Positions 1-64,000 of a stretch of 64,000 nucleotides of DNA are shown one piece after another. Every line of letters begins with the position of its first letter. Position 1 is the first letter of the stretch. The DNA is from an uncultured bacterium. GTDB taxonomy: Bacteria; Verrucomicrobiota; Verrucomicrobiia; Verrucomicrobiales; DEV007. The translations under genes and the position numbers were made by a program. The notes beneath the pieces are model-generated. The model was not told the DNA's origin and searched no databases. It saw nothing but the letters and a program-made list of their open reading frames with translations. Where the stretch lies: assembly GCA_963977015.1 (NCBI GenBank), contig CAXBMO010000005.1, positions 128,001-192,000 of the forward strand, given 5' to 3'.

Positions 1-3000
1 CACCGGGGTTCGCGGTTTCGTCCGCGATCAACACCACTCCCTTGGCGACATTACTCAGGACATCTTCCTCAAACCGATTGCCGCTCTCCATGAAGAGGTT
101 ATTGCCGGCAATCACATTGATGTCACCACTGTGATCCCCAATTTGCGGACGATCAAAGAGGCCCTGCTCGATCCGCGAACCGCCGTAGTAACTGGAAGCG
201 TTACCAATGATGGCGTAGGCACTGTAACCTCCACCTCCATCCAGGGTGATATTGTTCAACGCAGCGACTGAGATGTTGCCATCGGTATTTCCGGTGCGTC
301 GCGCATCATCCGGGTTGGCCGAATGTCCAATCTGAGCGAAATTGCTCGAGTTATAGAGCGAAGTATCGAAGTTGATGGTGCTGGAGACCAATGTATTGGC
401 ATAGCGCTCGCCCCCGCGAAGGGTTACGTCGTTGGCGGAGTTCACGACCACATCTCCCGTAATCGTTCCAATACTTTCGGAACGTGCGCCGCCATGCCCG
501 ATGAGGGCAAAGGCAAAGTCGCCATCCCCGGCTTCCGCCGTGACGTCACCATCGGAGCCGGATTTCACGCCCAAGGCATCAATGGTGATGTTTCCATCAT
601 AGGAGATTCCCCGGTTGCTGGCTCCCGACTGGTAACCGCCATGGCCGATCATGCCATAGGAAGCAAATTCGTTCAGCCAACTGGCGGCGGGCTCAGTGAA
701 GATCTGGTTTCCGGAAGGATCCGTCGGAATCAGCCAATCAGAAGTGCTTGGAGCATCCCCGCCTCTGACCGTCACGTCGCCACCCGCCAGCACCGAAATA
801 TCACCGGCAATCAAATCCGTATCGAGATTGGGACCGCCATCCATGTATGAACCGCCATGTCCAATTTGCGCCATATCCAGGCGATGGTCACCGGCCAGAA
901 CATTCACATCACCGAGAGCGGCGCTAACGGAAATGCTCGCATCAATTTCCATGTCGTTCTGGATACCGCCATGTCCAATCCTCACCCAACGTTGCTCACC
1001 ATTGCGGATATTCGTGGTCCCGTTGGCATCACGACCGACGTAAATCTGGGTCTGGTTCGATTGACGAATCTGAGTGGCCACATTGGGACCGCCCTGAAGG
1101 GTGAGATCCCCCTGCTGAGCCGTCACTGAAATATCCGCATTGTTGACGGTCACTTCCGCAAGCGTGTCGTTGACGTGGCCATAACCGCCATGACCAACCA
1201 TGGCAAAAGAGTGATTCCGAATCCCGGCCAGCATGTCAATACCGCCGTTGACATCAATCGTGACATCCCCCAGATAGCTCTTGGATTTGCCTTGATCAAC
1301 ACGTCCGCCCGTTCCGGTAACCCAAGCCTCTGTGCCTCCGATCGCGTTATATTCCTCGGTTCCTCCATCATTGTAACCGTATGGGATAAAATTCCCATCC
1401 GCATCGACCCGAAGTCCCCGGTTGGCCCCATTTCCTCCCCCGAAGTTGTTTACAATCGGATCGATATACTGGCTGCGCTGATCATCGTATCCGCCGTGGC
1501 CAATCATGGCATAGCTGCGGTTTCCGTTTCCGCCCTGGAGGCTGAGCCCCATTCCATCCACGAGATTTCCGCGATTGTCGGCCAGCGTATAAATCTGGGC
1601 GGTATTGGCATTCAACGCATCGAAGAACCCGGTTGAAGTTACGGAGATAATGCCCTCAAGCGTGCCATTGTTGGAGTAGTTGCCGCCGTGGCCGATCTTG
1701 GCGAAATTATCCTGCACATCAAGGGAGCCGCGTCCGGCATTGATTTCGTAATCCTGGGACAGGTCCGGATCGCTGATGATCACCTCCCATGCTCCCACTT
1801 GGGAACTTGGTTCAATTCCGCGGACGAAGTCACCGGCGCGCACATCAATCAACCCATTGGCGGAAACCGTAATGTCTCCTTTGTGTCCATCGTCGATGAA
1901 AATGCTCTGAATTTCCGTGGAACGACCACCGTGGCCAATCATGGCATAACTCTCTCGGGCACTTTGAACAGGGGCAGGGAGATCGATCGTAACATTGTGA
2001 TCGTCAGCAGCAAGACCTGCTGCCCCACCCTGGACTTCAACCGTCCACTCGTCGATCTGTCCGGTTTCATAGAATCGGTTGCCGGGCGCGCTCCGCGCAT
2101 CACCAATTCCATTGTTGTAAAGCTGATTGGTCTGGGCTGCGATCAAGCTGACATCCCCGCCGGCTGTCAGCGTAATGTCGGAAGCCCCCAACACTCCCAT
2201 GCCGCGGGAAGCGCTTCCCGACTGGGAGTTGGCACCGTTCCGCGAATCAAGCCGAGCCTCGGAATCATGTCCACCATGTCCGAGTTGAGCAAAGTTGCGA
2301 TCCCCGGTGCTCTGACTCTGTCCCGTGGTGTTGTAGAGCGGTCGTCCGACATTGCGATTGTCGTTGCCACCGCCCGTTCCTGACGTTGGAGTGCTCGCCT
2401 GATTCTCATACTCAATCCCATCCCAACCTCCGGTGGCCTGCATACGGAAGTCACCGGTAACACTGACATTGATCAATCCCCAGTGATCGCCTCGGGCAAC
2501 CCGCCCGCCATGGCCAATCATCGTGAAGTTATCGTTGCCGTTGTGTTCCTGATTTACCTCCAAGGTTCCCTGGCCCGGACGAAGCAATCCATCCGCAATC
2601 TCGTCTCCTTCCGGATTCAACTCCTCAATGGCACCAGCCGCAAAGTCCACATCGCCACCGGCTACAATGTTGATGTCACCATTGTGGCCCTCATTGGCAT
2701 TCGCCATCATATTGTAGCCCCCGTGACCGACTTGGGAGAAGGCCCGGTTCCCGCGGAATCCACTGCGGAAGGTAACGTCTCCTCCAGCGTTGACCGAAAT
2801 GTCTCCAGAGAAAGTTCCCCGAATCGCACTGACGCGACGGTAGTTCGGACGTTGATCGCGTTCATCGGTGCCGTCACCATCGAAGTCGAAATCTTCGCTG
2901 TAGGACACCGTATTCACGGTAGTCGTGCCATTTCCCTCGTCGCGAATTCCATTGGCGTTCATGTCGATCGCAGGGGTGCGACTCCAAGTATCGCCGCCAT

Positions 3001-6000
3001 CACCGCCATGTCCGAGCATCGCATACGCCCGTTCGCGGCCCGCATACATCTCAACGTCTCCGGTGGCATTGGCGACAATGTCACCAATGTAGTTGCCGGC
3101 CCCTTCATAGGAACCATGTCCGACTTGAACATACGAATAGCTACCACGACCATAGTTGGCAGCCGATCCATGAGTCGCCGACACATCCGTTTCCAAGATG
3201 CGGTCAAAGGTGATGTTTCCGTTGCCGGCATTCACGGTGACGTTACCGACAAGATCACCACCGGTCGCGCTACCGTTGTAGATATCCCCATTTCCATCTG
3301 CAGCACGCGTCACGATTCCACCATGACCAACTTTGGCGAAGTTGTAATTGCCGGACCCTGCCCGGAAGATGACAGCGCCATTCTCCGCATTTACGTTGAT
3401 CGTCCCGGATAATCCTTGGCGATGAGCGATGAAGTCCGCCGTAATCCCGGCATCGCCTTCCGGCAGGATTTCACCCGTGTTCGGATTGATGTAGAGCGCC
3501 GTATTCCCAGTTGGGTTGCTTGTGTTCGCTCCACCACTTGAATCTGCGTATTGCTGGAAGGCCTGGCCATCCCAGCGAACGTAGCCATCAGCCGCCGCTG
3601 CTTCTTTACTGGCATAGGGCAAAACCCGTCCCGTTTGAGGATGAATGTAAAGCGGAGTTCCGTCAGCCGCCGCATTCCCGGTGCTGTCCAACACCGTTCC
3701 CAACTGCGTATCGACGGACTGCTGCCAATCCAGAGGAGTGCCAATGGTATTCACTTCGCGCATGACGCGGCCCCCTCCACCGACACTGCCATCGGTTGCG
3801 AAACCGTAAGCATCACTCCCTACCCCAACTCCGTCAGGATCATTCGCCAATACGATCTGTTCGTCCAAATTCACCACCGCCGTCAAGTCACCTCCAGGGC
3901 GTACTTCATCATAAAGCAACGTATCGCGATCCCCACGGTCGTTTTGCAGGGTCAACGGCACATAGAGAATTTCACTGGATACATCCGCCACCTTTTCGTC
4001 ATCCACCGTATCCGGCGTAACCGTCAATTGCCCGGTTGTTGGGTCGCGATAGACCGACTGCGCATCAAAAATGGGAACATCGTCAATTCCATCAGGACTG
4101 GTGACGACTTCTCCCGTGGTCGGATCATACCAAAGAGGCGTCCCTGCCGCGACCACATCGGTATAGGTTGCATCCTGCGTCGTCGAGACCAAACCCGTCG
4201 TGGTATCAAAATAGAAGGCCGTTCCACCGGTGTTGGTAACCTGATATTGCCTCACGAGAATCTGGGTATCCGCCCAAGCCTCGGGAGAACTCGAGTTATA
4301 ACCGCCATGGCCAATCATCGCATAGGAGCGATCCCGACCGGCATTTCGGCTGAGATCATCCGATGCCAGCATCTCAATGTTTCCGGTCGTCGCAACGACA
4401 TCGATGTTCCCGGAGTGGGCGCCACGAACATTGTACCCACCGTGACCGATTTGAGCCCAGGCATCATGATCATTGCCCCCAATCATGGTGATTGAAGATC
4501 CCCTTACGGTGACGTCACCGGTTGCGGTTCCGCCATCGTTACCCCGCAAACCGGTTCCAACGTTGTTCTGGCCTTGGGTCGTCCGATCCAGAATCGCGAT
4601 TCCACCATGACCGATTTGAATATAACCGCGACGACCGTCAGTGTCGTTTTGGGAGCCAAAAATTGAGTTTTCGGCGATCACGCGAACGTCCCCCGTCATG
4701 TTGCCATCATTGCGGTGACCACCATGGCCGATTTGGACGCTACTTCCGGTTCCTCCGGAGGTCATTACGATTGAATTGGCCTCGACGTCAATGTTTCCGG
4801 ACTTATCTCCATGGCGCGTTGGCGCACCGCCCCAGTCTTCGACAACACCTCCGTGACCGATCATGGACGAACCGCGGTTCGTGGAACCCTGCATGATCAA
4901 CGCCCCGCCTGCCCGGACGGTGATATTACCATGGGCGTCGGCATCGGGCATTCCGCCCTGCCGGTTGTCCTCATAACCACCGTGCCCGATCTGCGTGGCA
5001 CTCTCATTGTTGCTCAAAAGGATGATGTTCCCCTGCATGTAGACATTGATGTCTCCCGCATTGGCATTGCCCAGGGCGGTGTTCCCCACCATCCCCTTGC
5101 CGGTTGCGCCCGCCACGGCGCTCGTATCGAGGTTCAAGGCCCGCAGGTTGACATCGCCGTCGTCAATCCTCCGGTCCAACTCATGCATGTTCCAGCCCAG
5201 CTGCGCGGAGTTTCGGGTACTGGCCGTGAACATGGTAAGATCGTTTCCGAAGACGTTGGTCTCACCGTGAGCAGATGCGATGGTCGCCACTGTATCGTCG
5301 TCACTCACCGCATTGTAGACGACATTTCCCTGACCACCGGTTCCCCAGGTCCCGTAGGTATTCGCAAGAATGTCGGCTACGCTGATGTCGCCAGCGCTCT
5401 GCACCTGACCTCCAAGCGCGTCGGTCGTAGCATTGTTGGTGAATAGCCCAACTCCACCGCCGCTCCATCCTGCGACCACGTTCACGTTACCGATTCCTCC
5501 GTTCCGCACACTCGCACTTCCATCGAGGATGAAGTCTCCATGAGCGAAAAACGAAATCGAATTGGGACTTTGGAAGTCGACATGGCTTTGGTGAGCAATG
5601 GTGATATCGCCGGGCTCCGCTCCCGTGCCGGAAGTGTGGATCACCACATTGGAACTACCCAACGCGGTTACGATCGAAGCCGCGCTGATTCCGGACGTTC
5701 CGTCATCGATGAGAACGTCCACCGGGTCCAGAAGCAGGGTTCCATCAGCGCCGGTTTCACCGGAGGCAATGACGTTCCCGCTGAACTTCAGGCTCCCCAA
5801 TCCGGAAACCTCAGCCAAACCGCCGTCCACAGCCCCGCTGACATCGATACTTCCGCGAAAGTCCGTCGCGCCATCCGCCCAAACCGCTACCTGACCACCA
5901 TTTCCGGTCCCACCACTGGCACGAACCACCGCACCCATGGCAACATTCGTGTTCTGTGCATTGCGCAAATTCGGGTCATTTCCCTGAAAACCACCGCCAA

Positions 6001-7681
6001 TATTGGCAAAGCCGCCATCGGTCGCGCCGGTGACATCCACCACCGCATTGGCTCCCAGGCTGACTTCGTTACCCGTCAAATTCACCAGACCACCCGAGCC
6101 GCTGTTTCCGATCGCACTCACGGTTCCGTCCACATTCATTTGGTCTGAAGCATCAAGCGCCACGCTTCCGCCGGATTCACCATTCGCGCTGATGTTTGCG
6201 CCGAGTCCGACGTTCACATTCTGTGCCGATGCGGTTACCGAACCACCCAGCCCCTCAGAGCTGTTCGCCTGAATGCCACCAAGGATGTTGATGTTGTCTC
6301 CGGCGGTCAAATCGACCATTCCTCCGGCTCCAGTCGTTCCATTCGCGGTAATCTGTCCCGCCGAGGTCAGGTTGCTCTGTGCCATGGCCGAAACCGACCC
6401 CGCGCTCACCCCACTCACGTCCACCGATCCAGTTGGCGTGATGTTGATGTTTCCACCGGCAATGGAAGCCGTGCCGCCGGCACCATCGCGACTGACTGCG
6501 GCGATCGCGCCGCCAACCACAACTTCACCCGTGGCCGTAAGCTTCACTGCACCGGCATCGCCAACCGTAGCCCCAACATTCACCGTCGAACCGGGAGCCA
6601 TTGCAATGGAGGAAGTCGTTGGCAAAAGCGGATCCGTTCCATCCGACCCAATATTGATCGCGCCACCACCAAGTTCACCCGCAGCCGAGACGGTTGCATC
6701 AGGCATGAGATCCACCGTGCTACCAATGATATCAACCGAACCAGCCGTGGTCTCGCCATTTGCAGCAACCATGCCACCGATATTAATCGCTCCATCGGCA
6801 ATGATGTCGATATCGCCACCAACGGTTCCGCTGGCGTCCACAACGCCCGTCGATTCGATCCCACTATTGTCAGCCCGCAGCAAAATGCGGCCACCGCTTC
6901 GATCAGAACTGTTCGCCCGAATCGTTCCCCGGTTTTGAACGGCCATGGACATGGCATTTCCGGTTGAGGCCAAAATCGCTTCCGCGCCTTCCACGGTTCC
7001 GGTCTCACCAACGGTGATGTGCCCCATTCCCACCGCGCCGGTCACGAACACGTTTCCGCCGCGCCCCTGCTCAATCAGAACTTCACCGCCCCGAGCCAAA
7101 ACCACGCGGTTATCGATTCCGCCGATTGCCCCGTTGATTTCAATATTGTGCGCCACCACATAGATTTCGCCCCCGTCAGCGGCCTGAATGGTTCCGTTGG
7201 TAATAATGGAAGCCTGGCTGTTTCCCTGCAGCAGGACATCTCCCCCGTTCAAAAAGACGTCATTGCTTACATCCAAGGTCGAAAGCAGCAGCCCCCCCAC
7301 ATCGATCATTCCATTGGGTCCCTGAATGATTCCGTTGGGGTTGATGAGCCAAACTGTGCCGTCCGCTTCAAGAAGTCCGTTGAGGGAGGAAATCCCAGCC
7401 CCAGTGACGCGGTTCAACGAAGCGCCGGTCCGGCCCATCTGAAAAATCGTGGACTGACCTTCACCAATCGAAAAATCGTCCCACTCGATGATCGACTTTT
7501 TGGAACTCTGCAAAATGTTGAGCGTATCGCCGTCCAGTTCAAAACTGATTTCACCCGATATAATGTTTGCTCCGTCCGGATTGGGATTTGCGTAGGTCGC
7601 GACGGGCAACCAGACAAAAGACGGAAACAGCGCCAGCAAAATGGCTTTCTGTAAAAAGAGATTCTTTCTCAAGGGTTTCAT
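1..7681 (-). CDS. Giant filamentous haemagglutinin-like (TpsA-type) beta-helical exoprotein; 5' part only, runs off the left edge
   Basis: ATG at 7681 gives signal peptide MKPLRKNLFLQKAILLALFPSFVWLPVATYA, then TPS secretion-domain motifs (SIIEWDDFSIG, SLNRVTG, WLINPNGI). G/N/T/D-rich repeats with many AQIGHGG-like motifs follow. It is missing from the ORF track, consistent with no stop codon inside the window; I did not check every codon. Confidence 0.88.
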   Translation of the reverse strand, partial: MKPLRKNLFLQKAILLALFPSFVWLPVATYANPNPDGANIISGEISFELDGDTLNILQSSKKSIIEWDDFSIGEGQSTIFQMGRTGASLNRVTGAGISSLNGLLEADGTVWLINPNGIIQGPNGMIDVGGLLLSTLDVSNDVFLNGGDVLLQGNSQASIITNGTIQAADGGEIYVVAHNIEINGAIGGIDNRVVLARGGEVLIEQGRGGNVFVTGAVGMGHITVGETGTVEGAEAILASTGNAMSMAVQNRGTIRANSSDRSGGRILLRADNSGIESTGVVDASGTVGGDIDIIADGAINIGGMVAANGETTAGSVDIIGSTVDLMPDATVSAAGELGGGAINIGSDGTDPLLPTTSSIAMAPGSTVNVGATVGDAGAVKLTATGEVVVGGAIAAVSRDGAGGTASIAGGNINITPTGSVDVSGVSAGSVSAMAQSNLTSAGQITANGTTGAGGMVDLTAGDNINILGGIQANSSEGLGGSVTASAQNVNVGLGANISANGESGGSVALDASDQMNVDGTVSAIGNSGSGGLVNLTGNEVSLGANAVVDVTGATDGGFANIGGGFQGNDPNLRNAQNTNVAMGAVVRASGGTGNGGQVAVWADGATDFRGSIDVSGAVDGGLAEVSGLGSLKFSGNVIASGETGADGTLLLDPVDVLIDDGTSGISAASIVTALGSSNVVIHTSGTGAEPGDITIAHQSHVDFQSPNSISFFAHGDFILDGSASVRNGGIGNVNVVAGWSGGGVGLFTNNATTDALGGQVQSAGDISVADILANTYGTWGTGGQGNVVYNAVSDDDTVATIASAHGETNVFGNDLTMFTASTRNSAQLGWNMHELDRRIDDGDVNLRALNLDTSAVAGATGKGMVGNTALGNANAGDINVYMQGNIILLSNNESATQIGHGGYEDNRQGGMPDADAHGNITVRAGGALIMQGSTNRGSSMIGHGGVVEDWGGAPTRHGDKSGNIDVEANSIVMTSGGTGSSVQIGHGGHRNDGNMTGDVRVIAENSIFGSQNDTDGRRGYIQIGHGGIAILDRTTQGQNNVGTGLRGNDGGTATGDVTVRGSSITMIGGNDHDAWAQIGHGGYNVRGAHSGNIDVVATTGNIEMLASDDLSRNAGRDRSYAMIGHGGYNSSSPEAWADTQILVRQYQVTNTGGTAFYFDTTTGLVSTTQDATYTDVVAAGTPLWYDPTTGEVVTSPDGIDDVPIFDAQSVYRDPTTGQLTVTPDTVDDEKVADVSSEILYVPLTLQNDRGDRDTLLYDEVRPGGDLTAVVNLDEQIVLANDPDGVGVGSDAYGFATDGSVGGGGRVMREVNTIGTPLDWQQSVDTQLGTVLDSTGNAAADGTPLYIHPQTGRVLPYASKEAAAADGYVRWDGQAFQQYADSSGGANTSNPTGNTALYINPNTGEILPEGDAGITADFIAHRQGLSGTINVNAENGAVIFRAGSGNYNFAKVGHGGIVTRAADGNGDIYNGSATGGDLVGNVTVNAGNGNITFDRILETDVSATHGSAANYGRGSYSYVQVGHGSYEGAGNYIGDIVANATGDVEMYAGRERAYAMLGHGGDGGDTWSRTPAIDMNANGIRDEGNGTTTVNTVSYSEDFDFDGDGTDERDQRPNYRRVSAIRGTFSGDISVNAGGDVTFRSGFRGNRAFSQVGHGGYNMMANANEGHNGDINIVAGGDVDFAAGAIEELNPEGDEIADGLLRPGQGTLEVNQEHNGNDNFTMIGHGGRVARGDHWGLINVSVTGDFRMQATGGWDGIEYENQASTPTSGTGGGNDNRNVGRPLYNTTGQSQSTGDRNFAQLGHGGHDSEARLDSRNGANSQSGSASRGMGVLGASDITLTAGGDVSLIAAQTNQLYNNGIGDARSAPGNRFYETGQIDEWTVEVQGGAAGLAADDHNVTIDLPAPVQSARESYAMIGHGGRSTEIQSIFIDDGHKGDITVSANGLIDVRAGDFVRGIEPSSQVGAWEVIISDPDLSQDYEINAGRGSLDVQDNFAKIGHGGNYSNNGTLEGIISVTSTGFFDALNANTAQIYTLADNRGNLVDGMGLSLQGGNGNRSYAMIGHGGYDDQRSQYIDPIVNNFGGGNGANRGLRVDADGNFIPYGYNDGGTEEYNAIGGTEAWVTGTGGRVDQGKSKSYLGDVTIDVNGGIDMLAGIRNHSFAMVGHGGYGHVNDTLAEVTVNNADISVTAQQGDLTLQGGPNVATQIRQSNQTQIYVGRDANGTTNIRNGEQRWVRIGHGGIQNDMEIDASISVSAALGDVNVLAGDHRLDMAQIGHGGSYMDGGPNLDTDLIAGDISVLAGGDVTVRGGDAPSTSDWLIPTDPSGNQIFTEPAASWLNEFASYGMIGHGGYQSGASNRGISYDGNITIDALGVKSGSDGDVTAEAGDGDFAFALIGHGGARSESIGTITGDVVVNSANDVTLRGGERYANTLVSSTINFDTSLYNSSNFAQIGHSANPDDARRTGNTDGNISVAALNNITLDGGGGYSAYAIIGNASSYYGGSRIEQGLFDRPQIGDHSGDINVIAGNNLFMESGNRFEEDVLSNVAKGVVLIADETANPG

Positions 7682-7885
7682 AGCAATGTTCGGGGAGTTT
7701 TTCGCTTTTGGGGGACCTAAACTAAGAATTCCGCAACTTCCTGAAAGCGGCTTTCACTCAGGAATTGTCTCGGTTCACGCGGGTGTGACGTTTCAAAAGT
7801 CCAAAATTAATTTTGTATCCAGGTTTCTCGGCGCAAGGACCGGAACCTTCCTAGAAACTGAATTCGGTGACTTTTGTCAATCAAA

Positions 7886-8263
7886 TCAGCGCACTTGGGA
7901 CAAATCAGACAATTCCACCCAATATCCATCGGGATCGATCAGAAAGATTTGCCAGGCACCATCCGGTCTCCGTTGAGGCCCGAGAGCGATTTCCGCACCT
8001 TTTTGGACGAGTTCGTCACGAGCCGCTTCAATATCCGGCACCTCGAACGCGAAATGCGCGCCCCGGTGATGTGAGATGACCTCAACGTCGAGTCCACAGA
8101 GCAAATGCAGTTCGCGAGTTGGGCCCAGCTTGTACCAGGCGCCCTCAAAATCGAAGTCGGGACGCTTTTTAGGCTCCAATTCCAGCAACTCGCCATAAAA
8201 CCGCTGACTCGCCTCGAGATCCTTTACGTGAATGGCAACGTGATTGAGATCAGTGATCGTCAT
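7886..8263 (-). CDS. VOC/glyoxalase family protein
   Basis: MTITDLNHVAIHVKDLEASQRFYGELLEL...HFAFEV...QIFLIDPDGYWVEL. Start placed at the ATG at 8263 rather than the longer track ORF. Confidence 0.9.
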   Translation of the reverse strand: MTITDLNHVAIHVKDLEASQRFYGELLELEPKKRPDFDFEGAWYKLGPTRELHLLCGLDVEVISHHRGAHFAFEVPDIEAARDELVQKGAEIALGPQRRPDGAWQIFLIDPDGYWVELSDLSQVR

Positions 8264-8303
8264 GCGACGAACCAACGGCGGATCGCCCTGATTCGCAACG
8301 CCC

Positions 8304-9536
8304 TTACTTCTTCTTTGAGAAGACCTTTTTGAAAAGCCCTCGCTTCTGAGAAGACCTCGAGGAAGAAGAGGACTTGGACGATGAGGAGGAGGTTCTTCCT
8401 TTCGAACTCGAAGCAGCGGACCGCGTATGAGAAACCGACACGCGCCGCTCGCGAGGACTGGTCGATTCAATTCGGGCCTCTTTATTGAAGACTTTTCGGA
8501 ACAAGCCATTCTTTTCCCGCCGCTCTGATGAAAGACTCGCGGTGGAGCGAGACGTTGACGAATTGTTGGTGGCGATTGTTGTCCGGATTCTCGCCGTGGT
8601 AGAAGAAGAGTTGCTGCTCTTGCTGGAATTGGTTTTTGCCACCACGGAAGTATTTCCGCGACTAAAGCCCAACGAAGAAGCCAGCGAGGCGGACTTCCGT
8701 TCTGAACCGGACGCAGAAGGAGTCGATTTCGCATTTCTCTCCGCCACGGAAGCTGCGGAAGATTGAAGCTTGGCAAGCAGAGCTGCGGGCGCATTGACAA
8801 TCTCAGGTTTCGGCAACGGGAACAACATTGGCGCTTCCGACTTCTTTGAGTCCGTCGGCTTTGTTGATGGAGACGACTTCGCAATATTCAAGCTGGGCCG
8901 TGGCGTTTTGAGTTTGCCGGGTCGATGGCTGTTGATGAAGCTCGTCGGCTGATGGTAGTTGGCGTAGCTCTTCGGATAAGCCCAAGCTCGAATCCCGATG
9001 TTGATGTTCTTCCGGATCTCCAGGTGCAGATGCGCGACATACATGCCGCGATTGTTGCCAATTGACGCGATTCGCTGCCCACGACGAACGGATTGACCAA
9101 CACTGACCCGCCGGCTGATCACGTGACCGTAGAGAGAATCAACGTATTTCGTTGATCCACCCGAATCCCGGTATTTGTGACGGATGATGACCACTTCCCC
9201 CCAATCGGATCCGTAGTTTTGGGAATACACCACCTTACCGTGCGCTATGGCGAGAACCGGATCGCCGTAGTCGGAGTTTCCGCCGCCGTTTCCATTCCAA
9301 TCGTCCCCCATGTGCTGATAGGGCACCATGCGGCGAGCCGTATAGTAACCGTAAGCGGAACCGCCCCCGACCGGGAAATCAAAACCATCCGCATATCCAG
9401 TCGGCAACGAAGGACTGGTATAGGTTCGCCCAGAAGTCGCCGTTACCTCGAAGTCCTGCGGACGGATTGAATAGAAACCAAGGGCCAACAGGACCGAGAG
9501 AATTGCAAATTTTGATATACCAACGCAGCGTTTCAT
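8304..9536 (-). CDS. M23 family metallopeptidase (peptidoglycan endopeptidase) with Ser/Lys/Arg-rich low-complexity C-terminal tail
   Basis: N-terminal signal/TM segment; HMGDD (HxxxD) and HLHLEIR motifs; SLYGH. Confidence 0.88.
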   Translation of the reverse strand: MKRCVGISKFAILSVLLALGFYSIRPQDFEVTATSGRTYTSPSLPTGYADGFDFPVGGGSAYGYYTARRMVPYQHMGDDWNGNGGGNSDYGDPVLAIAHGKVVYSQNYGSDWGEVVIIRHKYRDSGGSTKYVDSLYGHVISRRVSVGQSVRRGQRIASIGNNRGMYVAHLHLEIRKNINIGIRAWAYPKSYANYHQPTSFINSHRPGKLKTPRPSLNIAKSSPSTKPTDSKKSEAPMLFPLPKPEIVNAPAALLAKLQSSAASVAERNAKSTPSASGSERKSASLASSLGFSRGNTSVVAKTNSSKSSNSSSTTARIRTTIATNNSSTSRSTASLSSERREKNGLFRKVFNKEARIESTSPRERRVSVSHTRSAASSSKGRTSSSSSKSSSSSRSSQKRGLFKKVFSKKK

Positions 9537-9807
9537 AACCTTTATAAGCTAAAGATTTTAAATTTCAGAATTACACGACCTCCTAGAATCTTGAAGATTG
9601 AACCTTTCTAGCGAAACTTTTTAAAATTGAAACTAATTTTTGAGAAAAAATTACAAATTTTATAATTGCGACACCAACAAGGTCTTTCTTGCCAATTTTC
9701 AGGAAGATTCGTTTGCTGGATTGCCGGACAACCTGGCTTTCTCCAGTCTTGATTCCCCAATCCCAAACGTTTAGCCTGCTTTTTAAACCGCCAAAAAACC
9801 CCACCCA

Positions 9808-11475
9808 ATGTCAAAGAACGCCAGTGCCCTCTCCTTCCGAAAAGGAATTGATGAAAACATCTTCGAAAAGATGGTCAAATCGGCAGACGCGACAGGAACG
9901 GCCGAAACCCCGGATCAAGTCCAGGAAATTGCGCGAGCCCATCTTGTCGGTGATGCCATTTCCTTGGGAGCGGTGAGCTTTTATGATTTCCTCAAAAAGG
10001 AGAACGAGGGTAAGAAGGTCTTTTGGTGCAATGGCTCCGCCTGTCTCACTGCCGGAACGCAGGAAAACCTGAAGAGCCAGCTTGGCCAGCATTTCACCAA
10101 GGAGGAAGTCGGTCATATCTGCTGCCTTGGCCGGTGTCATGAAGGGGGCGCGTTTCAATATGAGGGTCGTAACTATTCCGGGCAGACAGAGGGAGATCTG
10201 GACACGCTCTTCAAAACCGGAAGCGGAAATGACGCAGACAACTATCTGGTCGGTTCCAATCTGCCTCAGCCGATCTTGACGGCCGATTTCCCCGGTATTG
10301 ACGCGTTCTACTCTTCCTTCAAAACACTGCTGAACCGGGAGCGGGATGACCTTCTTGAAGAACTCAAAGCTTCCAAGCTTCGGGGAAGGGGCGGCGCGGG
10401 TTTTCCCCTCAGTTTTAAGTGGCAAAGTTGCCGCGAAGCCGAAGCGTCGCCCAAATACATCGTTTGCAATGCCGACGAAGGCGATCCCGGGGCTTACATT
10501 GACAAATATTTGATGGAGCACCGGCCTCACTCGGTCCTTTACGGAATGATGGTCGCGGGGTGGTTCGTCGGAGCCGAGCACGGCGTGCTCTACATTCGGG
10601 CCGAATATCCGGATTCAATCCGAATGGTGACCGAAGCGATCCAGGAACTGAAGGACGCGGGGCTTTTGGGACAGAACATCCAGGGGAGCGGTTTTCACTT
10701 TGATCTGAAGGTCATCAAAGGCGCGGGAGCCTACATCTGCGGCGAAGAAACCGCCTTGCTGGCTTCGCTGGAAGGTCAGCGCCCTGAAGTTCGCGCCCGG
10801 CCTCCGTTCCCCACGGTGGAAGGGCTCTTCCGTAAGCCCACCGTCGTGAACAATGTCGAGACGTTCGCGAACCTGCCGTTCATTGTTGAGCAGGGCGGCG
10901 CGAAATATGCCGAGATCGGGACACCGGATTCCACGGGTCCCAAACTCGTTTCTCTCGATAGCCATTTTCAGAAACCCGGCCTCTACGAGGTCGCCATGGG
11001 CACGCCGCTGCGTGAAGTCGTTGAAGTTCTCGGAGGCGGTTTCAAAGGAAGCATCAAGGCAATTCAGGTCGGAGGCCCGCTCGGCGGAATCGTTCCGATA
11101 TCCAAGATTGGCGAGCTGACGGTCGATTTTGAATCCTTCAAGAAGGGCGGATTTCTTCTCGGGCATGCGGGCGTTGTCTCGATTCCAGAGGATTTCCCGA
11201 TGATCGAGTACATCGAACACATGTTTCAATTCACGGCGGATGAAAGCTGCGGCAAATGCTTTCCCTGTCGGCTCGGGTCGGTTCGGGGGCAGGAGCTCGC
11301 GGCGAAAGCGAGGACGGAGGACTACAAGATCGACCCGGAATTGATGCACGACCTCCTGGATACAATGATGGCCACCAGCCTCTGCGCCTTGGGAGGAGGC
11401 GTTCCGCTTCCGATCAAGAATGCGCTCGAATACTTCAAACCCGAACTGCAGCAGTTTTTCTCAGAAGTGCTCTAA
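9808..11475 (+). CDS. NuoE-NuoF-like fusion flavoprotein (NAD(H)-binding subunit of formate dehydrogenase/hydrogenase type)
   Basis: CNGSAC...CLGRC 2Fe-2S ligands; LRGRGGAGFP, CNADEGDPG, GAGAYICGEETALL; ESCGKCFPCRLG...SLCALG 4Fe-4S ligands. Confidence 0.9.
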   Translation: MSKNASALSFRKGIDENIFEKMVKSADATGTAETPDQVQEIARAHLVGDAISLGAVSFYDFLKKENEGKKVFWCNGSACLTAGTQENLKSQLGQHFTKEEVGHICCLGRCHEGGAFQYEGRNYSGQTEGDLDTLFKTGSGNDADNYLVGSNLPQPILTADFPGIDAFYSSFKTLLNRERDDLLEELKASKLRGRGGAGFPLSFKWQSCREAEASPKYIVCNADEGDPGAYIDKYLMEHRPHSVLYGMMVAGWFVGAEHGVLYIRAEYPDSIRMVTEAIQELKDAGLLGQNIQGSGFHFDLKVIKGAGAYICGEETALLASLEGQRPEVRARPPFPTVEGLFRKPTVVNNVETFANLPFIVEQGGAKYAEIGTPDSTGPKLVSLDSHFQKPGLYEVAMGTPLREVVEVLGGGFKGSIKAIQVGGPLGGIVPISKIGELTVDFESFKKGGFLLGHAGVVSIPEDFPMIEYIEHMFQFTADESCGKCFPCRLGSVRGQELAAKARTEDYKIDPELMHDLLDTMMATSLCALGGGVPLPIKNALEYFKPELQQFFSEVL

Positions 11476-11480
11476 CCAGA

Positions 11481-12239
11481 CTAAGATCCGGTCGAGCCCC
11501 CCGGATTGAGCAGGCGACGAACGTCATCAACCGTCATACTGCCATCCAGATCAGCAGGGTTCGTGATATTCACTTCGGCTTTGACGCGCTGAGCCGTGCG
11601 CTGCTCGTAAGAATCGGATCGCTCCATGCTGCGGCGCCCCCGAAAATCGAAACGGCGCCCTTCGTCGCGATTTGCCTCTGTTGCGAAAATCTTGTCCGCC
11701 TCGCGATCGGCATCGGTCTCATACGTCTTGCCTGAGCTGGGAACACTGTCGGCAGCAAACTCCTCCCGCATATTTGAATCCCGGTCCGCCCAGGGAGCCA
11801 CCTTCCGGGAATCTGAAGGGGAATCGCCAGCATCAAAGGAATTACGATTCAACTCGTCGGTGTCGAAATTGCTGACTCCTGCAAACCGCTCCACTTCTGA
11901 ATCATCATCATTGGCAAACCGAGCCAGCGGTCCGGTCCGGATTTTTTTGACGCTGGACTTGGGAAGCTCCATGTCCTCGCCATTGAGATTGAATCTCGTG
12001 GATTTCTTGTCCCGGCGGGACGAGCGCTCTTCCTTTTCGCCGGCTACCACGGCACGTCCGTCCCGAATCTCGAACCCGCTGGCAAATTTATCCTTGAGAC
12101 CATCAACGTCTCCCAACTGCTGCGACCATTGATCCCCAAAGCTCATGCGGCTTTCGGTCTTCAAAACGGTGCGCTGGGTCTCACAACCCGAGAGAAGGGT
12201 GGCGGCAGTGAGCAATGCGAGAAGATAATGAGGGTTCAT
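11481..12239 (-). CDS. Hypothetical lipoprotein
   Basis: MNPHYLLALLTAATLLSG-C lipobox followed by a charged low-complexity body. Confidence 0.7.
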   Translation of the reverse strand: MNPHYLLALLTAATLLSGCETQRTVLKTESRMSFGDQWSQQLGDVDGLKDKFASGFEIRDGRAVVAGEKEERSSRRDKKSTRFNLNGEDMELPKSSVKKIRTGPLARFANDDDSEVERFAGVSNFDTDELNRNSFDAGDSPSDSRKVAPWADRDSNMREEFAADSVPSSGKTYETDADREADKIFATEANRDEGRRFDFRGRRSMERSDSYEQRTAQRVKAEVNITNPADLDGSMTVDDVRRLLNPGGSTGS

Positions 12240-12385
12240 TGGCAGGACAATGCCTCCGAATTGGTGATTCGGCGAGACAAAAACAGGACGCGTTGCGGCG
12301 ATTCCAGATTCATTCGATTCCAAAAATCCCCGGTGTTTCTACGCATCTTGCAGCAGTGCTGAGACTGAATTACCAGTTGATCATC

Positions 12386-13081
12386 ATGAATGCCGCTCAG
12401 TTCGTTCGCCAGTCACTCACGATTACCGCCTATCTCGTTGCCGGCGTTTTCGCGATTCTGATCTTGAGCCGCGTCGGCCCCGTCGCCATTCGGCTTTTCC
12501 TCCCCATCGGGCTCATTGCCGTCACCGTGTGGCTCATTTGGAGCGCATTCCGTCCTCAATCGACCCGATTGGAACGCCATCTCGGCAAACGACAATTCGA
12601 GCGCGGGTTCCAACTGGCAATGCGGAACGACGAAGGCCACCTGATCTCGGATTTTCTGGAGAAATCGCTGAATCTTCCCGCGAATCGATTGCGGCCGCGC
12701 GTTCTCGCCGCCTTCAAGGAGCTCCGCGCGCTGCACTCCAGCGCCTATGATCCCGCCAACACCTTTGTTTCCGAAGGACTAAAAAGAGCGATGCAGGAGA
12801 GTTCCGATGAAGCGCGAAAGGCTTTCTGGGGCATCTGTCGAAACCTCGCCGTCGTTGCCGACCAGGGCGTGAAATTCCCGGATGATCATCATAAAATCGA
12901 GCACCTGGCAAACTCGATCGAAGAATTAACCAAGTCCGCCTCTGAAGTTCGACTCAAGCTTGCGGAGCTTTCGCTCGGGGCGACCGATTCGGAAATCGCC
13001 GAGGCCGCTGAATCGATCGAAAACGTCAGACGCCAAAGTGAGGCATTGCTCGAACTCGAGGCCATGTTTGGTAAGGTGTGA
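12386..13081 (+). CDS. Hypothetical membrane protein (2 TM plus helical/coiled-coil C-terminus)
   Basis: ORF from MNAAQFVRQ with two hydrophobic segments; co-oriented with the next two genes. Confidence 0.7.
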   Translation: MNAAQFVRQSLTITAYLVAGVFAILILSRVGPVAIRLFLPIGLIAVTVWLIWSAFRPQSTRLERHLGKRQFERGFQLAMRNDEGHLISDFLEKSLNLPANRLRPRVLAAFKELRALHSSAYDPANTFVSEGLKRAMQESSDEARKAFWGICRNLAVVADQGVKFPDDHHKIEHLANSIEELTKSASEVRLKLAELSLGATDSEIAEAAESIENVRRQSEALLELEAMFGKV

Positions 13082-13148
13082 GGATGGTGACGAGACCAAA
13101 ATCAATTGCCAAGTGGCTTCGCGCTCGGCATGGTGTTCTTGTTAAGTA

Positions 13149-13979
13149 GTGGAAACCGTTCTTCAAAAATCCGTCTTTATCGTTGGGGTCTTCGTGCTCG
13201 CAATTGCGTGTCGATCGTTCGCCCAACCCATGCTCCACAAGCTAGGCTCGCTGCTTCTTCTCGCCGCCAGCTACCTCGCAGCGTTCTTTGTTTTTGAAAG
13301 CCATGTCGCGGGTGTTGCTGCCGTTCTATTCTGGTTTTTCCTCCCCTGGATCGAACTCCTGACACGTGTCCGGCAGATGCGCCTGCCGATGGAGAAGAAG
13401 TTGAGCCGGCGATCGCCACCCTCACGGGAACGTTTTCCCGAGCTGCTCGACTTCACCACGGAAATCGAGGAAGCCGGGTTTGAGCACGTCGCCGATACCG
13501 GCTGGGATTGGGGCGACATGGCGCAGTTCTTCCGCGTGTTCTATCATGATGAGCTGAAGACCCAGGTTGCCCTCTGCCTGAACGAACAGGAAGGAATCGC
13601 CCTGGCCTACATTGCGGTTACTTCCCGCGACTCCGAAAACAAAACGTTCCGCACCTGGACATTTCCATTTTCAGGCCCCATGCGCCCTGCTCCGGGAGTC
13701 ATCTTGAACCAAATTACGGCAACAGAAACTTTTAAAGACCTGCTCAACCAGCATCTGGCTTTTCTCAAAGAGAAGGGAATTGCTCCCTCGGAGTTGGTTA
13801 GCGACGATCCCGAGACGATCGAGGACTTGATGGAAGTGGAGGTGAGGAATCAGATCCGCCACAACCTGAAACGCGGAATCATAGTGGAATCGATTGAGGA
13901 AGGCACCTTCCGCTACTCCTGGCGGGGTCTCTTTTTTCTTTGGACCCAGATCTTGAAGGACATGGTGAAGCTGTCCTAG
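13149..13979 (+). CDS. Hypothetical membrane protein
   Basis: 276 aa ORF with about 3 N-terminal TM segments; ends 13 bp before deoC. Confidence 0.75.
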   Translation: METVLQKSVFIVGVFVLAIACRSFAQPMLHKLGSLLLLAASYLAAFFVFESHVAGVAAVLFWFFLPWIELLTRVRQMRLPMEKKLSRRSPPSRERFPELLDFTTEIEEAGFEHVADTGWDWGDMAQFFRVFYHDELKTQVALCLNEQEGIALAYIAVTSRDSENKTFRTWTFPFSGPMRPAPGVILNQITATETFKDLLNQHLAFLKEKGIAPSELVSDDPETIEDLMEVEVRNQIRHNLKRGIIVESIEEGTFRYSWRGLFFLWTQILKDMVKLS

Positions 13980-13992
13980 GTTGGGCATCAAC

Positions 13993-14892
13993 ATGTCGAA
14001 TTCCATTCAGCTTTCCAAACGAAGCATCGACGAGGTCGGCGCCAACGAGCGCGCCGCCAAGTTTACGAAACGCAGCATTAAGAACTCCGCCAAATTGCAG
14101 GGGCTCAAGATGGCGGTTTCGATGATGGATCTCACCACGTTGGAGGGACAGGACACTCCCGGCAAACTCGCCTATCTCTGCCAGAAAGCGATCCAGCCCA
14201 TGGAACCCCGCTTCGAAGTTCCCCCTTGTGCTGCGGTTTGCGTCTATCCCAATCTGGTGCGCGAAGCCAAGGCGTTGGTTGGGGACAGCGGCATCAACGT
14301 GGCGTCCGTCGCAACCGGGTTCCCCAGCGGCCAATATCCACACCATCAAAAGCTGGAGGACGTGAAATTTGCCGTTGGCGAAGGCGCGGACGAAATCGAC
14401 ATGGTCATCAGCCGTGGCGAATTTCTTCAGGGACACCTGGATTACGTGGCCAATGAAATCGCAACCGTCAAGGAAGCCTGCGGCACAGCTCACTTAAAGG
14501 TCATCTTTGAGACCGGCGAATTGCAGACCTATGACAACGTTCGCCTCGCAAGCGAATTGGCGATGCAGTCGGGCGCTGATTTCATCAAGACTTCCACCGG
14601 AAAGGTTTCCCCGGCAGCCACGCTTCCCGTGACCCTCATCATGCTGGAAGCGGTTCGTGACCATTTCTTCGCGACCGGCAAGAAGATTGGCGTCAAGCCA
14701 GCCGGCGGCATTCGAACAGCCAAGGAAGCGCTTCAGTATCTCGTCATGGTCAAGGAGACGCTGGGAGATGATTGGCTGACCCCGGATTTATTCCGATTTG
14801 GAGCCAGCTCGCTTCTTGGCGACGTTACCTTGCAGATCGCGAAGCTCGTGGACGGCAACTACCAGAGCGCGGACTACTTCTCGCTTTCCTGA
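13993..14892 (+). CDS. deoC: Deoxyribose-phosphate aldolase
   Basis: MDLTTLEG, AAVCVYP, GADEIDMVI, LKVIFETGEL, GADFIKTSTGK, GVKPAGGIR, FRFGASSLL. Confidence 0.97.
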   Translation: MSNSIQLSKRSIDEVGANERAAKFTKRSIKNSAKLQGLKMAVSMMDLTTLEGQDTPGKLAYLCQKAIQPMEPRFEVPPCAAVCVYPNLVREAKALVGDSGINVASVATGFPSGQYPHHQKLEDVKFAVGEGADEIDMVISRGEFLQGHLDYVANEIATVKEACGTAHLKVIFETGELQTYDNVRLASELAMQSGADFIKTSTGKVSPAATLPVTLIMLEAVRDHFFATGKKIGVKPAGGIRTAKEALQYLVMVKETLGDDWLTPDLFRFGASSLLGDVTLQIAKLVDGNYQSADYFSLS

Positions 14893-15057
14893 TCTAGTCC
14901 GGGGCCACCTGAGTCGCAAATCCTGGACCAACCTCCCCTTTTTCCCGGATTCGCCCCATCATTCCAGCCTTTGAGCCACTATTCGCAAAAATGGTTTTTA
15001 TATTTTGCATAATTTCCATATTTGAGATAGCCTTGATCATTGCTTACCCCAGAAGTC

Positions 15058-15447
15058 ATGAACAAGACCCTCCTGCTCACCATTACCGCACTCTTTTGCT
15101 ACATTGTGCTTCGCCCGGGAGCCGATTCCGACGCTGCTCCTGAATTCAATCACGGAACGTTCCAAACTGCGATTTCGTCCGGGAAACCCGTGGTTGTCGA
15201 CTTTCGCGCAAAGTGGTATCGCGGAAGCAATCAGCTGGCCCCGACGATCGATCAATTGGCTCAGGAAAGTGACGAAATTTACCTCGTCGGCCAACTGGAT
15301 GTTGAACGCCACAAGGATCTCATCCGCGAATACAAGGTCCGCAAGTATCCGACGGTGTTGATTTTCAAAGATGGCAAGGTCGTGGACGAACTCGACTACA
15401 GTCTGAGCGTCCGCGAAATGCAGAATCAGATTTTTCAGTATCTCTAG
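15058..15447 (+). CDS. Exported thioredoxin-fold protein lacking the CxxC motif
   Basis: N-terminal hydrophobic signal; KPVVVDFRAKWYRGSNQLAPTIDQLA...LDVE...YPTVLIFKDGK matches the thioredoxin pattern, with WYRGS in place of WCGPC. Confidence 0.8.
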   Translation: MNKTLLLTITALFCYIVLRPGADSDAAPEFNHGTFQTAISSGKPVVVDFRAKWYRGSNQLAPTIDQLAQESDEIYLVGQLDVERHKDLIREYKVRKYPTVLIFKDGKVVDELDYSLSVREMQNQIFQYL

Positions 15448-15472
15448 GAGATCGTTTCGAAATCCTTTCGAC

Positions 15473-15505
15473 AAAAAAGCCCGGAGTTCGCGAGAACCCC
15501 GGGCT
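15473..15505 (-). terminator. Rho-independent terminator downstream of the glutamine synthetase gene (convergent gene pair)
   Basis: AAAAAA-GCCCGG-AGTTC-GCGA-GAACC-CCGGGC hairpin with a U-tract on the minus strand. Confidence 0.75.
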
Positions 15506-15541
15506 GAATTGTTTTCAATCCTTGAATTCGGAGAAACCGAA

Positions 15542-16537
15542 CTAGGAATTGACGGTCTTCAGAATCCGGGCAGCAACCTGATAAGGATCTGCATTGGAGG
15601 CTGGTCGACGATCTTCAAGGTAGCCCTTGTATCCGTTGTTGGCCGTGCCAATCGGAATCCGGATCGATGCACCACGGTCGGAAACGCCGTAGCTGAATTT
15701 GTCGATCGACTGGGTCTCGTGCAGACCAGTCAAACGCATGTCATTGCAGGAACCGTAAACTGCGATGTGCTCTTCATGAACCTTGGCAAACTTGTCGCAG
15801 ATTCCTTCGATGAGCTCTTTGCCGCCTTTTTCGCGAATGTCGGTGTTCGAAAAGTTGGTGTGCATTCCGGAACCATTCCAATCACCGGTGACCGGCTTCG
15901 GATGGAAATCGACTTCAACACCAAACTGCTCGGCAGTGCGGACGAGGATGTAGCGAGCCAACCAAGCTGCATCACAAGCCTCTTTGGCGCCTTTTCCAAA
16001 GATTTGATATTCCCACTGTCCCATCATCACCTCGGCGTTGATGCCAGTGACTTCGAGGCCGGCGGAAAGTTGAGCGTCGAGAGCTTCCTCAACGATTTCG
16101 CGGCCTTTGGCGACAGCAGAACCAGCTGAGCAGTAGTAGAGCCCCTGGGGAGCTGGATATCCGCCCTGAGGGAAACCAAGAGGAGCACCGCCCTCCATGA
16201 AGGTGTATTCCTGCTCAAATCCAAACCACATGTCCGTGTCGTCCTCAAAGGATCCGCGGAAGTTGGAGGGATGAACGCTGCCATCTGCAGCCAAAACTTC
16301 ACAAAGAACCAATGCTGCATCCTTGCGCTGGGAATCCGGAACGATTTTGACAGGCTTCAGCAAACAGTCCGATGAACTTCCTTCAGCTTGTTCCGTCGAA
16401 CTTCCATCGAAAGACCAGTCGGGAACCTGATCGAGCGAAGGGAACCCATCGCTATCGATGATCTTGGTTTTGCTGCGCATGTTTGGCTCGGGCTTGTAGC
16501 CGTCCAGCCAAATGTATTCTAGCTTATACTTAGCCAT
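15542..16537 (-). CDS. glnII: Glutamine synthetase type II (GSII, beta-grasp short form)
   Basis: MAKYKLEYIWLDG, RSKTK, WSFDGSST, WFGFEQEY, GINAEVMMGQWEYQ, DWNGSGMHTNFS, RLTGLHET, YLEDRRPASNADPY. Confidence 0.93.
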   Translation of the reverse strand: MAKYKLEYIWLDGYKPEPNMRSKTKIIDSDGFPSLDQVPDWSFDGSSTEQAEGSSSDCLLKPVKIVPDSQRKDAALVLCEVLAADGSVHPSNFRGSFEDDTDMWFGFEQEYTFMEGGAPLGFPQGGYPAPQGLYYCSAGSAVAKGREIVEEALDAQLSAGLEVTGINAEVMMGQWEYQIFGKGAKEACDAAWLARYILVRTAEQFGVEVDFHPKPVTGDWNGSGMHTNFSNTDIREKGGKELIEGICDKFAKVHEEHIAVYGSCNDMRLTGLHETQSIDKFSYGVSDRGASIRIPIGTANNGYKGYLEDRRPASNADPYQVAARILKTVNS

Positions 16538-16754
16538 TTCTTCGTATGTTGTGGTTGTTTTTCCGTGTGTTAGAGGTTCAAGATCCGGGAGGGGCACGGT
16601 CCCGCAGATTCACAAAATCCGGGTTGAATCATCACGGGCAATTAGCAGCACGCGTCCCAACTTCAAGTAAAAAGCATCCCAAGACTCTTGTCACTAGCAA
16701 AACCAAAGTGAATTTGTTAGGTTTTGAACAGAATTGTCAACTTCCAACCACTTC

Positions 16755-17369
16755 TTACGGGACGTTCTGAAACCGGTTTTTCAGGTTCAGATGGCCCAGT
16801 TCTTCCGCCTTGGTCGCGAGATACGCCTCGTTAAACTCGTTTGGTGGAGTCAGGGAAGGCACGACTTCATTCACCTCCAGACCGTAACGCTTCATGGAAT
16901 CCACTTTGCGAGGGTTGTTCGTGTTCAAGTTGATTCGGTGAACCCCAAACTCTCTCAAAATGAGAGCGGCCAAACTGAAATCCCGCAGGTCAGCCGGAAA
17001 CCCAAGAATGTGGTTCGCCTCAACTGTATTTGCTCCTTTGGCCTGCTCTGCGTAAGCGCGAATCTTATTGCCGAGACCGATCCCCCTCCCCTCCTGGCGA
17101 AGATAAACCACGATGCCCCGCTTCGTCTCGCCAATGCGTTGAAGGGCCAGATCCAGCTGTTGCTGGCAATCGCATTTGAGGGAGCCGAGCACCTCACCGG
17201 TAAAACATTCCGAATGAATCCGAACAAAAACCGCCTCCTCCTCGCTGAAATCTTCGCCCATGCTGATGGCGAGTGACTCGCTTTCGTCTTGATCATTCCG
17301 AAACACGCGGACATCAAAAGTCCCACGATGGGTTGGGAGTTGGCAGTTCGAATATTCCTGGATTTGCAT
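16755..17369 (-). CDS. ribA: GTP cyclohydrolase II
   Basis: VRIHSECFTGEVLGSLKCDC, YLRQEGRGIGLGNKIRAY, TNNPRK. Confidence 0.96.
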   Translation of the reverse strand: MQIQEYSNCQLPTHRGTFDVRVFRNDQDESESLAISMGEDFSEEEAVFVRIHSECFTGEVLGSLKCDCQQQLDLALQRIGETKRGIVVYLRQEGRGIGLGNKIRAYAEQAKGANTVEANHILGFPADLRDFSLAALILREFGVHRINLNTNNPRKVDSMKRYGLEVNEVVPSLTPPNEFNEAYLATKAEELGHLNLKNRFQNVP

Positions 17370-17437
17370 CAAATCGGTTTGTTACTATACACAAATCCCA
17401 GTAGGGGGGATGCAAAAATCCAAACACACACCCAATC

Positions 17438-17956
17438 ATGACTGAAAATCGTTGGAAATGGGGCGTCCGCTGGCTCATTGCGGCAATTCTGGTCGGATGC
17501 GTGGTTTACCTGTCCAAACAAAGTCCCTATGGCTTTCTGCTCGGTCTGCCCCTGTTGATCGTCGTTGCGATTCTCATCATGCCGGAAATCCTCAAGCCAA
17601 TCAGTTGGATGGTGGATTCCCTCTTTGGAACCGGAGTCGTTTTTGGCGAACGCCCTCCTTTGGATCTCCGGCTGGCGCAACACTATGTGAAGGAGGAACG
17701 TTGGGATGATGCGATCGAGGAATACGCCCGGGTTCGCGGGTATTATCCCGCCATTCCCGATGTCTACACGGAACCGATGATCCTGCTCGCGAAGCTGGGA
17801 GCGGAGAAGGAGGAGATCGAAGAATTGTTTGCCAAGGGGCAGCACAAAATCACGGATCAGGAAGCCAAAGCAGACCTGAAACGAGCCTATGAATCCGCCC
17901 TGGAAGAACTCGGCCACCAACGCGCCGGAAACGATTCGCTCCCGATCAGTTCCTAG
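17438..17956 (+). CDS. Hypothetical membrane protein with TPR-like C-terminus
   Basis: Two TM helices, then LAQHYVKEERWDDAIEEY, a TPR-like helix pair. Confidence 0.7.
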   Translation: MTENRWKWGVRWLIAAILVGCVVYLSKQSPYGFLLGLPLLIVVAILIMPEILKPISWMVDSLFGTGVVFGERPPLDLRLAQHYVKEERWDDAIEEYARVRGYYPAIPDVYTEPMILLAKLGAEKEEIEELFAKGQHKITDQEAKADLKRAYESALEELGHQRAGNDSLPISS

Positions 17957-18034
17957 TTCGAATCCGGCCCCGACGCGTCAGGTCCGTTTCCCTCGATATT
18001 GTGCGGCCCCAGAATCTCGCCGTTGCGGAGAGGA

Positions 18035-18256
18035 TCACGCAGCGATTGGCTCAAACCGGTCCCGGTTGTTCTGAATTTCGAAGCGTCCGATGTCATACTT
18101 CGTCCACCCCCACCAATCCGGAATCCCCTTCGCCGGGCGGTTGGCCGGACCTTCCGCTGTGACGATGAATTTCACGTTCTCGAGGTCGTTCTTCCGCGCC
18201 ACCACACCGAACGCCTCAAAGAAAGTTCCTTTCCCGCTCGTTTTGGCGTTCAGCAT
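18035..18256 (-). pseudogene. Possible degenerate C-terminal remnant of a REP-associated tyrosine transposase (RAYT-like)
   Basis: LNAKTSGKGTFFE...DLENVKFIV...DWWGWTKY loosely resembles the RAYT C-terminus and abuts the palindrome cluster. No HUH motif is visible. Confidence 0.25.
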
Positions 18257-18287
18257 TAACAAACTCTCCAAGGGACGCCGACTCGTG

Positions 18288-18764
18288 GCCATCGTCGGTG
18301 AATCGCAGGACTCCACCGGGGTTCCCCCCCCATGGTATCGAGCCCAACCACCAGACAGCCGCCCAACAAAAGGCCGCCCCAATTGGGTTTACCCCGATTG
18401 AGCGCTGCCCCCGCTAAAACGCCGTCAAATTCTCCTGCGAGCAGGAAGGGCAGAGTTCTTCGCTCGACCGGCACAAGGCCGAATGGCGCTAACTTTAGGC
18501 CGATCATCGGCGATTCAGCCGTGGTCTCCACAGGGGTTTATCCCCGTGGAACCAAGATCAATCACAGACCTGATTCCCACCACCGCCGCCCCAACCGGGT
18601 TTATCCCGGTTGAGCACTGATTCCACCGCTGAGAGCGTCGATTGGGAGCCCGGGCGCGTCCACACAGGATCAGCGCTCAACTGGCGCAAGGCCAGTTGGG
18701 GCGGATATTTGAAAGAGGAAATTCTGTGATTGATCGGGCCTCCCACCGGGATAAACCCGGGTGG
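18288..18764. repeat. REP/BIME-like mosaic of six palindromic units (A-B, A-B, inverted B-A)
   Basis: A units at about 18313, 18527-18550 (TCCACAGGGGTTTATCCCCGTGGA) and 18743-18764 (inverted). B units (CCGCCCCAA-palindrome-TTGAGCRCTG) at 18374-18407, 18586-18619 and 18671-18704 (inverted). Confidence 0.8.
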
Positions 18765-18895
18765 CGGGCTTCCTCAAATACAGCTCATACGGCCATAAGT
18801 TAGCGCCATTCGGCACAAGACCAACCGGGGGGGATTAAAAGCCCAAAGATTTCCCGCTCGCGTTTCAAGGAAGAGAAACGCAGGCTGAAACCAAA

Positions 18896-19609
18896 ATGCA
18901 GCCAACGAACGAAACGAAGCCGCGCGAACGGTGGACGCATCTGCCGAAACTGGCCGGCCTGCTCGGCATGTTGGTTCCGTTGCTGACGGTGGTTTTGCAC
19001 CCGGGCCTGCGCGCAGAAATGGTTGAGGGAATCCGGATTCTTTCGTCCGGCAACTTGAACGCGCTGCACGTTTGGGCGGCAGAGTTTGGCGTCTGGGCTC
19101 CTCTCGCGACGAGCGCTCTCATGATCGCGCAAGCGTTGGCCGCACCGATTCCCGCAGTTCTCGTCACCTGGACCAATGCGCTTCTCTTCGGCTGGTTTCC
19201 CGGTGGTTGCCTGTCGATCGTCTCCGCGACCGTGGCCGCTTCGATTTGCTACGGAATAGGGCGCATCTTCGGTCTGCCGCTCGCGAATCGATTCGTGCGT
19301 CCGGAGACATTGCAGCAATGGGAAAAATCCATCGACCGCTACGGCGCCAACGCCATCCTTCTCGCTCGCCTCATCCCCTTCGTCCCGTTCGATCCGATCA
19401 GCTACATCGCGGGCATCGTCCGCATGCGCTTCTGGCCATTTTTCCTCATGACGCTCCTCGGCCAAATCCCGGCCGGGTTCGCCTATTCGTATCTCGGTGA
19501 GCAAGTCACGCAACCGGCGCGATTGGTCGTGACGTCGATCTGCGTGGTCGTAGCTCTGGTCGTGATCGGCCTGACCGCGCGACGGATTTTGCAAGGACGA
19601 GAACCTTGA
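18896..19609 (+). CDS. TVP38/TMEM64 (DedA superfamily, YdjZ-like) membrane protein
   Basis: QALAAPIPA...NALLFG, ILLARLIPFVPFDPISYIAG, TLLGQIPA. Confidence 0.9.
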   Translation: MQPTNETKPRERWTHLPKLAGLLGMLVPLLTVVLHPGLRAEMVEGIRILSSGNLNALHVWAAEFGVWAPLATSALMIAQALAAPIPAVLVTWTNALLFGWFPGGCLSIVSATVAASICYGIGRIFGLPLANRFVRPETLQQWEKSIDRYGANAILLARLIPFVPFDPISYIAGIVRMRFWPFFLMTLLGQIPAGFAYSYLGEQVTQPARLVVTSICVVVALVVIGLTARRILQGREP

Positions 19610-19622
19610 GCCACGAAAACTC

Positions 19623-20393
19623 TCAACCTTCAATCCGGCCCATCATCAGGTTGGAGACAAAACTCACTTCATCTTCCACCTCTCCCGGCGCTGCCGTCTC
19701 GGAAACGACAGAGTCGAGCGCGCGTTTGAATTGGTCGCGGAAAGCCAGCATCTTCGCCTTCACGTTGTTTTCGTTCGTTCCCAGTTCCAGCGCGATTTCG
19801 CTGTATTTCACATGATCGCCGTCTCCCGCGCGGCCGCTCAGGTTTTGGCAGAGCAACTGAAATTCCTTCAGCTTGTCTTTCTTGCTGTAGCGCTGTGCCA
19901 ACATCCCCATCACCTGATTGATCGTCGCCTCCGCCCACTCTTTTTCGAAGATCTTGTCCGGTGACTGTTCATCGATTGCCGTATTGGCAAAACGCCCCTC
20001 GGCCCACTCAAAATCCATCGATACATGGGTTTGCGCCTTCGGCCCGCCCCGTTTCTGGGCCGACTCCTTGCGAAATTCCTTCTTTCGGAACCGGTCCAGC
20101 GCCACTTTCAGAAACGTCCGCAACCGACCGCGTTTGGGGTCCCACTGTTTGATCTGCTCCCGTTCCAGCAACTCGTTGACAATGAACGCCTGCACCAAAT
20201 CCGAGGCGTCGTCGTGCGTCTCTCTTTGTGCCCGCATAAAGGCATACATCGGATACCAGTAACGCTGAAAAAACTCCTCCAACGCCTGCTGAGAATCCAT
20301 CGGGTTATCGGAAAGAACCCGCTGGTAAAGACTCAGACTGGTTTCCGGGAACGGATTCGGGCTGCCTGCCATCGTGCTTTCTGACTCGCTCAT
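19623..20393 (-). CDS. ECF RNA polymerase sigma factor, PVC kinase-associated type
   Basis: FPETSLSL, ALEEFFQRYWYPMYAFMR, DASDLVQAF, DPKRGRLRTFL, AQKRGG, PDKIFEKEWA; region-4 HTH YSEIALELGTNENNVK. Confidence 0.9.
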   Translation of the reverse strand: MSESESTMAGSPNPFPETSLSLYQRVLSDNPMDSQQALEEFFQRYWYPMYAFMRAQRETHDDASDLVQAFIVNELLEREQIKQWDPKRGRLRTFLKVALDRFRKKEFRKESAQKRGGPKAQTHVSMDFEWAEGRFANTAIDEQSPDKIFEKEWAEATINQVMGMLAQRYSKKDKLKEFQLLCQNLSGRAGDGDHVKYSEIALELGTNENNVKAKMLAFRDQFKRALDSVVSETAAPGEVEDEVSFVSNLMMGRIEG

Positions 20394-20454
20394 CGCTTCA
20401 AAATGGCTCCATCTCCGGGAATTCTCCAGTGTTGAAAAAGATTCTTGGGAAAAA

Positions 20455-20485
20455 TCCTAACCTGCTGAGTCGATCCGGTAAGAAG
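20455..20485 (+). promoter_or_regulatory. Variant copy of the candidate ECF promoter motif upstream of the kinase
   Basis: TCCTAAC-N13-CCGGTAAGAAG; one base shorter spacing than the other four copies. Confidence 0.45.
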
Positions 20486-20610
20486 CGTGCAGGACACAAT
20501 CAACCTTACTTCAAAGTCAGAATCGCTGGATCTCGCCATTTCTTCATGAACACACACACCAAGAGTTCACCATTGACCGTCAACCGCCCAAGGCTAATCT
20601 GGTCTCTCCG

Positions 20611-23600
20611 ATGCTTGGGCAATCTACTCCCGTTTGCGAAAAGTGCGGCGCTCCGCTCTGGAACAATTCTCCCGTTCCTGTTTGCGGTCGGTGCCTGCTC
20701 GTGGCTGCCGTTGTCAAAACGCAACACTCTCGCCAGTCTCAAAGGGAAGGAGGCAGCATGAAGGATGGCGATGCGACCGAACCACATCCACGCTCCAAAA
20801 GTTCCTCCCTCGGAATCGAATTGCCGGATCGTGATGAAATCCAGAAGCTCTTTCCCGAGCTGGAGATTGGTGATCTGCTCGGCGCCGGAGGAATGGGCGC
20901 CGTTTTCAAAGCGCGGCAGCCTCGGCTCAAGCGGGATGTCGCGGTCAAGATCCTCTCCAAGCGATTGGCCAGCGATCCCGAGTTCATTGCCCGCTTCGAG
21001 CGCGAAGCCCAGGCCATGGCCAAGCTCGACCATCCCAACATCGTCACGATCTACGATTTCGGCGATCGCGAGGGCTATTACTACTTCATCATGGAATTTG
21101 TGGACGGCGGTGATCTCCATCAACTCATCGCAGCGAGCAAGCTTGACCCTGCCGCCGTGCTGGAACTGGTTCCGCAAATTTGTGGCGCAATTCAATTCGC
21201 CCACGAAGAAGGGATCACTCACCGTGACATCAAACCGGCCAACATCCTGCTCGACACCAAGGGCCGGGTGAAAATCGCGGATTTCGGTTTGGCCAAAATC
21301 CTCGCCGGAACCACCGACATCTCGTTGACGATGCCTGGCACCGCCATGGGAACGCCTTTTTACATGGCCCCGGAACAGTTGATCGACACGGAAAATGTCG
21401 ATCAGCGCGCCGATATCTATTCGCTCGGCGTGGTGCTCTATCAGATGTTCACCGGCGTGCTCCCCCAAGGCGATTTCGATCCCCCCTCAAAGACCTTGCC
21501 GGATATCGGTTCGTCCGTCGATAACGCGGTCATGCGAGCCTTGGCACAGGATCCGGCGCTCCGATTCGCCGAGGTGAAAGAGATGATGGAGGCGCTGGAA
21601 TTGGTGCGGGAAGAGCGCAAGAAGCGACGGTCGAAGAAGCACAAGTCGAGTCCTGGCAAAGATCCCAGTAAGCGCAAAAGCCTGATCCCATGGGTGGTTG
21701 GCACTCTGTTGGCAGTTTTCATTGTGGCTGCCATCAGGATCTGGATGTTTCCGAACAAGGCGGAGTCGCCAATGGCCGTTCATTCGTCTGCGGCGGATTT
21801 CAATCATATCGTTGCACCGTTGGTTCCGCAAACGCGGCCCGGCCCGCTTCGAGGGTTGTTGCTGACGTCCGAAGATGAAGTTCAGTCCATGGATCTTTCC
21901 GAGGTTTCGGAGTTCAACGACTTCATCCAGGTCCGGACAACGAATGCCGGTAATCCTCCAACCATTCTGGGTCTTCGCGCAAACGGGAAAGTGATCGGCA
22001 TCAATACGCCTGAAAACTGGGAAGACGGACTCGCGTTGCTCAATCAGGGACCTCCGATTCGATTTCTCGGGCGGAACGTCATGTCCATGCAACATCTCGT
22101 TGCGATCGACGAAACCGGGGTTGCTCGCCCCCTGCTGCCAAGCCACCCTGCCCATCAGGGATTTCCTGCAAATCCGGGTGCTGAAATTGCCGATGTGAGA
22201 ACCTTCACAGACCACAGCGCCATGTTGACGGTAGATGGGCGGGTGCTCTTGTGGGGGCCCGATTTTGTAGGTGAAAACAAGTCTTGGGATATGCCGCCGG
22301 ATACCTTTCGGACCGGTGTCGAGCAAATCCGGGTCACGGAAAACGCGATTTTTCTCCGGTATGCCAACGGCGACGTTAAAGGATGGGGAGAGACGGGCGA
22401 GATCTCATTGCCCCGGGCGATGCGTCACGACGTCAAAGCCATTTCCGTCAACGCTTTTTTGCTGAGGGCCTTGGATTCGGAGGGTCGAGTCTGGTCTACC
22501 TCGTCAGAATCGCCCAATCTCCTTGGAAATGGCGGAGAGTTCGTCGCCACTGGAGTTGCTGCTCTCAAGGATCAGCCCCTCGGGATGATCGTCTACAAGA
22601 AGGCGGATAGCCGCCGGTGGGAACTAACAAGTGGCAGTGGTCCAGAGCGATGGTACGGTCCGTTCGCCGCGGAGCTTGAAAGACTTGGTGACATCCCGGG
22701 GGAAGCCTTCAATGGTGGTGGACATACAACTTCCGAGACTCGCTTTCTGGTTTGGATCGAGCCGGCGGTGGCCGAGGCAAAATTAGAACCAGTTCTGCCC
22801 ACGATGAAGCCCGGCCGATTGCGGGCAATGGGGACGATCGGACTCGACGGACGGATCGTCCCCGCATCGGAGGGACTGCCGGATGTCGATGATATTGTCC
22901 AAATCCGGACGAGCAAAATCGGCGCAATGATCGCGTTGAGAGCCAATGGCAAGCTGGTCTCCAATCTTGAGCCTTTCTCGGAAATGATTGACGCTATCGC
23001 CAAATTCAATCGCGATCATACCGCCCGGCACCTGGGGTATATGTATTATTCCGCGCATGGGTTGGTAGCGATTGATGTCCTGGGTGTTCCCAGGCCTGTT
23101 TTTCCCGACCATCCCACCCATTCCAACTTTCCTCAGCCGGACGAACCCGTGGTTGATGTCATGGGCAGCAACTCAGGCGGAGTCATGCTCACAGAGAGTG
23201 GACGAGCGATTCCCTGGGGATTGTATTACACCCGGGAAGAGGATCGCTGGGATATGCCTCCCGATGACCTGTTGACGAATGTTGAAGAGGTCGCGCTCGG
23301 TAGCTACGCCTTTTTCGTCCGGAAGAAGAGCGGCGAGGTCGTCGGCTGGAATGGGAAACAGAAGATCCTTCCCCCGGAGGAAATGCGCAGCGGAATGCAA
23401 AAAATCGCCATGCATTTCGATAGCTTGGCTGCGATAGGACCTAAGGGCAGATTCTGGCGAACACACGGAGTTTTCCGCTACACGGAACTTTTCATCAAGG
23501 GTGAAATTGAGGCCACGAATATCACAAACAGCAATCATGGAGTGGGCCTTTTGCGAACCGGCACGGGAATCTGGCAACCCACTTTCGATGCAGACCGTCC

Positions 23601-24687
23601 GCTCATGTCTCCCTTGTTGGAAAAGGTCGCCACGCTTGAGGACTACCCGGAAGATGCGTTTGTTATGGGAGGAGACGATGGCTCTCAATCGCGGTTTCTC
23701 TTTTGGATCGAGCCGAAAACGGCGGAAGCAGCCACTCCACAGATCGACCTCCCGCCGGCCCTGGCCGCGATGAAACAGCACGGCGGCGCGCTCAGCGTTT
23801 GGAAGAGTCCCGGATGGGGCGACAAGCCTTACGACATCTCGCCGGCGGAAGGGATCGGTGATTTTCACGCATTGCTCGCGGTCAGTCATTCAGGCTGGGT
23901 CGCGGCTCGGCACCGTGGCCCCTCGGTTTCGTCGCTGCCTTGGTTTCATGATCTTGACGGCCTCGATTGGGCGAGCATGGAGAGTCCGACTTATGGCGGA
24001 ACACGGGACGGAACTGTCCTGGTGTCTCGTGGAGATGGAATTACCGGATTCCAAGCGGCACGCGAGGAGCTGACCGATCTGGTTGAAGCTGGACATTGGA
24101 TCTTGCGCTCGTCGACGGGAGAAATACGGCTCGTGGTCCCCGACCTCGTCACTCAGGCGCCCGGCTGGAAAACCATGCAACGCAAATTGAAAACCCTGTA
24201 TGGCGTCCGTGCGGTTTCCAATCAGGGAACTCGGAATGGAGGGGTGATCCTTTCGGATGGATCGCCATTGTGCTGGCTCTATCGAGAAGAGGAACCCTTT
24301 GTCGAACCTCCGGAAGTGGCACGCGATCTGGTCGAACTTCATGCCTGCGCGGGCGGATGGGTAGCGTTGCGCGAGGACGGACGAGTGATCGCTTGGAACT
24401 ATCACGGGCAAACGAACAGATCCCATCACCTGACACCTCCCGGTGACCTTCCGCCTGTTACGACTTTGCGTAGCAATAATGATCTGGTCGCCGCGCAAAC
24501 GGCAGATGGAAGTTGGCGAGCCTGGGGCGGCGAGCCCACCAATCCAGAGGGGCTGGATGACACGGAAGCGATTCTCCAATTTCTCAACCAAGAAATGGGG
24601 CTAGCAGTCGATTTGGGATTCTGTAACCCGGGCACTGGCGGGCGCGTGGTGATTTGGATTGAGCCGACGGGGCTTACACCTAAATAG
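20611..24687 (+). CDS. Membrane Hanks-type Ser/Thr receptor kinase: Zn-ribbon, kinase, TM, three extracytoplasmic RCC1/beta-propeller-like repeat modules
   Basis: CEKC...CGRC; LGAGGMGAV, VAVK, HRDIKPAN, DFGLAK, GTPFYMAPE, DIYSLG; TM LIPWVVGTLLAVFIVAAI; three modules ending RFLVWIEP, RFLFWIEP and RVVIWIEP. Confidence 0.93.
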   Translation: MLGQSTPVCEKCGAPLWNNSPVPVCGRCLLVAAVVKTQHSRQSQREGGSMKDGDATEPHPRSKSSSLGIELPDRDEIQKLFPELEIGDLLGAGGMGAVFKARQPRLKRDVAVKILSKRLASDPEFIARFEREAQAMAKLDHPNIVTIYDFGDREGYYYFIMEFVDGGDLHQLIAASKLDPAAVLELVPQICGAIQFAHEEGITHRDIKPANILLDTKGRVKIADFGLAKILAGTTDISLTMPGTAMGTPFYMAPEQLIDTENVDQRADIYSLGVVLYQMFTGVLPQGDFDPPSKTLPDIGSSVDNAVMRALAQDPALRFAEVKEMMEALELVREERKKRRSKKHKSSPGKDPSKRKSLIPWVVGTLLAVFIVAAIRIWMFPNKAESPMAVHSSAADFNHIVAPLVPQTRPGPLRGLLLTSEDEVQSMDLSEVSEFNDFIQVRTTNAGNPPTILGLRANGKVIGINTPENWEDGLALLNQGPPIRFLGRNVMSMQHLVAIDETGVARPLLPSHPAHQGFPANPGAEIADVRTFTDHSAMLTVDGRVLLWGPDFVGENKSWDMPPDTFRTGVEQIRVTENAIFLRYANGDVKGWGETGEISLPRAMRHDVKAISVNAFLLRALDSEGRVWSTSSESPNLLGNGGEFVATGVAALKDQPLGMIVYKKADSRRWELTSGSGPERWYGPFAAELERLGDIPGEAFNGGGHTTSETRFLVWIEPAVAEAKLEPVLPTMKPGRLRAMGTIGLDGRIVPASEGLPDVDDIVQIRTSKIGAMIALRANGKLVSNLEPFSEMIDAIAKFNRDHTARHLGYMYYSAHGLVAIDVLGVPRPVFPDHPTHSNFPQPDEPVVDVMGSNSGGVMLTESGRAIPWGLYYTREEDRWDMPPDDLLTNVEEVALGSYAFFVRKKSGEVVGWNGKQKILPPEEMRSGMQKIAMHFDSLAAIGPKGRFWRTHGVFRYTELFIKGEIEATNITNSNHGVGLLRTGTGIWQPTFDADRPLMSPLLEKVATLEDYPEDAFVMGGDDGSQSRFLFWIEPKTAEAATPQIDLPPALAAMKQHGGALSVWKSPGWGDKPYDISPAEGIGDFHALLAVSHSGWVAARHRGPSVSSLPWFHDLDGLDWASMESPTYGGTRDGTVLVSRGDGITGFQAAREELTDLVEAGHWILRSSTGEIRLVVPDLVTQAPGWKTMQRKLKTLYGVRAVSNQGTRNGGVILSDGSPLCWLYREEEPFVEPPEVARDLVELHACAGGWVALREDGRVIAWNYHGQTNRSHHLTPPGDLPPVTTLRSNNDLVAAQTADGSWRAWGGEPTNPEGLDDTEAILQFLNQEMGLAVDLGFCNPGTGGRVVIWIEPTGLTPK

Positions 24688-24832
24688 AGCCCGTCCCTTC
24701 TATATTGCGCTTCAATGTTAGCGCCTCTTCTATGTTGACTCGTCGTGCTTCACTCACCGCCGATCGGGTTCGTGGGACTGAGGTGGGAAATTCTTGACCG
24801 CACCATCTCCAAGCGTTTATCCATGAAGTGGA

Positions 24833-25573
24833 ATGGCAGACATCTTTCTCAGCTACAAAGGGACGGACTACGAAAAGGTCCGGGAAATCATCCAATTACT
24901 GGGCTCCCAACAGAACTGGAGCATCTGGTGGGACCGGGACATTGAGAAAGGGGAATTGTGGAGTGCTCGCATTCGTAAGGAACTTCGCGACGCCAAGTGC
25001 GTCGTGGTCGCCTGGAGCATTCGGTCCATCGATCCCATAAGCGGTAAGTGGGTTCTCGCCGAGGCAGACTATGGATTCAACAAGAACCGGCTCATTGGAG
25101 TCCGAATTGAACCGGTCGGCATCCCAGTTCCCTTTAATCAGATCCAATCCATCGACCTATTTGGGGACAAGGCCGCAGGTCGACGGGCTCTGATAAAAGC
25201 TGTTGGCGAGAAGCTGGCGAAGCGCTCGCCGGGAAAACAGAAGAAGGGCCAACTGAGATGGAAGGAACTCGTCCTCGAATGCAAGGCACTGGGCGTAGGA
25301 TTCAGCATCACCAAAAACACCTTGCGCGGTCGCCAAAGCCTTCTGATCGGTCGAGACAAAAGTTGTGACCTATGGGTGCCCTACGACGCGGTTTCTCGCG
25401 AGCACGCCCGAATCACGTTCGACAAGTACAAGGGCCCGTGCATCATTGATCTCGGATCGGCAAATGGCACCTATCTCGATCGAGGCAAGGTTGGCAAATC
25501 CCGACGACCATTGTTGAGAGCCCGACATCTGGAACTCGGGACCCTGACATTCACAGTAGAAGTTATCAACTGA
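24833..25573 (+). CDS. TIR domain-FHA domain fusion protein
   Basis: TIR: MADIFLSY...WWDRDIEKGELW...AKCVVVAWS...WVLAEA. FHA: LLIGRDKSCDL...VSREHARI...DLGSANGTYL. Confidence 0.92.
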   Translation: MADIFLSYKGTDYEKVREIIQLLGSQQNWSIWWDRDIEKGELWSARIRKELRDAKCVVVAWSIRSIDPISGKWVLAEADYGFNKNRLIGVRIEPVGIPVPFNQIQSIDLFGDKAAGRRALIKAVGEKLAKRSPGKQKKGQLRWKELVLECKALGVGFSITKNTLRGRQSLLIGRDKSCDLWVPYDAVSREHARITFDKYKGPCIIDLGSANGTYLDRGKVGKSRRPLLRARHLELGTLTFTVEVIN

Positions 25574-25673
25574 GCACTCGAAGACGGTTACGCTTTCGGA
25601 CTGCCTACGCTCGCCCTGCCTCTTGCTCGATTTCCATTGCCACTTCACCCTGATTCGCCTCTTAGCTTTCTGC

Positions 25674-25945
25674 ATCATGGGAAACGAACAAATTCCATCA
25701 CCTGACACCTCCCGGTGACCTGCCGCCTGTTTCGTCTCTGGGTAGCAATAGTGATCTGGTCGCCGCGCAAACCGCAGATGGAACCTGGCGAGCCCTCCTC
25801 CAAATCCGAGGAACCAGATGACACGGAAGCGATTATCCAATTTCTCAATCACGAAATGGATCCAGCAGTCGATTTGGGATTCTGTAACCCGGGCACCGGT
25901 GGGCACGTGGTGGTTTGGATCGAGCCGGCAGCTGTTGGGGAGTAG
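25674..25945 (+). pseudogene. Diverged duplicate of the last ~285 bp of the kinase gene (24401-24687)
   Basis: Long identical blocks (CCATCACCTGACACCTCCCGGTGACCT; GCAGTCGATTTGGGATTCTGTAACCCGGGCAC). Encodes DDTEAIIQFLNHEM...GFCNPGTGGHVVVWIEP with an internal deletion. Confidence 0.9.
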
Positions 25946-26011
25946 TTCTGACAAGGTGTTGGCGCGGCTTTAGACGGGAAAGTCCGGCTTGGAAAAAGAA
26001 ATCGAGAAAAT

Positions 26012-26045
26012 TTCTAATTCTCACGCCTCGGACCGGAAAGCAGGG
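26012..26045 (+). promoter_or_regulatory. Conserved bipartite motif, candidate ECF promoter (copy 1)
   Basis: TTCTAAT-N14-CCGGAAAGCAGG, 59 bp from CCGG to the ATG at 26092. Confidence 0.6.
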
Positions 26046-26091
26046 AGTGAAACCAATCCATCTCAATCTTCACACCCAATAAACCCAAAAA

Positions 26092-26490
26092 ATGAAAACG
26101 ACCAAATCGACCTTCACCGCTCTCATCATGGCCAGTTCGACCTTGCTCTGCCAATTCCTCAGTGCCCAGACAAGTGCGGATTATTTCAATCGGGGCAATG
26201 AAAAGGGAAGGCTTGGGGATTTTGAGGGAGCGATCTCGGACTTCACGCGAGCGATCCAACTCAATCCGAAGGCCCCTTACGCCTACCACAATCGGGGAGT
26301 GGCCAAGAAAGACTTTGGGGACGACAAGGGGGCAATCTCGGACTACTCGCGAGCAATCGAGCTCGACCCCAAGGATGCCAAAGCCTACTACTACCGGGGA
26401 AACGCCAAAACGAGCATTGGGGACACTCTGGGAGGAATGTTAGACTTCAACCAAGCGATCGCCCTAGCCCCGAAGATTGCGGGAGGTTGA
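26092..26490 (+). CDS. Secreted TPR-repeat protein (3 TPRs)
   Basis: Signal peptide; repeats of AYxNRG...GDxxGAISDxxRAIxLxP. Confidence 0.9.
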   Translation: MKTTKSTFTALIMASSTLLCQFLSAQTSADYFNRGNEKGRLGDFEGAISDFTRAIQLNPKAPYAYHNRGVAKKDFGDDKGAISDYSRAIELDPKDAKAYYYRGNAKTSIGDTLGGMLDFNQAIALAPKIAGG

Positions 26491-26622
26491 GAGGAACGGT
26501 TTCGAGCTTTGCACGATCGGTTGAAGGCGGGTTCTGGGGACGATCATGTAGTGGCCCCTGTGTGGCGAATTCCCCCGCGTTTGGGCGAGAAAACCTGGCT
26601 TGGGAAATAAATAGGAAGAAAT

Positions 26623-26656
26623 TTCTAACCTTCCCAACCCGAACCGGAAAGCAGGA
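26623..26656 (+). promoter_or_regulatory. Candidate ECF promoter motif (copy 2)
   Basis: TTCTAAC-N14-CCGGAAAGCAGG, 53 bp from CCGG to the ATG at 26697. Confidence 0.6.
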
Positions 26657-26696
26657 GGTGAACCCTATTTCAATCCTTCAACCTACTACCTGAACA

Positions 26697-27248
26697 ATGA
26701 ATCTGTTCGCTTTAATCGCAAACTCTGGAGGCTTTTTCTCCACCGTTGGTTCCATTCTCTTGATTGGCGCAGTTGTCATCGGGATGTGGTTCGCCTTCTT
26801 CGCCTCCGCCGAAGCCGGAGAACGGCTCGAACAACACCTGAACGGCACCCCTTCCGCGAAGGCGCTGAATCTGGTCGTCTACTTTTTCCTGCCCTGGCTC
26901 CTCGCGGCGACGTCGGTTTTACTTCTGTTCCAAATTAGCGATTGGATCCCCAAGGAACCCGACTCGTCCTTTCTTCAAAAGCTGAACTGGGCGTTGGCCA
27001 TAGCCAGCACGATTGGCTGGGCGTACGCCGCCATCGGCTTGGTAAAGTGGGATGTCTGCGGATGGGGAATGGCTCTCTTGCTCTATCCCGGCATGATCTT
27101 CGTTCCCGTCATCACCTTCAGCAACCTGCCGGAGGGATGGCAATTTCTGGCGCTGCCGATTCACACGACGCTCATCTTCGTGATCGGCGCCATCGGCTAC
27201 AACTCGAAAGCAAACCAGGAAATGCGTATCGCGATGAGCCTAGGGTAG
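26697..27248 (+). CDS. Hypothetical integral membrane protein (about 5 TM)
   Basis: 183 aa hydrophobic ORF directly downstream of motif copy 2. Confidence 0.75.
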   Translation: MNLFALIANSGGFFSTVGSILLIGAVVIGMWFAFFASAEAGERLEQHLNGTPSAKALNLVVYFFLPWLLAATSVLLLFQISDWIPKEPDSSFLQKLNWALAIASTIGWAYAAIGLVKWDVCGWGMALLLYPGMIFVPVITFSNLPEGWQFLALPIHTTLIFVIGAIGYNSKANQEMRIAMSLG

Positions 27249-27283
27249 GAACTCCCAGCCTTCCAATTCCAACGAAAAATATC

Positions 27284-27712
27284 ATGATAAATGACCTCAC
27301 CTCCATCCTCACCGACTATTTCACCGTAGACACCATCCTGTCCTTCGCCATCCTCTTCCTCCCCGCTTTCATTGCTTGGTCTGTGATTGCCTGGTTCGAG
27401 CAACGCTCTTTTATCTTTGGCCGTTCCGAGGGTTTTCCTTGGTCACAGATCGCCTTCTCTGCGGTAGCAACGGCCGTGTTTATCGGAGGCCCCACTTTCT
27501 TTGGCTCCGTAATCCTCACACACGCTTGGAACGACGATTGGCGAGTGCATGGTTGGCAGTTTTCGTTTCTCCTCCTCGCAATCGGAATTACAGCCTACAT
27601 TTTTACCGTCCGTGGGAGCGAACCGCTCATTCTGACCGCACTCCCCTTGGGGTTATATCTTCTGCTGGTTTTCACAGCAACCTCCTTCTGGATCTCATCG
27701 GCTTTACGATAA
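27284..27712 (+). CDS. Hypothetical integral membrane protein (about 4 TM)
   Basis: ORF from MINDLTSILT, 35 bp after the previous stop codon. Confidence 0.72.
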   Translation: MINDLTSILTDYFTVDTILSFAILFLPAFIAWSVIAWFEQRSFIFGRSEGFPWSQIAFSAVATAVFIGGPTFFGSVILTHAWNDDWRVHGWQFSFLLLAIGITAYIFTVRGSEPLILTALPLGLYLLLVFTATSFWISSALR

Positions 27713-27811
27713 CTGCCAGGAAAAATCCGCGAAATTTCAGCCTTATCGTGCCAGCCCTTTCTCGGCGTTCGGTTCAGCTGATTCCCTTTCGCCAAAAAAC
27801 GAATCGCAATA

Positions 27812-27845
27812 TTCTAACCTTCCCGCCCCAGACCGGAAAGAAGGT
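27812..27845 (+). promoter_or_regulatory. Candidate ECF promoter motif (copy 3)
   Basis: TTCTAAC-N14-CCGGAAAGAAGG, 51 bp from CCGG to the ATG at 27884. Confidence 0.6.
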
Positions 27846-27883
27846 GAGAACCGATTAGTCTTCACACCAAGCTAATGATCCAA

Positions 27884-28549
27884 ATGAAAACCAAATACAC
27901 GATCCTTATTACGTTCACCTTCACCTTCGCCGCCTTAATCGCCCCGTTTGCCAACGCCCAGACATCTGCGAGGGAATACCAAAATCGCGGAGTGGAAAAA
28001 ACCAGGAATGGCGACCTTCGGGGGGCAATTGGGGATCTCGATCGAGCCATCCAAATCGATCCAAAACATGCGGACGCGTATGTCAATCGGGGCATAATCA
28101 AAAGTATTCTTGAAGACTACAAGGGAGCAATCTCGGACTACGAACACGCCTTGAGGATTGACCCGAATCTTGCCGAACCGGTCTACAACAATCGAGGAAA
28201 TGCCAGGAGGAAACTTGGAGATAACCAGGGAGCGATCGTGGATCTCAATCGAGTGCTTAACATCAACCCAAAACACGCCAGCGCATACCTAAATCGAGGT
28301 ATTGCGAGGCACTCCATGGGCGACAACGAGGGTGCCTACGCGGATTTCAGCCGCGCGATCCAGATCAATCCAAAGCTTGTGGACGCAACTTACAATCGAG
28401 CCATTCTCAGATACAATTCAGGTGACTACGAAGGCGCATTGATTGACGCCTCCAGGGTCATCGAGATTGCTCCAAATCATTCAAACGCACAGAACGTTCG
28501 CAAATTCGCCCGGGAAAAGATGAAAAGACAAACTCTCTTGGATCAATAG
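27884..28549 (+). CDS. Secreted TPR-repeat protein (about 5 TPRs), paralogue of 26092-26490
   Basis: MKTKYTIL...NA-QTSA signal matching MKTTKSTF...SA-QTSA; AYxNRG TPR repeats. Confidence 0.9.
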   Translation: MKTKYTILITFTFTFAALIAPFANAQTSAREYQNRGVEKTRNGDLRGAIGDLDRAIQIDPKHADAYVNRGIIKSILEDYKGAISDYEHALRIDPNLAEPVYNNRGNARRKLGDNQGAIVDLNRVLNINPKHASAYLNRGIARHSMGDNEGAYADFSRAIQINPKLVDATYNRAILRYNSGDYEGALIDASRVIEIAPNHSNAQNVRKFAREKMKRQTLLDQ

Positions 28550-28737
28550 AACAGCCAACAACGGACATCCGGAAATCCTTATTGTTTCATAATCAGTAGC
28601 CATCCGGTTTTGTCAATCTCGCTGCGAAGCCCGTCTGGGCGCGAAACGGTCTGGATGTCCACATCGGTCGCCGTATTCCGCCCACCATACGAAGCAAAGC
28701 TGGTCTGACCAATATTCCCAAAGAAACGAAATCGTTT

Positions 28738-28771
28738 TTCTACCCCTGGCAGGCGATTTCGGAAAGCAGGG
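28738..28771 (+). promoter_or_regulatory. Candidate ECF promoter motif (copy 4)
   Basis: TTCTACC-N14-TCGGAAAGCAGG followed by GAGTGAA as in copy 1. Confidence 0.5.
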
Positions 28772-28968
28772 AGTGAAGGCAATCGATTTGCCTGAAACCG
28801 AAGATACAAGGACGGCGCGAGGACTTCCCAACTTCACCACCTTTCGCGCCCGAATCCTCTTCCACTTCGGTGGGCTCTATCATTATCCCGCATCCTGAAT
28901 CTCACAACAAATCCTCAAGCGCCAATTTGATTTTTGCCGGATTTCCGATTCATTCGGGCTCCCAATTT

Positions 28969-31900
28969 ATGAATATTACCAGATCGTCGGGTTTTCGGCT
29001 TATTATCCTCTGTTTTTCTGCCGTTGTCGGTTCTGCTTTTTTGATCAATGCGCAGACTCCCGAAGCGCCAAAATCAAAACCGCTCAAAGCGTTGCTCGTT
29101 GCCGGGGGGTGCTGTCATGACTACGCCGGCCAACACGAAGTTCTTTTCAAAGGAATTCAGGAACGTGCCAATGTGCAGGTCGACGTCTGGTGGACCGATG
29201 ACAAATCAGTCAACCCGCCACTGCCACTTTATGACAATCCTGATTGGGCAAAAGGCTATGATGTGATCATTCACGACGAATGTGCCGCCGGAAATCGCGA
29301 CCTGAAAGTTCTGGATAACATTCTGGAAGCGCACAAAACGATTCCATCGATTCACCTCCACTGCGCGATGCACAGCTTTCGCGGAAAAACCGACAAGTGG
29401 TTCAAACATCTCGGAATTCAGTCTTCAAGCCACGGGCCTCAGGAGCCGATTGACATCGAGTTCATCGACAAAAAGCATCCCATTGTTGAGACTCTGGAGG
29501 ATTGGACAACGATTAATGAGGAGCTCTACAACAATGTGAATGTTTTTGATGCGCAGCCCCTCGCGATGGGCACGCAGAAATACACCAGAAAAGGTGAGGC
29601 AAAGGAAGACGCGGCGATCGTTGTTTGGGTGAACGAAAAGCAGGGTGCGCGGAGCTTTTCAACCACGCTGGGCCACAACACGGAAACGGTTCAGGACGGG
29701 CGTTATCTGGATCTGGTGACTCGCGGATTGCTCTGGTCGATGGACCAATTGAACGCAGATTATCTGGGGAAAGCCTTCACCGGTGAGAACAAGGTTACGT
29801 TTCTGCCGAAAGTCGACGCCCCAAAACCGGAGCCGAAAGCGGCCATGGGAGCTGCGCCGAAAGACGCCACCCTGGCGAAAGTCACCGCGAGCACCGAGGA
29901 AACCGGAAAGAACAATTTTGCCTGGCGCGCTATTGATGGCGACAAAAATACCCGCTGGTGTGCCGGAAACGGGAACAAACCGCAGTGGCTTCAATTGGAA
30001 TTTGAGAAGCAGCAAACGCTCTCCGGCGCAAAGATTGCCTGGGAAAGCGGTGGCACGGCCTACCAATACAAAATCGAAGGTTCCGCAGACGGAAAATCAT
30101 GGAACGTGCTGACGGACGCTGCTGACAACAAAACAAACGGTGACTCTGAAAGCACGTTCTCTGCAAAAGCGGTTCGTTTTGTAAAAGTCACCTGCACCGG
30201 CACAACCAATCCGGGCAACTGGGCCAGCATCCGGGAATTCACCTTGAAAGGCGAAGGCATCAAATCGCTCTACCCGAAGCTTGACGAAAAACAGAAAGAG
30301 ACTGCGATAAAGGCTGAGAAAGCTGAAAGTGATCCTTATGCGAAAGCGGGAAACATTCCGCCGAAAATCGTAGCGCTGACTGAGAAAGAGGAAAAGGACA
30401 TCCTCAGCAACGTCAAAGTTCCGGAAGGTTTCGACGTTTCAGTTTTCTCGGATTGGCGCAGTGCAAATTATCCTGTTTATGTCGCAGCCGCCCCGAACGG
30501 CGACCTTTATGTTTCCAGTGACGGCAATGGCTCGCTGGGCCGGAATGCGGGTCGTGGTCGCGTTCTTCGTCTGCGTGACACCGATCATGACGGAACCGCT
30601 GACGAGGTCACTGAATTTGTCAAAGACGTCGATTCTCCACGCGGATTGATCTGGGATCAGGACCGGCTTTACCTGCTGCATCCGCCGCACATTTCAGTTT
30701 ATTTTGATAAAGACGGCGACGGTGTCGCCGAAGATTCCAAGCGTCTTATTGAAGGCATTGCTTTCGGATTTGCAGATCGTCCGGCGGATCACACCACCAA
30801 CGGACTTGATATGGGAATTGATGGCTGGATTTACATCGCGGGCGGTGATTTCGGTTTCATGAAGGCAAAAGGAACTGATGGCACCGAACTGCAGCATCGC
30901 GGCGGTGGCGTGATTCGTTTCCGCCCCGACGGCTCCGGTTTGGAAATATTCGCAACCGGAACCCGGAACATCCTCGGAACTCCGATCAGCCCACTGCTCG
31001 ACATTTTCGCCCGCGACAACACCAACGACGGTGGCGGCTGGGACGTGCGGTTTCATCATTTCACCGGTCTGGAAGACCATGGTTACCCCCGCCTTTACAA
31101 AAATTTCGGTGAAGAACACATCCAGCCGCTCGCAGATTACGGTGGCGGGTCGGGATGTGGTTCCGTTTACATTTCAGAACCCGGTTTCCCGGCAGCCTGG
31201 AACAACGCGCCGTTCACTTGCGACTGGGGAACCGGTGCTCTGTGGCAACACTCCGTTCAGCGAAAAGGCGCCACCTTTGAAGAAACGAAAGCTCCTGAGC
31301 CTTTCATTAAAATGACCCGCCCCACCGACGCGGATGTCGACGGAATGAGCGCCGTTTATCAGGCAAGCTGGCGTGGGCCGGCGACGTTCAAGTGGGCCGG
31401 GCCGGAGGCCGGTTACATTGTGAAAGTGACGCCGAAGGATTTTAAACCCGAGCCCCTTCCCGATTTCAAAAAGATGAGCAATGCGGAACTCGTAGCGGCA
31501 CTGGATTCACCAAGCCGGATCCGGACAATGGCGGCACAGCGCGCACTGCTACGACGGGACCTTCAAGAGGAAACCACAGAAGGCCTCCTCGCTCTGGCTC
31601 AGAACCCCGAAAAGCCGCTCGAAGCCCGCGTCGCCGCGGTCTATGCGATTGCCCTGTCTGAAGAAAGTGCCGCTGCTCTCAGCGCCCTCATCGAAATCGC
31701 AAAAACAGACGTGGCCATTGCCCCTTTCGCGACCCGCGCACTGGGTGATTTGAAATTCGCCAATGGAGATATTCCAAAAGCGGCTCAGGATCTTGTTGCC
31801 GGCGGATTCTCATCCGGCGACCCGCGGACCGCGACGGAGGCAATCATTTCTGCGGCCCGCCTGGGGATGAGTTCTGCAGCCGACGGAATCGCAAACCTGC

Positions 31901-33534
31901 TCGGCAGTGATGACCCGCAAATCAGCCACGTCGCATTTCGCGCGCTTGCAAAACTCGGCGCCAGCGAAGCCGCCCTCGCAAAGCTCGATTCTGACACCCA
32001 CGGCAAACATGCCGCGTTTGCCCTTATGCGGATGCACGATCCCGCCGTCGTCGACAACCTGCTTTCACGGCTTTCGTCTGAGAAAAATCCGACCGTTCGT
32101 GAGCGACTCCTTTCGATTCTGGCACGACTCGCCCAGCAGGAAGCTGAATGGACCGGCGACAGCTGGGGAACGCGTCCCGACACACGCGGACCGTATTACC
32201 AGCTCGCAGACTGGTCGGAGACCGAAAAAATCCTGGCAGCCCTCAAGTCCGCACTTGAATCCGGCACGCCGGATGAAGCGGCTTTCATTGTGAAAGAAAT
32301 GAGCCGCAACCGGATACAATCCAACGATGCGCTCAACAGCATTCTCTCCCTCGCGAAGAAAAATCCAAAGGTCGTTCCGGATGCAGTCACCCAGTTGAGC
32401 ACCGCCGACTCTATTCCGGCAGAGGGGATTGATATTTTACTGCGAGTGCTCAAATCAGATGGCTCCGAATTCGGATTTTCATCCATGGCGGAAGCAGTCA
32501 CGGTTCTCGCAAAAACCGACAACCAAGAAGTGGTTGATACGTCACTCGCAGCCTTTGAAAAGCTTCAGAAGAATGTCCACGCCGCTCAGGCAGCCCAGAC
32601 CGAAGTCTCCAAAATTGAAGACGAAGTGAAGAAGAAATCCGAGCTGAAGTATGCGAGAGGACGCGTCAACGATGCCAGAAAAATGCTGGAAACGGCGACC
32701 ACTGGATTTTTGAAATCACCCAAACTGGAGAACCATCACCTCGCCATCGAGCACATTGCCGCCGAAAAGCCGGATTCCACTGAAGGGTTCTGGGCAAACG
32801 CGGCCCTTCTTGAGCTTGCTTCACGCAAAGACGGAAGCCCTGAATCCCGCGAGCTTTCGCAGAAGGCGGTCGATGTTGCATGGCAAAACCCAAAACAGAA
32901 GGTCGCATTGATCAAAGCCGCCTCGACAACGAAGAACCGCTCGCTGGATGAGCGAATTCAGATCGCGCTCAATTCACCGGACAAAGCCGTGAGCGATGCC
33001 GCTAAAAACGCTGCCAAGAGCTTGAAAATCCAGCCCAAGGGAGCCGACAAAACCCCGAAAATCTCGACGCTGGACCCGGCCAAAGCACTCGCCGAGGTCA
33101 TCAAACACAAAGGTGATGTTGCCCTCGGGGAATCGGTTTTCAGCCGAGCATCCTGTGTCGCCTGTCACACCACTAGTCAGCAGCAGGCTCAGAAAGGGCC
33201 TTACCTCGGCAACATTTTTGAGACCTACAAACGCCCTGAACTGGCGGAAGCCATTCTTGATCCGAATAAAACCATCGCTCAGGGATTTGCGACCAACTTG
33301 ATCGTTCTCAAAGACGGCAACACCCAGATGATGGGCTTCGTCACCAACGAGCAGGCGGATCAGGTAACCGTTCGCGATATTGCGTCAAAGGAACACGTCT
33401 TTAAAAAAGCTGACATCGACAAACGCGAAGAAATGCCCATGAGCATGATGCCTCCAGGCTTGATGATGAATTTCACGATTCACGAATTCGCAAGTCTGCT
33501 CGACTACCTCGAACACCTTTCGAAGAAGAAATAG
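28969..33534 (+). CDS. PVC-type heme-binding CxxCH protein (ThuA-like, F5/8 discoidin, dehydrogenase-like beta-propeller, HEAT repeats, cytochrome c)
   Basis: AGGCCHDY...TTLGHN (ThuA); AIDGDKNTRW...QWLQLEF (discoidin); DHTTNGLDMGIDGWIY, GTRN; CVACH...GPYL...SMMPPGL. Confidence 0.9.
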   Translation: MNITRSSGFRLIILCFSAVVGSAFLINAQTPEAPKSKPLKALLVAGGCCHDYAGQHEVLFKGIQERANVQVDVWWTDDKSVNPPLPLYDNPDWAKGYDVIIHDECAAGNRDLKVLDNILEAHKTIPSIHLHCAMHSFRGKTDKWFKHLGIQSSSHGPQEPIDIEFIDKKHPIVETLEDWTTINEELYNNVNVFDAQPLAMGTQKYTRKGEAKEDAAIVVWVNEKQGARSFSTTLGHNTETVQDGRYLDLVTRGLLWSMDQLNADYLGKAFTGENKVTFLPKVDAPKPEPKAAMGAAPKDATLAKVTASTEETGKNNFAWRAIDGDKNTRWCAGNGNKPQWLQLEFEKQQTLSGAKIAWESGGTAYQYKIEGSADGKSWNVLTDAADNKTNGDSESTFSAKAVRFVKVTCTGTTNPGNWASIREFTLKGEGIKSLYPKLDEKQKETAIKAEKAESDPYAKAGNIPPKIVALTEKEEKDILSNVKVPEGFDVSVFSDWRSANYPVYVAAAPNGDLYVSSDGNGSLGRNAGRGRVLRLRDTDHDGTADEVTEFVKDVDSPRGLIWDQDRLYLLHPPHISVYFDKDGDGVAEDSKRLIEGIAFGFADRPADHTTNGLDMGIDGWIYIAGGDFGFMKAKGTDGTELQHRGGGVIRFRPDGSGLEIFATGTRNILGTPISPLLDIFARDNTNDGGGWDVRFHHFTGLEDHGYPRLYKNFGEEHIQPLADYGGGSGCGSVYISEPGFPAAWNNAPFTCDWGTGALWQHSVQRKGATFEETKAPEPFIKMTRPTDADVDGMSAVYQASWRGPATFKWAGPEAGYIVKVTPKDFKPEPLPDFKKMSNAELVAALDSPSRIRTMAAQRALLRRDLQEETTEGLLALAQNPEKPLEARVAAVYAIALSEESAAALSALIEIAKTDVAIAPFATRALGDLKFANGDIPKAAQDLVAGGFSSGDPRTATEAIISAARLGMSSAADGIANLLGSDDPQISHVAFRALAKLGASEAALAKLDSDTHGKHAAFALMRMHDPAVVDNLLSRLSSEKNPTVRERLLSILARLAQQEAEWTGDSWGTRPDTRGPYYQLADWSETEKILAALKSALESGTPDEAAFIVKEMSRNRIQSNDALNSILSLAKKNPKVVPDAVTQLSTADSIPAEGIDILLRVLKSDGSEFGFSSMAEAVTVLAKTDNQEVVDTSLAAFEKLQKNVHAAQAAQTEVSKIEDEVKKKSELKYARGRVNDARKMLETATTGFLKSPKLENHHLAIEHIAAEKPDSTEGFWANAALLELASRKDGSPESRELSQKAVDVAWQNPKQKVALIKAASTTKNRSLDERIQIALNSPDKAVSDAAKNAAKSLKIQPKGADKTPKISTLDPAKALAEVIKHKGDVALGESVFSRASCVACHTTSQQQAQKGPYLGNIFETYKRPELAEAILDPNKTIAQGFATNLIVLKDGNTQMMGFVTNEQADQVTVRDIASKEHVFKKADIDKREEMPMSMMPPGLMMNFTIHEFASLLDYLEHLSKKK

Positions 33535-33717
33535 GCGATCGTCAGGCTGAATTGAAGCCTCAGAACCTCTCATTGTGAAAAAACGGCCCCTCGTCGTTAT
33601 CTTGTCCAGGTCGTCACAACATTGTTGGTGATGACGGCCGGTTTTTCCGAGGAACACTCAACGACGTCGCCCCCAACGGGGGCCCAACCACAAGCGGGCG
33701 AAGAACTTCAATTCACT

Positions 33718-34503
33718 CTAAAGTGATTCGGCCTTGGAACAACGGAACCGCCGCCATCCCAAAAACTGGAGCGCAAAGAGCGATACAAACCGGGGATTGC
33801 TGGTGAGATAGCGTTTCCAAAGTCGGGCCGGCTCTTGGGACAGCCGAAACGCCCACTCAAGGCCATGGCGTTGCATCCACTTGGGTGCCTGGCGGACCCG
33901 GCCGGTATGAAAATCAAACGCCGCGCCCACGCCGAACATCAGCTTCACCGGCAATTTGGGGAGATACTTCGCCATGAAGCGATCCTGTTTCGGCGTGCTG
34001 ATCCCCACCCACATGACGTCAGCCTTCGACTCGCTGACCTGCTGAATCAGTTCCGCCTCTTCCTCCACATTCAACTCACGAAAGGGCGGACAGTAGGTGC
34101 CGACAATTTCCGCATCCGGAAACCGTTCCAACAACGAAGTCCGAAGCTCGTCCGCCACGCCTTCGGTGCCGCCATAGAGAAAGTGGCGGGTGCCTTTCGG
34201 CTCCGTTTTGCGAAACACCTCGAGCATCAAATCCGGCCCGTAAACACGGTCCATTTGGGAGAACCCATAGACCAGTTTCCCAATCCAGACCGTCGGCATT
34301 CCATCAGGCGTGGTGAGAAAGGAGTCGTTGAAAATGGTTCTCAATTCCGGGTCGTCCTGAGCCTCGATGATTCCATGCACCCCCGTCACGCAAACGTAGC
34401 CTTTGCTGTCCGAATCGAGCAACCGGAGCACTTCGCCGGTAGCTCGCTCCATGTTCAGAGCAGAGATGCCAACACCAAGCACGTTGAAGCGGTCGACAGT
34501 CAT
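33718..34503 (-). CDS. WecB/TagA/CpsF family glycosyltransferase
   Basis: TPDGMP, RVYGPDLM, WVGISTPKQD, GVGAAFDF, APKWMQRHGLEWAFRLSQEPARLWKRY. Confidence 0.95.
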   Translation of the reverse strand: MTVDRFNVLGVGISALNMERATGEVLRLLDSDSKGYVCVTGVHGIIEAQDDPELRTIFNDSFLTTPDGMPTVWIGKLVYGFSQMDRVYGPDLMLEVFRKTEPKGTRHFLYGGTEGVADELRTSLLERFPDAEIVGTYCPPFRELNVEEEAELIQQVSESKADVMWVGISTPKQDRFMAKYLPKLPVKLMFGVGAAFDFHTGRVRQAPKWMQRHGLEWAFRLSQEPARLWKRYLTSNPRFVSLFALQFLGWRRFRCSKAESL

Positions 34504-34574
34504 GACTGACTCAACGTAATGCTCTCAGACGGGACTGCGAGCAGTTTATTTAAGAATCCTTAAATTTCTTGCGT

Positions 34575-38234
<3,660 letters not shown>

Positions 38235-38414
38235 GAATTCGCGCTCAGATTTCCGCACTCGGGCGTCTCTTCCCTTTCCCAGCGCTGCAGTGTCAGGGAC
38301 GATCCCGATCTTCCGGCTTTCCTGATTCATCTCTAGTTGAGTGCCGCAAGATTCGCGAGAAGGAGACCAATCCAAGCAGGGCATGATCCGGGGCTGATTT
38401 GGTAGGATTTCTCT

Positions 38415-38882
38415 ATGATTGTCAAAAAACTCAAATCCTTCCTGGATGAGAACGGAGTCAAATACCTGATCATCCATCACTCTCCCGCTTTTACCGCTCA
38501 GGAGGTCGCCCAGTCCGCCCATATTTCCGGCAATGAGATTGCCAAGAGCGTGATGGTAAAGGTCGATGACGAACTCGCCATGGTCGTCCTGCCCGCTTCG
38601 CGGATGGTCGATTGCAGCACGGTTTCAAAAGCCGCCGGCGGCGCGGACGTGCTTCTGGCTGACGAGGAAGACTTCGAGAAGCGCTTCCCCGGTTGCGATC
38701 TCGGCGCAATGCCGCCTTTCGGAAACCTCTACGATCTAAAGGTCTACCTGCATCCTGATCTCTCCGAAGACGAGGAAATCGCGTTCAACGCAGGTTCGCA
38801 CACCGAACTCGTCAAACTGAAATACGCCGACTACGAACGCCTCGCCGGTTCGTCCATCACGATGTTACCGCCCGAAATGTAG
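38415..38882 (+). CDS. YbaK/EbsC family aminoacyl-tRNA deacylase-like protein
   Basis: HSPAFTAQEVA, AKSV, FPGCDLGAMPPFGNLY, FNAGSHTE. Confidence 0.92.
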   Translation: MIVKKLKSFLDENGVKYLIIHHSPAFTAQEVAQSAHISGNEIAKSVMVKVDDELAMVVLPASRMVDCSTVSKAAGGADVLLADEEDFEKRFPGCDLGAMPPFGNLYDLKVYLHPDLSEDEEIAFNAGSHTELVKLKYADYERLAGSSITMLPPEM

Positions 38883-39160
38883 CTCGGCACCCGCATCCTG
38901 CCCAAGGGCTTGGAATTGGTTGATTGGGACTCACCTTGATTCGAGTCCCGCCGGTCACTATGACCTTTTTCCCACAATTCCGAGCAATTGGTGGAATCGA
39001 TCCGGAATCATGGCGGCTTCTGGTTCGGGAGAAAAAATCGGGCATCCTGGGGGAGCTTTGCTTTGAGATCCAGGCTCCGTCGTTGACGGTGGTTCCATGA
39101 TCCCGGGCATGGTTCTTGGCACCAACTTGTCCGCATCTCCCTTCCCAATCCAAAAGGTTC

Positions 39161-39326
39161 CGTAATCTTTTTTCCACAAAATCTGCCATTTTTAACCATT
39201 TTTCTGCGGAAATAAGGATTTTTCCGCAATCACGGTCTTGCGGGTGCCCTAATGATGTCGTAATCATTTTTCTTCGCACATCGCCATTTTGAACGATTTT
39301 TCCATAGAAATAGAGATTTTTCCATG
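39161..39326 (+). repeat. Tandem ~68 bp direct repeat (98 bp period) with internal palindromes, overlapping the Fic start codon
   Basis: 39161-39228 and 39259-39326 share CGTAATC...GCCATTTT.AAC.ATTTTTC...GAAATA..GATTTTTCC. Confidence 0.75.
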
Positions 39327-40808
39327 AAACCGCTCGGTTACACATGGCTGATTCCTCATTTCCAGCTCAAAACCCGCCCCCTGCGGCACAGCTCGTTCAT
39401 TGGAACCCGGCGAGCCCTCAAAGAGCGAGCGGATGGCTCGGTGGAGGAGCTTTACGTGAAGCGTTACGATCCGGGAAACGGGCCGCTTGATCACTTGGTC
39501 TTCGCCCTGAAATACGATGGGCTGGATCTCGACATCCTGCGCAAGGTCTTCGGGCAGATTTCCCCAAAGGAAGTGGCTGAATTTGTGGCAAGGACTCCAA
39601 CCGGAAAGTTTGCCCGACAGATCGGTTTCTGGTTCGAAATGTTGACCGGCCAGGAGGTTCCGCTCAACGAGAAACTGATCGGGAACTACACCCCACTGCT
39701 CGATCCCAAACGCTATGTGGTGGCGTCCAAGCCGGTTCGGAACGCCCGGTGGCGCATCGCGAACAATGCCATCGGGGACCAGCGCTTCATGCCCGTGATT
39801 CGGCGAACGGAGGCGATCCGCGCCATCGAGGAAACCGACTGGAAAGGGATCATCTCGGAAGCCGTCCGCCCGTTCCCCGAAGACGTGCTCCGCCGCGCCC
39901 TGTCCTATCTCTATTTCAAGGAAACCAAATCCTCATTCGCGATCGAACGCGAAGAGCCCGGTTCCGGAAGAACCGAGAGATTCGTGACGTTGCTCCACCG
40001 CGCGGGAAGCGAAGACCATCCGCTTAGCGAAGACACCCTGACCCATCTCCAGAATGCCATCCTGGACGAGCGCTATCACGAGAAAGGTTATCGGACGAGC
40101 CAGAACTACGTCGGCGAAACCACGGTCAACTTCCGGGAAATCATCCACTTGATCGGGAGTCCGCCAGTCCTCGTTCGCGATGTGATGGAGGGGCTGGAAG
40201 GTTACTTTGCCGCGAGCCGGAGTGTTCACCCGATCCTGCGGGCAGCGGCAATCTCGTTCCCGTTTGTCTTCATTCACCCGTTCGAGGACGGCAACGGGCG
40301 CATCCATCGCTACCTCATCCACGACGTCATGGCGAGGGGCGGGATTGGAGGCGAAGGACTGATCCTTCCCGTCTCGGCCGAGATCCTGGCCGACATGAAG
40401 GCTTACGACACCTGTCTGGAACGGTTCTCGAAGCCGTTGCTCTCCGTCGCCGAATACGAACTCAACACCAGGCAGGAGATGACCGTCGAGAACCCATCCG
40501 AGATCGAGGGATTCTACCGCTATCCCGACGTGACCCCGCAGGCCGAATATCTGGCGAACATGGTGAGCCAGGCGATCACGAAGAGCCTTCCCGAGGAGAT
40601 TGGCTTTCTTGAAAAACTCGACCGCGCCCGTCAGGCAATGAGAGAGATCGTGGACATGCCGGACCGGAAACGGGAATCTCTGCTCATGAGGCTCCACCGC
40701 AACAAGGGCAAAATCGCCAGGAGACGACGTGAAGGCGAATTCAAGGAACTGACGGACGAAGAAGTGGAGCAGATTGAGGAGGCATTTCTGGAGGCCTTTG
40801 AGAATTGA
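39324..40808 (+). CDS. Fic family protein (adenylyltransferase motif intact)
   Basis: HPFEDGNGRIHR matches HxFx(D/E)GNGRxxR; KETKSSFAIERE is an inhibitory-helix-like SxxxE motif. Confidence 0.94.
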   Translation: MKPLGYTWLIPHFQLKTRPLRHSSFIGTRRALKERADGSVEELYVKRYDPGNGPLDHLVFALKYDGLDLDILRKVFGQISPKEVAEFVARTPTGKFARQIGFWFEMLTGQEVPLNEKLIGNYTPLLDPKRYVVASKPVRNARWRIANNAIGDQRFMPVIRRTEAIRAIEETDWKGIISEAVRPFPEDVLRRALSYLYFKETKSSFAIEREEPGSGRTERFVTLLHRAGSEDHPLSEDTLTHLQNAILDERYHEKGYRTSQNYVGETTVNFREIIHLIGSPPVLVRDVMEGLEGYFAASRSVHPILRAAAISFPFVFIHPFEDGNGRIHRYLIHDVMARGGIGGEGLILPVSAEILADMKAYDTCLERFSKPLLSVAEYELNTRQEMTVENPSEIEGFYRYPDVTPQAEYLANMVSQAITKSLPEEIGFLEKLDRARQAMREIVDMPDRKRESLLMRLHRNKGKIARRRREGEFKELTDEEVEQIEEAFLEAFEN

Positions 40809-40922
40809 GGTTCGTCTCTCAAGAACTGGATCCAAGGGCGAACGACTTCCTCACTCTGAGCGAGAAAACCTGATCTCTGGGAATCGCTTTCGCTTTTTGG
40901 ATAGAATCGACAAGGTTGCCCC

Positions 40923-41708
40923 ATGTTCTTTGTCCTTTCCAAGACCCTTGGCATGATTCTGGAGCCACTCTTTCTTCCCTACCTCTGCCTTTCCCTGGCA
41001 TTGTTGGCGGGGTGGCGACGACGGCGGGTGCTGATGCGAACCCTGGTCGGAACGGCCATTTGCCTTCCCCTTCTCTACGGCTTCCTACCACTATCGAGCC
41101 TGCCCCTGCAGATTCTGGAAAACCGCATTCCGTGCGGCGATCTTTCCGCTCAGAAGATTGACGGGATCATCGTTCTCGGCGGATTTACCGGCCATCCAAT
41201 GGTCGCCGAAAGCCGCAACAGCTATGGCCTCCTCCATAGTGCCGAGCGCTTTACCGCAGCACTCGAGTTGGCGCGGAACTTTCCCGACGCCGCCGTGTTG
41301 TTCAGCGGATTTTCCGGTCGGCTTGTACACGATGGCTGGAGCGAAGCCGACCACATCCGCGATCTGGTTGGCCGTATTGGGGGGATGGGACCGGTCCGTT
41401 ATGAGGAAGAAAGCCGAAATACCTACGAGAACGCCGTGAACAGCCAAAAAGTTCTCGAGCCCGGTCCCGGAACCAAGTGGATTTTGGTGACATCAGCGTG
41501 TCACATGCCGCGCGCCGTGGGATGTTTTACCGCTGCTGGATGGACCGGCATCATTCCCTATCCGGTTGACTACCAAACCCCAAAAAGCGGCAGTCTCGAC
41601 TGGTGGAGCCTTGCTGGAATTCCCCATCTGCGCAGCGCCCTGCACGAATACGCCGGGTTGATCGTCTATTATTTGACCGGACGCAGCAGCGCGTTGTTGC
41701 CGGGCTAA
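40923..41708 (+). CDS. YdcF/ElyC (DUF218) family membrane protein
   Basis: DGIIVLGG, FSG, SEA, EEESRNTYENA, LVTSACHMPRA, PYPVDY, ALHEYAG. Confidence 0.92.
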   Translation: MFFVLSKTLGMILEPLFLPYLCLSLALLAGWRRRRVLMRTLVGTAICLPLLYGFLPLSSLPLQILENRIPCGDLSAQKIDGIIVLGGFTGHPMVAESRNSYGLLHSAERFTAALELARNFPDAAVLFSGFSGRLVHDGWSEADHIRDLVGRIGGMGPVRYEEESRNTYENAVNSQKVLEPGPGTKWILVTSACHMPRAVGCFTAAGWTGIIPYPVDYQTPKSGSLDWWSLAGIPHLRSALHEYAGLIVYYLTGRSSALLPG

Positions 41709-41833
41709 AATGCAATCGTGGTTTAGGGCTGAGGAAAATTGCTGAGAAGAGAGTGACTGAGTAACTGGGCAGAAAATCCTAACATGTTTCGTTTTGTTGA
41801 TTTGTTAGAATCGTAAGGTAAATTCGCCGGAAG

Positions 41834-42376
41834 ATGAGCAGTAAAGCAAAGAAGGAAGATGGAGTGATACAGTGGTCAGTTTTAATCATCCTAGTAGCAG
41901 TCGTGATGGCCTTATGGTTGCTCACAATTTGGTTGGTTTGCGGCAATGAGATCCCCGGTAAGGGAGCATTCGGTGACGCCTTTGGTGCTACCAATACCCT
42001 TTTCTCCGGACTCGCGGCCGCTCTCTTCTTCTTCGCAATTTTTATGCAGCGCCAAGATCTCGCCTTCACAAAGAAAATGCTGGCGGACAGCGCCGAAGCT
42101 CAACAACAAAGCGCCGATTCGCACACGGAGTCGCTGAAGGAACTAAAGAAACAGAATGCACACATGCTGCAACAAAACGCGGTCATGCGAACACAAAACC
42201 GTCTCGCAAAACTCCAAGCCGAAATCGACATTGTTTCTTCTTTGTCGGAAAACGTAGATTCGATTTCCGCTGACGGGTTGCCAGATGGGTTTAAACGAAA
42301 TCCTGGAGCGCTCAAGCGGGCTTTGTTCCAGCGTCTTTACCAACTTAAATCTAACGTCGAAAATCTTGATGCCTAA
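41834..42376 (+). CDS. Hypothetical 2-TM plus coiled-coil protein (N-terminus like putative abortive-infection membrane proteins)
   Basis: TM, GAFGDAFGATNTLFSGLAAA TM, then MQRQDL and a Gln-rich coiled coil. Confidence 0.7.
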   Translation: MSSKAKKEDGVIQWSVLIILVAVVMALWLLTIWLVCGNEIPGKGAFGDAFGATNTLFSGLAAALFFFAIFMQRQDLAFTKKMLADSAEAQQQSADSHTESLKELKKQNAHMLQQNAVMRTQNRLAKLQAEIDIVSSLSENVDSISADGLPDGFKRNPGALKRALFQRLYQLKSNVENLDA

Positions 42377-43046
42377 CTTTATGCCAGCGGACGAAAAGCT
42401 GATCGAGGAAGCAGGAAAAACGGCTAGACATTACTTGGACCAGATCCTTGTGGAGCCGCTATCTGAACTTGGGCTTCTGGCCAAAGACCGGATCTCTGCG
42501 TGGCGTTTCAAGAATCAGGTTAATCAGATTCTGAAGACCAAAGAGTTTCTAGAGCAAAGAGGGGTCGATCCAATGGTACTCATCGACGGTGGCAAATTAT
42601 CTCCAGACGTAATTGTTCCAATTTTGGAAGCTGGATCAAACACAAACGACCCTGATCTCTCACACCTGTTTGCTGGGCTCCTCGCTAACGCCATCGATCC
42701 AAGTGGTAGAGAGACCGTTCATCCGAGTTTTGCGGGAGTGCTTGCCCAGATTTCAGGTCACGATGCACAAATTCTGAAAATGCTCTATGATCGAAAAAGA
42801 GCGATTCAGACCGGTAGCGAATTGTTTAGTCCCATACCATATGATGAGCTAGGTCAAACATTGGGACTAACTGGGCATGCGCTCGCGCTTGCCAACTCAA
42901 ATCTTGATCGACTGGGAATAACCCAATTGCACGGGGACTCTACCAACACAGAAATGAGCTTATCACACTTTGGAATTTCGCTCCTGATTGCTTGCCTGGG
43001 TTCGATACCGGTCAAAAACGATCGGGTGACATTGTCACCCAGCTAG
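42369..43046 (+). CDS. Abi-alpha/DUF4393-like protein
   Basis: DRISAWRFKN, VPILEAGS...DPDLSHLFAGLLANAID...VHPSFAGVLAQIS..DAQIL, NLDRLGI. Start is 42369 (overlapping the previous stop) or 42381. Confidence 0.78.
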   Translation: MPNFMPADEKLIEEAGKTARHYLDQILVEPLSELGLLAKDRISAWRFKNQVNQILKTKEFLEQRGVDPMVLIDGGKLSPDVIVPILEAGSNTNDPDLSHLFAGLLANAIDPSGRETVHPSFAGVLAQISGHDAQILKMLYDRKRAIQTGSELFSPIPYDELGQTLGLTGHALALANSNLDRLGITQLHGDSTNTEMSLSHFGISLLIACLGSIPVKNDRVTLSPS

Positions 43047-43163
43047 CGATCCATTTTATCCTAGAGATACAAATCACGATCATGCTTTTATGACACTTAT
43101 TAAACTGGGCGAAAATTCTACCAAAACCATGCTAAATTGTTGAACTTCCGGGCAATACGGCAC

Positions 43164-43193
43164 AAAACAGCCCGCCTGATTTGGGCGGGTTTT
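43164..43193. terminator. Bidirectional intrinsic terminator between the Abi-like pair and the tRNA
   Basis: AAAACAG-CCCGCC-TGATTTG-GGCGGG-TTTT. Confidence 0.65.
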
Positions 43194-43314
43194 GCATTTG
43201 GGATTCAAAAACTTCGATACCCACCGCTTGAGAGAGATCGCTGAGTTCGACATCCACTGAACCTAAATTCCCTCGCTCCCCCGCCTTCCTTTCCTCTCTC
43301 TGCGGCTTCTAATT

Positions 43315-43389
43315 TGGTAGCAGGAGGCGGATTTGAACCGCCGACCAACGGCTTATGAGTCCGCTGCTCTACCACTGAGCTATCCTGCC
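43315..43389 (-). tRNA. tRNA with CAT anticodon (probably elongator tRNA-Met; Ile2 not excluded)
   Basis: GGCAGGATAGCTCAGTGGTAGAGCAGCGGACTCATAAGCCGTTGGTCGGCGGTTCAAATCCGCCTCCTGCTACCA: 75 nt cloverleaf with encoded CCA; lacks the initiator C1:A72 mismatch. Confidence 0.95.
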
Positions 43390-43437
43390 ACAGAGGCCCG
43401 CCAATATGCGAATTTCCGAAACAAAGTCAAGCGGGAG

Positions 43438-44298
43438 TTAGAAAGCGGGTTTCAGCTCTTCCGCGAGAAGCTTTTTCATCTCCGGTGTCGCTTCGGGCCA
43501 AAGTTTTCCGTTTCCGAACGATTTCGCGTAAATGTGGACGAGGGCCTTGAGTTCGCCTTTCCGGTCTTCGTTCTTGGCCAAAATGGTGGCGGAACGGCGA
43601 ATGGCGTCTGATGCCGTGCGTCGATTCGCACCGGGGTAAGGGCCGATGACGGAGCCAAAGGCAATCACGGCTTTGTCGTCGTCGCCATTCTCATCAAGGG
43701 CCAGGCCTTTGAGATAAGAGGCTTCGTTGGCGTCTCCGGAGCCGGGTGGAACATCGCGTAGCGCTTCGTCGGCGGCCTTGACCGCCCCCGGCCAATCCTT
43801 CAGTCCCACAGCCGACCACACGCTGGCGACTTTGAAGGCGTCGCGGTCGGCGGGAGGCAATTTGTCCCACTCGATGCGATTCACGACCGGCGGAATGCCC
43901 TCCGGCTTCATCATCCGGCGATAGCAGTCGAGCAGCCGTCGATCGGCGAGTGTCGAGAAGTTGCCGATGGCTGGGTAAAACGTGGATGAATTGCGCTTCT
44001 TCGCGATGGATTCGAGTTTCAATGCGGCTTGTTCGTAATCGCGCTGGGTAAATGCCTGCATTGCTTCCGCCCATTCCGTATTGGGCGAAAATTCGACGTA
44101 GCGGATTTCATCGTGGTTGAAGCTAACCAATCCAGCCGCCGCCTGTTCCAGTTTGAAGTCGATTTTGATCCGATTGACCGAAACGACGATTCCCTGGAAA
44201 TTGCGTCCGTTCTTGAGATACGCGGTGGCGGGAACTTCCGACTGCGCAAACGCGGCGGAGGTGAACAGGCAGAGGATCAGAAAGGTGCGTGTGATCAT
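43438..44298 (-). CDS. Exported TPR-like hypothetical protein
   Basis: Signal peptide, AYLKNGRNFQG small beta domain, TPR-like helices; 4 bp overlap with the upstream gene. Confidence 0.8.
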   Translation of the reverse strand: MITRTFLILCLFTSAAFAQSEVPATAYLKNGRNFQGIVVSVNRIKIDFKLEQAAAGLVSFNHDEIRYVEFSPNTEWAEAMQAFTQRDYEQAALKLESIAKKRNSSTFYPAIGNFSTLADRRLLDCYRRMMKPEGIPPVVNRIEWDKLPPADRDAFKVASVWSAVGLKDWPGAVKAADEALRDVPPGSGDANEASYLKGLALDENGDDDKAVIAFGSVIGPYPGANRRTASDAIRRSATILAKNEDRKGELKALVHIYAKSFGNGKLWPEATPEMKKLLAEELKPAF

Positions 44299-47144
44299 TT
44301 TTGCTGGGCGGCAACATACTCATCCCGCCATTGAAAGAAGGTTGCTTTGCCCTTGTCGATGTTGGGATGCTCGAGCCCCTTCATGCGACGGAGCATGTCC
44401 TGCATCATCTTGAGGGCTTCGACGTTCCGCCCGTTGGTCCATAGAATTTCCGCTGCCCGCAGGTAGGCTTCGGTCGACCAATCCAGATGCCCCGGAAAGT
44501 TGGCGTAGACTGAAATGAAGACTTTCAGGGCTTCGTTGCGCTGGCCCCGAAGTTCGAGGCAGCGGGCGTAGTTGAAATTGGCTTCCGGACGCGATTCGTT
44601 CCAGGATTTGCTTTCGAGGTAGGTTTCCCAAAGCGACTGAGCTTCCTCATACTGTTCCTGTTTCATGAGAACCCGGGCGAGCCCCAGGGTCGCTTTCTCA
44701 TTCAATTCCGGATCGTCCAACTCGGTCATCACCCTGCGGAACTTTTCAGCCGCGTCTTTGAGACGATTGGGTTTCCCGGAATCGAAGTCGAGTGTGGCCG
44801 TGCCGATCAGCGCATACCCGAGAGCCTGACCTTCCGGTCGCTCCCGGACAATGAAATTGTAGATATCAACGGCTGCGGCCTCATTCCCCTGTTTGCCCAT
44901 GTGACTGGCGAGCTGAACCAGGGAATAGTTGCTGAGGTCATTGCCACTGCGGCGATAAAGCTGATCCAATTCAGCAAAGCGATCATTCACCGCTTCTTCG
45001 TCAACCTTGTCCGCACTTTGGAGCGCTTCGATCTGCCCCATGATCAGCCAACCATCCAACGCGGGCGAGGTGCCTTTCCCCGAAAAATTCTGAAGCGCGG
45101 AAACCACTTCGTCCAGGGTGTATTCATTGCCCAGAAACCGGATGTAGCTCTGGAACATGGAGTCGAACTCCCCGCCCGGCTGCATCGCATGTTTGACGAC
45201 CAGCTGCTCCAGCAGGGTGCGAGCCTCATCCCGGCGATCGAGCGCCACAAGGGAATCGGTCGCGGCCAGGGTCGCGTCGATGTTCCAGATATTCTCCGAG
45301 TAGTCTTTCCTGAATTCGTCGAAATAGGCGACCGCCGTCTCATGGTCCTTGGCTTCCGCGGCCGTCGCGATCAGCTGCTTCAGCGCATAGGCGGAAATGT
45401 CATCCATCCCCGCGCTCTTGCCTTCAACCCGGGCGCGCTTGTAGGAATTGACGATCGTGTCGTAGTTTTCCTCCATCGCAGCTTGGGCATCCCCTTTTAC
45501 GTTGTAGGCGCCAGGGATTTGCGGAGCCCGTGGATGATCGCCCAACAGCGTGTTGGCTCGGATCAGGGCATTGTGAGGTTCCTCAACAATCAAATAAGCC
45601 AGGCTGGCCAGATAAAGGGCGGTAGGCCGAAACGAGGAGTCGCGATAGGTGTCGCAGAACTCGTCCAACAACGGAATCGCGGACACCCATTTTGAGAGCT
45701 TCACCTTGGCCGAAGCGAGGTAAAACAGAATCGGCTCGCGGCGTTCGCTATCGGTATAGGTGTTGACGTAGTTTTCCAACTCGGGCTCGGCCGCTGCGAA
45801 GTCATTGTTGAGATACAACGTCGCCGCGGCCACAAAATCCAAACCCTCGCGTTCGGGCGTTCCCGGCGGGACATCACCCCGTGCGGAAATTGCCATCTCA
45901 TAAGCCCGATCGTAGTCACCCCGGATAAAAACGACCTCGGCGAGAACCCGCGAAATGCTGGGTTTGAGTTTGTGATCCGGAAAGTCTTCGAAGAAGCGGT
46001 TTCCGTATTCAAACGCCAGATCCCAATCCCCGAGCTGCGTCGCGCAAATCACCAGATTATGCATGAGCTGCGGAGGATCACCAAATTCAGGGTGATGATC
46101 GACCAACTGCCGATACAGCGACAACGCTGTAGAAAGACTGCCAATTTGATAATGCGCCGCAGCCATCCCGAGCAAGGAATTGGTGTGCCGCTCGTCGAGT
46201 TCCTTGACCTTCTTTTCAAGCTCCTCAATCGCGTTGTCGAGACGGCCCACAAGTTCGCGTTGATTCTCCGAAATCGCCTGCTCACGCCTCGCCACCAAAA
46301 TGGCTTTTCGTTCCTCATGCTGTGCGATGACCGGATGCGGCGGCGTCATCAGATTGTACCAGACCAACGCCTGCAGCGGATCGCCCGATCGGAGCGTCTT
46401 GGCAGCCAGGCTCGCCAAACGCGGATTCATCACTTCCAGATCCTTGGACGACCCAAACAGCGAACCGGCGTGTTGTTGCACCACGCTCATCGTTGCGTCA
46501 CCTCCCATTCCGCCGCCGGCCGCCAAAAGCGTGAAGGCGTCCTGAATCGCGTCGTCGGGAAGGTTCTCCAAGTCCAGCACTTTGCTGAGCATGGCCCGGC
46601 CCTCCGCTTCCTTCCCGGTTTTGATCAGGCACTGCGCCAGGTTCATCTCCACCGCCATGCGGTTAATCGGAGGATTGCGCTTGGGATCCTCATCGAGCGT
46701 CTTGCGGAACTTCTGTGCCGCTTCCTCGTATTTCTGCTGCGATTGAAGGATCAATCCCCATTGAAACAGCGCATGTTCGCGAAACAAGTTGGGGGCCTGC
46801 CCGTCCATGCGCCCCTCGTTCGAAAACTTGTCGTAACACGTCTGCAACGGGTCAATCGCTTCCGCGAGTTGATCCTTCTTAATGAGCAACATGCCTTTGA
46901 GGTAGTAGAAATGGCCAAAGGCCGGACCATAATTCCCGAGCCCGGATGCGCCCTCCTTTTCAAGAACCCGGTCGACCAACTTCAGCCCATTGTCGAGATC
47001 GCCGGATTCCAGCGCAGCGACGCCCGCATCATAGGCCTTCGCGAGATCGATGTTCTGGGCTTGGACGGCGCTGAACAACAACGCGGACGCCATGGCAAGG
47101 CAGCTGAAAAATCGGACTCTCATCGGTTGGTTTTGCGTCGTCAT
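44295..47144 (-). CDS. Large exported TPR-repeat protein
   Basis: 949 aa, signal peptide and many TPR-like repeats. Confidence 0.88.
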   Translation of the reverse strand: MTTQNQPMRVRFFSCLAMASALLFSAVQAQNIDLAKAYDAGVAALESGDLDNGLKLVDRVLEKEGASGLGNYGPAFGHFYYLKGMLLIKKDQLAEAIDPLQTCYDKFSNEGRMDGQAPNLFREHALFQWGLILQSQQKYEEAAQKFRKTLDEDPKRNPPINRMAVEMNLAQCLIKTGKEAEGRAMLSKVLDLENLPDDAIQDAFTLLAAGGGMGGDATMSVVQQHAGSLFGSSKDLEVMNPRLASLAAKTLRSGDPLQALVWYNLMTPPHPVIAQHEERKAILVARREQAISENQRELVGRLDNAIEELEKKVKELDERHTNSLLGMAAAHYQIGSLSTALSLYRQLVDHHPEFGDPPQLMHNLVICATQLGDWDLAFEYGNRFFEDFPDHKLKPSISRVLAEVVFIRGDYDRAYEMAISARGDVPPGTPEREGLDFVAAATLYLNNDFAAAEPELENYVNTYTDSERREPILFYLASAKVKLSKWVSAIPLLDEFCDTYRDSSFRPTALYLASLAYLIVEEPHNALIRANTLLGDHPRAPQIPGAYNVKGDAQAAMEENYDTIVNSYKRARVEGKSAGMDDISAYALKQLIATAAEAKDHETAVAYFDEFRKDYSENIWNIDATLAATDSLVALDRRDEARTLLEQLVVKHAMQPGGEFDSMFQSYIRFLGNEYTLDEVVSALQNFSGKGTSPALDGWLIMGQIEALQSADKVDEEAVNDRFAELDQLYRRSGNDLSNYSLVQLASHMGKQGNEAAAVDIYNFIVRERPEGQALGYALIGTATLDFDSGKPNRLKDAAEKFRRVMTELDDPELNEKATLGLARVLMKQEQYEEAQSLWETYLESKSWNESRPEANFNYARCLELRGQRNEALKVFISVYANFPGHLDWSTEAYLRAAEILWTNGRNVEALKMMQDMLRRMKGLEHPNIDKGKATFFQWRDEYVAAQQK

Positions 47145-47149
47145 GCGGT

Positions 47150-48100
47150 TTAGCGCTGCCCGGCTCTTCGCAGCAATTCGCCCTCGGCATAGAGGCCCCC
47201 GGTTTGCCCGGCCAGTTTCGTCAGGAACGGCTCGTAGGAGGAGCGACTGAGTTTATCGAGAACGTGCAGATTGACCTTGGTGCCGTTCCCGCGCGCCTGA
47301 GCGGTTAACTTCTCGACATAAGCTCCAATCAGCATGTCCTGGAAGTCGCTGAAAACGAAGATCGTTTTCACGTTCTTATCCATCAGGAACTGGACACCGG
47401 CGCCGAGGGAATCGGATCGGCGGTCGATAAACCAGCAGTTGGGCAGGGTTTGCAGATCCTGATCCATCTTCTTGGCTTCCGCGCTGCCGAGAAATGGAAT
47501 CCGCGCGTTGGAATCGTCGGCATCGCGGTAGCGAACCGCGGTCGGCGTTCCCTGCACATACTCAAAAATGGAGCTGTTCACACAAACGACGTTGGCGGTT
47601 CGAAACACCCGTTTGATCTCGTCCACCACGATGGGGACATAACTGTGCATCGATCCTGACACGTCGAAAACGACCCCCATGTTCCCCGCCACCTTCTGAC
47701 CAAAAAACATCGCGCCTTTTCCCATCTTCGCGCTATTGCCAAAACCGACCCCCAGGTTCCCCTGACCGAGCCCGATCGGCATGTTGTCCAGTTCCTTGAA
47801 CTCCGGCACCGCCGTCATCGCCAGGCTGGCGGATCGCAGCATCTTCGTCATGGGCGGAGCCGCGGCGGAAACCTGCTGAGCCTGCTTTTTGACGGTCTGC
47901 TTTTTGATCTTCTTCTCCTTCACATCGCTGACCGGAGCAATCTGCGCGATGATCTCCGGTTTCTTCTCGATCTTGGGAAGAATCGTGCGAATCCCGAGAA
48001 ACAGAGCGAACAGGAGATGGATTCCAATCGTTGCCAAAATCGCAATGGTCCGGGTCTGGAGCCCCTGCCCTTTCGGTTTGACTTCTTCAGTTACAAGCAT
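47150..48100 (-). CDS. Membrane-anchored protein with C-terminal vWA-like domain
   Basis: TM with conserved His (TIGIHLLF), linker, VVFDVSGSM (DxSxS MIDAS) and IFVFSDF. Confidence 0.75.
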   Translation of the reverse strand: MLVTEEVKPKGQGLQTRTIAILATIGIHLLFALFLGIRTILPKIEKKPEIIAQIAPVSDVKEKKIKKQTVKKQAQQVSAAAPPMTKMLRSASLAMTAVPEFKELDNMPIGLGQGNLGVGFGNSAKMGKGAMFFGQKVAGNMGVVFDVSGSMHSYVPIVVDEIKRVFRTANVVCVNSSIFEYVQGTPTAVRYRDADDSNARIPFLGSAEAKKMDQDLQTLPNCWFIDRRSDSLGAGVQFLMDKNVKTIFVFSDFQDMLIGAYVEKLTAQARGNGTKVNLHVLDKLSRSSYEPFLTKLAGQTGGLYAEGELLRRAGQR

Positions 48101-48126
48101 GTTGGCGTAGTGGGTTTGGCAGCATC

Positions 48127-48570
48127 CTACTGCGTAAGGCTGATGTTGTCGATTCCTGCGGCGGTGCAGGCGTTCAATACATCAATAAAACGTTGTTCAC
48201 GCGCATCGCCCTCGCAGTCGATAATGACAAAAGCCTTCGATTCCGCGACTTTGGCCGCTGCCGCATATCGGGCGAGGCGATCACTCAACTGAAAAAGCTG
48301 TCTTCCACTCGTACTCGGCTCCACCATCTCATCGTTCACATGAATCGACGAAGAGGCATCAATCCGGATCATCATTTGATCGATCTTGACCGGTTCCCCC
48401 GAAACCTGGGCCGTTCCCGGCAAAACCAGATTCAAATCCGCCTCCTCCTTCATCAAACTCGTTGCCACGATGAAGTAGATCAACAACAGGAAACCGACGT
48501 CGATCATTGGCGACATATCAATCTCCGCTTCTTCGTGGCCTCCAAAGGGATCGCTGGATTTTCGACGCAT
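48127..48570 (-). CDS. exbD: ExbD/TolR family biopolymer transport protein
   Basis: IDMSPMIDVGFLLLIYFIV. Confidence 0.93.
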   Translation of the reverse strand: MRRKSSDPFGGHEEAEIDMSPMIDVGFLLLIYFIVATSLMKEEADLNLVLPGTAQVSGEPVKIDQMMIRIDASSSIHVNDEMVEPSTSGRQLFQLSDRLARYAAAAKVAESKAFVIIDCEGDAREQRFIDVLNACTAAGIDNISLTQ

Positions 48571-48574
48571 CGGA

Positions 48575-48994
48575 TTATTCGGCTACGAAGGTTGAAAAAA
48601 TCACATCGCTAACGCCACCACGGGCCGAAGCCTGCATGACTTCCTCCACATGCTTGTGGGCGACATCTTGATCGACGCGCAAATGGAGCCTCGTCTTCGG
48701 ATTGCTTTGTTTCGCCGCCTCCATCAGACGTTGGACATCGAGAGGCTGCAAAACCTGCTCGCGAACATCGAGAATTTCGCCATCTCTTCGCACATTGATG
48801 ACGACACGCCCCTTGGCGTCCTTGGGAACGCGCGCCTCCACCGCAATCGGAATCTCGACGCCTTCAATCTGCGGCACCGTGATCATCTTCGATGCCACCA
48901 TGAAGAAAATCAGCAAGAGGAACACCAAGTCGATCATGGCCGACATGTTGACGTTCGGCTTCTCGCCGTAAATGTTCTTTCGCGAACGCGCCAT
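48575..48994 (-). CDS. exbD: ExbD/TolR family biopolymer transport protein
   Basis: NMSAMIDLVFLLLIFFMV...LRVDQ. Confidence 0.93.
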   Translation of the reverse strand: MARSRKNIYGEKPNVNMSAMIDLVFLLLIFFMVASKMITVPQIEGVEIPIAVEARVPKDAKGRVVINVRRDGEILDVREQVLQPLDVQRLMEAAKQSNPKTRLHLRVDQDVAHKHVEEVMQASARGGVSDVIFSTFVAE

Positions 48995-49012
48995 CGCTGA
49001 AAATTCGACCGA

Positions 49013-50047
49013 CTATTGCTCGGAGGAGGGTTTGTAAGGCTGCGGCTGGTAAGGTTGCGGAGCCGCCGGAGGTGGTGCGGGAGCTTCCGGTTGATAGGGC
49101 TCCGGCTGCGGTGGTGGCGCAGGTGCCGGAGTTTCGGGCTGATAGGCTTGCGGTGCCGGTTCGGCAGGAGCCTGTGCTACAGCAGCAGCGGCTGCCGGAG
49201 GAGCATCTCCGCCGGAATGTTTCGCCACGATGGCCCGCCGCAGGGTGTTCAGCAGGCGATAAGCCTCTTTGTCCGTCACGGCGACGAAGTGGGCCAGGCG
49301 ATCACGGAAATAGTAGTAAATGAAGAGCGAAGGAACTGCGATGACCAGTCCTGCAGCCGTGGTGAACAGGGCCTCCGAGATGTTCGTCGCCAGGGACGCG
49401 GGATCTCCCATCCCCTCCCCGCCAAGCTTATCGAACGCTTTGATCATACCAGAAACGGTTCCCAACAGACCAATCATGGGAGCGGACTGGGCGATGACCG
49501 AAAGGTAATTGATGGTTCGTGCTCTGCCGCGGTTAAATTCCTGGGAGGCATCGGCCATCGCATCATAAAGGCCGTTGTCATCCAAAACCTGGTAACCGCG
49601 ATCCCCGATAAACTCCGTCGCCCCCGCCATTACCTGGCCGAGACAGGTTTTGCTGCGTTCCGCCCGATCTTTCGCTCCAATCACATCACCGTGCTCCATG
49701 TCTTCACGGAGATTCTTCACCACCGGATCCGGCACAAAGTTACGCTTCCCGATATCGATGAAGCAATAAACCGACAATCCCGCGACCACGAGCGACAGAA
49801 AGATGAGCGGCCAGATAAACAAACCACCGACACCGATCAGTTTGGCGAGGAAGTTCTTGTATTCCTTCGGCTCGGTTCTGGTCTTGGTTTCGTTATCCCC
49901 GGAGTTCGACGGGGTTGGGGCGGGATTGCTCGCGGCATTCGTCACTGCAGCTGGATCATCGACCCCGGGAATCGAAAATTCATCTTGAGCCAATCCCGAG
50001 GAATTCAGGACCAACAGCGCGGCGAGCACGGAAAGGAGTTTTTGCAT
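49013..50047 (-). CDS. exbB: MotA/TolQ/ExbB proton channel protein with Pro-rich C-terminal tail
   Basis: APMIGLLGTVSGMIKAF, ISEALFTTAAGLVIAVP; start MQKLLSV. Confidence 0.93.
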   Translation of the reverse strand: MQKLLSVLAALLVLNSSGLAQDEFSIPGVDDPAAVTNAASNPAPTPSNSGDNETKTRTEPKEYKNFLAKLIGVGGLFIWPLIFLSLVVAGLSVYCFIDIGKRNFVPDPVVKNLREDMEHGDVIGAKDRAERSKTCLGQVMAGATEFIGDRGYQVLDDNGLYDAMADASQEFNRGRARTINYLSVIAQSAPMIGLLGTVSGMIKAFDKLGGEGMGDPASLATNISEALFTTAAGLVIAVPSLFIYYYFRDRLAHFVAVTDKEAYRLLNTLRRAIVAKHSGGDAPPAAAAAVAQAPAEPAPQAYQPETPAPAPPPQPEPYQPEAPAPPPAAPQPYQPQPYKPSSEQ

Positions 50048-50198
50048 AAGGGACGAGTGAAACTTTAAGCGGCAGAGAGAACCAATTCCTAGCCAAAACG
50101 TCAACGGCAAACTCAAAATCTAACCATTGTTGATTACCAGAATCTACTTTTTGAATTTTCTGTGACTATTTTGGCCTGGGATTAGTCCAAATTTTTGT

Positions 50199-50296
50199 TC
50201 GAGCCGCTGTTCATAGGCTCGGCAACCAGCAACAACAACCTCCTGGCCTGAAGGGCTTCCCGGGGACGCAGCCGGGGAGCCCTTCTTTTTTCTTTT
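50199..50296 (+). ncRNA. Candidate small RNA or leader ending in a strong intrinsic terminator
   Basis: Hairpin CGAGCC...GGCTCG, a CAACAACAACCTCC segment, and terminator GAAGGGCTTCCCGG/CCGGGGAGCCCTTC plus T-run, with no plus-strand gene upstream. Confidence 0.45.
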
Positions 50297-50531
50297 CGTT
50301 CCGGGTTCTTGGGTCTTAGAGCATTTTAAGTGAACTTGTAGCCAATGAATATGACTGGGATCGAAAAAGAGTGCGGCTTCGCCGAATGAAGAGTAACAGC
50401 GGTATCTTTGACCACCTGCTGGGTTCTTGATCGGTCACAGAGCTTGCTCTGCTCCCTCACAACGCCTTGTAGGAAGCCAAATCTCCTCGCTGCATTGGCT
50501 ACACCTCCACTTTAAATGCTCTAGTCGTCCC

Positions 50532-51398
50532 ATGAAATCCTGGCTGCTTGCCGCCCGCCCCAAAACGTTACTCGCTGGAATTGTGCCCGTTTGGCTCGGT
50601 GGAGTCCTGGCCCAGGCATTTACCGGCACGTTCAGCTGGAGCCTGGGAGGATTCACCCTGGCAAGTTGCCTTTGCATCCAGATCGCGACCAATCTGTTCA
50701 ACGACGTGATCGACTTTGAAAAGGGAGCCGACACCGAAGCACGCAAGGGAGCAACGCGCGTGACCCAAAGCGGGATGATTTCGCAACGCACGGTCTGGAT
50801 CGGAGCCTGGATCACGCTGGGCCTTGCCTGCCTGTTTGCGATTCCCCTGGTTGAAGCGCGCGGTTGGCCGATCATCGCCATTGGCATCCCGTCGCTCTAT
50901 TTTGCGTTTGGATACACCGGCGGTCCGCTCCCCCTGGCCTATCGTGGATTGGGCGAACTGTTTGTGGTGCTCTTCTTTGGGCTCGTCGCAGTCACGGGAA
51001 CCTATTTTGTGCAGACCGGGGATTGGAGCTGGCAACCGGTGGTTCTGGGACTCCAGGTTGGGATGCTTTCGACGGTCTTGATCGCGGTGAACAATTTGCG
51101 CGATATCGACGAGGATCGCGCGGCGAACAAGCGGACTCTGGCGGTCCGATTTGGGAAGAAGTTTGCGAGAGTGGAAATCGCGGTGCTCTGCTTTTTACCG
51201 ATTTTGATGGGAACGCATTGGTTTCACCATCAGGAACTGGCAACGATTTTGCCGATGCTGGTTTTAGTCCTCGGATTCGTAATCGTCAGCAAGGTTGCCA
51301 AGACCGAACCGAGTCCGGCCTACAACCAGTTTTTGGGAATGTCAGCGCTTCAGCTCCTGGTCTTCGCAACGCTCTTCTCGATTGGGATTTTGCGTTGA
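50532..51398 (+). CDS. menA: 1,4-dihydroxy-2-naphthoate polyprenyltransferase
   Basis: WLLAARPKTL, NLFNDVIDFEKGAD, YTGGPLPLAYRGLGE, NNLRDIDED..ANKRTLAVRFG. Confidence 0.96.
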   Translation: MKSWLLAARPKTLLAGIVPVWLGGVLAQAFTGTFSWSLGGFTLASCLCIQIATNLFNDVIDFEKGADTEARKGATRVTQSGMISQRTVWIGAWITLGLACLFAIPLVEARGWPIIAIGIPSLYFAFGYTGGPLPLAYRGLGELFVVLFFGLVAVTGTYFVQTGDWSWQPVVLGLQVGMLSTVLIAVNNLRDIDEDRAANKRTLAVRFGKKFARVEIAVLCFLPILMGTHWFHHQELATILPMLVLVLGFVIVSKVAKTEPSPAYNQFLGMSALQLLVFATLFSIGILR

Positions 51399-51401
51399 GC
51401 G

Positions 51402-52727
51402 TCAACGAAATCGCAACTCGCCATCCTCGTAGACATAGTCGATCGCCGAACCGAGTGCCTGAGAGACGGCATCGGCGGGTTCAATGAGGATTCTCCAATT
51501 CCGGCCCACGATGCGATTGCTGGCCACCGGCTGCGCATAAATCGTCGTGGAAAGCTCCGTCACGGTATTGATGGGATTCTCGTCGTCCACGAAAACGCAG
51601 TCTTCAAAGAGGCAACCTTCCGTAATCAGGAGGAAACTCTGAGGCACGGTGCAGCCGATAAACCGGCAGTTCTCAACCTTGCGCCAACGCGATAGAGCTT
51701 CTTTTCCCGCGTCTTCAAAAAAGGTGACGGATGGAAACTCAACGTCGAGGAACGTGCAGTTTCCCACCTGAATTCCAACCGGCGTGTGTTCGAGGCGCTT
51801 CATGAAGGTTTCGGCGAAAACGCAATCCTCGAACTTCCATTTCGACGAGTAAAACTTCGTGTACCAGCCGCCGGCCTTGTTCAACGTGCACCCATCAAAC
51901 AGACACGCGGTCGCCTCCCAGGTTCCTCCCAGATTGGCGAGGAGTTTCGCCGCGTGAAAGCGGGTTTCGGTGACGTTGAACGAACCGCGGTTCACAAACA
52001 CCTCCCCTTCCAATTCGGACGGCCCCCTCAACACCAGGTTGCCAAGACCATCGGGCCCTTTGATATCGCGATCTCCGACATGGGCTGGTGTCTCCAGAAC
52101 GTAGCGCCCCGGTTGCAACTGCATCTCTCCAGTCAGTCGCTCCGTGCGATGAAGCGGTGAATTGCGAATCTCTCGCAGCGCGACTTTGGGCGGAGGCGGA
52201 GGCGGAGCGATCGGCTTCGGGCCGTCCAGGCGAGTCGATGCCAGGCGTTTCATCTCCTCAGTCACGGCCATGGCTTTCTCCACTTCTCCCGCGTTACTGA
52301 GGGACGAACGCAACTCCGAGAGCCGAGCGACATATTGATTTCGAATCGGGATCATGAGGGGAACCTTTCCCGCTTCGATGGTTGCCTGAGCCGCCTTGAG
52401 TTTGGCCCGCGCCGCATCGATTCCCGGAAAAGCCGAGTCTCCGCTCTTGAATTCGGTTCGCGCCAACTCAGCTTCCTCTGCCGCGGCCTTTGCGTGATCA
52501 CTTTCGCCCCGGCTCTCGAAGTCGAGCTTCATCCGCTCAACCGCTGCCGCATACTGCTCAAAAAGTAGCTGCTCCTGATCGATGAGAGGTTCGACCACGA
52601 TTTCGAGCATGGCTTGATATTGCCCCCGCATCGTCTCCAGGGAAGGCAAAGGCGCTCCGGCGTTATCCTGCGCGACCAGGGATTTCGGCAGAAACAGAGC
52701 CCCGATCACCAACATTGACCACTTCAT
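51402..52727 (-). CDS. Exported hypothetical protein: coiled coil, Pro linker, right-handed beta-helix-like domain
   Basis: Signal peptide; repeated FxxCxF motifs (FEDCVF, NCTF, ENCRF). Confidence 0.72.
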   Translation of the reverse strand: MKWSMLVIGALFLPKSLVAQDNAGAPLPSLETMRGQYQAMLEIVVEPLIDQEQLLFEQYAAAVERMKLDFESRGESDHAKAAAEEAELARTEFKSGDSAFPGIDAARAKLKAAQATIEAGKVPLMIPIRNQYVARLSELRSSLSNAGEVEKAMAVTEEMKRLASTRLDGPKPIAPPPPPPKVALREIRNSPLHRTERLTGEMQLQPGRYVLETPAHVGDRDIKGPDGLGNLVLRGPSELEGEVFVNRGSFNVTETRFHAAKLLANLGGTWEATACLFDGCTLNKAGGWYTKFYSSKWKFEDCVFAETFMKRLEHTPVGIQVGNCTFLDVEFPSVTFFEDAGKEALSRWRKVENCRFIGCTVPQSFLLITEGCLFEDCVFVDDENPINTVTELSTTIYAQPVASNRIVGRNWRILIEPADAVSQALGSAIDYVYEDGELRFR

Positions 52728-52840
52728 GATCGTAAAGGACTAACGCAAGTCGAAGTTCAGGCCAAGGAAGAAATCCGATGGCGCGGGCTCGACATCTGCA
52801 TGAATCCCGGCCGGTTCCAGCTATGGTGCCATCGACCAGC

Positions 52841-53722
52841 ATGCAAACCATCTTCCACCATCGCTATACCTTGCGAAGCCGCGGCGCGCTCAATGCGAAA
52901 TCATCGCGGACGGAATTCGAAGGCGCGCTCATTCGAATTGGGGACGGTTTTGGCTGCCTCCATCCGTGGCCGGAACTGGGTGATCCCGCGTTGAACGACC
53001 TGTTGGCGGATTTGGCAAAAAATGCGTTTCACCCGTTGTGCCGGGGCGCCATTTCAAGCTGTGCGATGGACCTGGATGCCCTTCGCGAAGCGACCTTTCC
53101 ACGTTCCCACTATCTTTTGCCTCCGGGAGACAACGAAGTTCCGGCGGGTTTCGACACGGTGAAGCTCAAATGCTCGGGAAGCGAAGCTGACGTGGCTCGA
53201 TTGCGCGAGCTTCCCGGTTCCCTGAAACTGCGCATCGACCTGAACGAGTCGCTGCGGGTCGATGGGTTTCTGGCGTTTTGGCACAACCTGAGCGATCTCG
53301 CCGACCGAATCGAATTTGTGGAGGACCCAACGCCGTTCGACGAGGAAACCTGGGATTACCTGGGCCGGGGAACCGGATGCGCCTTGGCTTTGGACCGCAG
53401 CGACGCCTGCTCAGCCATTCCCCCGATTCGCGTCATCAAACCCGCCTTGCACAGCGCGAAAGTGGCCTCGCCGAACCAAAAACTGGTTTACACGAGTTAC
53501 ATGGATCACCCCGTCGGGCAATGGTATGCGGCACACTCGGCCATTGTCGGTCCTCGACCGGAAGATCGCCTGACCTGCGGCCTGGTAACGCATCACCTGT
53601 TTGACGATTCCGACCCGTTTATTGCCGCGATGGGACCGCCCGAGCCGATTCTGCGGATTCCACCCAACTTTCGAGATCTCCTCGATGAACTCCCATGGAA
53701 ACTGCTGAAAGCCAGCTCCTAG
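52841..53722 (+). CDS. menC: o-succinylbenzoate synthase (enolase superfamily)
   Basis: HPWPELGD, VKLK, LRIDLN, FVEDP, LALD, IKP; lies near menA and overlaps menE. Confidence 0.82.
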   Translation: MQTIFHHRYTLRSRGALNAKSSRTEFEGALIRIGDGFGCLHPWPELGDPALNDLLADLAKNAFHPLCRGAISSCAMDLDALREATFPRSHYLLPPGDNEVPAGFDTVKLKCSGSEADVARLRELPGSLKLRIDLNESLRVDGFLAFWHNLSDLADRIEFVEDPTPFDEETWDYLGRGTGCALALDRSDACSAIPPIRVIKPALHSAKVASPNQKLVYTSYMDHPVGQWYAAHSAIVGPRPEDRLTCGLVTHHLFDDSDPFIAAMGPPEPILRIPPNFRDLLDELPWKLLKASS

Positions 53723-54846
53723 ATTCCGGCTACTGGAACGACGCAAATCCCGATCTGCGGTTGAACCCCCTGGTTCCCTTCGATGATGCCGGGTTGGAAG
53801 CATTCCTCGCTTCGGCCGGGGAACTTCGGGGACAAGTCATCTTCGCCACCTCGGGAAGTTCGGGAGCGCCCAAACTCGTTTGCGTCTCCAAAACGGCATT
53901 GCTCGCCTCGGCCAAAGCCGTGAACTCCCATCTCCGGGTAACCGTGGATGATCGCTGGCTTTGCGCCCTCCCCACCTTTCATGTCGGCGGGTTTGGGATC
54001 TGGGCGCGCGCGTTCGCGATTGGCGCAGAGGCGATCCGCTACGAGAGAAGCTGGGACGCTCAGCGCTTTGTCCAGCTTTGTGAAACTTCCGAGATCAGTT
54101 TAACCTCATTGGTCGCCGTCCAGGTTTTCGACCTGGTAAAAGCCGGGCTCCGGTGTCCGGAACGACTTCGCGCGGTTGTGGTTGGCGGGAGCGCGCTTTC
54201 GGAAGAGTTGGGCTTGGCTGCGCAAAAACTGGGCTGGCCACTCCTTCAGAGTTTTGGAATGACGGAATCCAGCTCCCAGATTGCAACCCAGCCACTTGAA
54301 TCGGTCGAGTCGCCGCACAAGAACGCCGAATTGCCGATTTTGCCCTGTTGGGAAACGCGAGTGAATGCGGAAAGTCTCCTGGAAATTCGTGGCGCGCCGC
54401 TCTTCAGCGCCTATCTCGAATCTCGAAGCGGAACCTGGCAACTCGATTTTCCGTTCAGCGAAGATGGCTGGTTCACCACCAGGGATCGCGTCTTGCTTTC
54501 CGCCACAACCCTTACTCCGCTTGGACGAGGCGGCCGAACCGTCAAAATTCTTGGCGAGCTGGTCAATCTCGATCGCCTGGAACAACTGCTTTTTGAAGCC
54601 GGCGACCAATTTTCGGATCGGATAGCGCTGGAAACCAAGCCCGATCCGCGAATCGGGGAAAAGCTCGTTCTGGTGGTCGAGCCATCAGTCCCGGAATCCG
54701 AAGCGAGCCAAATCCGGAATTCCTTCGACCAATGTGTCGCTCCCTTCGAGAGAATTCAGGAAATCGCAAAAATCGAAGCGATTCCGCGCTCACCACTTGG
54801 GAAAATTCAGCGCCGCCGGCTACGGGAATTGCTCAGCGTGGTTTGA
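53695..54846 (+). CDS. menE: o-succinylbenzoate-CoA ligase
   Basis: TSGSSGAPK, LPTFHVGG, SFGMTE, WFTTRDR, IPRSPLGKIQR. Confidence 0.88.
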   Translation: METAESQLLDSGYWNDANPDLRLNPLVPFDDAGLEAFLASAGELRGQVIFATSGSSGAPKLVCVSKTALLASAKAVNSHLRVTVDDRWLCALPTFHVGGFGIWARAFAIGAEAIRYERSWDAQRFVQLCETSEISLTSLVAVQVFDLVKAGLRCPERLRAVVVGGSALSEELGLAAQKLGWPLLQSFGMTESSSQIATQPLESVESPHKNAELPILPCWETRVNAESLLEIRGAPLFSAYLESRSGTWQLDFPFSEDGWFTTRDRVLLSATTLTPLGRGGRTVKILGELVNLDRLEQLLFEAGDQFSDRIALETKPDPRIGEKLVLVVEPSVPESEASQIRNSFDQCVAPFERIQEIAKIEAIPRSPLGKIQRRRLRELLSVV

Positions 54847-55267
54847 AAATGTCCGCGACCGAAATGCTCAAACCGCTCAACGCGGGTTCGGCATCGCAAA
54901 GGTCGTCGCCCGTCAGTTCGAGAGTCTCCTGCACCGGGCGAAAAATCCGGACCCGCTCAAACGGAGCAAAGACTTCCCAGGCAACCTGAACACCGTTCTG
55001 GAAGTATTCGGTCACCTTGTCTTCCATCAGGTAAAAGCGATCCGTCGGCGAAGCCACATCGACAATCCACGTCGGAACAGGACTGCGGGTCTCTGAAGCA
55101 CGAATTTGATCCAGCGTGAAGTAGGAAAGCGTTGGCCGAAGCACCTTTTCCTCGGAATCGAGTGCGCAATCCGTTCCGGAAATCAAACGGTCGCCATTGG
55201 CAAAGGCTTCGGTTTCGCGGAATCGATCCAAGAGATTCAGAACAATCTTGCGGTCAGCTGCTTTCAT
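54833..55267 (-). CDS. Uma2 family endonuclease-like protein (short, degenerate)
   Basis: PTWIVDVASPTD...KVTEYFQNGVQVAW...LSGLSISVADIF. Confidence 0.78.
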   Translation of the reverse strand: MKAADRKIVLNLLDRFRETEAFANGDRLISGTDCALDSEEKVLRPTLSYFTLDQIRASETRSPVPTWIVDVASPTDRFYLMEDKVTEYFQNGVQVAWEVFAPFERVRIFRPVQETLELTGDDLCDAEPALSGLSISVADIFKPR

Positions 55268-55465
55268 ACGTGGGGTGGCGATTGTGGATCAGTTTTTCCG
55301 ATACGCCAAAATCTAAATGCCCTCCAGCGTATTCCAGCCACAAAGTCGGGTCCGGCAATTGGGTCCAAACCCAGCCAAAACGCGGAAACATAAGCGACAC
55401 CACTTTTTCCCATTGCCCGGCAAGCAAGCCGCCCTTAGAACAAATGATCGTTTAACTTCGTAATT

Positions 55466-56899
55466 ATGAGTCAAATAAACCCAGAATCTCCAAAAACGGA
55501 GGATAAATCCTCACGTCGCAATTTTATCAAGGGAGGCACCGTTGCCGCTGCTGGCGCGGCCGCAGCCAGCACGCTGCCCATCGAATCTTTCGCTCAAGTC
55601 GCTGGCAGCGACGAGATCAAAGTTGGCATCGTTGGTGTCGGTGGTCGTGGATCGGGTGCCGTTGCCCAAACCCTGAACGTGGATGGGTGCCGCCTGGTGG
55701 CTGCGGGAGACGTCTTTGAATCCCGCCTTCAGGGAACCATGAAGCAACGGGCTTCCGGCGGATTGAACCGGATTCGTGCCGCGCTTGAAAAGTCCGGAAA
55801 GAGTGATCGTTACGATGTTCCTTCCCAGAACGAATTTGTCGGTTTCGACTGCTTCGAGAAAGTCATCGACAAATGCGACATGGTCATTCTGACCACGCCT
55901 CCCGGATTTCGCCCTGAAATGTTTGAGGCGGCGATTCAGGCAGGAAAGCACGTGTTCATGGAGAAGCCGGTTTGTACGGATGCCAAAGGTTACAATCGGA
56001 CGATCGAAGCGGCCAAGCTCGCCGACGAGAAAGGACTCAAAGTCGTTGTCGGACTTCAGCGTCACTACCATGACTCCTACTTGGAAGCCTTCAAAAAGGT
56101 TCACGAGGACGGCATCATCGGCAATATCGTCTCTGCACAGTGTTACTGGAACGGTGGCCGCCCTTGGACGGTTCAGCGCGATCCGAACTGGAGCGAATTG
56201 GAGTTCCAGATGTACAACTGGTATCACTTTGCGTGGGTCTGCGGAGACCACATCGCCGAACAGCATGTTCACAACATCGACATCGTGAACTGGTTTGTCA
56301 GTGGTGACAGCGTCATGGGTGGAAACCCCATCAACGCCCAGGGAATGGGAAGCCGTTCCGGATGGGAAAGCCCGAAGTCCGGAGAGATTTTCGATCACCA
56401 CTACGTCGAGTTCCGCTACGACAACGGAGTGATCATGAACAGCCAGTGCCGCCAGATCAAAGGCACCTTCCGTCGCGTGGAAGAAGAGATTTCCGGTTCC
56501 GAGGGAATTCTCACCATGAGCCAGGGAAAAGCCGTCGCCAAAGACTACAAAGGCAACGAAATCTGGAAATGGGGCGCATCAGAGGGTGGTGACCGCCGCC
56601 GCGACGCCCCCAAGGCTGCGAACCCCTATCAAGTTGAGCACGACCGGTTGCATGCTGCGATTCGCGAGAACAAGCCGCTCAACAATGCCTACTACGGCGC
56701 GAAGAGCTCCTTCACGGCAACGCTGGGACGCTTGGCGACCTATACGGGACAAGTCGTCAAGTGGGACGAAGCCGTCGGAAGCAACTTTGAGCTGGTTCCA
56801 GACAAGATGACTTGGGATCACGAACCTCCGGTGAAGCCAAATGATGACTTGAGCTACAATCCAGCCATTCCGGGCCAGACGAAATTGCCTTGGGCATAA
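55466..56899 (+). CDS. Tat-exported Gfo/Idh/MocA family oxidoreductase
   Basis: SRRNFIK Tat motif, GIVGVGGRGSGA, KHVFMEKP, EQHVHNID. Confidence 0.94.
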   Translation: MSQINPESPKTEDKSSRRNFIKGGTVAAAGAAAASTLPIESFAQVAGSDEIKVGIVGVGGRGSGAVAQTLNVDGCRLVAAGDVFESRLQGTMKQRASGGLNRIRAALEKSGKSDRYDVPSQNEFVGFDCFEKVIDKCDMVILTTPPGFRPEMFEAAIQAGKHVFMEKPVCTDAKGYNRTIEAAKLADEKGLKVVVGLQRHYHDSYLEAFKKVHEDGIIGNIVSAQCYWNGGRPWTVQRDPNWSELEFQMYNWYHFAWVCGDHIAEQHVHNIDIVNWFVSGDSVMGGNPINAQGMGSRSGWESPKSGEIFDHHYVEFRYDNGVIMNSQCRQIKGTFRRVEEEISGSEGILTMSQGKAVAKDYKGNEIWKWGASEGGDRRRDAPKAANPYQVEHDRLHAAIRENKPLNNAYYGAKSSFTATLGRLATYTGQVVKWDEAVGSNFELVPDKMTWDHEPPVKPNDDLSYNPAIPGQTKLPWA

Positions 56900-56927
56900 C
56901 GAAATCGATACTTTTTACCGAAAACTC

Positions 56928-56970
56928 GATCCCAACCTGCGAAGAAGCGCAGGTTGGGATCTTTTTCTTT
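56928..56970 (+). terminator. Rho-independent terminator
   Basis: GATCCCAACCTGCG-AAGAAG-CGCAGGTTGGGATC-TTTTTCTTT. Confidence 0.9.
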
Positions 56971-57021
56971 TGACCGATCACGTTTTCGCGATCAGACAAT
57001 ACGGAAATTTTCCCCACGCTG

Positions 57022-57423
57022 ATGGAAACATCCCTTCAAGACCTCTTAGCTGCAATTAACGACGGACGAGTCCTCACCCCGGACGTGTTTGGAGCGATCG
57101 ACTGTGACGAAATCCTCGAATCACGTGAAAACGAGGGTGACTTCGACGATCGTTGGAACAAGTGCCTTTCTGCCGTCGAAAAAGAATGGGCCGAGGAAGA
57201 GCCGACTCAAGATGTGGAGCTGATGATCGATGAAATTCGGGAAATCAGCTTCGAAATCGCCAACCACGCGACGGAACAACACGATCTGGCATCGCACATC
57301 TCCGATGACTTCGACCTCTTTGCGAGAATCATCGTCCTGGAACGCTCTGACGCCTTCGCCGAAGCCCTGTGGGAAGCCTACGAGAATGGCGAGATCCCAA
57401 GCCCGGCTACCCTCAACGAGTGA
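57022..57423 (+). CDS. Small highly acidic hypothetical protein
   Basis: 133 aa, D/E-rich, helical; ISDDFDL...LWEAYENGEIP. Confidence 0.75.
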   Translation: METSLQDLLAAINDGRVLTPDVFGAIDCDEILESRENEGDFDDRWNKCLSAVEKEWAEEEPTQDVELMIDEIREISFEIANHATEQHDLASHISDDFDLFARIIVLERSDAFAEALWEAYENGEIPSPATLNE

Positions 57424-57549
57424 GACTAGGGCAAGAATGACCGGTTGAGTTCAACCCTTGCCTTCCGTGGATTGGAGTTGGCTGTGAACAGCCCCCCCCA
57501 AAGTACGTCCCCGCTCGAACTGCGTCCCGCTAGGCGATTTCCTTCTACG

Positions 57550-59445
57550 CTAGGCGACCTCTACGGCAGAGGGCGCGGGAAGATGTGGCGACACCTTCTC
57601 AACTGCTTTCTCCGGGGTAAGGCCGTGCTTCTTGCGAAGGATATCGACCTTTCCGTGCTCAATAAATTCGTCGGGCCAGCCAATCCGCTCGACCGGAGTT
57701 TTGATGCCCGCATCGTTGAGATGCTCGATCACGGCGCAACCGAATCCGTTGTGAAGGACGTGATCTTCAAACGTACAAATCACGGTGCACTGACGCGCAT
57801 ATTTCTCAATCGCCTGCGTATCCAGCGGCTTGATCCAACGCGGATTAATCAACGCAACCGAATAGCCGAGCGCTTCCAACTGATCGCGAGCCTCCTCGGC
57901 CATTTCGAACATGGATCCGAGCCCAAACAACGCGACATCGGTCCCATTCTGAACCACCTCCGCCTTCCCGATTTCCAGCAATTGAGGTTCGTCTTTTGGT
58001 TTTGCACCGACACCAGCCCCACGAGGATAGCGCACCGCACTGGGCCCATCGTCATACTGGGCCATGGTCCAGAGCATGTCTTTGAACTCATCTTCATCCT
58101 TCGGTGCCATGAAGACGAAATTGGGCACGTGGCGTAAATAACCGATATCAAAGAGTCCGTGGTGGGTTGGACCGTCATCGCCTGAAAGACCAGCCCGATC
58201 CATACAAAGGCGAACCGGAAGATTCTGGATGCCAATATCGTGAATCAGCATGTCGTAGGCACGCTGCATAAAGGTCGAGTAGATCGTGAGGAAAGGCTTC
58301 AGCCCCATGGTCGACTGCCCCGCCGCAAACAACGCCGCGTGTTCCTCCGCGATCCCAACGTCATAGTAGCGCTCAGGAATCTCATCCTTGAACGTCGTCA
58401 GTCCGGTCCCATTGGGCATGGCGCCCGTAATCGCGGTAATCAGCTCGTCCTTTTTCGCGAAATCGGTCACGGATCTCGCGAAGACCTGGGAAAATGTAGG
58501 CGTGCCCGTCGAAGGAGTTTCCCCCGTCTCGGTTTTGTAGGGCCCCAACCCATGAAACTTCATCGGATTGTCGAGCGCAGGATCATATCCCCGCCCTTTT
58601 TCCGTGATGATATGCAGGATGACCGGATGCTCTTCTTCCTTGAGATGTTCGAACGTGCGAACCAGAAGCGGCAAGTCGTGACCATCCAACGGCCCATAAT
58701 AACGGATGCCGAATTCCTCGAACATCACGCTCCGCATCACCTCATTGTGCGATGTCGGGTCGAGCAACACGTTCTTCGCGCTGGACTCCACCTTGGAGGC
58801 GAGCTTCCGCACTCCACGTCCCGCGATTCGCTCAACGAATTGGGCGGCCCGGTCATGAAGATGCGTGTAGGTGTTGCTGGTTTGCAACGCGTTAAAATAC
58901 TTGGCAATGGCACCGACGTTTCGATCGATCGACCACTCGTTGTCGTTCAGCACCACGATGAACTTTTTCGTCGTTTCAGCGATGTTGTTGAGAGCCTCAA
59001 AGCTTGGCCCACAGGTAAACGCCGCATCTCCGGCCACCGCGACCACGTGCTCGTCGGTTCCTTTGACGTCCCGGGCAGCCGCCATCCCCAACGCCGCACT
59101 CAAGGCGGTCCCCGCGTGGCCCGCGCCGTAACAATCGTGAGGACTCTCTGAACGCAAACAAAAGCCGTTCAGTCCTTCATACTGCCGAATGGTTTCGATA
59201 CGATCCCAACGCCCGGTCAGCATTTTGTGGACGTAGGATTGATGGCTGACGTCAAAGACGAATTTGTCCTTCGGAGTCTCAAAAACGCGGTGAAGCGCGA
59301 GGCTGAGTTCCACCACTCCCAGGTTCGGGCCGAGGTGGCCGCCGGTTTTGGAGAGGCAATTAATCAGGGTACGCCGAATTTCTTCAGCCAACTTGAGCAT
59401 TTCGTCCTCACTGAGTTTCTTGAGGTCTGCCGCTTTATCGATCAT
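57550..59445 (-). CDS. dxs: 1-deoxy-D-xylulose-5-phosphate synthase
   Basis: GGHLGPNLGVVEL, FDVSHQSYVHK, GHAGT, GPLDGHD, DVGIAEEHA, YSTFMQRAYD, DRAG...DGPTHHG. Confidence 0.98.
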   Translation of the reverse strand: MIDKAADLKKLSEDEMLKLAEEIRRTLINCLSKTGGHLGPNLGVVELSLALHRVFETPKDKFVFDVSHQSYVHKMLTGRWDRIETIRQYEGLNGFCLRSESPHDCYGAGHAGTALSAALGMAAARDVKGTDEHVVAVAGDAAFTCGPSFEALNNIAETTKKFIVVLNDNEWSIDRNVGAIAKYFNALQTSNTYTHLHDRAAQFVERIAGRGVRKLASKVESSAKNVLLDPTSHNEVMRSVMFEEFGIRYYGPLDGHDLPLLVRTFEHLKEEEHPVILHIITEKGRGYDPALDNPMKFHGLGPYKTETGETPSTGTPTFSQVFARSVTDFAKKDELITAITGAMPNGTGLTTFKDEIPERYYDVGIAEEHAALFAAGQSTMGLKPFLTIYSTFMQRAYDMLIHDIGIQNLPVRLCMDRAGLSGDDGPTHHGLFDIGYLRHVPNFVFMAPKDEDEFKDMLWTMAQYDDGPSAVRYPRGAGVGAKPKDEPQLLEIGKAEVVQNGTDVALFGLGSMFEMAEEARDQLEALGYSVALINPRWIKPLDTQAIEKYARQCTVICTFEDHVLHNGFGCAVIEHLNDAGIKTPVERIGWPDEFIEHGKVDILRKKHGLTPEKAVEKVSPHLPAPSAVEVA

Positions 59446-59459
59446 CTGGAAAGGAGTAT

Positions 59460-59831
59460 TCAGAAGAGTGAAATCTCGTCATCGGATGGGTCCGACTCTT
59501 CTGGCTTATCAGTTTTCTGGTTCTTGGGCGAGGCCGTTTTCTTCTGCACTTCCGGAGCCGCTTTGGCGGCCTCTGCGGGATCAAACGGCTGCAAGGTGGT
59601 TTCGGATTTCCCCGAAGCGATCATTTCGATCCGTTGTTCGGCTTCCTGAATGCGCTTCTGGCAGGTCTTCAAAAGGCGGTTCCCGCGTTCATAGCGATCC
59701 ACCAATTGGTCCAAAGGCATGCGCTCAGATTCCATATCCTTCACAATCGCCTCCAATTCGGCGATGGCTTGTTCAAAAGGAAGTGGAGTTTCTGCTGCCG
59801 GTTTCGGCTGTTTATTGGCCTGTTTCGGCAT
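59460..59831 (-). CDS. xseB: Exodeoxyribonuclease VII small subunit
   Basis: FEQAIAELEAIVKDMES...LDQLVDRYERG..LLKTCQKRIQEAEQRI. Confidence 0.93.
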   Translation of the reverse strand: MPKQANKQPKPAAETPLPFEQAIAELEAIVKDMESERMPLDQLVDRYERGNRLLKTCQKRIQEAEQRIEMIASGKSETTLQPFDPAEAAKAAPEVQKKTASPKNQKTDKPEESDPSDDEISLF

Positions 59832-59961
59832 ATTTCAAAGCTTGAAGGAACGTTCCAAAACGAAGACTACTCGAATCGCGGAGCCAAAATTTCAAGCCTT
59901 TTGGGGGTATTTGTGAGGACAACCGAACTCAAATCTGGCGGCGTCAGGCTCAAAAGTTGCC

Positions 59962-61527
59962 TCACTTCTTTTTGCGAGGCCGTTTGGGGTCCAGATTCAG
60001 CCCCATCAACTCATCGGAAGGAGTCGGCGTTTCCACCCCACTTTCAGGGACTTCCACACCGGCAATCCATGCGATGGCGTTCAAGACCGTCTTCCGATGA
60101 TTGTCGTTTTGCCAGTTGGCGTGGTAGTGACCGCCCGTGAACCCAAATCCGCGGCCGCCATCTTCGCGCTCGTAAACCCAGCAGACATGTTGCGGCAATT
60201 TATCCGCCACCATTTTCCGAACCTCGGGATTCCCGGAATGATGACCGTCTTTGCGGCTCATGGTCGCCTCCGGCGGAACCGCGCTCAAGATGGGAGTGAC
60301 GCCCGCGTCCGCGAACCTCATGTTGAAATACCACTCATCATTGATCGTGAACGGCTCCACCCCATTGGCGACCGGATGATCCGGCAGATCCTGAAATTCG
60401 GCATCCCAGTGGGGGTTGACCGAGTAGTTGACCTCGAACGCTCCGCCAATCCAGGAAATGAGATCCTGATTCGATTCATCGGGCAGCATTTCGACCGCAT
60501 AGTGAATGCACCCCAGGCCAATCCCCTTGTCGCGAAGCGCATTGAGCTGGCGACGATGCCACCACCCGATGTGACGGCTTCCTCCATCAGAATACATGAT
60601 CAACGCATCCGCGTTTTGCACCGCGCTGGTGTCTGAAGGCCAGCCATTGGTGTAAACCGTTGCATGAATCTTGTCGCCAAAATGCTCATTCAGGAGTTTC
60701 CCCAACAGTTTGCAGCCGGCATTGTGCTCGTGATCCCCCGGAGCGTGACTCGGTAATCCCGCGAACAACACGACCTTCTTCTTCCCCTCCAACGGAAGTC
60801 GCTTCAACTGGATATCGCGGAACTGGACCTTCATCGGCGCCCCGACATGAAGCTGAAAGGCGAGAATGCCGCTTGGGCGAGCTTCAGGCCGGTTATCGAA
60901 CACCTCGCTCATCAACGTTCCATTGATAAACTGCTGAAGGCGATTGCCTTTTGCGACGATCCGAAAGCTGTTCCAGTCGTTCTCCTTAATCCCTGCCTGG
61001 AGTTCCGTGGGATCGCCCAGAGTTTCCACCTCACGAGCCTTTTCCGCTCCGAGCGTCGCTTTTTCGCCGCGTTTTGCGAGGATCCCGCCAAATCCCTCAC
61101 CGTAATTCGTTCCCGCCCAGCCTCGAGCCGCATCCAAGTCCGCCTGGTATCCGCCAACACTGAAGGTCTTCGGATTCCCTTCCTTATCGTTCCCCTTTTG
61201 GAGAAAACTCCGATACTGAATTCCGGAATTCCCGGACTCAATTCGGTATTCGAGCTTCAGCTCAAAATCATCCAATTCGCCATCGCCCCAGATGAGAAAC
61301 TTATTGTAGGTCAGCGGATTGGCTTCAGAAGTTTGGCCCGTAATCGCACCATCTTCCACGCTCCAGAGGTGTTTGTCGCCCTCCCAGCCGGTCAGATCTT
61401 TGCCGTTAAAGAGGGAGACGAATTCTCCCGAGGTATCAGCAACTGGAACTCCTTCGGGGCGTTCGTCTTGTGCGGCGCACAACGAGATGGAGGCGAAAAG
61501 GGTTAGGAGGAACAAATGAGGTTTCAT
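59962..61527 (-). CDS. Exported DUF1080 (3-keto-disaccharide hydrolase-like) plus ThuA-like domain protein
   Basis: SLFNGKDLTGWEG, NSGIQYRS, GYQAD, LQLH, FRDI; then SHAPGDHEHNAG, DEWY, GFTGGHYH. Confidence 0.9.
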   Translation of the reverse strand: MKPHLFLLTLFASISLCAAQDERPEGVPVADTSGEFVSLFNGKDLTGWEGDKHLWSVEDGAITGQTSEANPLTYNKFLIWGDGELDDFELKLEYRIESGNSGIQYRSFLQKGNDKEGNPKTFSVGGYQADLDAARGWAGTNYGEGFGGILAKRGEKATLGAEKAREVETLGDPTELQAGIKENDWNSFRIVAKGNRLQQFINGTLMSEVFDNRPEARPSGILAFQLHVGAPMKVQFRDIQLKRLPLEGKKKVVLFAGLPSHAPGDHEHNAGCKLLGKLLNEHFGDKIHATVYTNGWPSDTSAVQNADALIMYSDGGSRHIGWWHRRQLNALRDKGIGLGCIHYAVEMLPDESNQDLISWIGGAFEVNYSVNPHWDAEFQDLPDHPVANGVEPFTINDEWYFNMRFADAGVTPILSAVPPEATMSRKDGHHSGNPEVRKMVADKLPQHVCWVYEREDGGRGFGFTGGHYHANWQNDNHRKTVLNAIAWIAGVEVPESGVETPTPSDELMGLNLDPKRPRKKK

Positions 61528-61650
61528 TCCTGCCATGTTAGACAGATCCTCAGGCCTTGCACCCGCTTTTCCACGAGATTGGCTTTTTCCCAATTCTTCC
61601 GCGATTTCACGGAGACGATTCGGCCGTTCCGATTCCGATTCACGCGCTTT

Positions 61651-64000
61651 TTAATTTCCGCAGGAAGCTGCGGCCGTCGATGCAAAACGCGTCACATAGC
61701 CGAGGAGGAGCTCGGGAGGCTGGGATGGATGTTGGCCAATAAAGTAGGAGTTCCCAAGATACTCACCCGTTGACGCCCAGGCAGAGACCATCCCGTCTTT
61801 CATCACGAGACTGACTTCGGGAATCGTAGAATCGCTACTTTTCAGATGGAGCAAACCGCGTTGATCCAGATAGGCGGCACTTCCATCGGGCCACGCGGCT
61901 TTGAACAGGCGAAACCGCGCCCCGCTCGGCGGAGGCGCCAGTTCAAAATCTTCCCAACATTCCCGACTATTTGAACTGGCGTAAATGTTGGGTTTCACCC
62001 ATTGCAGACGCGGAATCCCACCTGGGATCGTGAGCTGATGGTCTTCGCCACGCGACTTGACCAACAGGGAACCTCCCGGAGTCACGCCAACCGAGGAATA
62101 GCGGTTCCTGACATTTTGGGAACGCCGCAATATTTCGGTCGCACCGGGTTCCAGTCGCGCATCAATCTCCCCGGCGACCTCTTTCACCTCTCCCCGCCTG
62201 ATATCGACCAGGTATTGCCGCTCGACATTGTTCAAACCTTTTGGCTTCGCACGAATGGACAGCCTCGTTCCGTCCGAAGACATGCGAACCCGGCTGACAA
62301 ATGACGCTGGCACCGGCGGACAAACTGGCTCGGGAGGATCAAGCAGACAGAAGACGCTCAGATCAAAACTCATCGCCAATGGCGCGCTCCAATCCGAACT
62401 TTCCCAAACCAATTCTGACGTAAATCCGGGAAGGTCCGGGACTGCGGTCAGCTCGAATTGCTCCACCCGGACTCCAACCGCAAACCAGGTTGCTCCAATC
62501 TTCAAAAACCGTCCACAACCCCGCACACAACGCCCAACCCGCTGGGAAATCACCTTCCTCCCGTCCTGCAGCTGATGCCCGCTCAGCGCTTCGTCGCCTG
62601 CGAGCACCAAGGTCTCCTCCAGTCGAAACGTGTGATAAATCCGTTCGAGACCATGATTGATCCGCGTTTGGGAGGTTTCTCCGGATTCCAGATTTGCCGT
62701 CACCAGTTCGGCAGAGCGATCGGCCCGGGGAATCAGCAACCAGGCAAGCTGCCGTTCCGCATCAATTTCACTCCAGGAAACGACTCCCGAGGGAAGCACA
62801 TCACTCAGCATTCTGGCCCCGGAATTGGAGTTGGTCCAATGGGCCAGAATTCCGCTCTTGGTGTATCCAACCAAACCCGCCTTCGGGTCAAAAACCGTAT
62901 TTTGAGGTTTGATTGGCATCGCGAGCAGGAGCGGAAAGTCGGTCTGACGCAGAATCAACGGCAACGAAGCCGAACGATTGCGAAGAAGATCCGCGCCACT
63001 GATTTCGGAACCTCCGCTCAGAAGTTTTTCCAGATCCAGTCTGGCATGCTGCAGTTCCCGGCTGCCGCCGGCATTGTGAGCCCGCAATACAAAATTTCCT
63101 AACCCATCCACTGTCGCGAGAAAGAACTCCGATTCTGAATTCTGACGCATCACGTCGCGAAACTGACGATCCGCCACCACCGCAGAATGGGTGATGACAA
63201 CACAATCGACGTCTTCGCCGGCGGCCTGAAACCGTTCGAGAAACTGCGCCACCGCAGTTCCCGGCTCGGGCCCCGGACAGAGTCGGCTTAGCAAATCGCG
63301 TAGTCCCTCGCGCGAATCCGGCTCGGCATCGAGCAACTCCGCGCCATCCCAGGTTACCAGATCCACTTCAGCGTCCGGCTCACTTTGCATCGCAAAGGCA
63401 AGCGCCAGGCTGTGGGCAAAAACGCGAGGCAACCCCCAAAGCCGAATCCCGACATCAACAAAAATCGCCCTGCGCCGAGCGGGTTGCTTCGGCGGTGATT
63501 CCCGGCGTAGATAGAGCGCCTCATTGAGAGCCACCCGAACCGCGAGCACTTCCGGATCCTGCGCCAACTCGGAAACCAGCAACCGATCCAGGTTCCCGCG
63601 ATTGGCAATATCGCTGTAGCCGCCGAGCGGCATTTCATCCGGCTCGCTGAGCGGTTTGGGAAGTTGAACCACGGCGCTGAGCGTTTGGGCAATTCGGGCA
63701 ATCCCGGACAATTCGGCATCGCCATCCTCCTGAAGAGACTCAACGAGGGCACGAAGACGCTCGACAAAGGGTAACTCCTCCAACTCAGCAGGATTCAACA
63801 TTCCGGGCAGGCCTGTTTCCTGCAAGAATTCCACGTCAATATTCTGCAGGGCATCCAGGGTCATCGTGACGTTGCGAATGGTCTCCACCAGTCCAACCGT
63901 TGCGTCGTTTTCGGGCGGAGGAAGCTGGGCCACTTGAAACCGCTGGCGAATCAGGACCGCCGCTTCTTTGGAGCGGAACATCGCCGCAATCTCGAACGCT
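61651..64000 (-). CDS. vWA-containing component of a MoxR-vWA-beta-propeller ternary system (bpX0/bpX1-like); 5' end probably outside the window
   Basis: PLGGYSDIANRGNLDRLLVSELA, NEALYLRRESPP, FVDVGIRLWG; C-terminal WPDGS.AYLDQRGLLHLKSSD.TIPE. The frame stays open to position 64000. Confidence 0.72.
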   Translation of the reverse strand, partial: AFEIAAMFRSKEAAVLIRQRFQVAQLPPPENDATVGLVETIRNVTMTLDALQNIDVEFLQETGLPGMLNPAELEELPFVERLRALVESLQEDGDAELSGIARIAQTLSAVVQLPKPLSEPDEMPLGGYSDIANRGNLDRLLVSELAQDPEVLAVRVALNEALYLRRESPPKQPARRRAIFVDVGIRLWGLPRVFAHSLALAFAMQSEPDAEVDLVTWDGAELLDAEPDSREGLRDLLSRLCPGPEPGTAVAQFLERFQAAGEDVDCVVITHSAVVADRQFRDVMRQNSESEFFLATVDGLGNFVLRAHNAGGSRELQHARLDLEKLLSGGSEISGADLLRNRSASLPLILRQTDFPLLLAMPIKPQNTVFDPKAGLVGYTKSGILAHWTNSNSGARMLSDVLPSGVVSWSEIDAERQLAWLLIPRADRSAELVTANLESGETSQTRINHGLERIYHTFRLEETLVLAGDEALSGHQLQDGRKVISQRVGRCVRGCGRFLKIGATWFAVGVRVEQFELTAVPDLPGFTSELVWESSDWSAPLAMSFDLSVFCLLDPPEPVCPPVPASFVSRVRMSSDGTRLSIRAKPKGLNNVERQYLVDIRRGEVKEVAGEIDARLEPGATEILRRSQNVRNRYSSVGVTPGGSLLVKSRGEDHQLTIPGGIPRLQWVKPNIYASSNSRECWEDFELAPPPSGARFRLFKAAWPDGSAAYLDQRGLLHLKSSDSTIPEVSLVMKDGMVSAWASTGEYLGNSYFIGQHPSQPPELLLGYVTRFASTAAASCGN

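Follow-up and report, generated by a model that had tools for sequence, protein, structure and literature searches.

A sigma factor–receptor kinase locus with a candidate envelope-directed regulon and an apparently later-inserted TIR-FHA gene in a marine Verrucomicrobial genome

The locus lies in a 64,000-nucleotide stretch of a marine Verrucomicrobial genome (the whole stretch is called the window below) and brings together a sigma factor, a receptor kinase and a few candidate target genes. A preliminary description of positions 19623-28775 had placed an ECF sigma factor divergent from a transmembrane Hanks kinase with three repeat modules; these and every other gene it had listed are present at the stated positions. 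The flanking genes are housekeeping, and no defence island was found around the locus. The ECF-like sigma factor (256 aa; 19623..20393, minus strand) is recognized by its homologues and by a match to NCBIfam TIGR02937 (sigma70-ECF; E 5e-8, 32.7 bits, below the 42.9 cut-off); no Pfam match at E<=0.01 was found for it, and PF04542, PF07638 or PF08281 is present in its more distant homologues. Its sigma2.2 motif reads D-A-S64-D, not DAED. In the 12 homologues closest to it (P0179-P0190), the third motif position is Ser in six, Ala in four and Glu in one, the motif being unlocated in the last. The genome carries seven sigma paralogues, this one included, and six of the seven have a kinase within 8 kb. 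Pairing with a kinase extends to five other genomes of the family, where a kinase adjoins the sigma gene in all seven orthologous loci, at sigma identities of 40-56%.

The receptor Hanks Ser/Thr kinase (1358 aa; 20611..24687, plus strand) begins with a Zn-ribbon-like CxxC..CxxC segment, followed by a Pkinase domain (residues 86-286, E 3e-53) with the active-site motifs VAVK, HRDIKPAN, DFG and APE, and by a single transmembrane helix at approximately residues 357-381. The extracytoplasmic part is built from three modules of ~317 aa with weak RCC1-like matches, each finishing with WIEP (residues 715, 1032 and 1349); their pairwise identities are 34, 28 and 16%, and the DNA period is 951 nt. The kinase would sense an extracytoplasmic signal through these RCC1-like modules and activate the sigma factor, with phosphorylation as the most likely means.

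Further downstream, all on the plus strand, lie a secreted TPR protein (TPR1, 132 aa; 26092..26490), identified by Pfam and its signal peptide, two hydrophobic membrane proteins (mem1, 183 aa, without a family, 26697..27248; mem2, 142 aa, 27284..27712) and a second secreted TPR protein (TPR2, 224 aa from the first ATG; 27875..28549). TPR1 and TPR2 are 45% identical, signal peptides included, in agreement with their initial assignment as secreted paralogues; no relationship between mem1 and mem2 was detectable. The next gene encodes a 1554-aa protein with ThuA, F5_F8_type_C, DUF7133, HEAT and cytochrome c matches in Pfam (28870..33534); it lies beyond the stretch covered by the preliminary description.

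A locus-specific, promoter-like bipartite motif, TTCTAACC-N13-CCGGAAAG, recurs through the locus, with copies ahead of the kinase, TPR1, mem1-mem2, TPR2 and the large ThuA/DUF7133/cytochrome c gene. The copy upstream of TPR1 (26012..26044, plus strand, as are all copies) was recovered by repeat comparison, strict pattern and matrix, and a weaker copy, TTCTACCC..TCGGAAAG, precedes the large gene (28738..28770; loose pattern and all-site matrix). The strict pattern has four matches in the 6.9-Mb genome, three of them in the locus and the fourth inside an open reading frame on C42, and a mismatch-tolerant search gave two matches against 0.00 expected from shuffles; the common upstream motif is genuine and well beyond chance expectation. 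Four of the seven orthologous loci (L191, L192, L198 and L201) also carry it ahead of the kinase operon; the other three (L199, L200 and L202) show no clear motif. A matrix built from those four orthologous sites alone ranks the copies upstream of the kinase (TCCTAACC-N12-CCGGTAAG; 20455..20482), TPR2 (27812..27844) and mem1 (26623..26655) first, third and fourth among 127,936 window positions. The score is reached 179 times in the 13.8 million positions of the genome, so that ~0.2 such scores would be expected in an 8.4-kb stretch where four were found. The two conserved blocks are separated by 12-14 nt, a layout that resembles ECF -35/-10 elements. The kinase-upstream site, absent from the preliminary description, is a candidate autoregulated sigma-dependent promoter.

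The sigma factor would accordingly drive a bipartite promoter before the kinase itself and before each of the four adjacent units that bear a motif copy. The shared motif had been attributed to both membrane proteins; it precedes mem1, and mem2 has no copy of its own and, starting 36 nt after mem1, is probably co-transcribed with it. The large gene is a probable member of the regulon, and a related DUF7133-HEAT-cytochrome c gene is found 2 kb from the kinase in the orthologous locus L201. Given motif copies before the kinase and four adjacent units, the predicted output of the sigma-kinase pair is a small envelope-directed regulon. Homologues of the TPR/membrane genes were not found in six of the seven orthologous loci, L201 alone having TPR and DUF7133 relatives, and the predicted regulon therefore appears lineage-specific. 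It is plausible that a single regulatory unit comprises the sigma factor, kinase and TPR/membrane genes, as first proposed, a proposal strengthened by the pairing in 7/7 loci and by the motif at the kinase operon in 4/7.

Between the kinase and this gene set lies TIR-FHA (246 aa; 24833..25573, plus strand), a fusion noted from the outset and borne out by domain matches to TIR_2 (E 2e-17) and FHA (E 2e-14): the TIR domain spans residues 1-131 and, after a linker, the FHA domain residues 144-246. No signal peptide was found, and the protein is expected to be cytoplasmic. In its structure model (pLDDT 93.8), the TIR fold aligns with the TIR domains of MAL (Z 17.0) and SARM1 (15.2) and with ThsB (13.5), and the FHA fold with Rv1747, GarA, EmbR and DgcB (Z ~14; Foldseek E ~1e-7). 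The profile search matched the TIR-1/SARM1 and AbTIR NADases best among PDB entries and placed Glu77 opposite the Glu of WVHKE; this candidate catalytic residue is invariant in 62/62 members of the family. The FHA domain retains the G-R, S-R-x-H and N-G-T motifs, with the phosphothreonine-binding residues intact. Judged by model fold and conserved residues, TIR-FHA is probably active: the FHA domain should bind phosphothreonine, and the TIR domain keeps an NADase-type glutamate. The genome encodes ~25 further Hanks kinases, and any of these, or the adjacent kinase, may write the phosphothreonine mark.

Just past TIR-FHA, DNA repeat comparison revealed a second, decayed and frameshifted version of the final ~89 kinase codons (~267 bp; 25679..25945, plus strand), a feature overlooked in the preliminary description. 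At the DNA level it shares 85-90% identity with 24407-24687, and it has an 11-bp deletion. TIR-FHA is flanked by direct repeats: the kinase 3' end and its frameshifted copy. The decayed copy appears to mark a rearrangement scar around TIR-FHA. No motif copy was found before the gene, whose best upstream score ranks 168 in the matrix scan of the window; sigma control, if any, would come by read-through from the kinase promoter. The gene was found in none of the seven orthologous sigma-kinase loci, and a search of 40 relatives gave no full-length copy. The one independent context examined is an alphaproteobacterial MAG, in which no kinase or sigma factor was found within 10 kb of TIR-FHA, 174 kb separating it from the closest Hanks kinase. 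The TIR domain is 41-51% identical to alphaproteobacterial TIRs and, with the same query, 30-34% identical to the two other TIR regions matched in its own genome. Its composition (GC 0.54, GC3 0.64; kinase 0.57 and 0.63) is normal for the genome, and the insertion is thus either not very recent or from a donor of similar composition.

Because TIR-FHA is bracketed by the repeat, lacks the motif, was not found full-length in the 40 relatives or at all in the orthologous loci and has no kinase within 10 kb in the MAG, it looks like a later insertion between the kinase and the regulon, the rearrangement having left behind the duplicated kinase 3' end. The reading we prefer, with a probability of about 0.6, is that the locus has two layers: an old, conserved sigma-kinase pair with its regulon, and a TIR-FHA gene inserted later.

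An alternative that we consider possible, at odds well short of even, is that TIR-FHA is a pure passenger: an accidental arrival, expressed independently, that reads phosphothreonine written by other kinases or on itself, the adjacent kinase being irrelevant. The genome holds ~32 TIR genes alongside 26 kinase places, and when positions were randomized 5000 times, 33% of the placements put at least one TIR no more than 1 kb from a kinase, so that adjacency alone is weak evidence; the 15 FHA matches in the genome, a kinase/FHA island on C9, the kinase-free neighbourhood of the alphaproteobacterial orthologue and the missing sigma-type motif point the same way. However, TIR-FHA has the orientation of the kinase and follows it after a short gap without a convincing terminator or sigma-70-like promoter, arguing for a degree of read-through from the kinase promoter, and the insertion left the kinase reading frame intact.

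We regard as unlikely the integrated circuit first envisaged, in which the autophosphorylated kinase activates the sigma factor and also recruits TIR-FHA through phosphothreonine, clustering of the TIR domains leading to NAD+ cleavage and anti-phage or stress immunity. TIR-FHA shares the strand of the kinase and starts 145 nt past its stop, without an intervening terminator better than chance, and the functional residues of both domains are intact. TIR+FHA fusions are widespread, in several architectures, which suggests that a phosphothreonine-to-TIR logic is probably general. The scar also fits a donor that already had the kinase followed by TIR-FHA: the gene could have arrived together with the kinase 3' end, which would argue for an older linkage. 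The orthologous locus L192 has a cpYpsA (SLOG) gene overlapping the stop of its kinase; SLOG is a fold class related to TIR. Distribution nevertheless runs against TIR-FHA as an integral second output of the kinase: beyond its absence from the orthologous loci, the lack of a full-length match in the 40 relatives and the distant kinase in the MAG, a kinase occurs in only 3/160 loci of the TIR family, one of them in the organism itself, and chance proximity is common. As far as the data reach, TIR-FHA does not co-occur with this kinase and sigma factor elsewhere. The description of the locus as an immunity system fares no better, as no significant PADLOC match to TIR-FHA and no phage or plasmid copy of it was found, and the flanks are housekeeping. 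A kinase-to-TIR immune circuit is possible but, TIR-FHA apparently having been inserted later, is without comparative support.

It is improbable that the upstream element is a duplication leftover, small repeat element or RNA leader, with no sigma regulon behind it: the likeness upstream of TPR1 and mem1 extends over 89 nt at 71%, exceeding the length of a promoter, TPR1 is a paralogue of TPR2 and the four-site matrix is weak genome-wide, but the element also precedes the non-paralogous mem1, large gene and kinase, recurs before the kinase operon in four orthologous loci, keeps its block spacing and gave no Rfam match at E<=1.

TIR-FHA can be set beside several known systems. Its FHA domain shares the classical fold and phosphothreonine-binding residues of Bdellovibrio DgcB (FHA-GGDEF), mycobacterial GarA, corynebacterial OdhI and EmbR. 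In those proteins, FHA couples a Hanks-kinase mark to an output, a design that TIR-FHA appears to share; in TIR-FHA the output domain is a TIR. No description of a classical FHA domain fused to TIR was found in a full-text literature search; a 2026 preprint reports a permuted FHA without the phosphopeptide-binding His in TIR-ParA systems, a different domain from the one described here. The TIR domain has the fold of the NADases SARM1/TIR-1, AbTIR, Thoeris ThsB and TIR-STING, with a catalytic-type Glu aligned; unlike them, TIR-FHA comes without a ThsA/SIR2/SLOG partner, STING, ARM/SAM domains or a PADLOC model match. Phosphothreonine, the trigger proposed here, was not found described for TIR proteins in the literature searched. 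With animal TLR-MyD88-IRAK and plant receptor-kinase/TIR pathways, the likeness of a membrane receptor, a kinase and a TIR in one pathway is an analogy only: the circuit is not homologous, and the partnership between the TIR gene and the kinase is not conserved.

The sigma-kinase core is a known kind of system. Like the locus, the ECF43 pairs EcfP-PknT of Vibrio parahaemolyticus and EcfK-PknS of Xanthomonas citri join an ECF-type sigma factor to an adjoining transmembrane Hanks kinase; an anti-sigma gene was not seen, and the pairing is conserved across genomes. In these pairs, the kinase phosphorylates sigma2.2 and/or the linker, upon which the sigma factor binds RNA polymerase (PMC8999054, PMC13147305). 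Other kinase-linked groups are ECF59-62, 217, 267 and 283 (PMC7826278); the locus sigma factor, which falls below the Pfam and NCBIfam ECF thresholds, is compared here with the ECF43 group. Members of that group lack DAED (consensus QTTA, with a phospho-Thr), whereas the D-A-S-D of the locus sigma factor keeps both Asp residues.

At the locus, a kinase-linked, ECF-like sigma factor module is accompanied by a predicted promoter and a small envelope regulon, and a rare TIR-FHA gene has been inserted into it. The window covers positions 128001–192000 of contig C5 in a 6.9-Mb, 95%-complete genome (G000), and its sequence is present in six DNA runs from three studies, all marine metagenomes, with no RNA run among those listed. 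ORF listing and Pfam/NCBIfam scans placed a DedA/VTT gene at 18896–19609 (+), the sigma-like gene at 19623–20393 (−), the Hanks kinase at 20611–24687 (+), the TIR-FHA gene at 24833–25573 (+), a secreted TPR protein (TPR1) at 26092–26490 (+), two membrane proteins, mem1 at 26697–27248 (+) and mem2 at 27284–27712 (+), a second secreted TPR protein (TPR2) at 27875–28549 (+), and a large gene at 28870–33534 (+) encoding a 1554-aa ThuA/F5_F8_type_C/DUF7133/HEAT/cytochrome c protein. The gene set and order of the preliminary description were thus borne out. TPR1 and TPR2 are 45% identical, signal peptides included, and mem1 and mem2 are unrelated. The genes flanking the locus are housekeeping genes (Nuo51-like, DeoC, GlnA-like, RibA, DedA, WecG and LigA). 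An NAD-dependent DNA ligase ORF at 35040–38234 (+) spans 1064 aa, with the adenylation domain starting only at residue 463, which reflects a long N-terminal extension or else an in-frame ORF upstream. Further along, a 494-aa Fic/DOC-domain protein (39324–40808, +) and a 253-aa Abi_alpha (abortive infection alpha) protein (42285–43046, +) lie 14–17 kb downstream of TIR-FHA, with housekeeping genes between.

The sigma-like protein matches no Pfam family at E ≤ 0.01, and its NCBIfam match to TIGR02937 (residues 37–224, E = 5e-8) reaches 32.7 bits, below the 42.9 cut-off. PF04542 (Sigma70_r2), PF07638 (Sigma70_ECF) or PF08281 (Sigma70_r4_2) is present in its more distant homologues, and one sigma homologue carries the label Limisphaerales. 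The genome encodes seven sigma paralogues, six of which have a kinase domain no more than 8 kb away. Of 133 other genomes in the same family, five hold orthologues of the sigma factor with 40–56% identity (E ≤ 1e-55), and in all seven loci retrieved from these five a kinase related to that of the window adjoins the sigma gene, as in the window; the two genes are divergent in six loci and co-directional in one (L198). The sigma-kinase pair is therefore the conserved core of the locus. Two of these loci also encode PcfJ-like proteins a few kb or less from the sigma gene (L192:483–2060 and L201:8042–9346). The Pfam scan of the neighbouring genes detected no anti-sigma domain, though small divergent anti-sigma proteins could escape it.

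In region sigma2.2 the window sigma factor reads D62-A-S64-D65, with both aspartates retained. The third position is Ser in six, Ala in four and Glu in one of its 12 closest homologues (P0179–P0190; the motif was not located by pattern in one), and Ser in five and Glu in one of the six orthologous loci translated. Judged from these residues, a phospho-switch on the sigma2.2 serine is possible and cannot hold for the whole group. Known kinase-linked ECF groups include ECF43, 59–62, 217, 267 and 283 (PMC7826278, PMC8999054). ECF43 has no DAED acidic motif in sigma2.2 and bears its phospho-switch on a Thr of a QTTA consensus there (PMC8999054, PMC13147305). The window sigma factor resembles ECF43 in its conserved neighbouring Hanks kinase and differs from it in the D-A-S64-D motif with both aspartates, as opposed to the DAED-less QTTA and phospho-Thr of that group; by this sequence comparison it is not a typical ECF43 member. 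The module adds a Verrucomicrobial (Limisphaerales-like) representative to the kinase-linked sigma factors.

The kinase (Pkinase, E = 3e-53) has all its catalytic motifs: GAGGMG at residue 91, VAVK at 110, HRDIKPAN at 204, DFG at 224 and APE at 253. Its N-terminus carries a CxxC..CxxC pattern, and a single transmembrane helix (residues 357–381) is followed by three extracytoplasmic modules of ~317 aa, all of which end in WIEP. Pairwise identities between the modules are 34, 28 and 16%, and their matches to RCC1 are weak and sub-threshold.

Repeat finding revealed a common element upstream of four units, at 26012–26044 (TPR1), 26623–26655 (mem1), 27812–27844 (TPR2) and 28738–28770 (large gene). 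The strict pattern TTCTAA[CT]-N14-20-CGGAAAG has four copies in the whole genome, three in the locus and the fourth within an ORF on contig C42, and the 34-nt consensus with three mismatches allowed matched twice in the window versus 0.00 times in shuffles. The sigma-kinase intergenic region contains a related site, TCCTAACC-N12-CCGGTAAG, that faces the kinase. The blocks TC(T/A)CACC and (C/T)(C/G)GGTAA(G/T) are also found upstream of the kinase operon in four orthologous loci (L191, L192, L198 and L201), and no two-block motif was evident upstream of that operon in L199, L200 and L202. When a matrix was built from those four orthologous sites, with no window site included, the kinase-upstream site ranked first among 127,936 window positions, the TPR2 site third and the mem1 site fourth; the second-ranked position, 24041–24068 (−), lies inside the kinase gene and is probably a chance match. 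Genome-wide, 179 of 13.8 million positions attain the third-ranked score, so that about 0.2 occurrences would be expected in the 8.4-kb stretch of the locus, versus 4 found. Scans for sigma-70 promoters and for terminators were both at chance level, and Rfam gave no match at E ≤ 1 in 19000–29500. From its sequence and placement we infer that the motif is the cognate promoter of the sigma factor, with the kinase operon autoregulated, and it is predicted to define a small local envelope regulon of four units. A concrete promoter motif together with a four-unit local regulon is rarely available for kinase-linked sigma groups.

The genes of the predicted regulon are lineage-specific: among the orthologous loci, L201 alone has a DUF7133-HEAT-cytochrome c gene and a TPR gene in its vicinity. 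In L191 (11053–12850, G005:C12), the motif is separated from the kinase by genes for a small secreted protein and a 403-aa Sel1-repeat protein, both in the kinase orientation, and TPR-like partners may therefore recur across the sigma-kinase family.

The TIR-FHA gene looks like a later arrival. A decayed copy of the kinase 3′ end (24407–24687) is found at 25679–25945, with 90% identity over 116 nt and 85% over 131 nt, an 11-bp deletion and a shifted frame. The two copies bracket TIR-FHA; a rearrangement therefore placed the gene between the kinase and the regulon. Four marine metagenome runs from one study yielded only short identical contig pieces and no joints across the direct repeats, and so speak neither for nor against variants that lack TIR-FHA. 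The best motif score upstream of TIR-FHA in the matrix scan is only rank 168. The gene is single-copy in G000, where the TIR-FHA query matched two other TIR regions at 30–34% identity, and its best relatives are alphaproteobacterial TIRs (41–51% identity). Its composition is not anomalous and thus gives no dating. A DedA/VTT gene is found close to TIR-FHA both in the window and in the alphaproteobacterial TIR-FHA locus L029; a co-transferred block was considered and rejected, the two DedA/VTT genes being only 25% identical.

No full-length TIR-FHA was found in 40 relatives, which gave four partial domain matches only. A search for TIR-FHA beside the sigma-kinase pair in other genomes, as the preliminary description had proposed, found the combination in none of the seven orthologous loci. 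A search of 5.8 billion clusters yielded only three full-length homologues (45–51% identity), to which an exhaustive search added P0030. The L029 protein, from an alphaproteobacterial MAG, belongs to the cluster of P0004, a close homologue, and provides the single independent TIR-FHA context examined: its neighbours are RecO, a solute-binding protein, an alcohol dehydrogenase-like gene, DUF4139 and DnaK, with no kinase or sigma factor within 10 kb and the nearest of that genome's five Hanks kinases 174 kb away. Across 401 genomes of the alphaproteobacterial class to which G041 belongs, a full-length match was found only in G041 itself, and a metagenome scan returned only the source organism's own contig (L109). 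TIR-FHA is therefore a rare gene inserted into the sigma-kinase module and not a conserved part of it; the integral role that had been suggested is not supported by these comparisons. Nor is its TIR family kinase-linked: across 160 loci of that family a kinase is found in three, one being the source organism's own contig, and an FHA domain in two.

The adjacency of a TIR gene and a kinase is in itself unsurprising in G000. Its signalling domains are greatly expanded, with 34 TIR_2 matches (32 genes once three that share a frame are merged), 15 FHA matches and ~26 Hanks kinase places. When places were drawn at random 5000 times, 33% of the trials put one or more TIR genes within 1 kb of a kinase; the two adjacencies observed within that distance have P = 0.064. 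In the second (L207:2322–6307; C8:52321–56306), a 480-aa TIR-FGE-sulfatase protein and a 602-aa Hanks kinase are encoded divergently, ~0.8 kb apart. The TIR_2 matches sit in open frames of up to 2010 aa, such as a 1170-aa TIR + WD40 ORF on C16, and a kinase/FHA island is present at C9:184–200 kb.

The TIR-FHA protein was modelled from a 71-sequence alignment with a pLDDT of 93.8, superseding a four-sequence model with a poorly predicted TIR part (pLDDT 73.6). In the 71-sequence model a short, flexible linker joins the TIR domain (residues 1–131) to the FHA domain (144–246). The TIR domain superposes on the MAL TIR (Z 17.0, rmsd 1.9, 127 aligned), the SARM1 TIR (Z 15.2, rmsd 2.2, 122 aligned) and ThsB (Z 13.5); the FHA domain matches those of Rv1747, GarA, EmbR and DgcB with Z ~14 (14.3 for both 3poa and 6hbz). 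The best PDB sequence matches of the family profile are the TIR-1/SARM1 and AbTIR NADases. Glu77 is invariant across all 62 family sequences and lines up with the WVHKE Glu of TIR-1/SARM1, which we take to be the catalytic residue. The residues typical of a classical FHA phosphothreonine reader, G173, R174, S188, R189, H191, N211, G212 and T213 (G-R, S-R-x-H, N-G-T), are conserved. With both folds and these residues kept, TIR-FHA is plausibly a cytoplasmic protein, predicted to bind phosphothreonine and to be NADase-competent.

An integrated circuit leading from the receptor kinase to TIR-based immunity, as first proposed for the sigma, kinase, TIR-FHA and TPR/membrane genes together, is unlikely; the failure to find a full-length TIR-FHA in the 40 relatives or the seven orthologous loci argues against it, as does the lack of an immunity signature. 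The best PADLOC-DB match of TIR-FHA has E = 0.012, which is not significant, and the kinase hits only generic kinase models. TIR-FHA gave no match on phages and, on plasmids, only two partial TIR matches, and the locus, set among housekeeping genes, shows no defence-island or mobile-element context. Unlike Thoeris, it has no ThsA/SIR2 partner. In favour of coupling, TIR-FHA lies on the kinase strand, 145 nt after the kinase gene with no terminator above chance, and may use the kinase promoter. The scar is as expected from recombination with donor DNA carrying a kinase 3′ end and TIR-FHA, in which case the pair would already have adjoined in the donor. In L192 (3034–3585; G017:C57), a 183-aa cpYpsA protein (circularly permuted YpsA, SLOG family; E = 4e-51) overlaps the orthologous kinase stop by 22 nt and occupies the place of TIR-FHA, in a single case that also favours coupling; the SLOG fold class is related to TIR. 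A recurrent pairing of cpYpsA with kinases was rejected, the single G000 copy (C1:163 kb) being far from any kinase. Finally, combinations of TIR and FHA recur in many architectures.

Taken together, it is possible, if doubtful, that the window kinase writes the phosphothreonine mark read by TIR-FHA. A complex prediction of kinase residues 1–356 with TIR-FHA scored 0.00, was run without controls and is evidence neither way. We assign a probability of roughly 0.2 to a phosphothreonine-gated TIR enzyme that is here co-transcribed with the kinase, docked on it and switched on. The sigma-dependent promoter would transcribe TIR-FHA together with the receptor kinase; the FHA domain would dock on the autophosphorylated kinase, whose activation loop contains a T-T-D-I stretch, so that TIR-FHA is clustered and activated; and one extracytoplasmic signal would give rise to both a transcriptional and an NAD-derived response. 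If true, bacteria would have a receptor-kinase-to-TIR pathway, with a new TIR trigger extending to the widespread TIR+FHA class.

TIR-FHA points to such a class, uncharacterised and fairly widespread. In the ESM Atlas at least eight clusters, with 51–500 members each, combine FHA with TIR_2 in Bacillota, Pseudomonadota and Chloroflexota, and 14 of 178 collected proteins have both domains, four of them the query set and five FHA-TIR-DUF805. FHA-TIR-DUF805 and multi-FHA forms are found among the best 150 representatives. The variety of architectures suggests that the control of TIR domains by phosphothreonine is probably both real and general; full-text searches of the openly accessible literature found no description of a classical TIR-FHA fusion or of such control. 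Should the FHA domain gate TIR activity, bacterial TIR signalling would gain Ser/Thr phosphorylation as a new input. The present locus is convenient for this idea and not privileged, because its mark-writing kinase is only a candidate; the TIR+FHA class as such merits systematic attention. The FHA-TIR-DUF805 membrane proteins (428–460 aa; P0050, P0053, P0055, P0135 and P0145), two of which are named in their source only as ‘YhaH (DUF805 family)’, show FHA and TIR joined in a second, unrelated manner.
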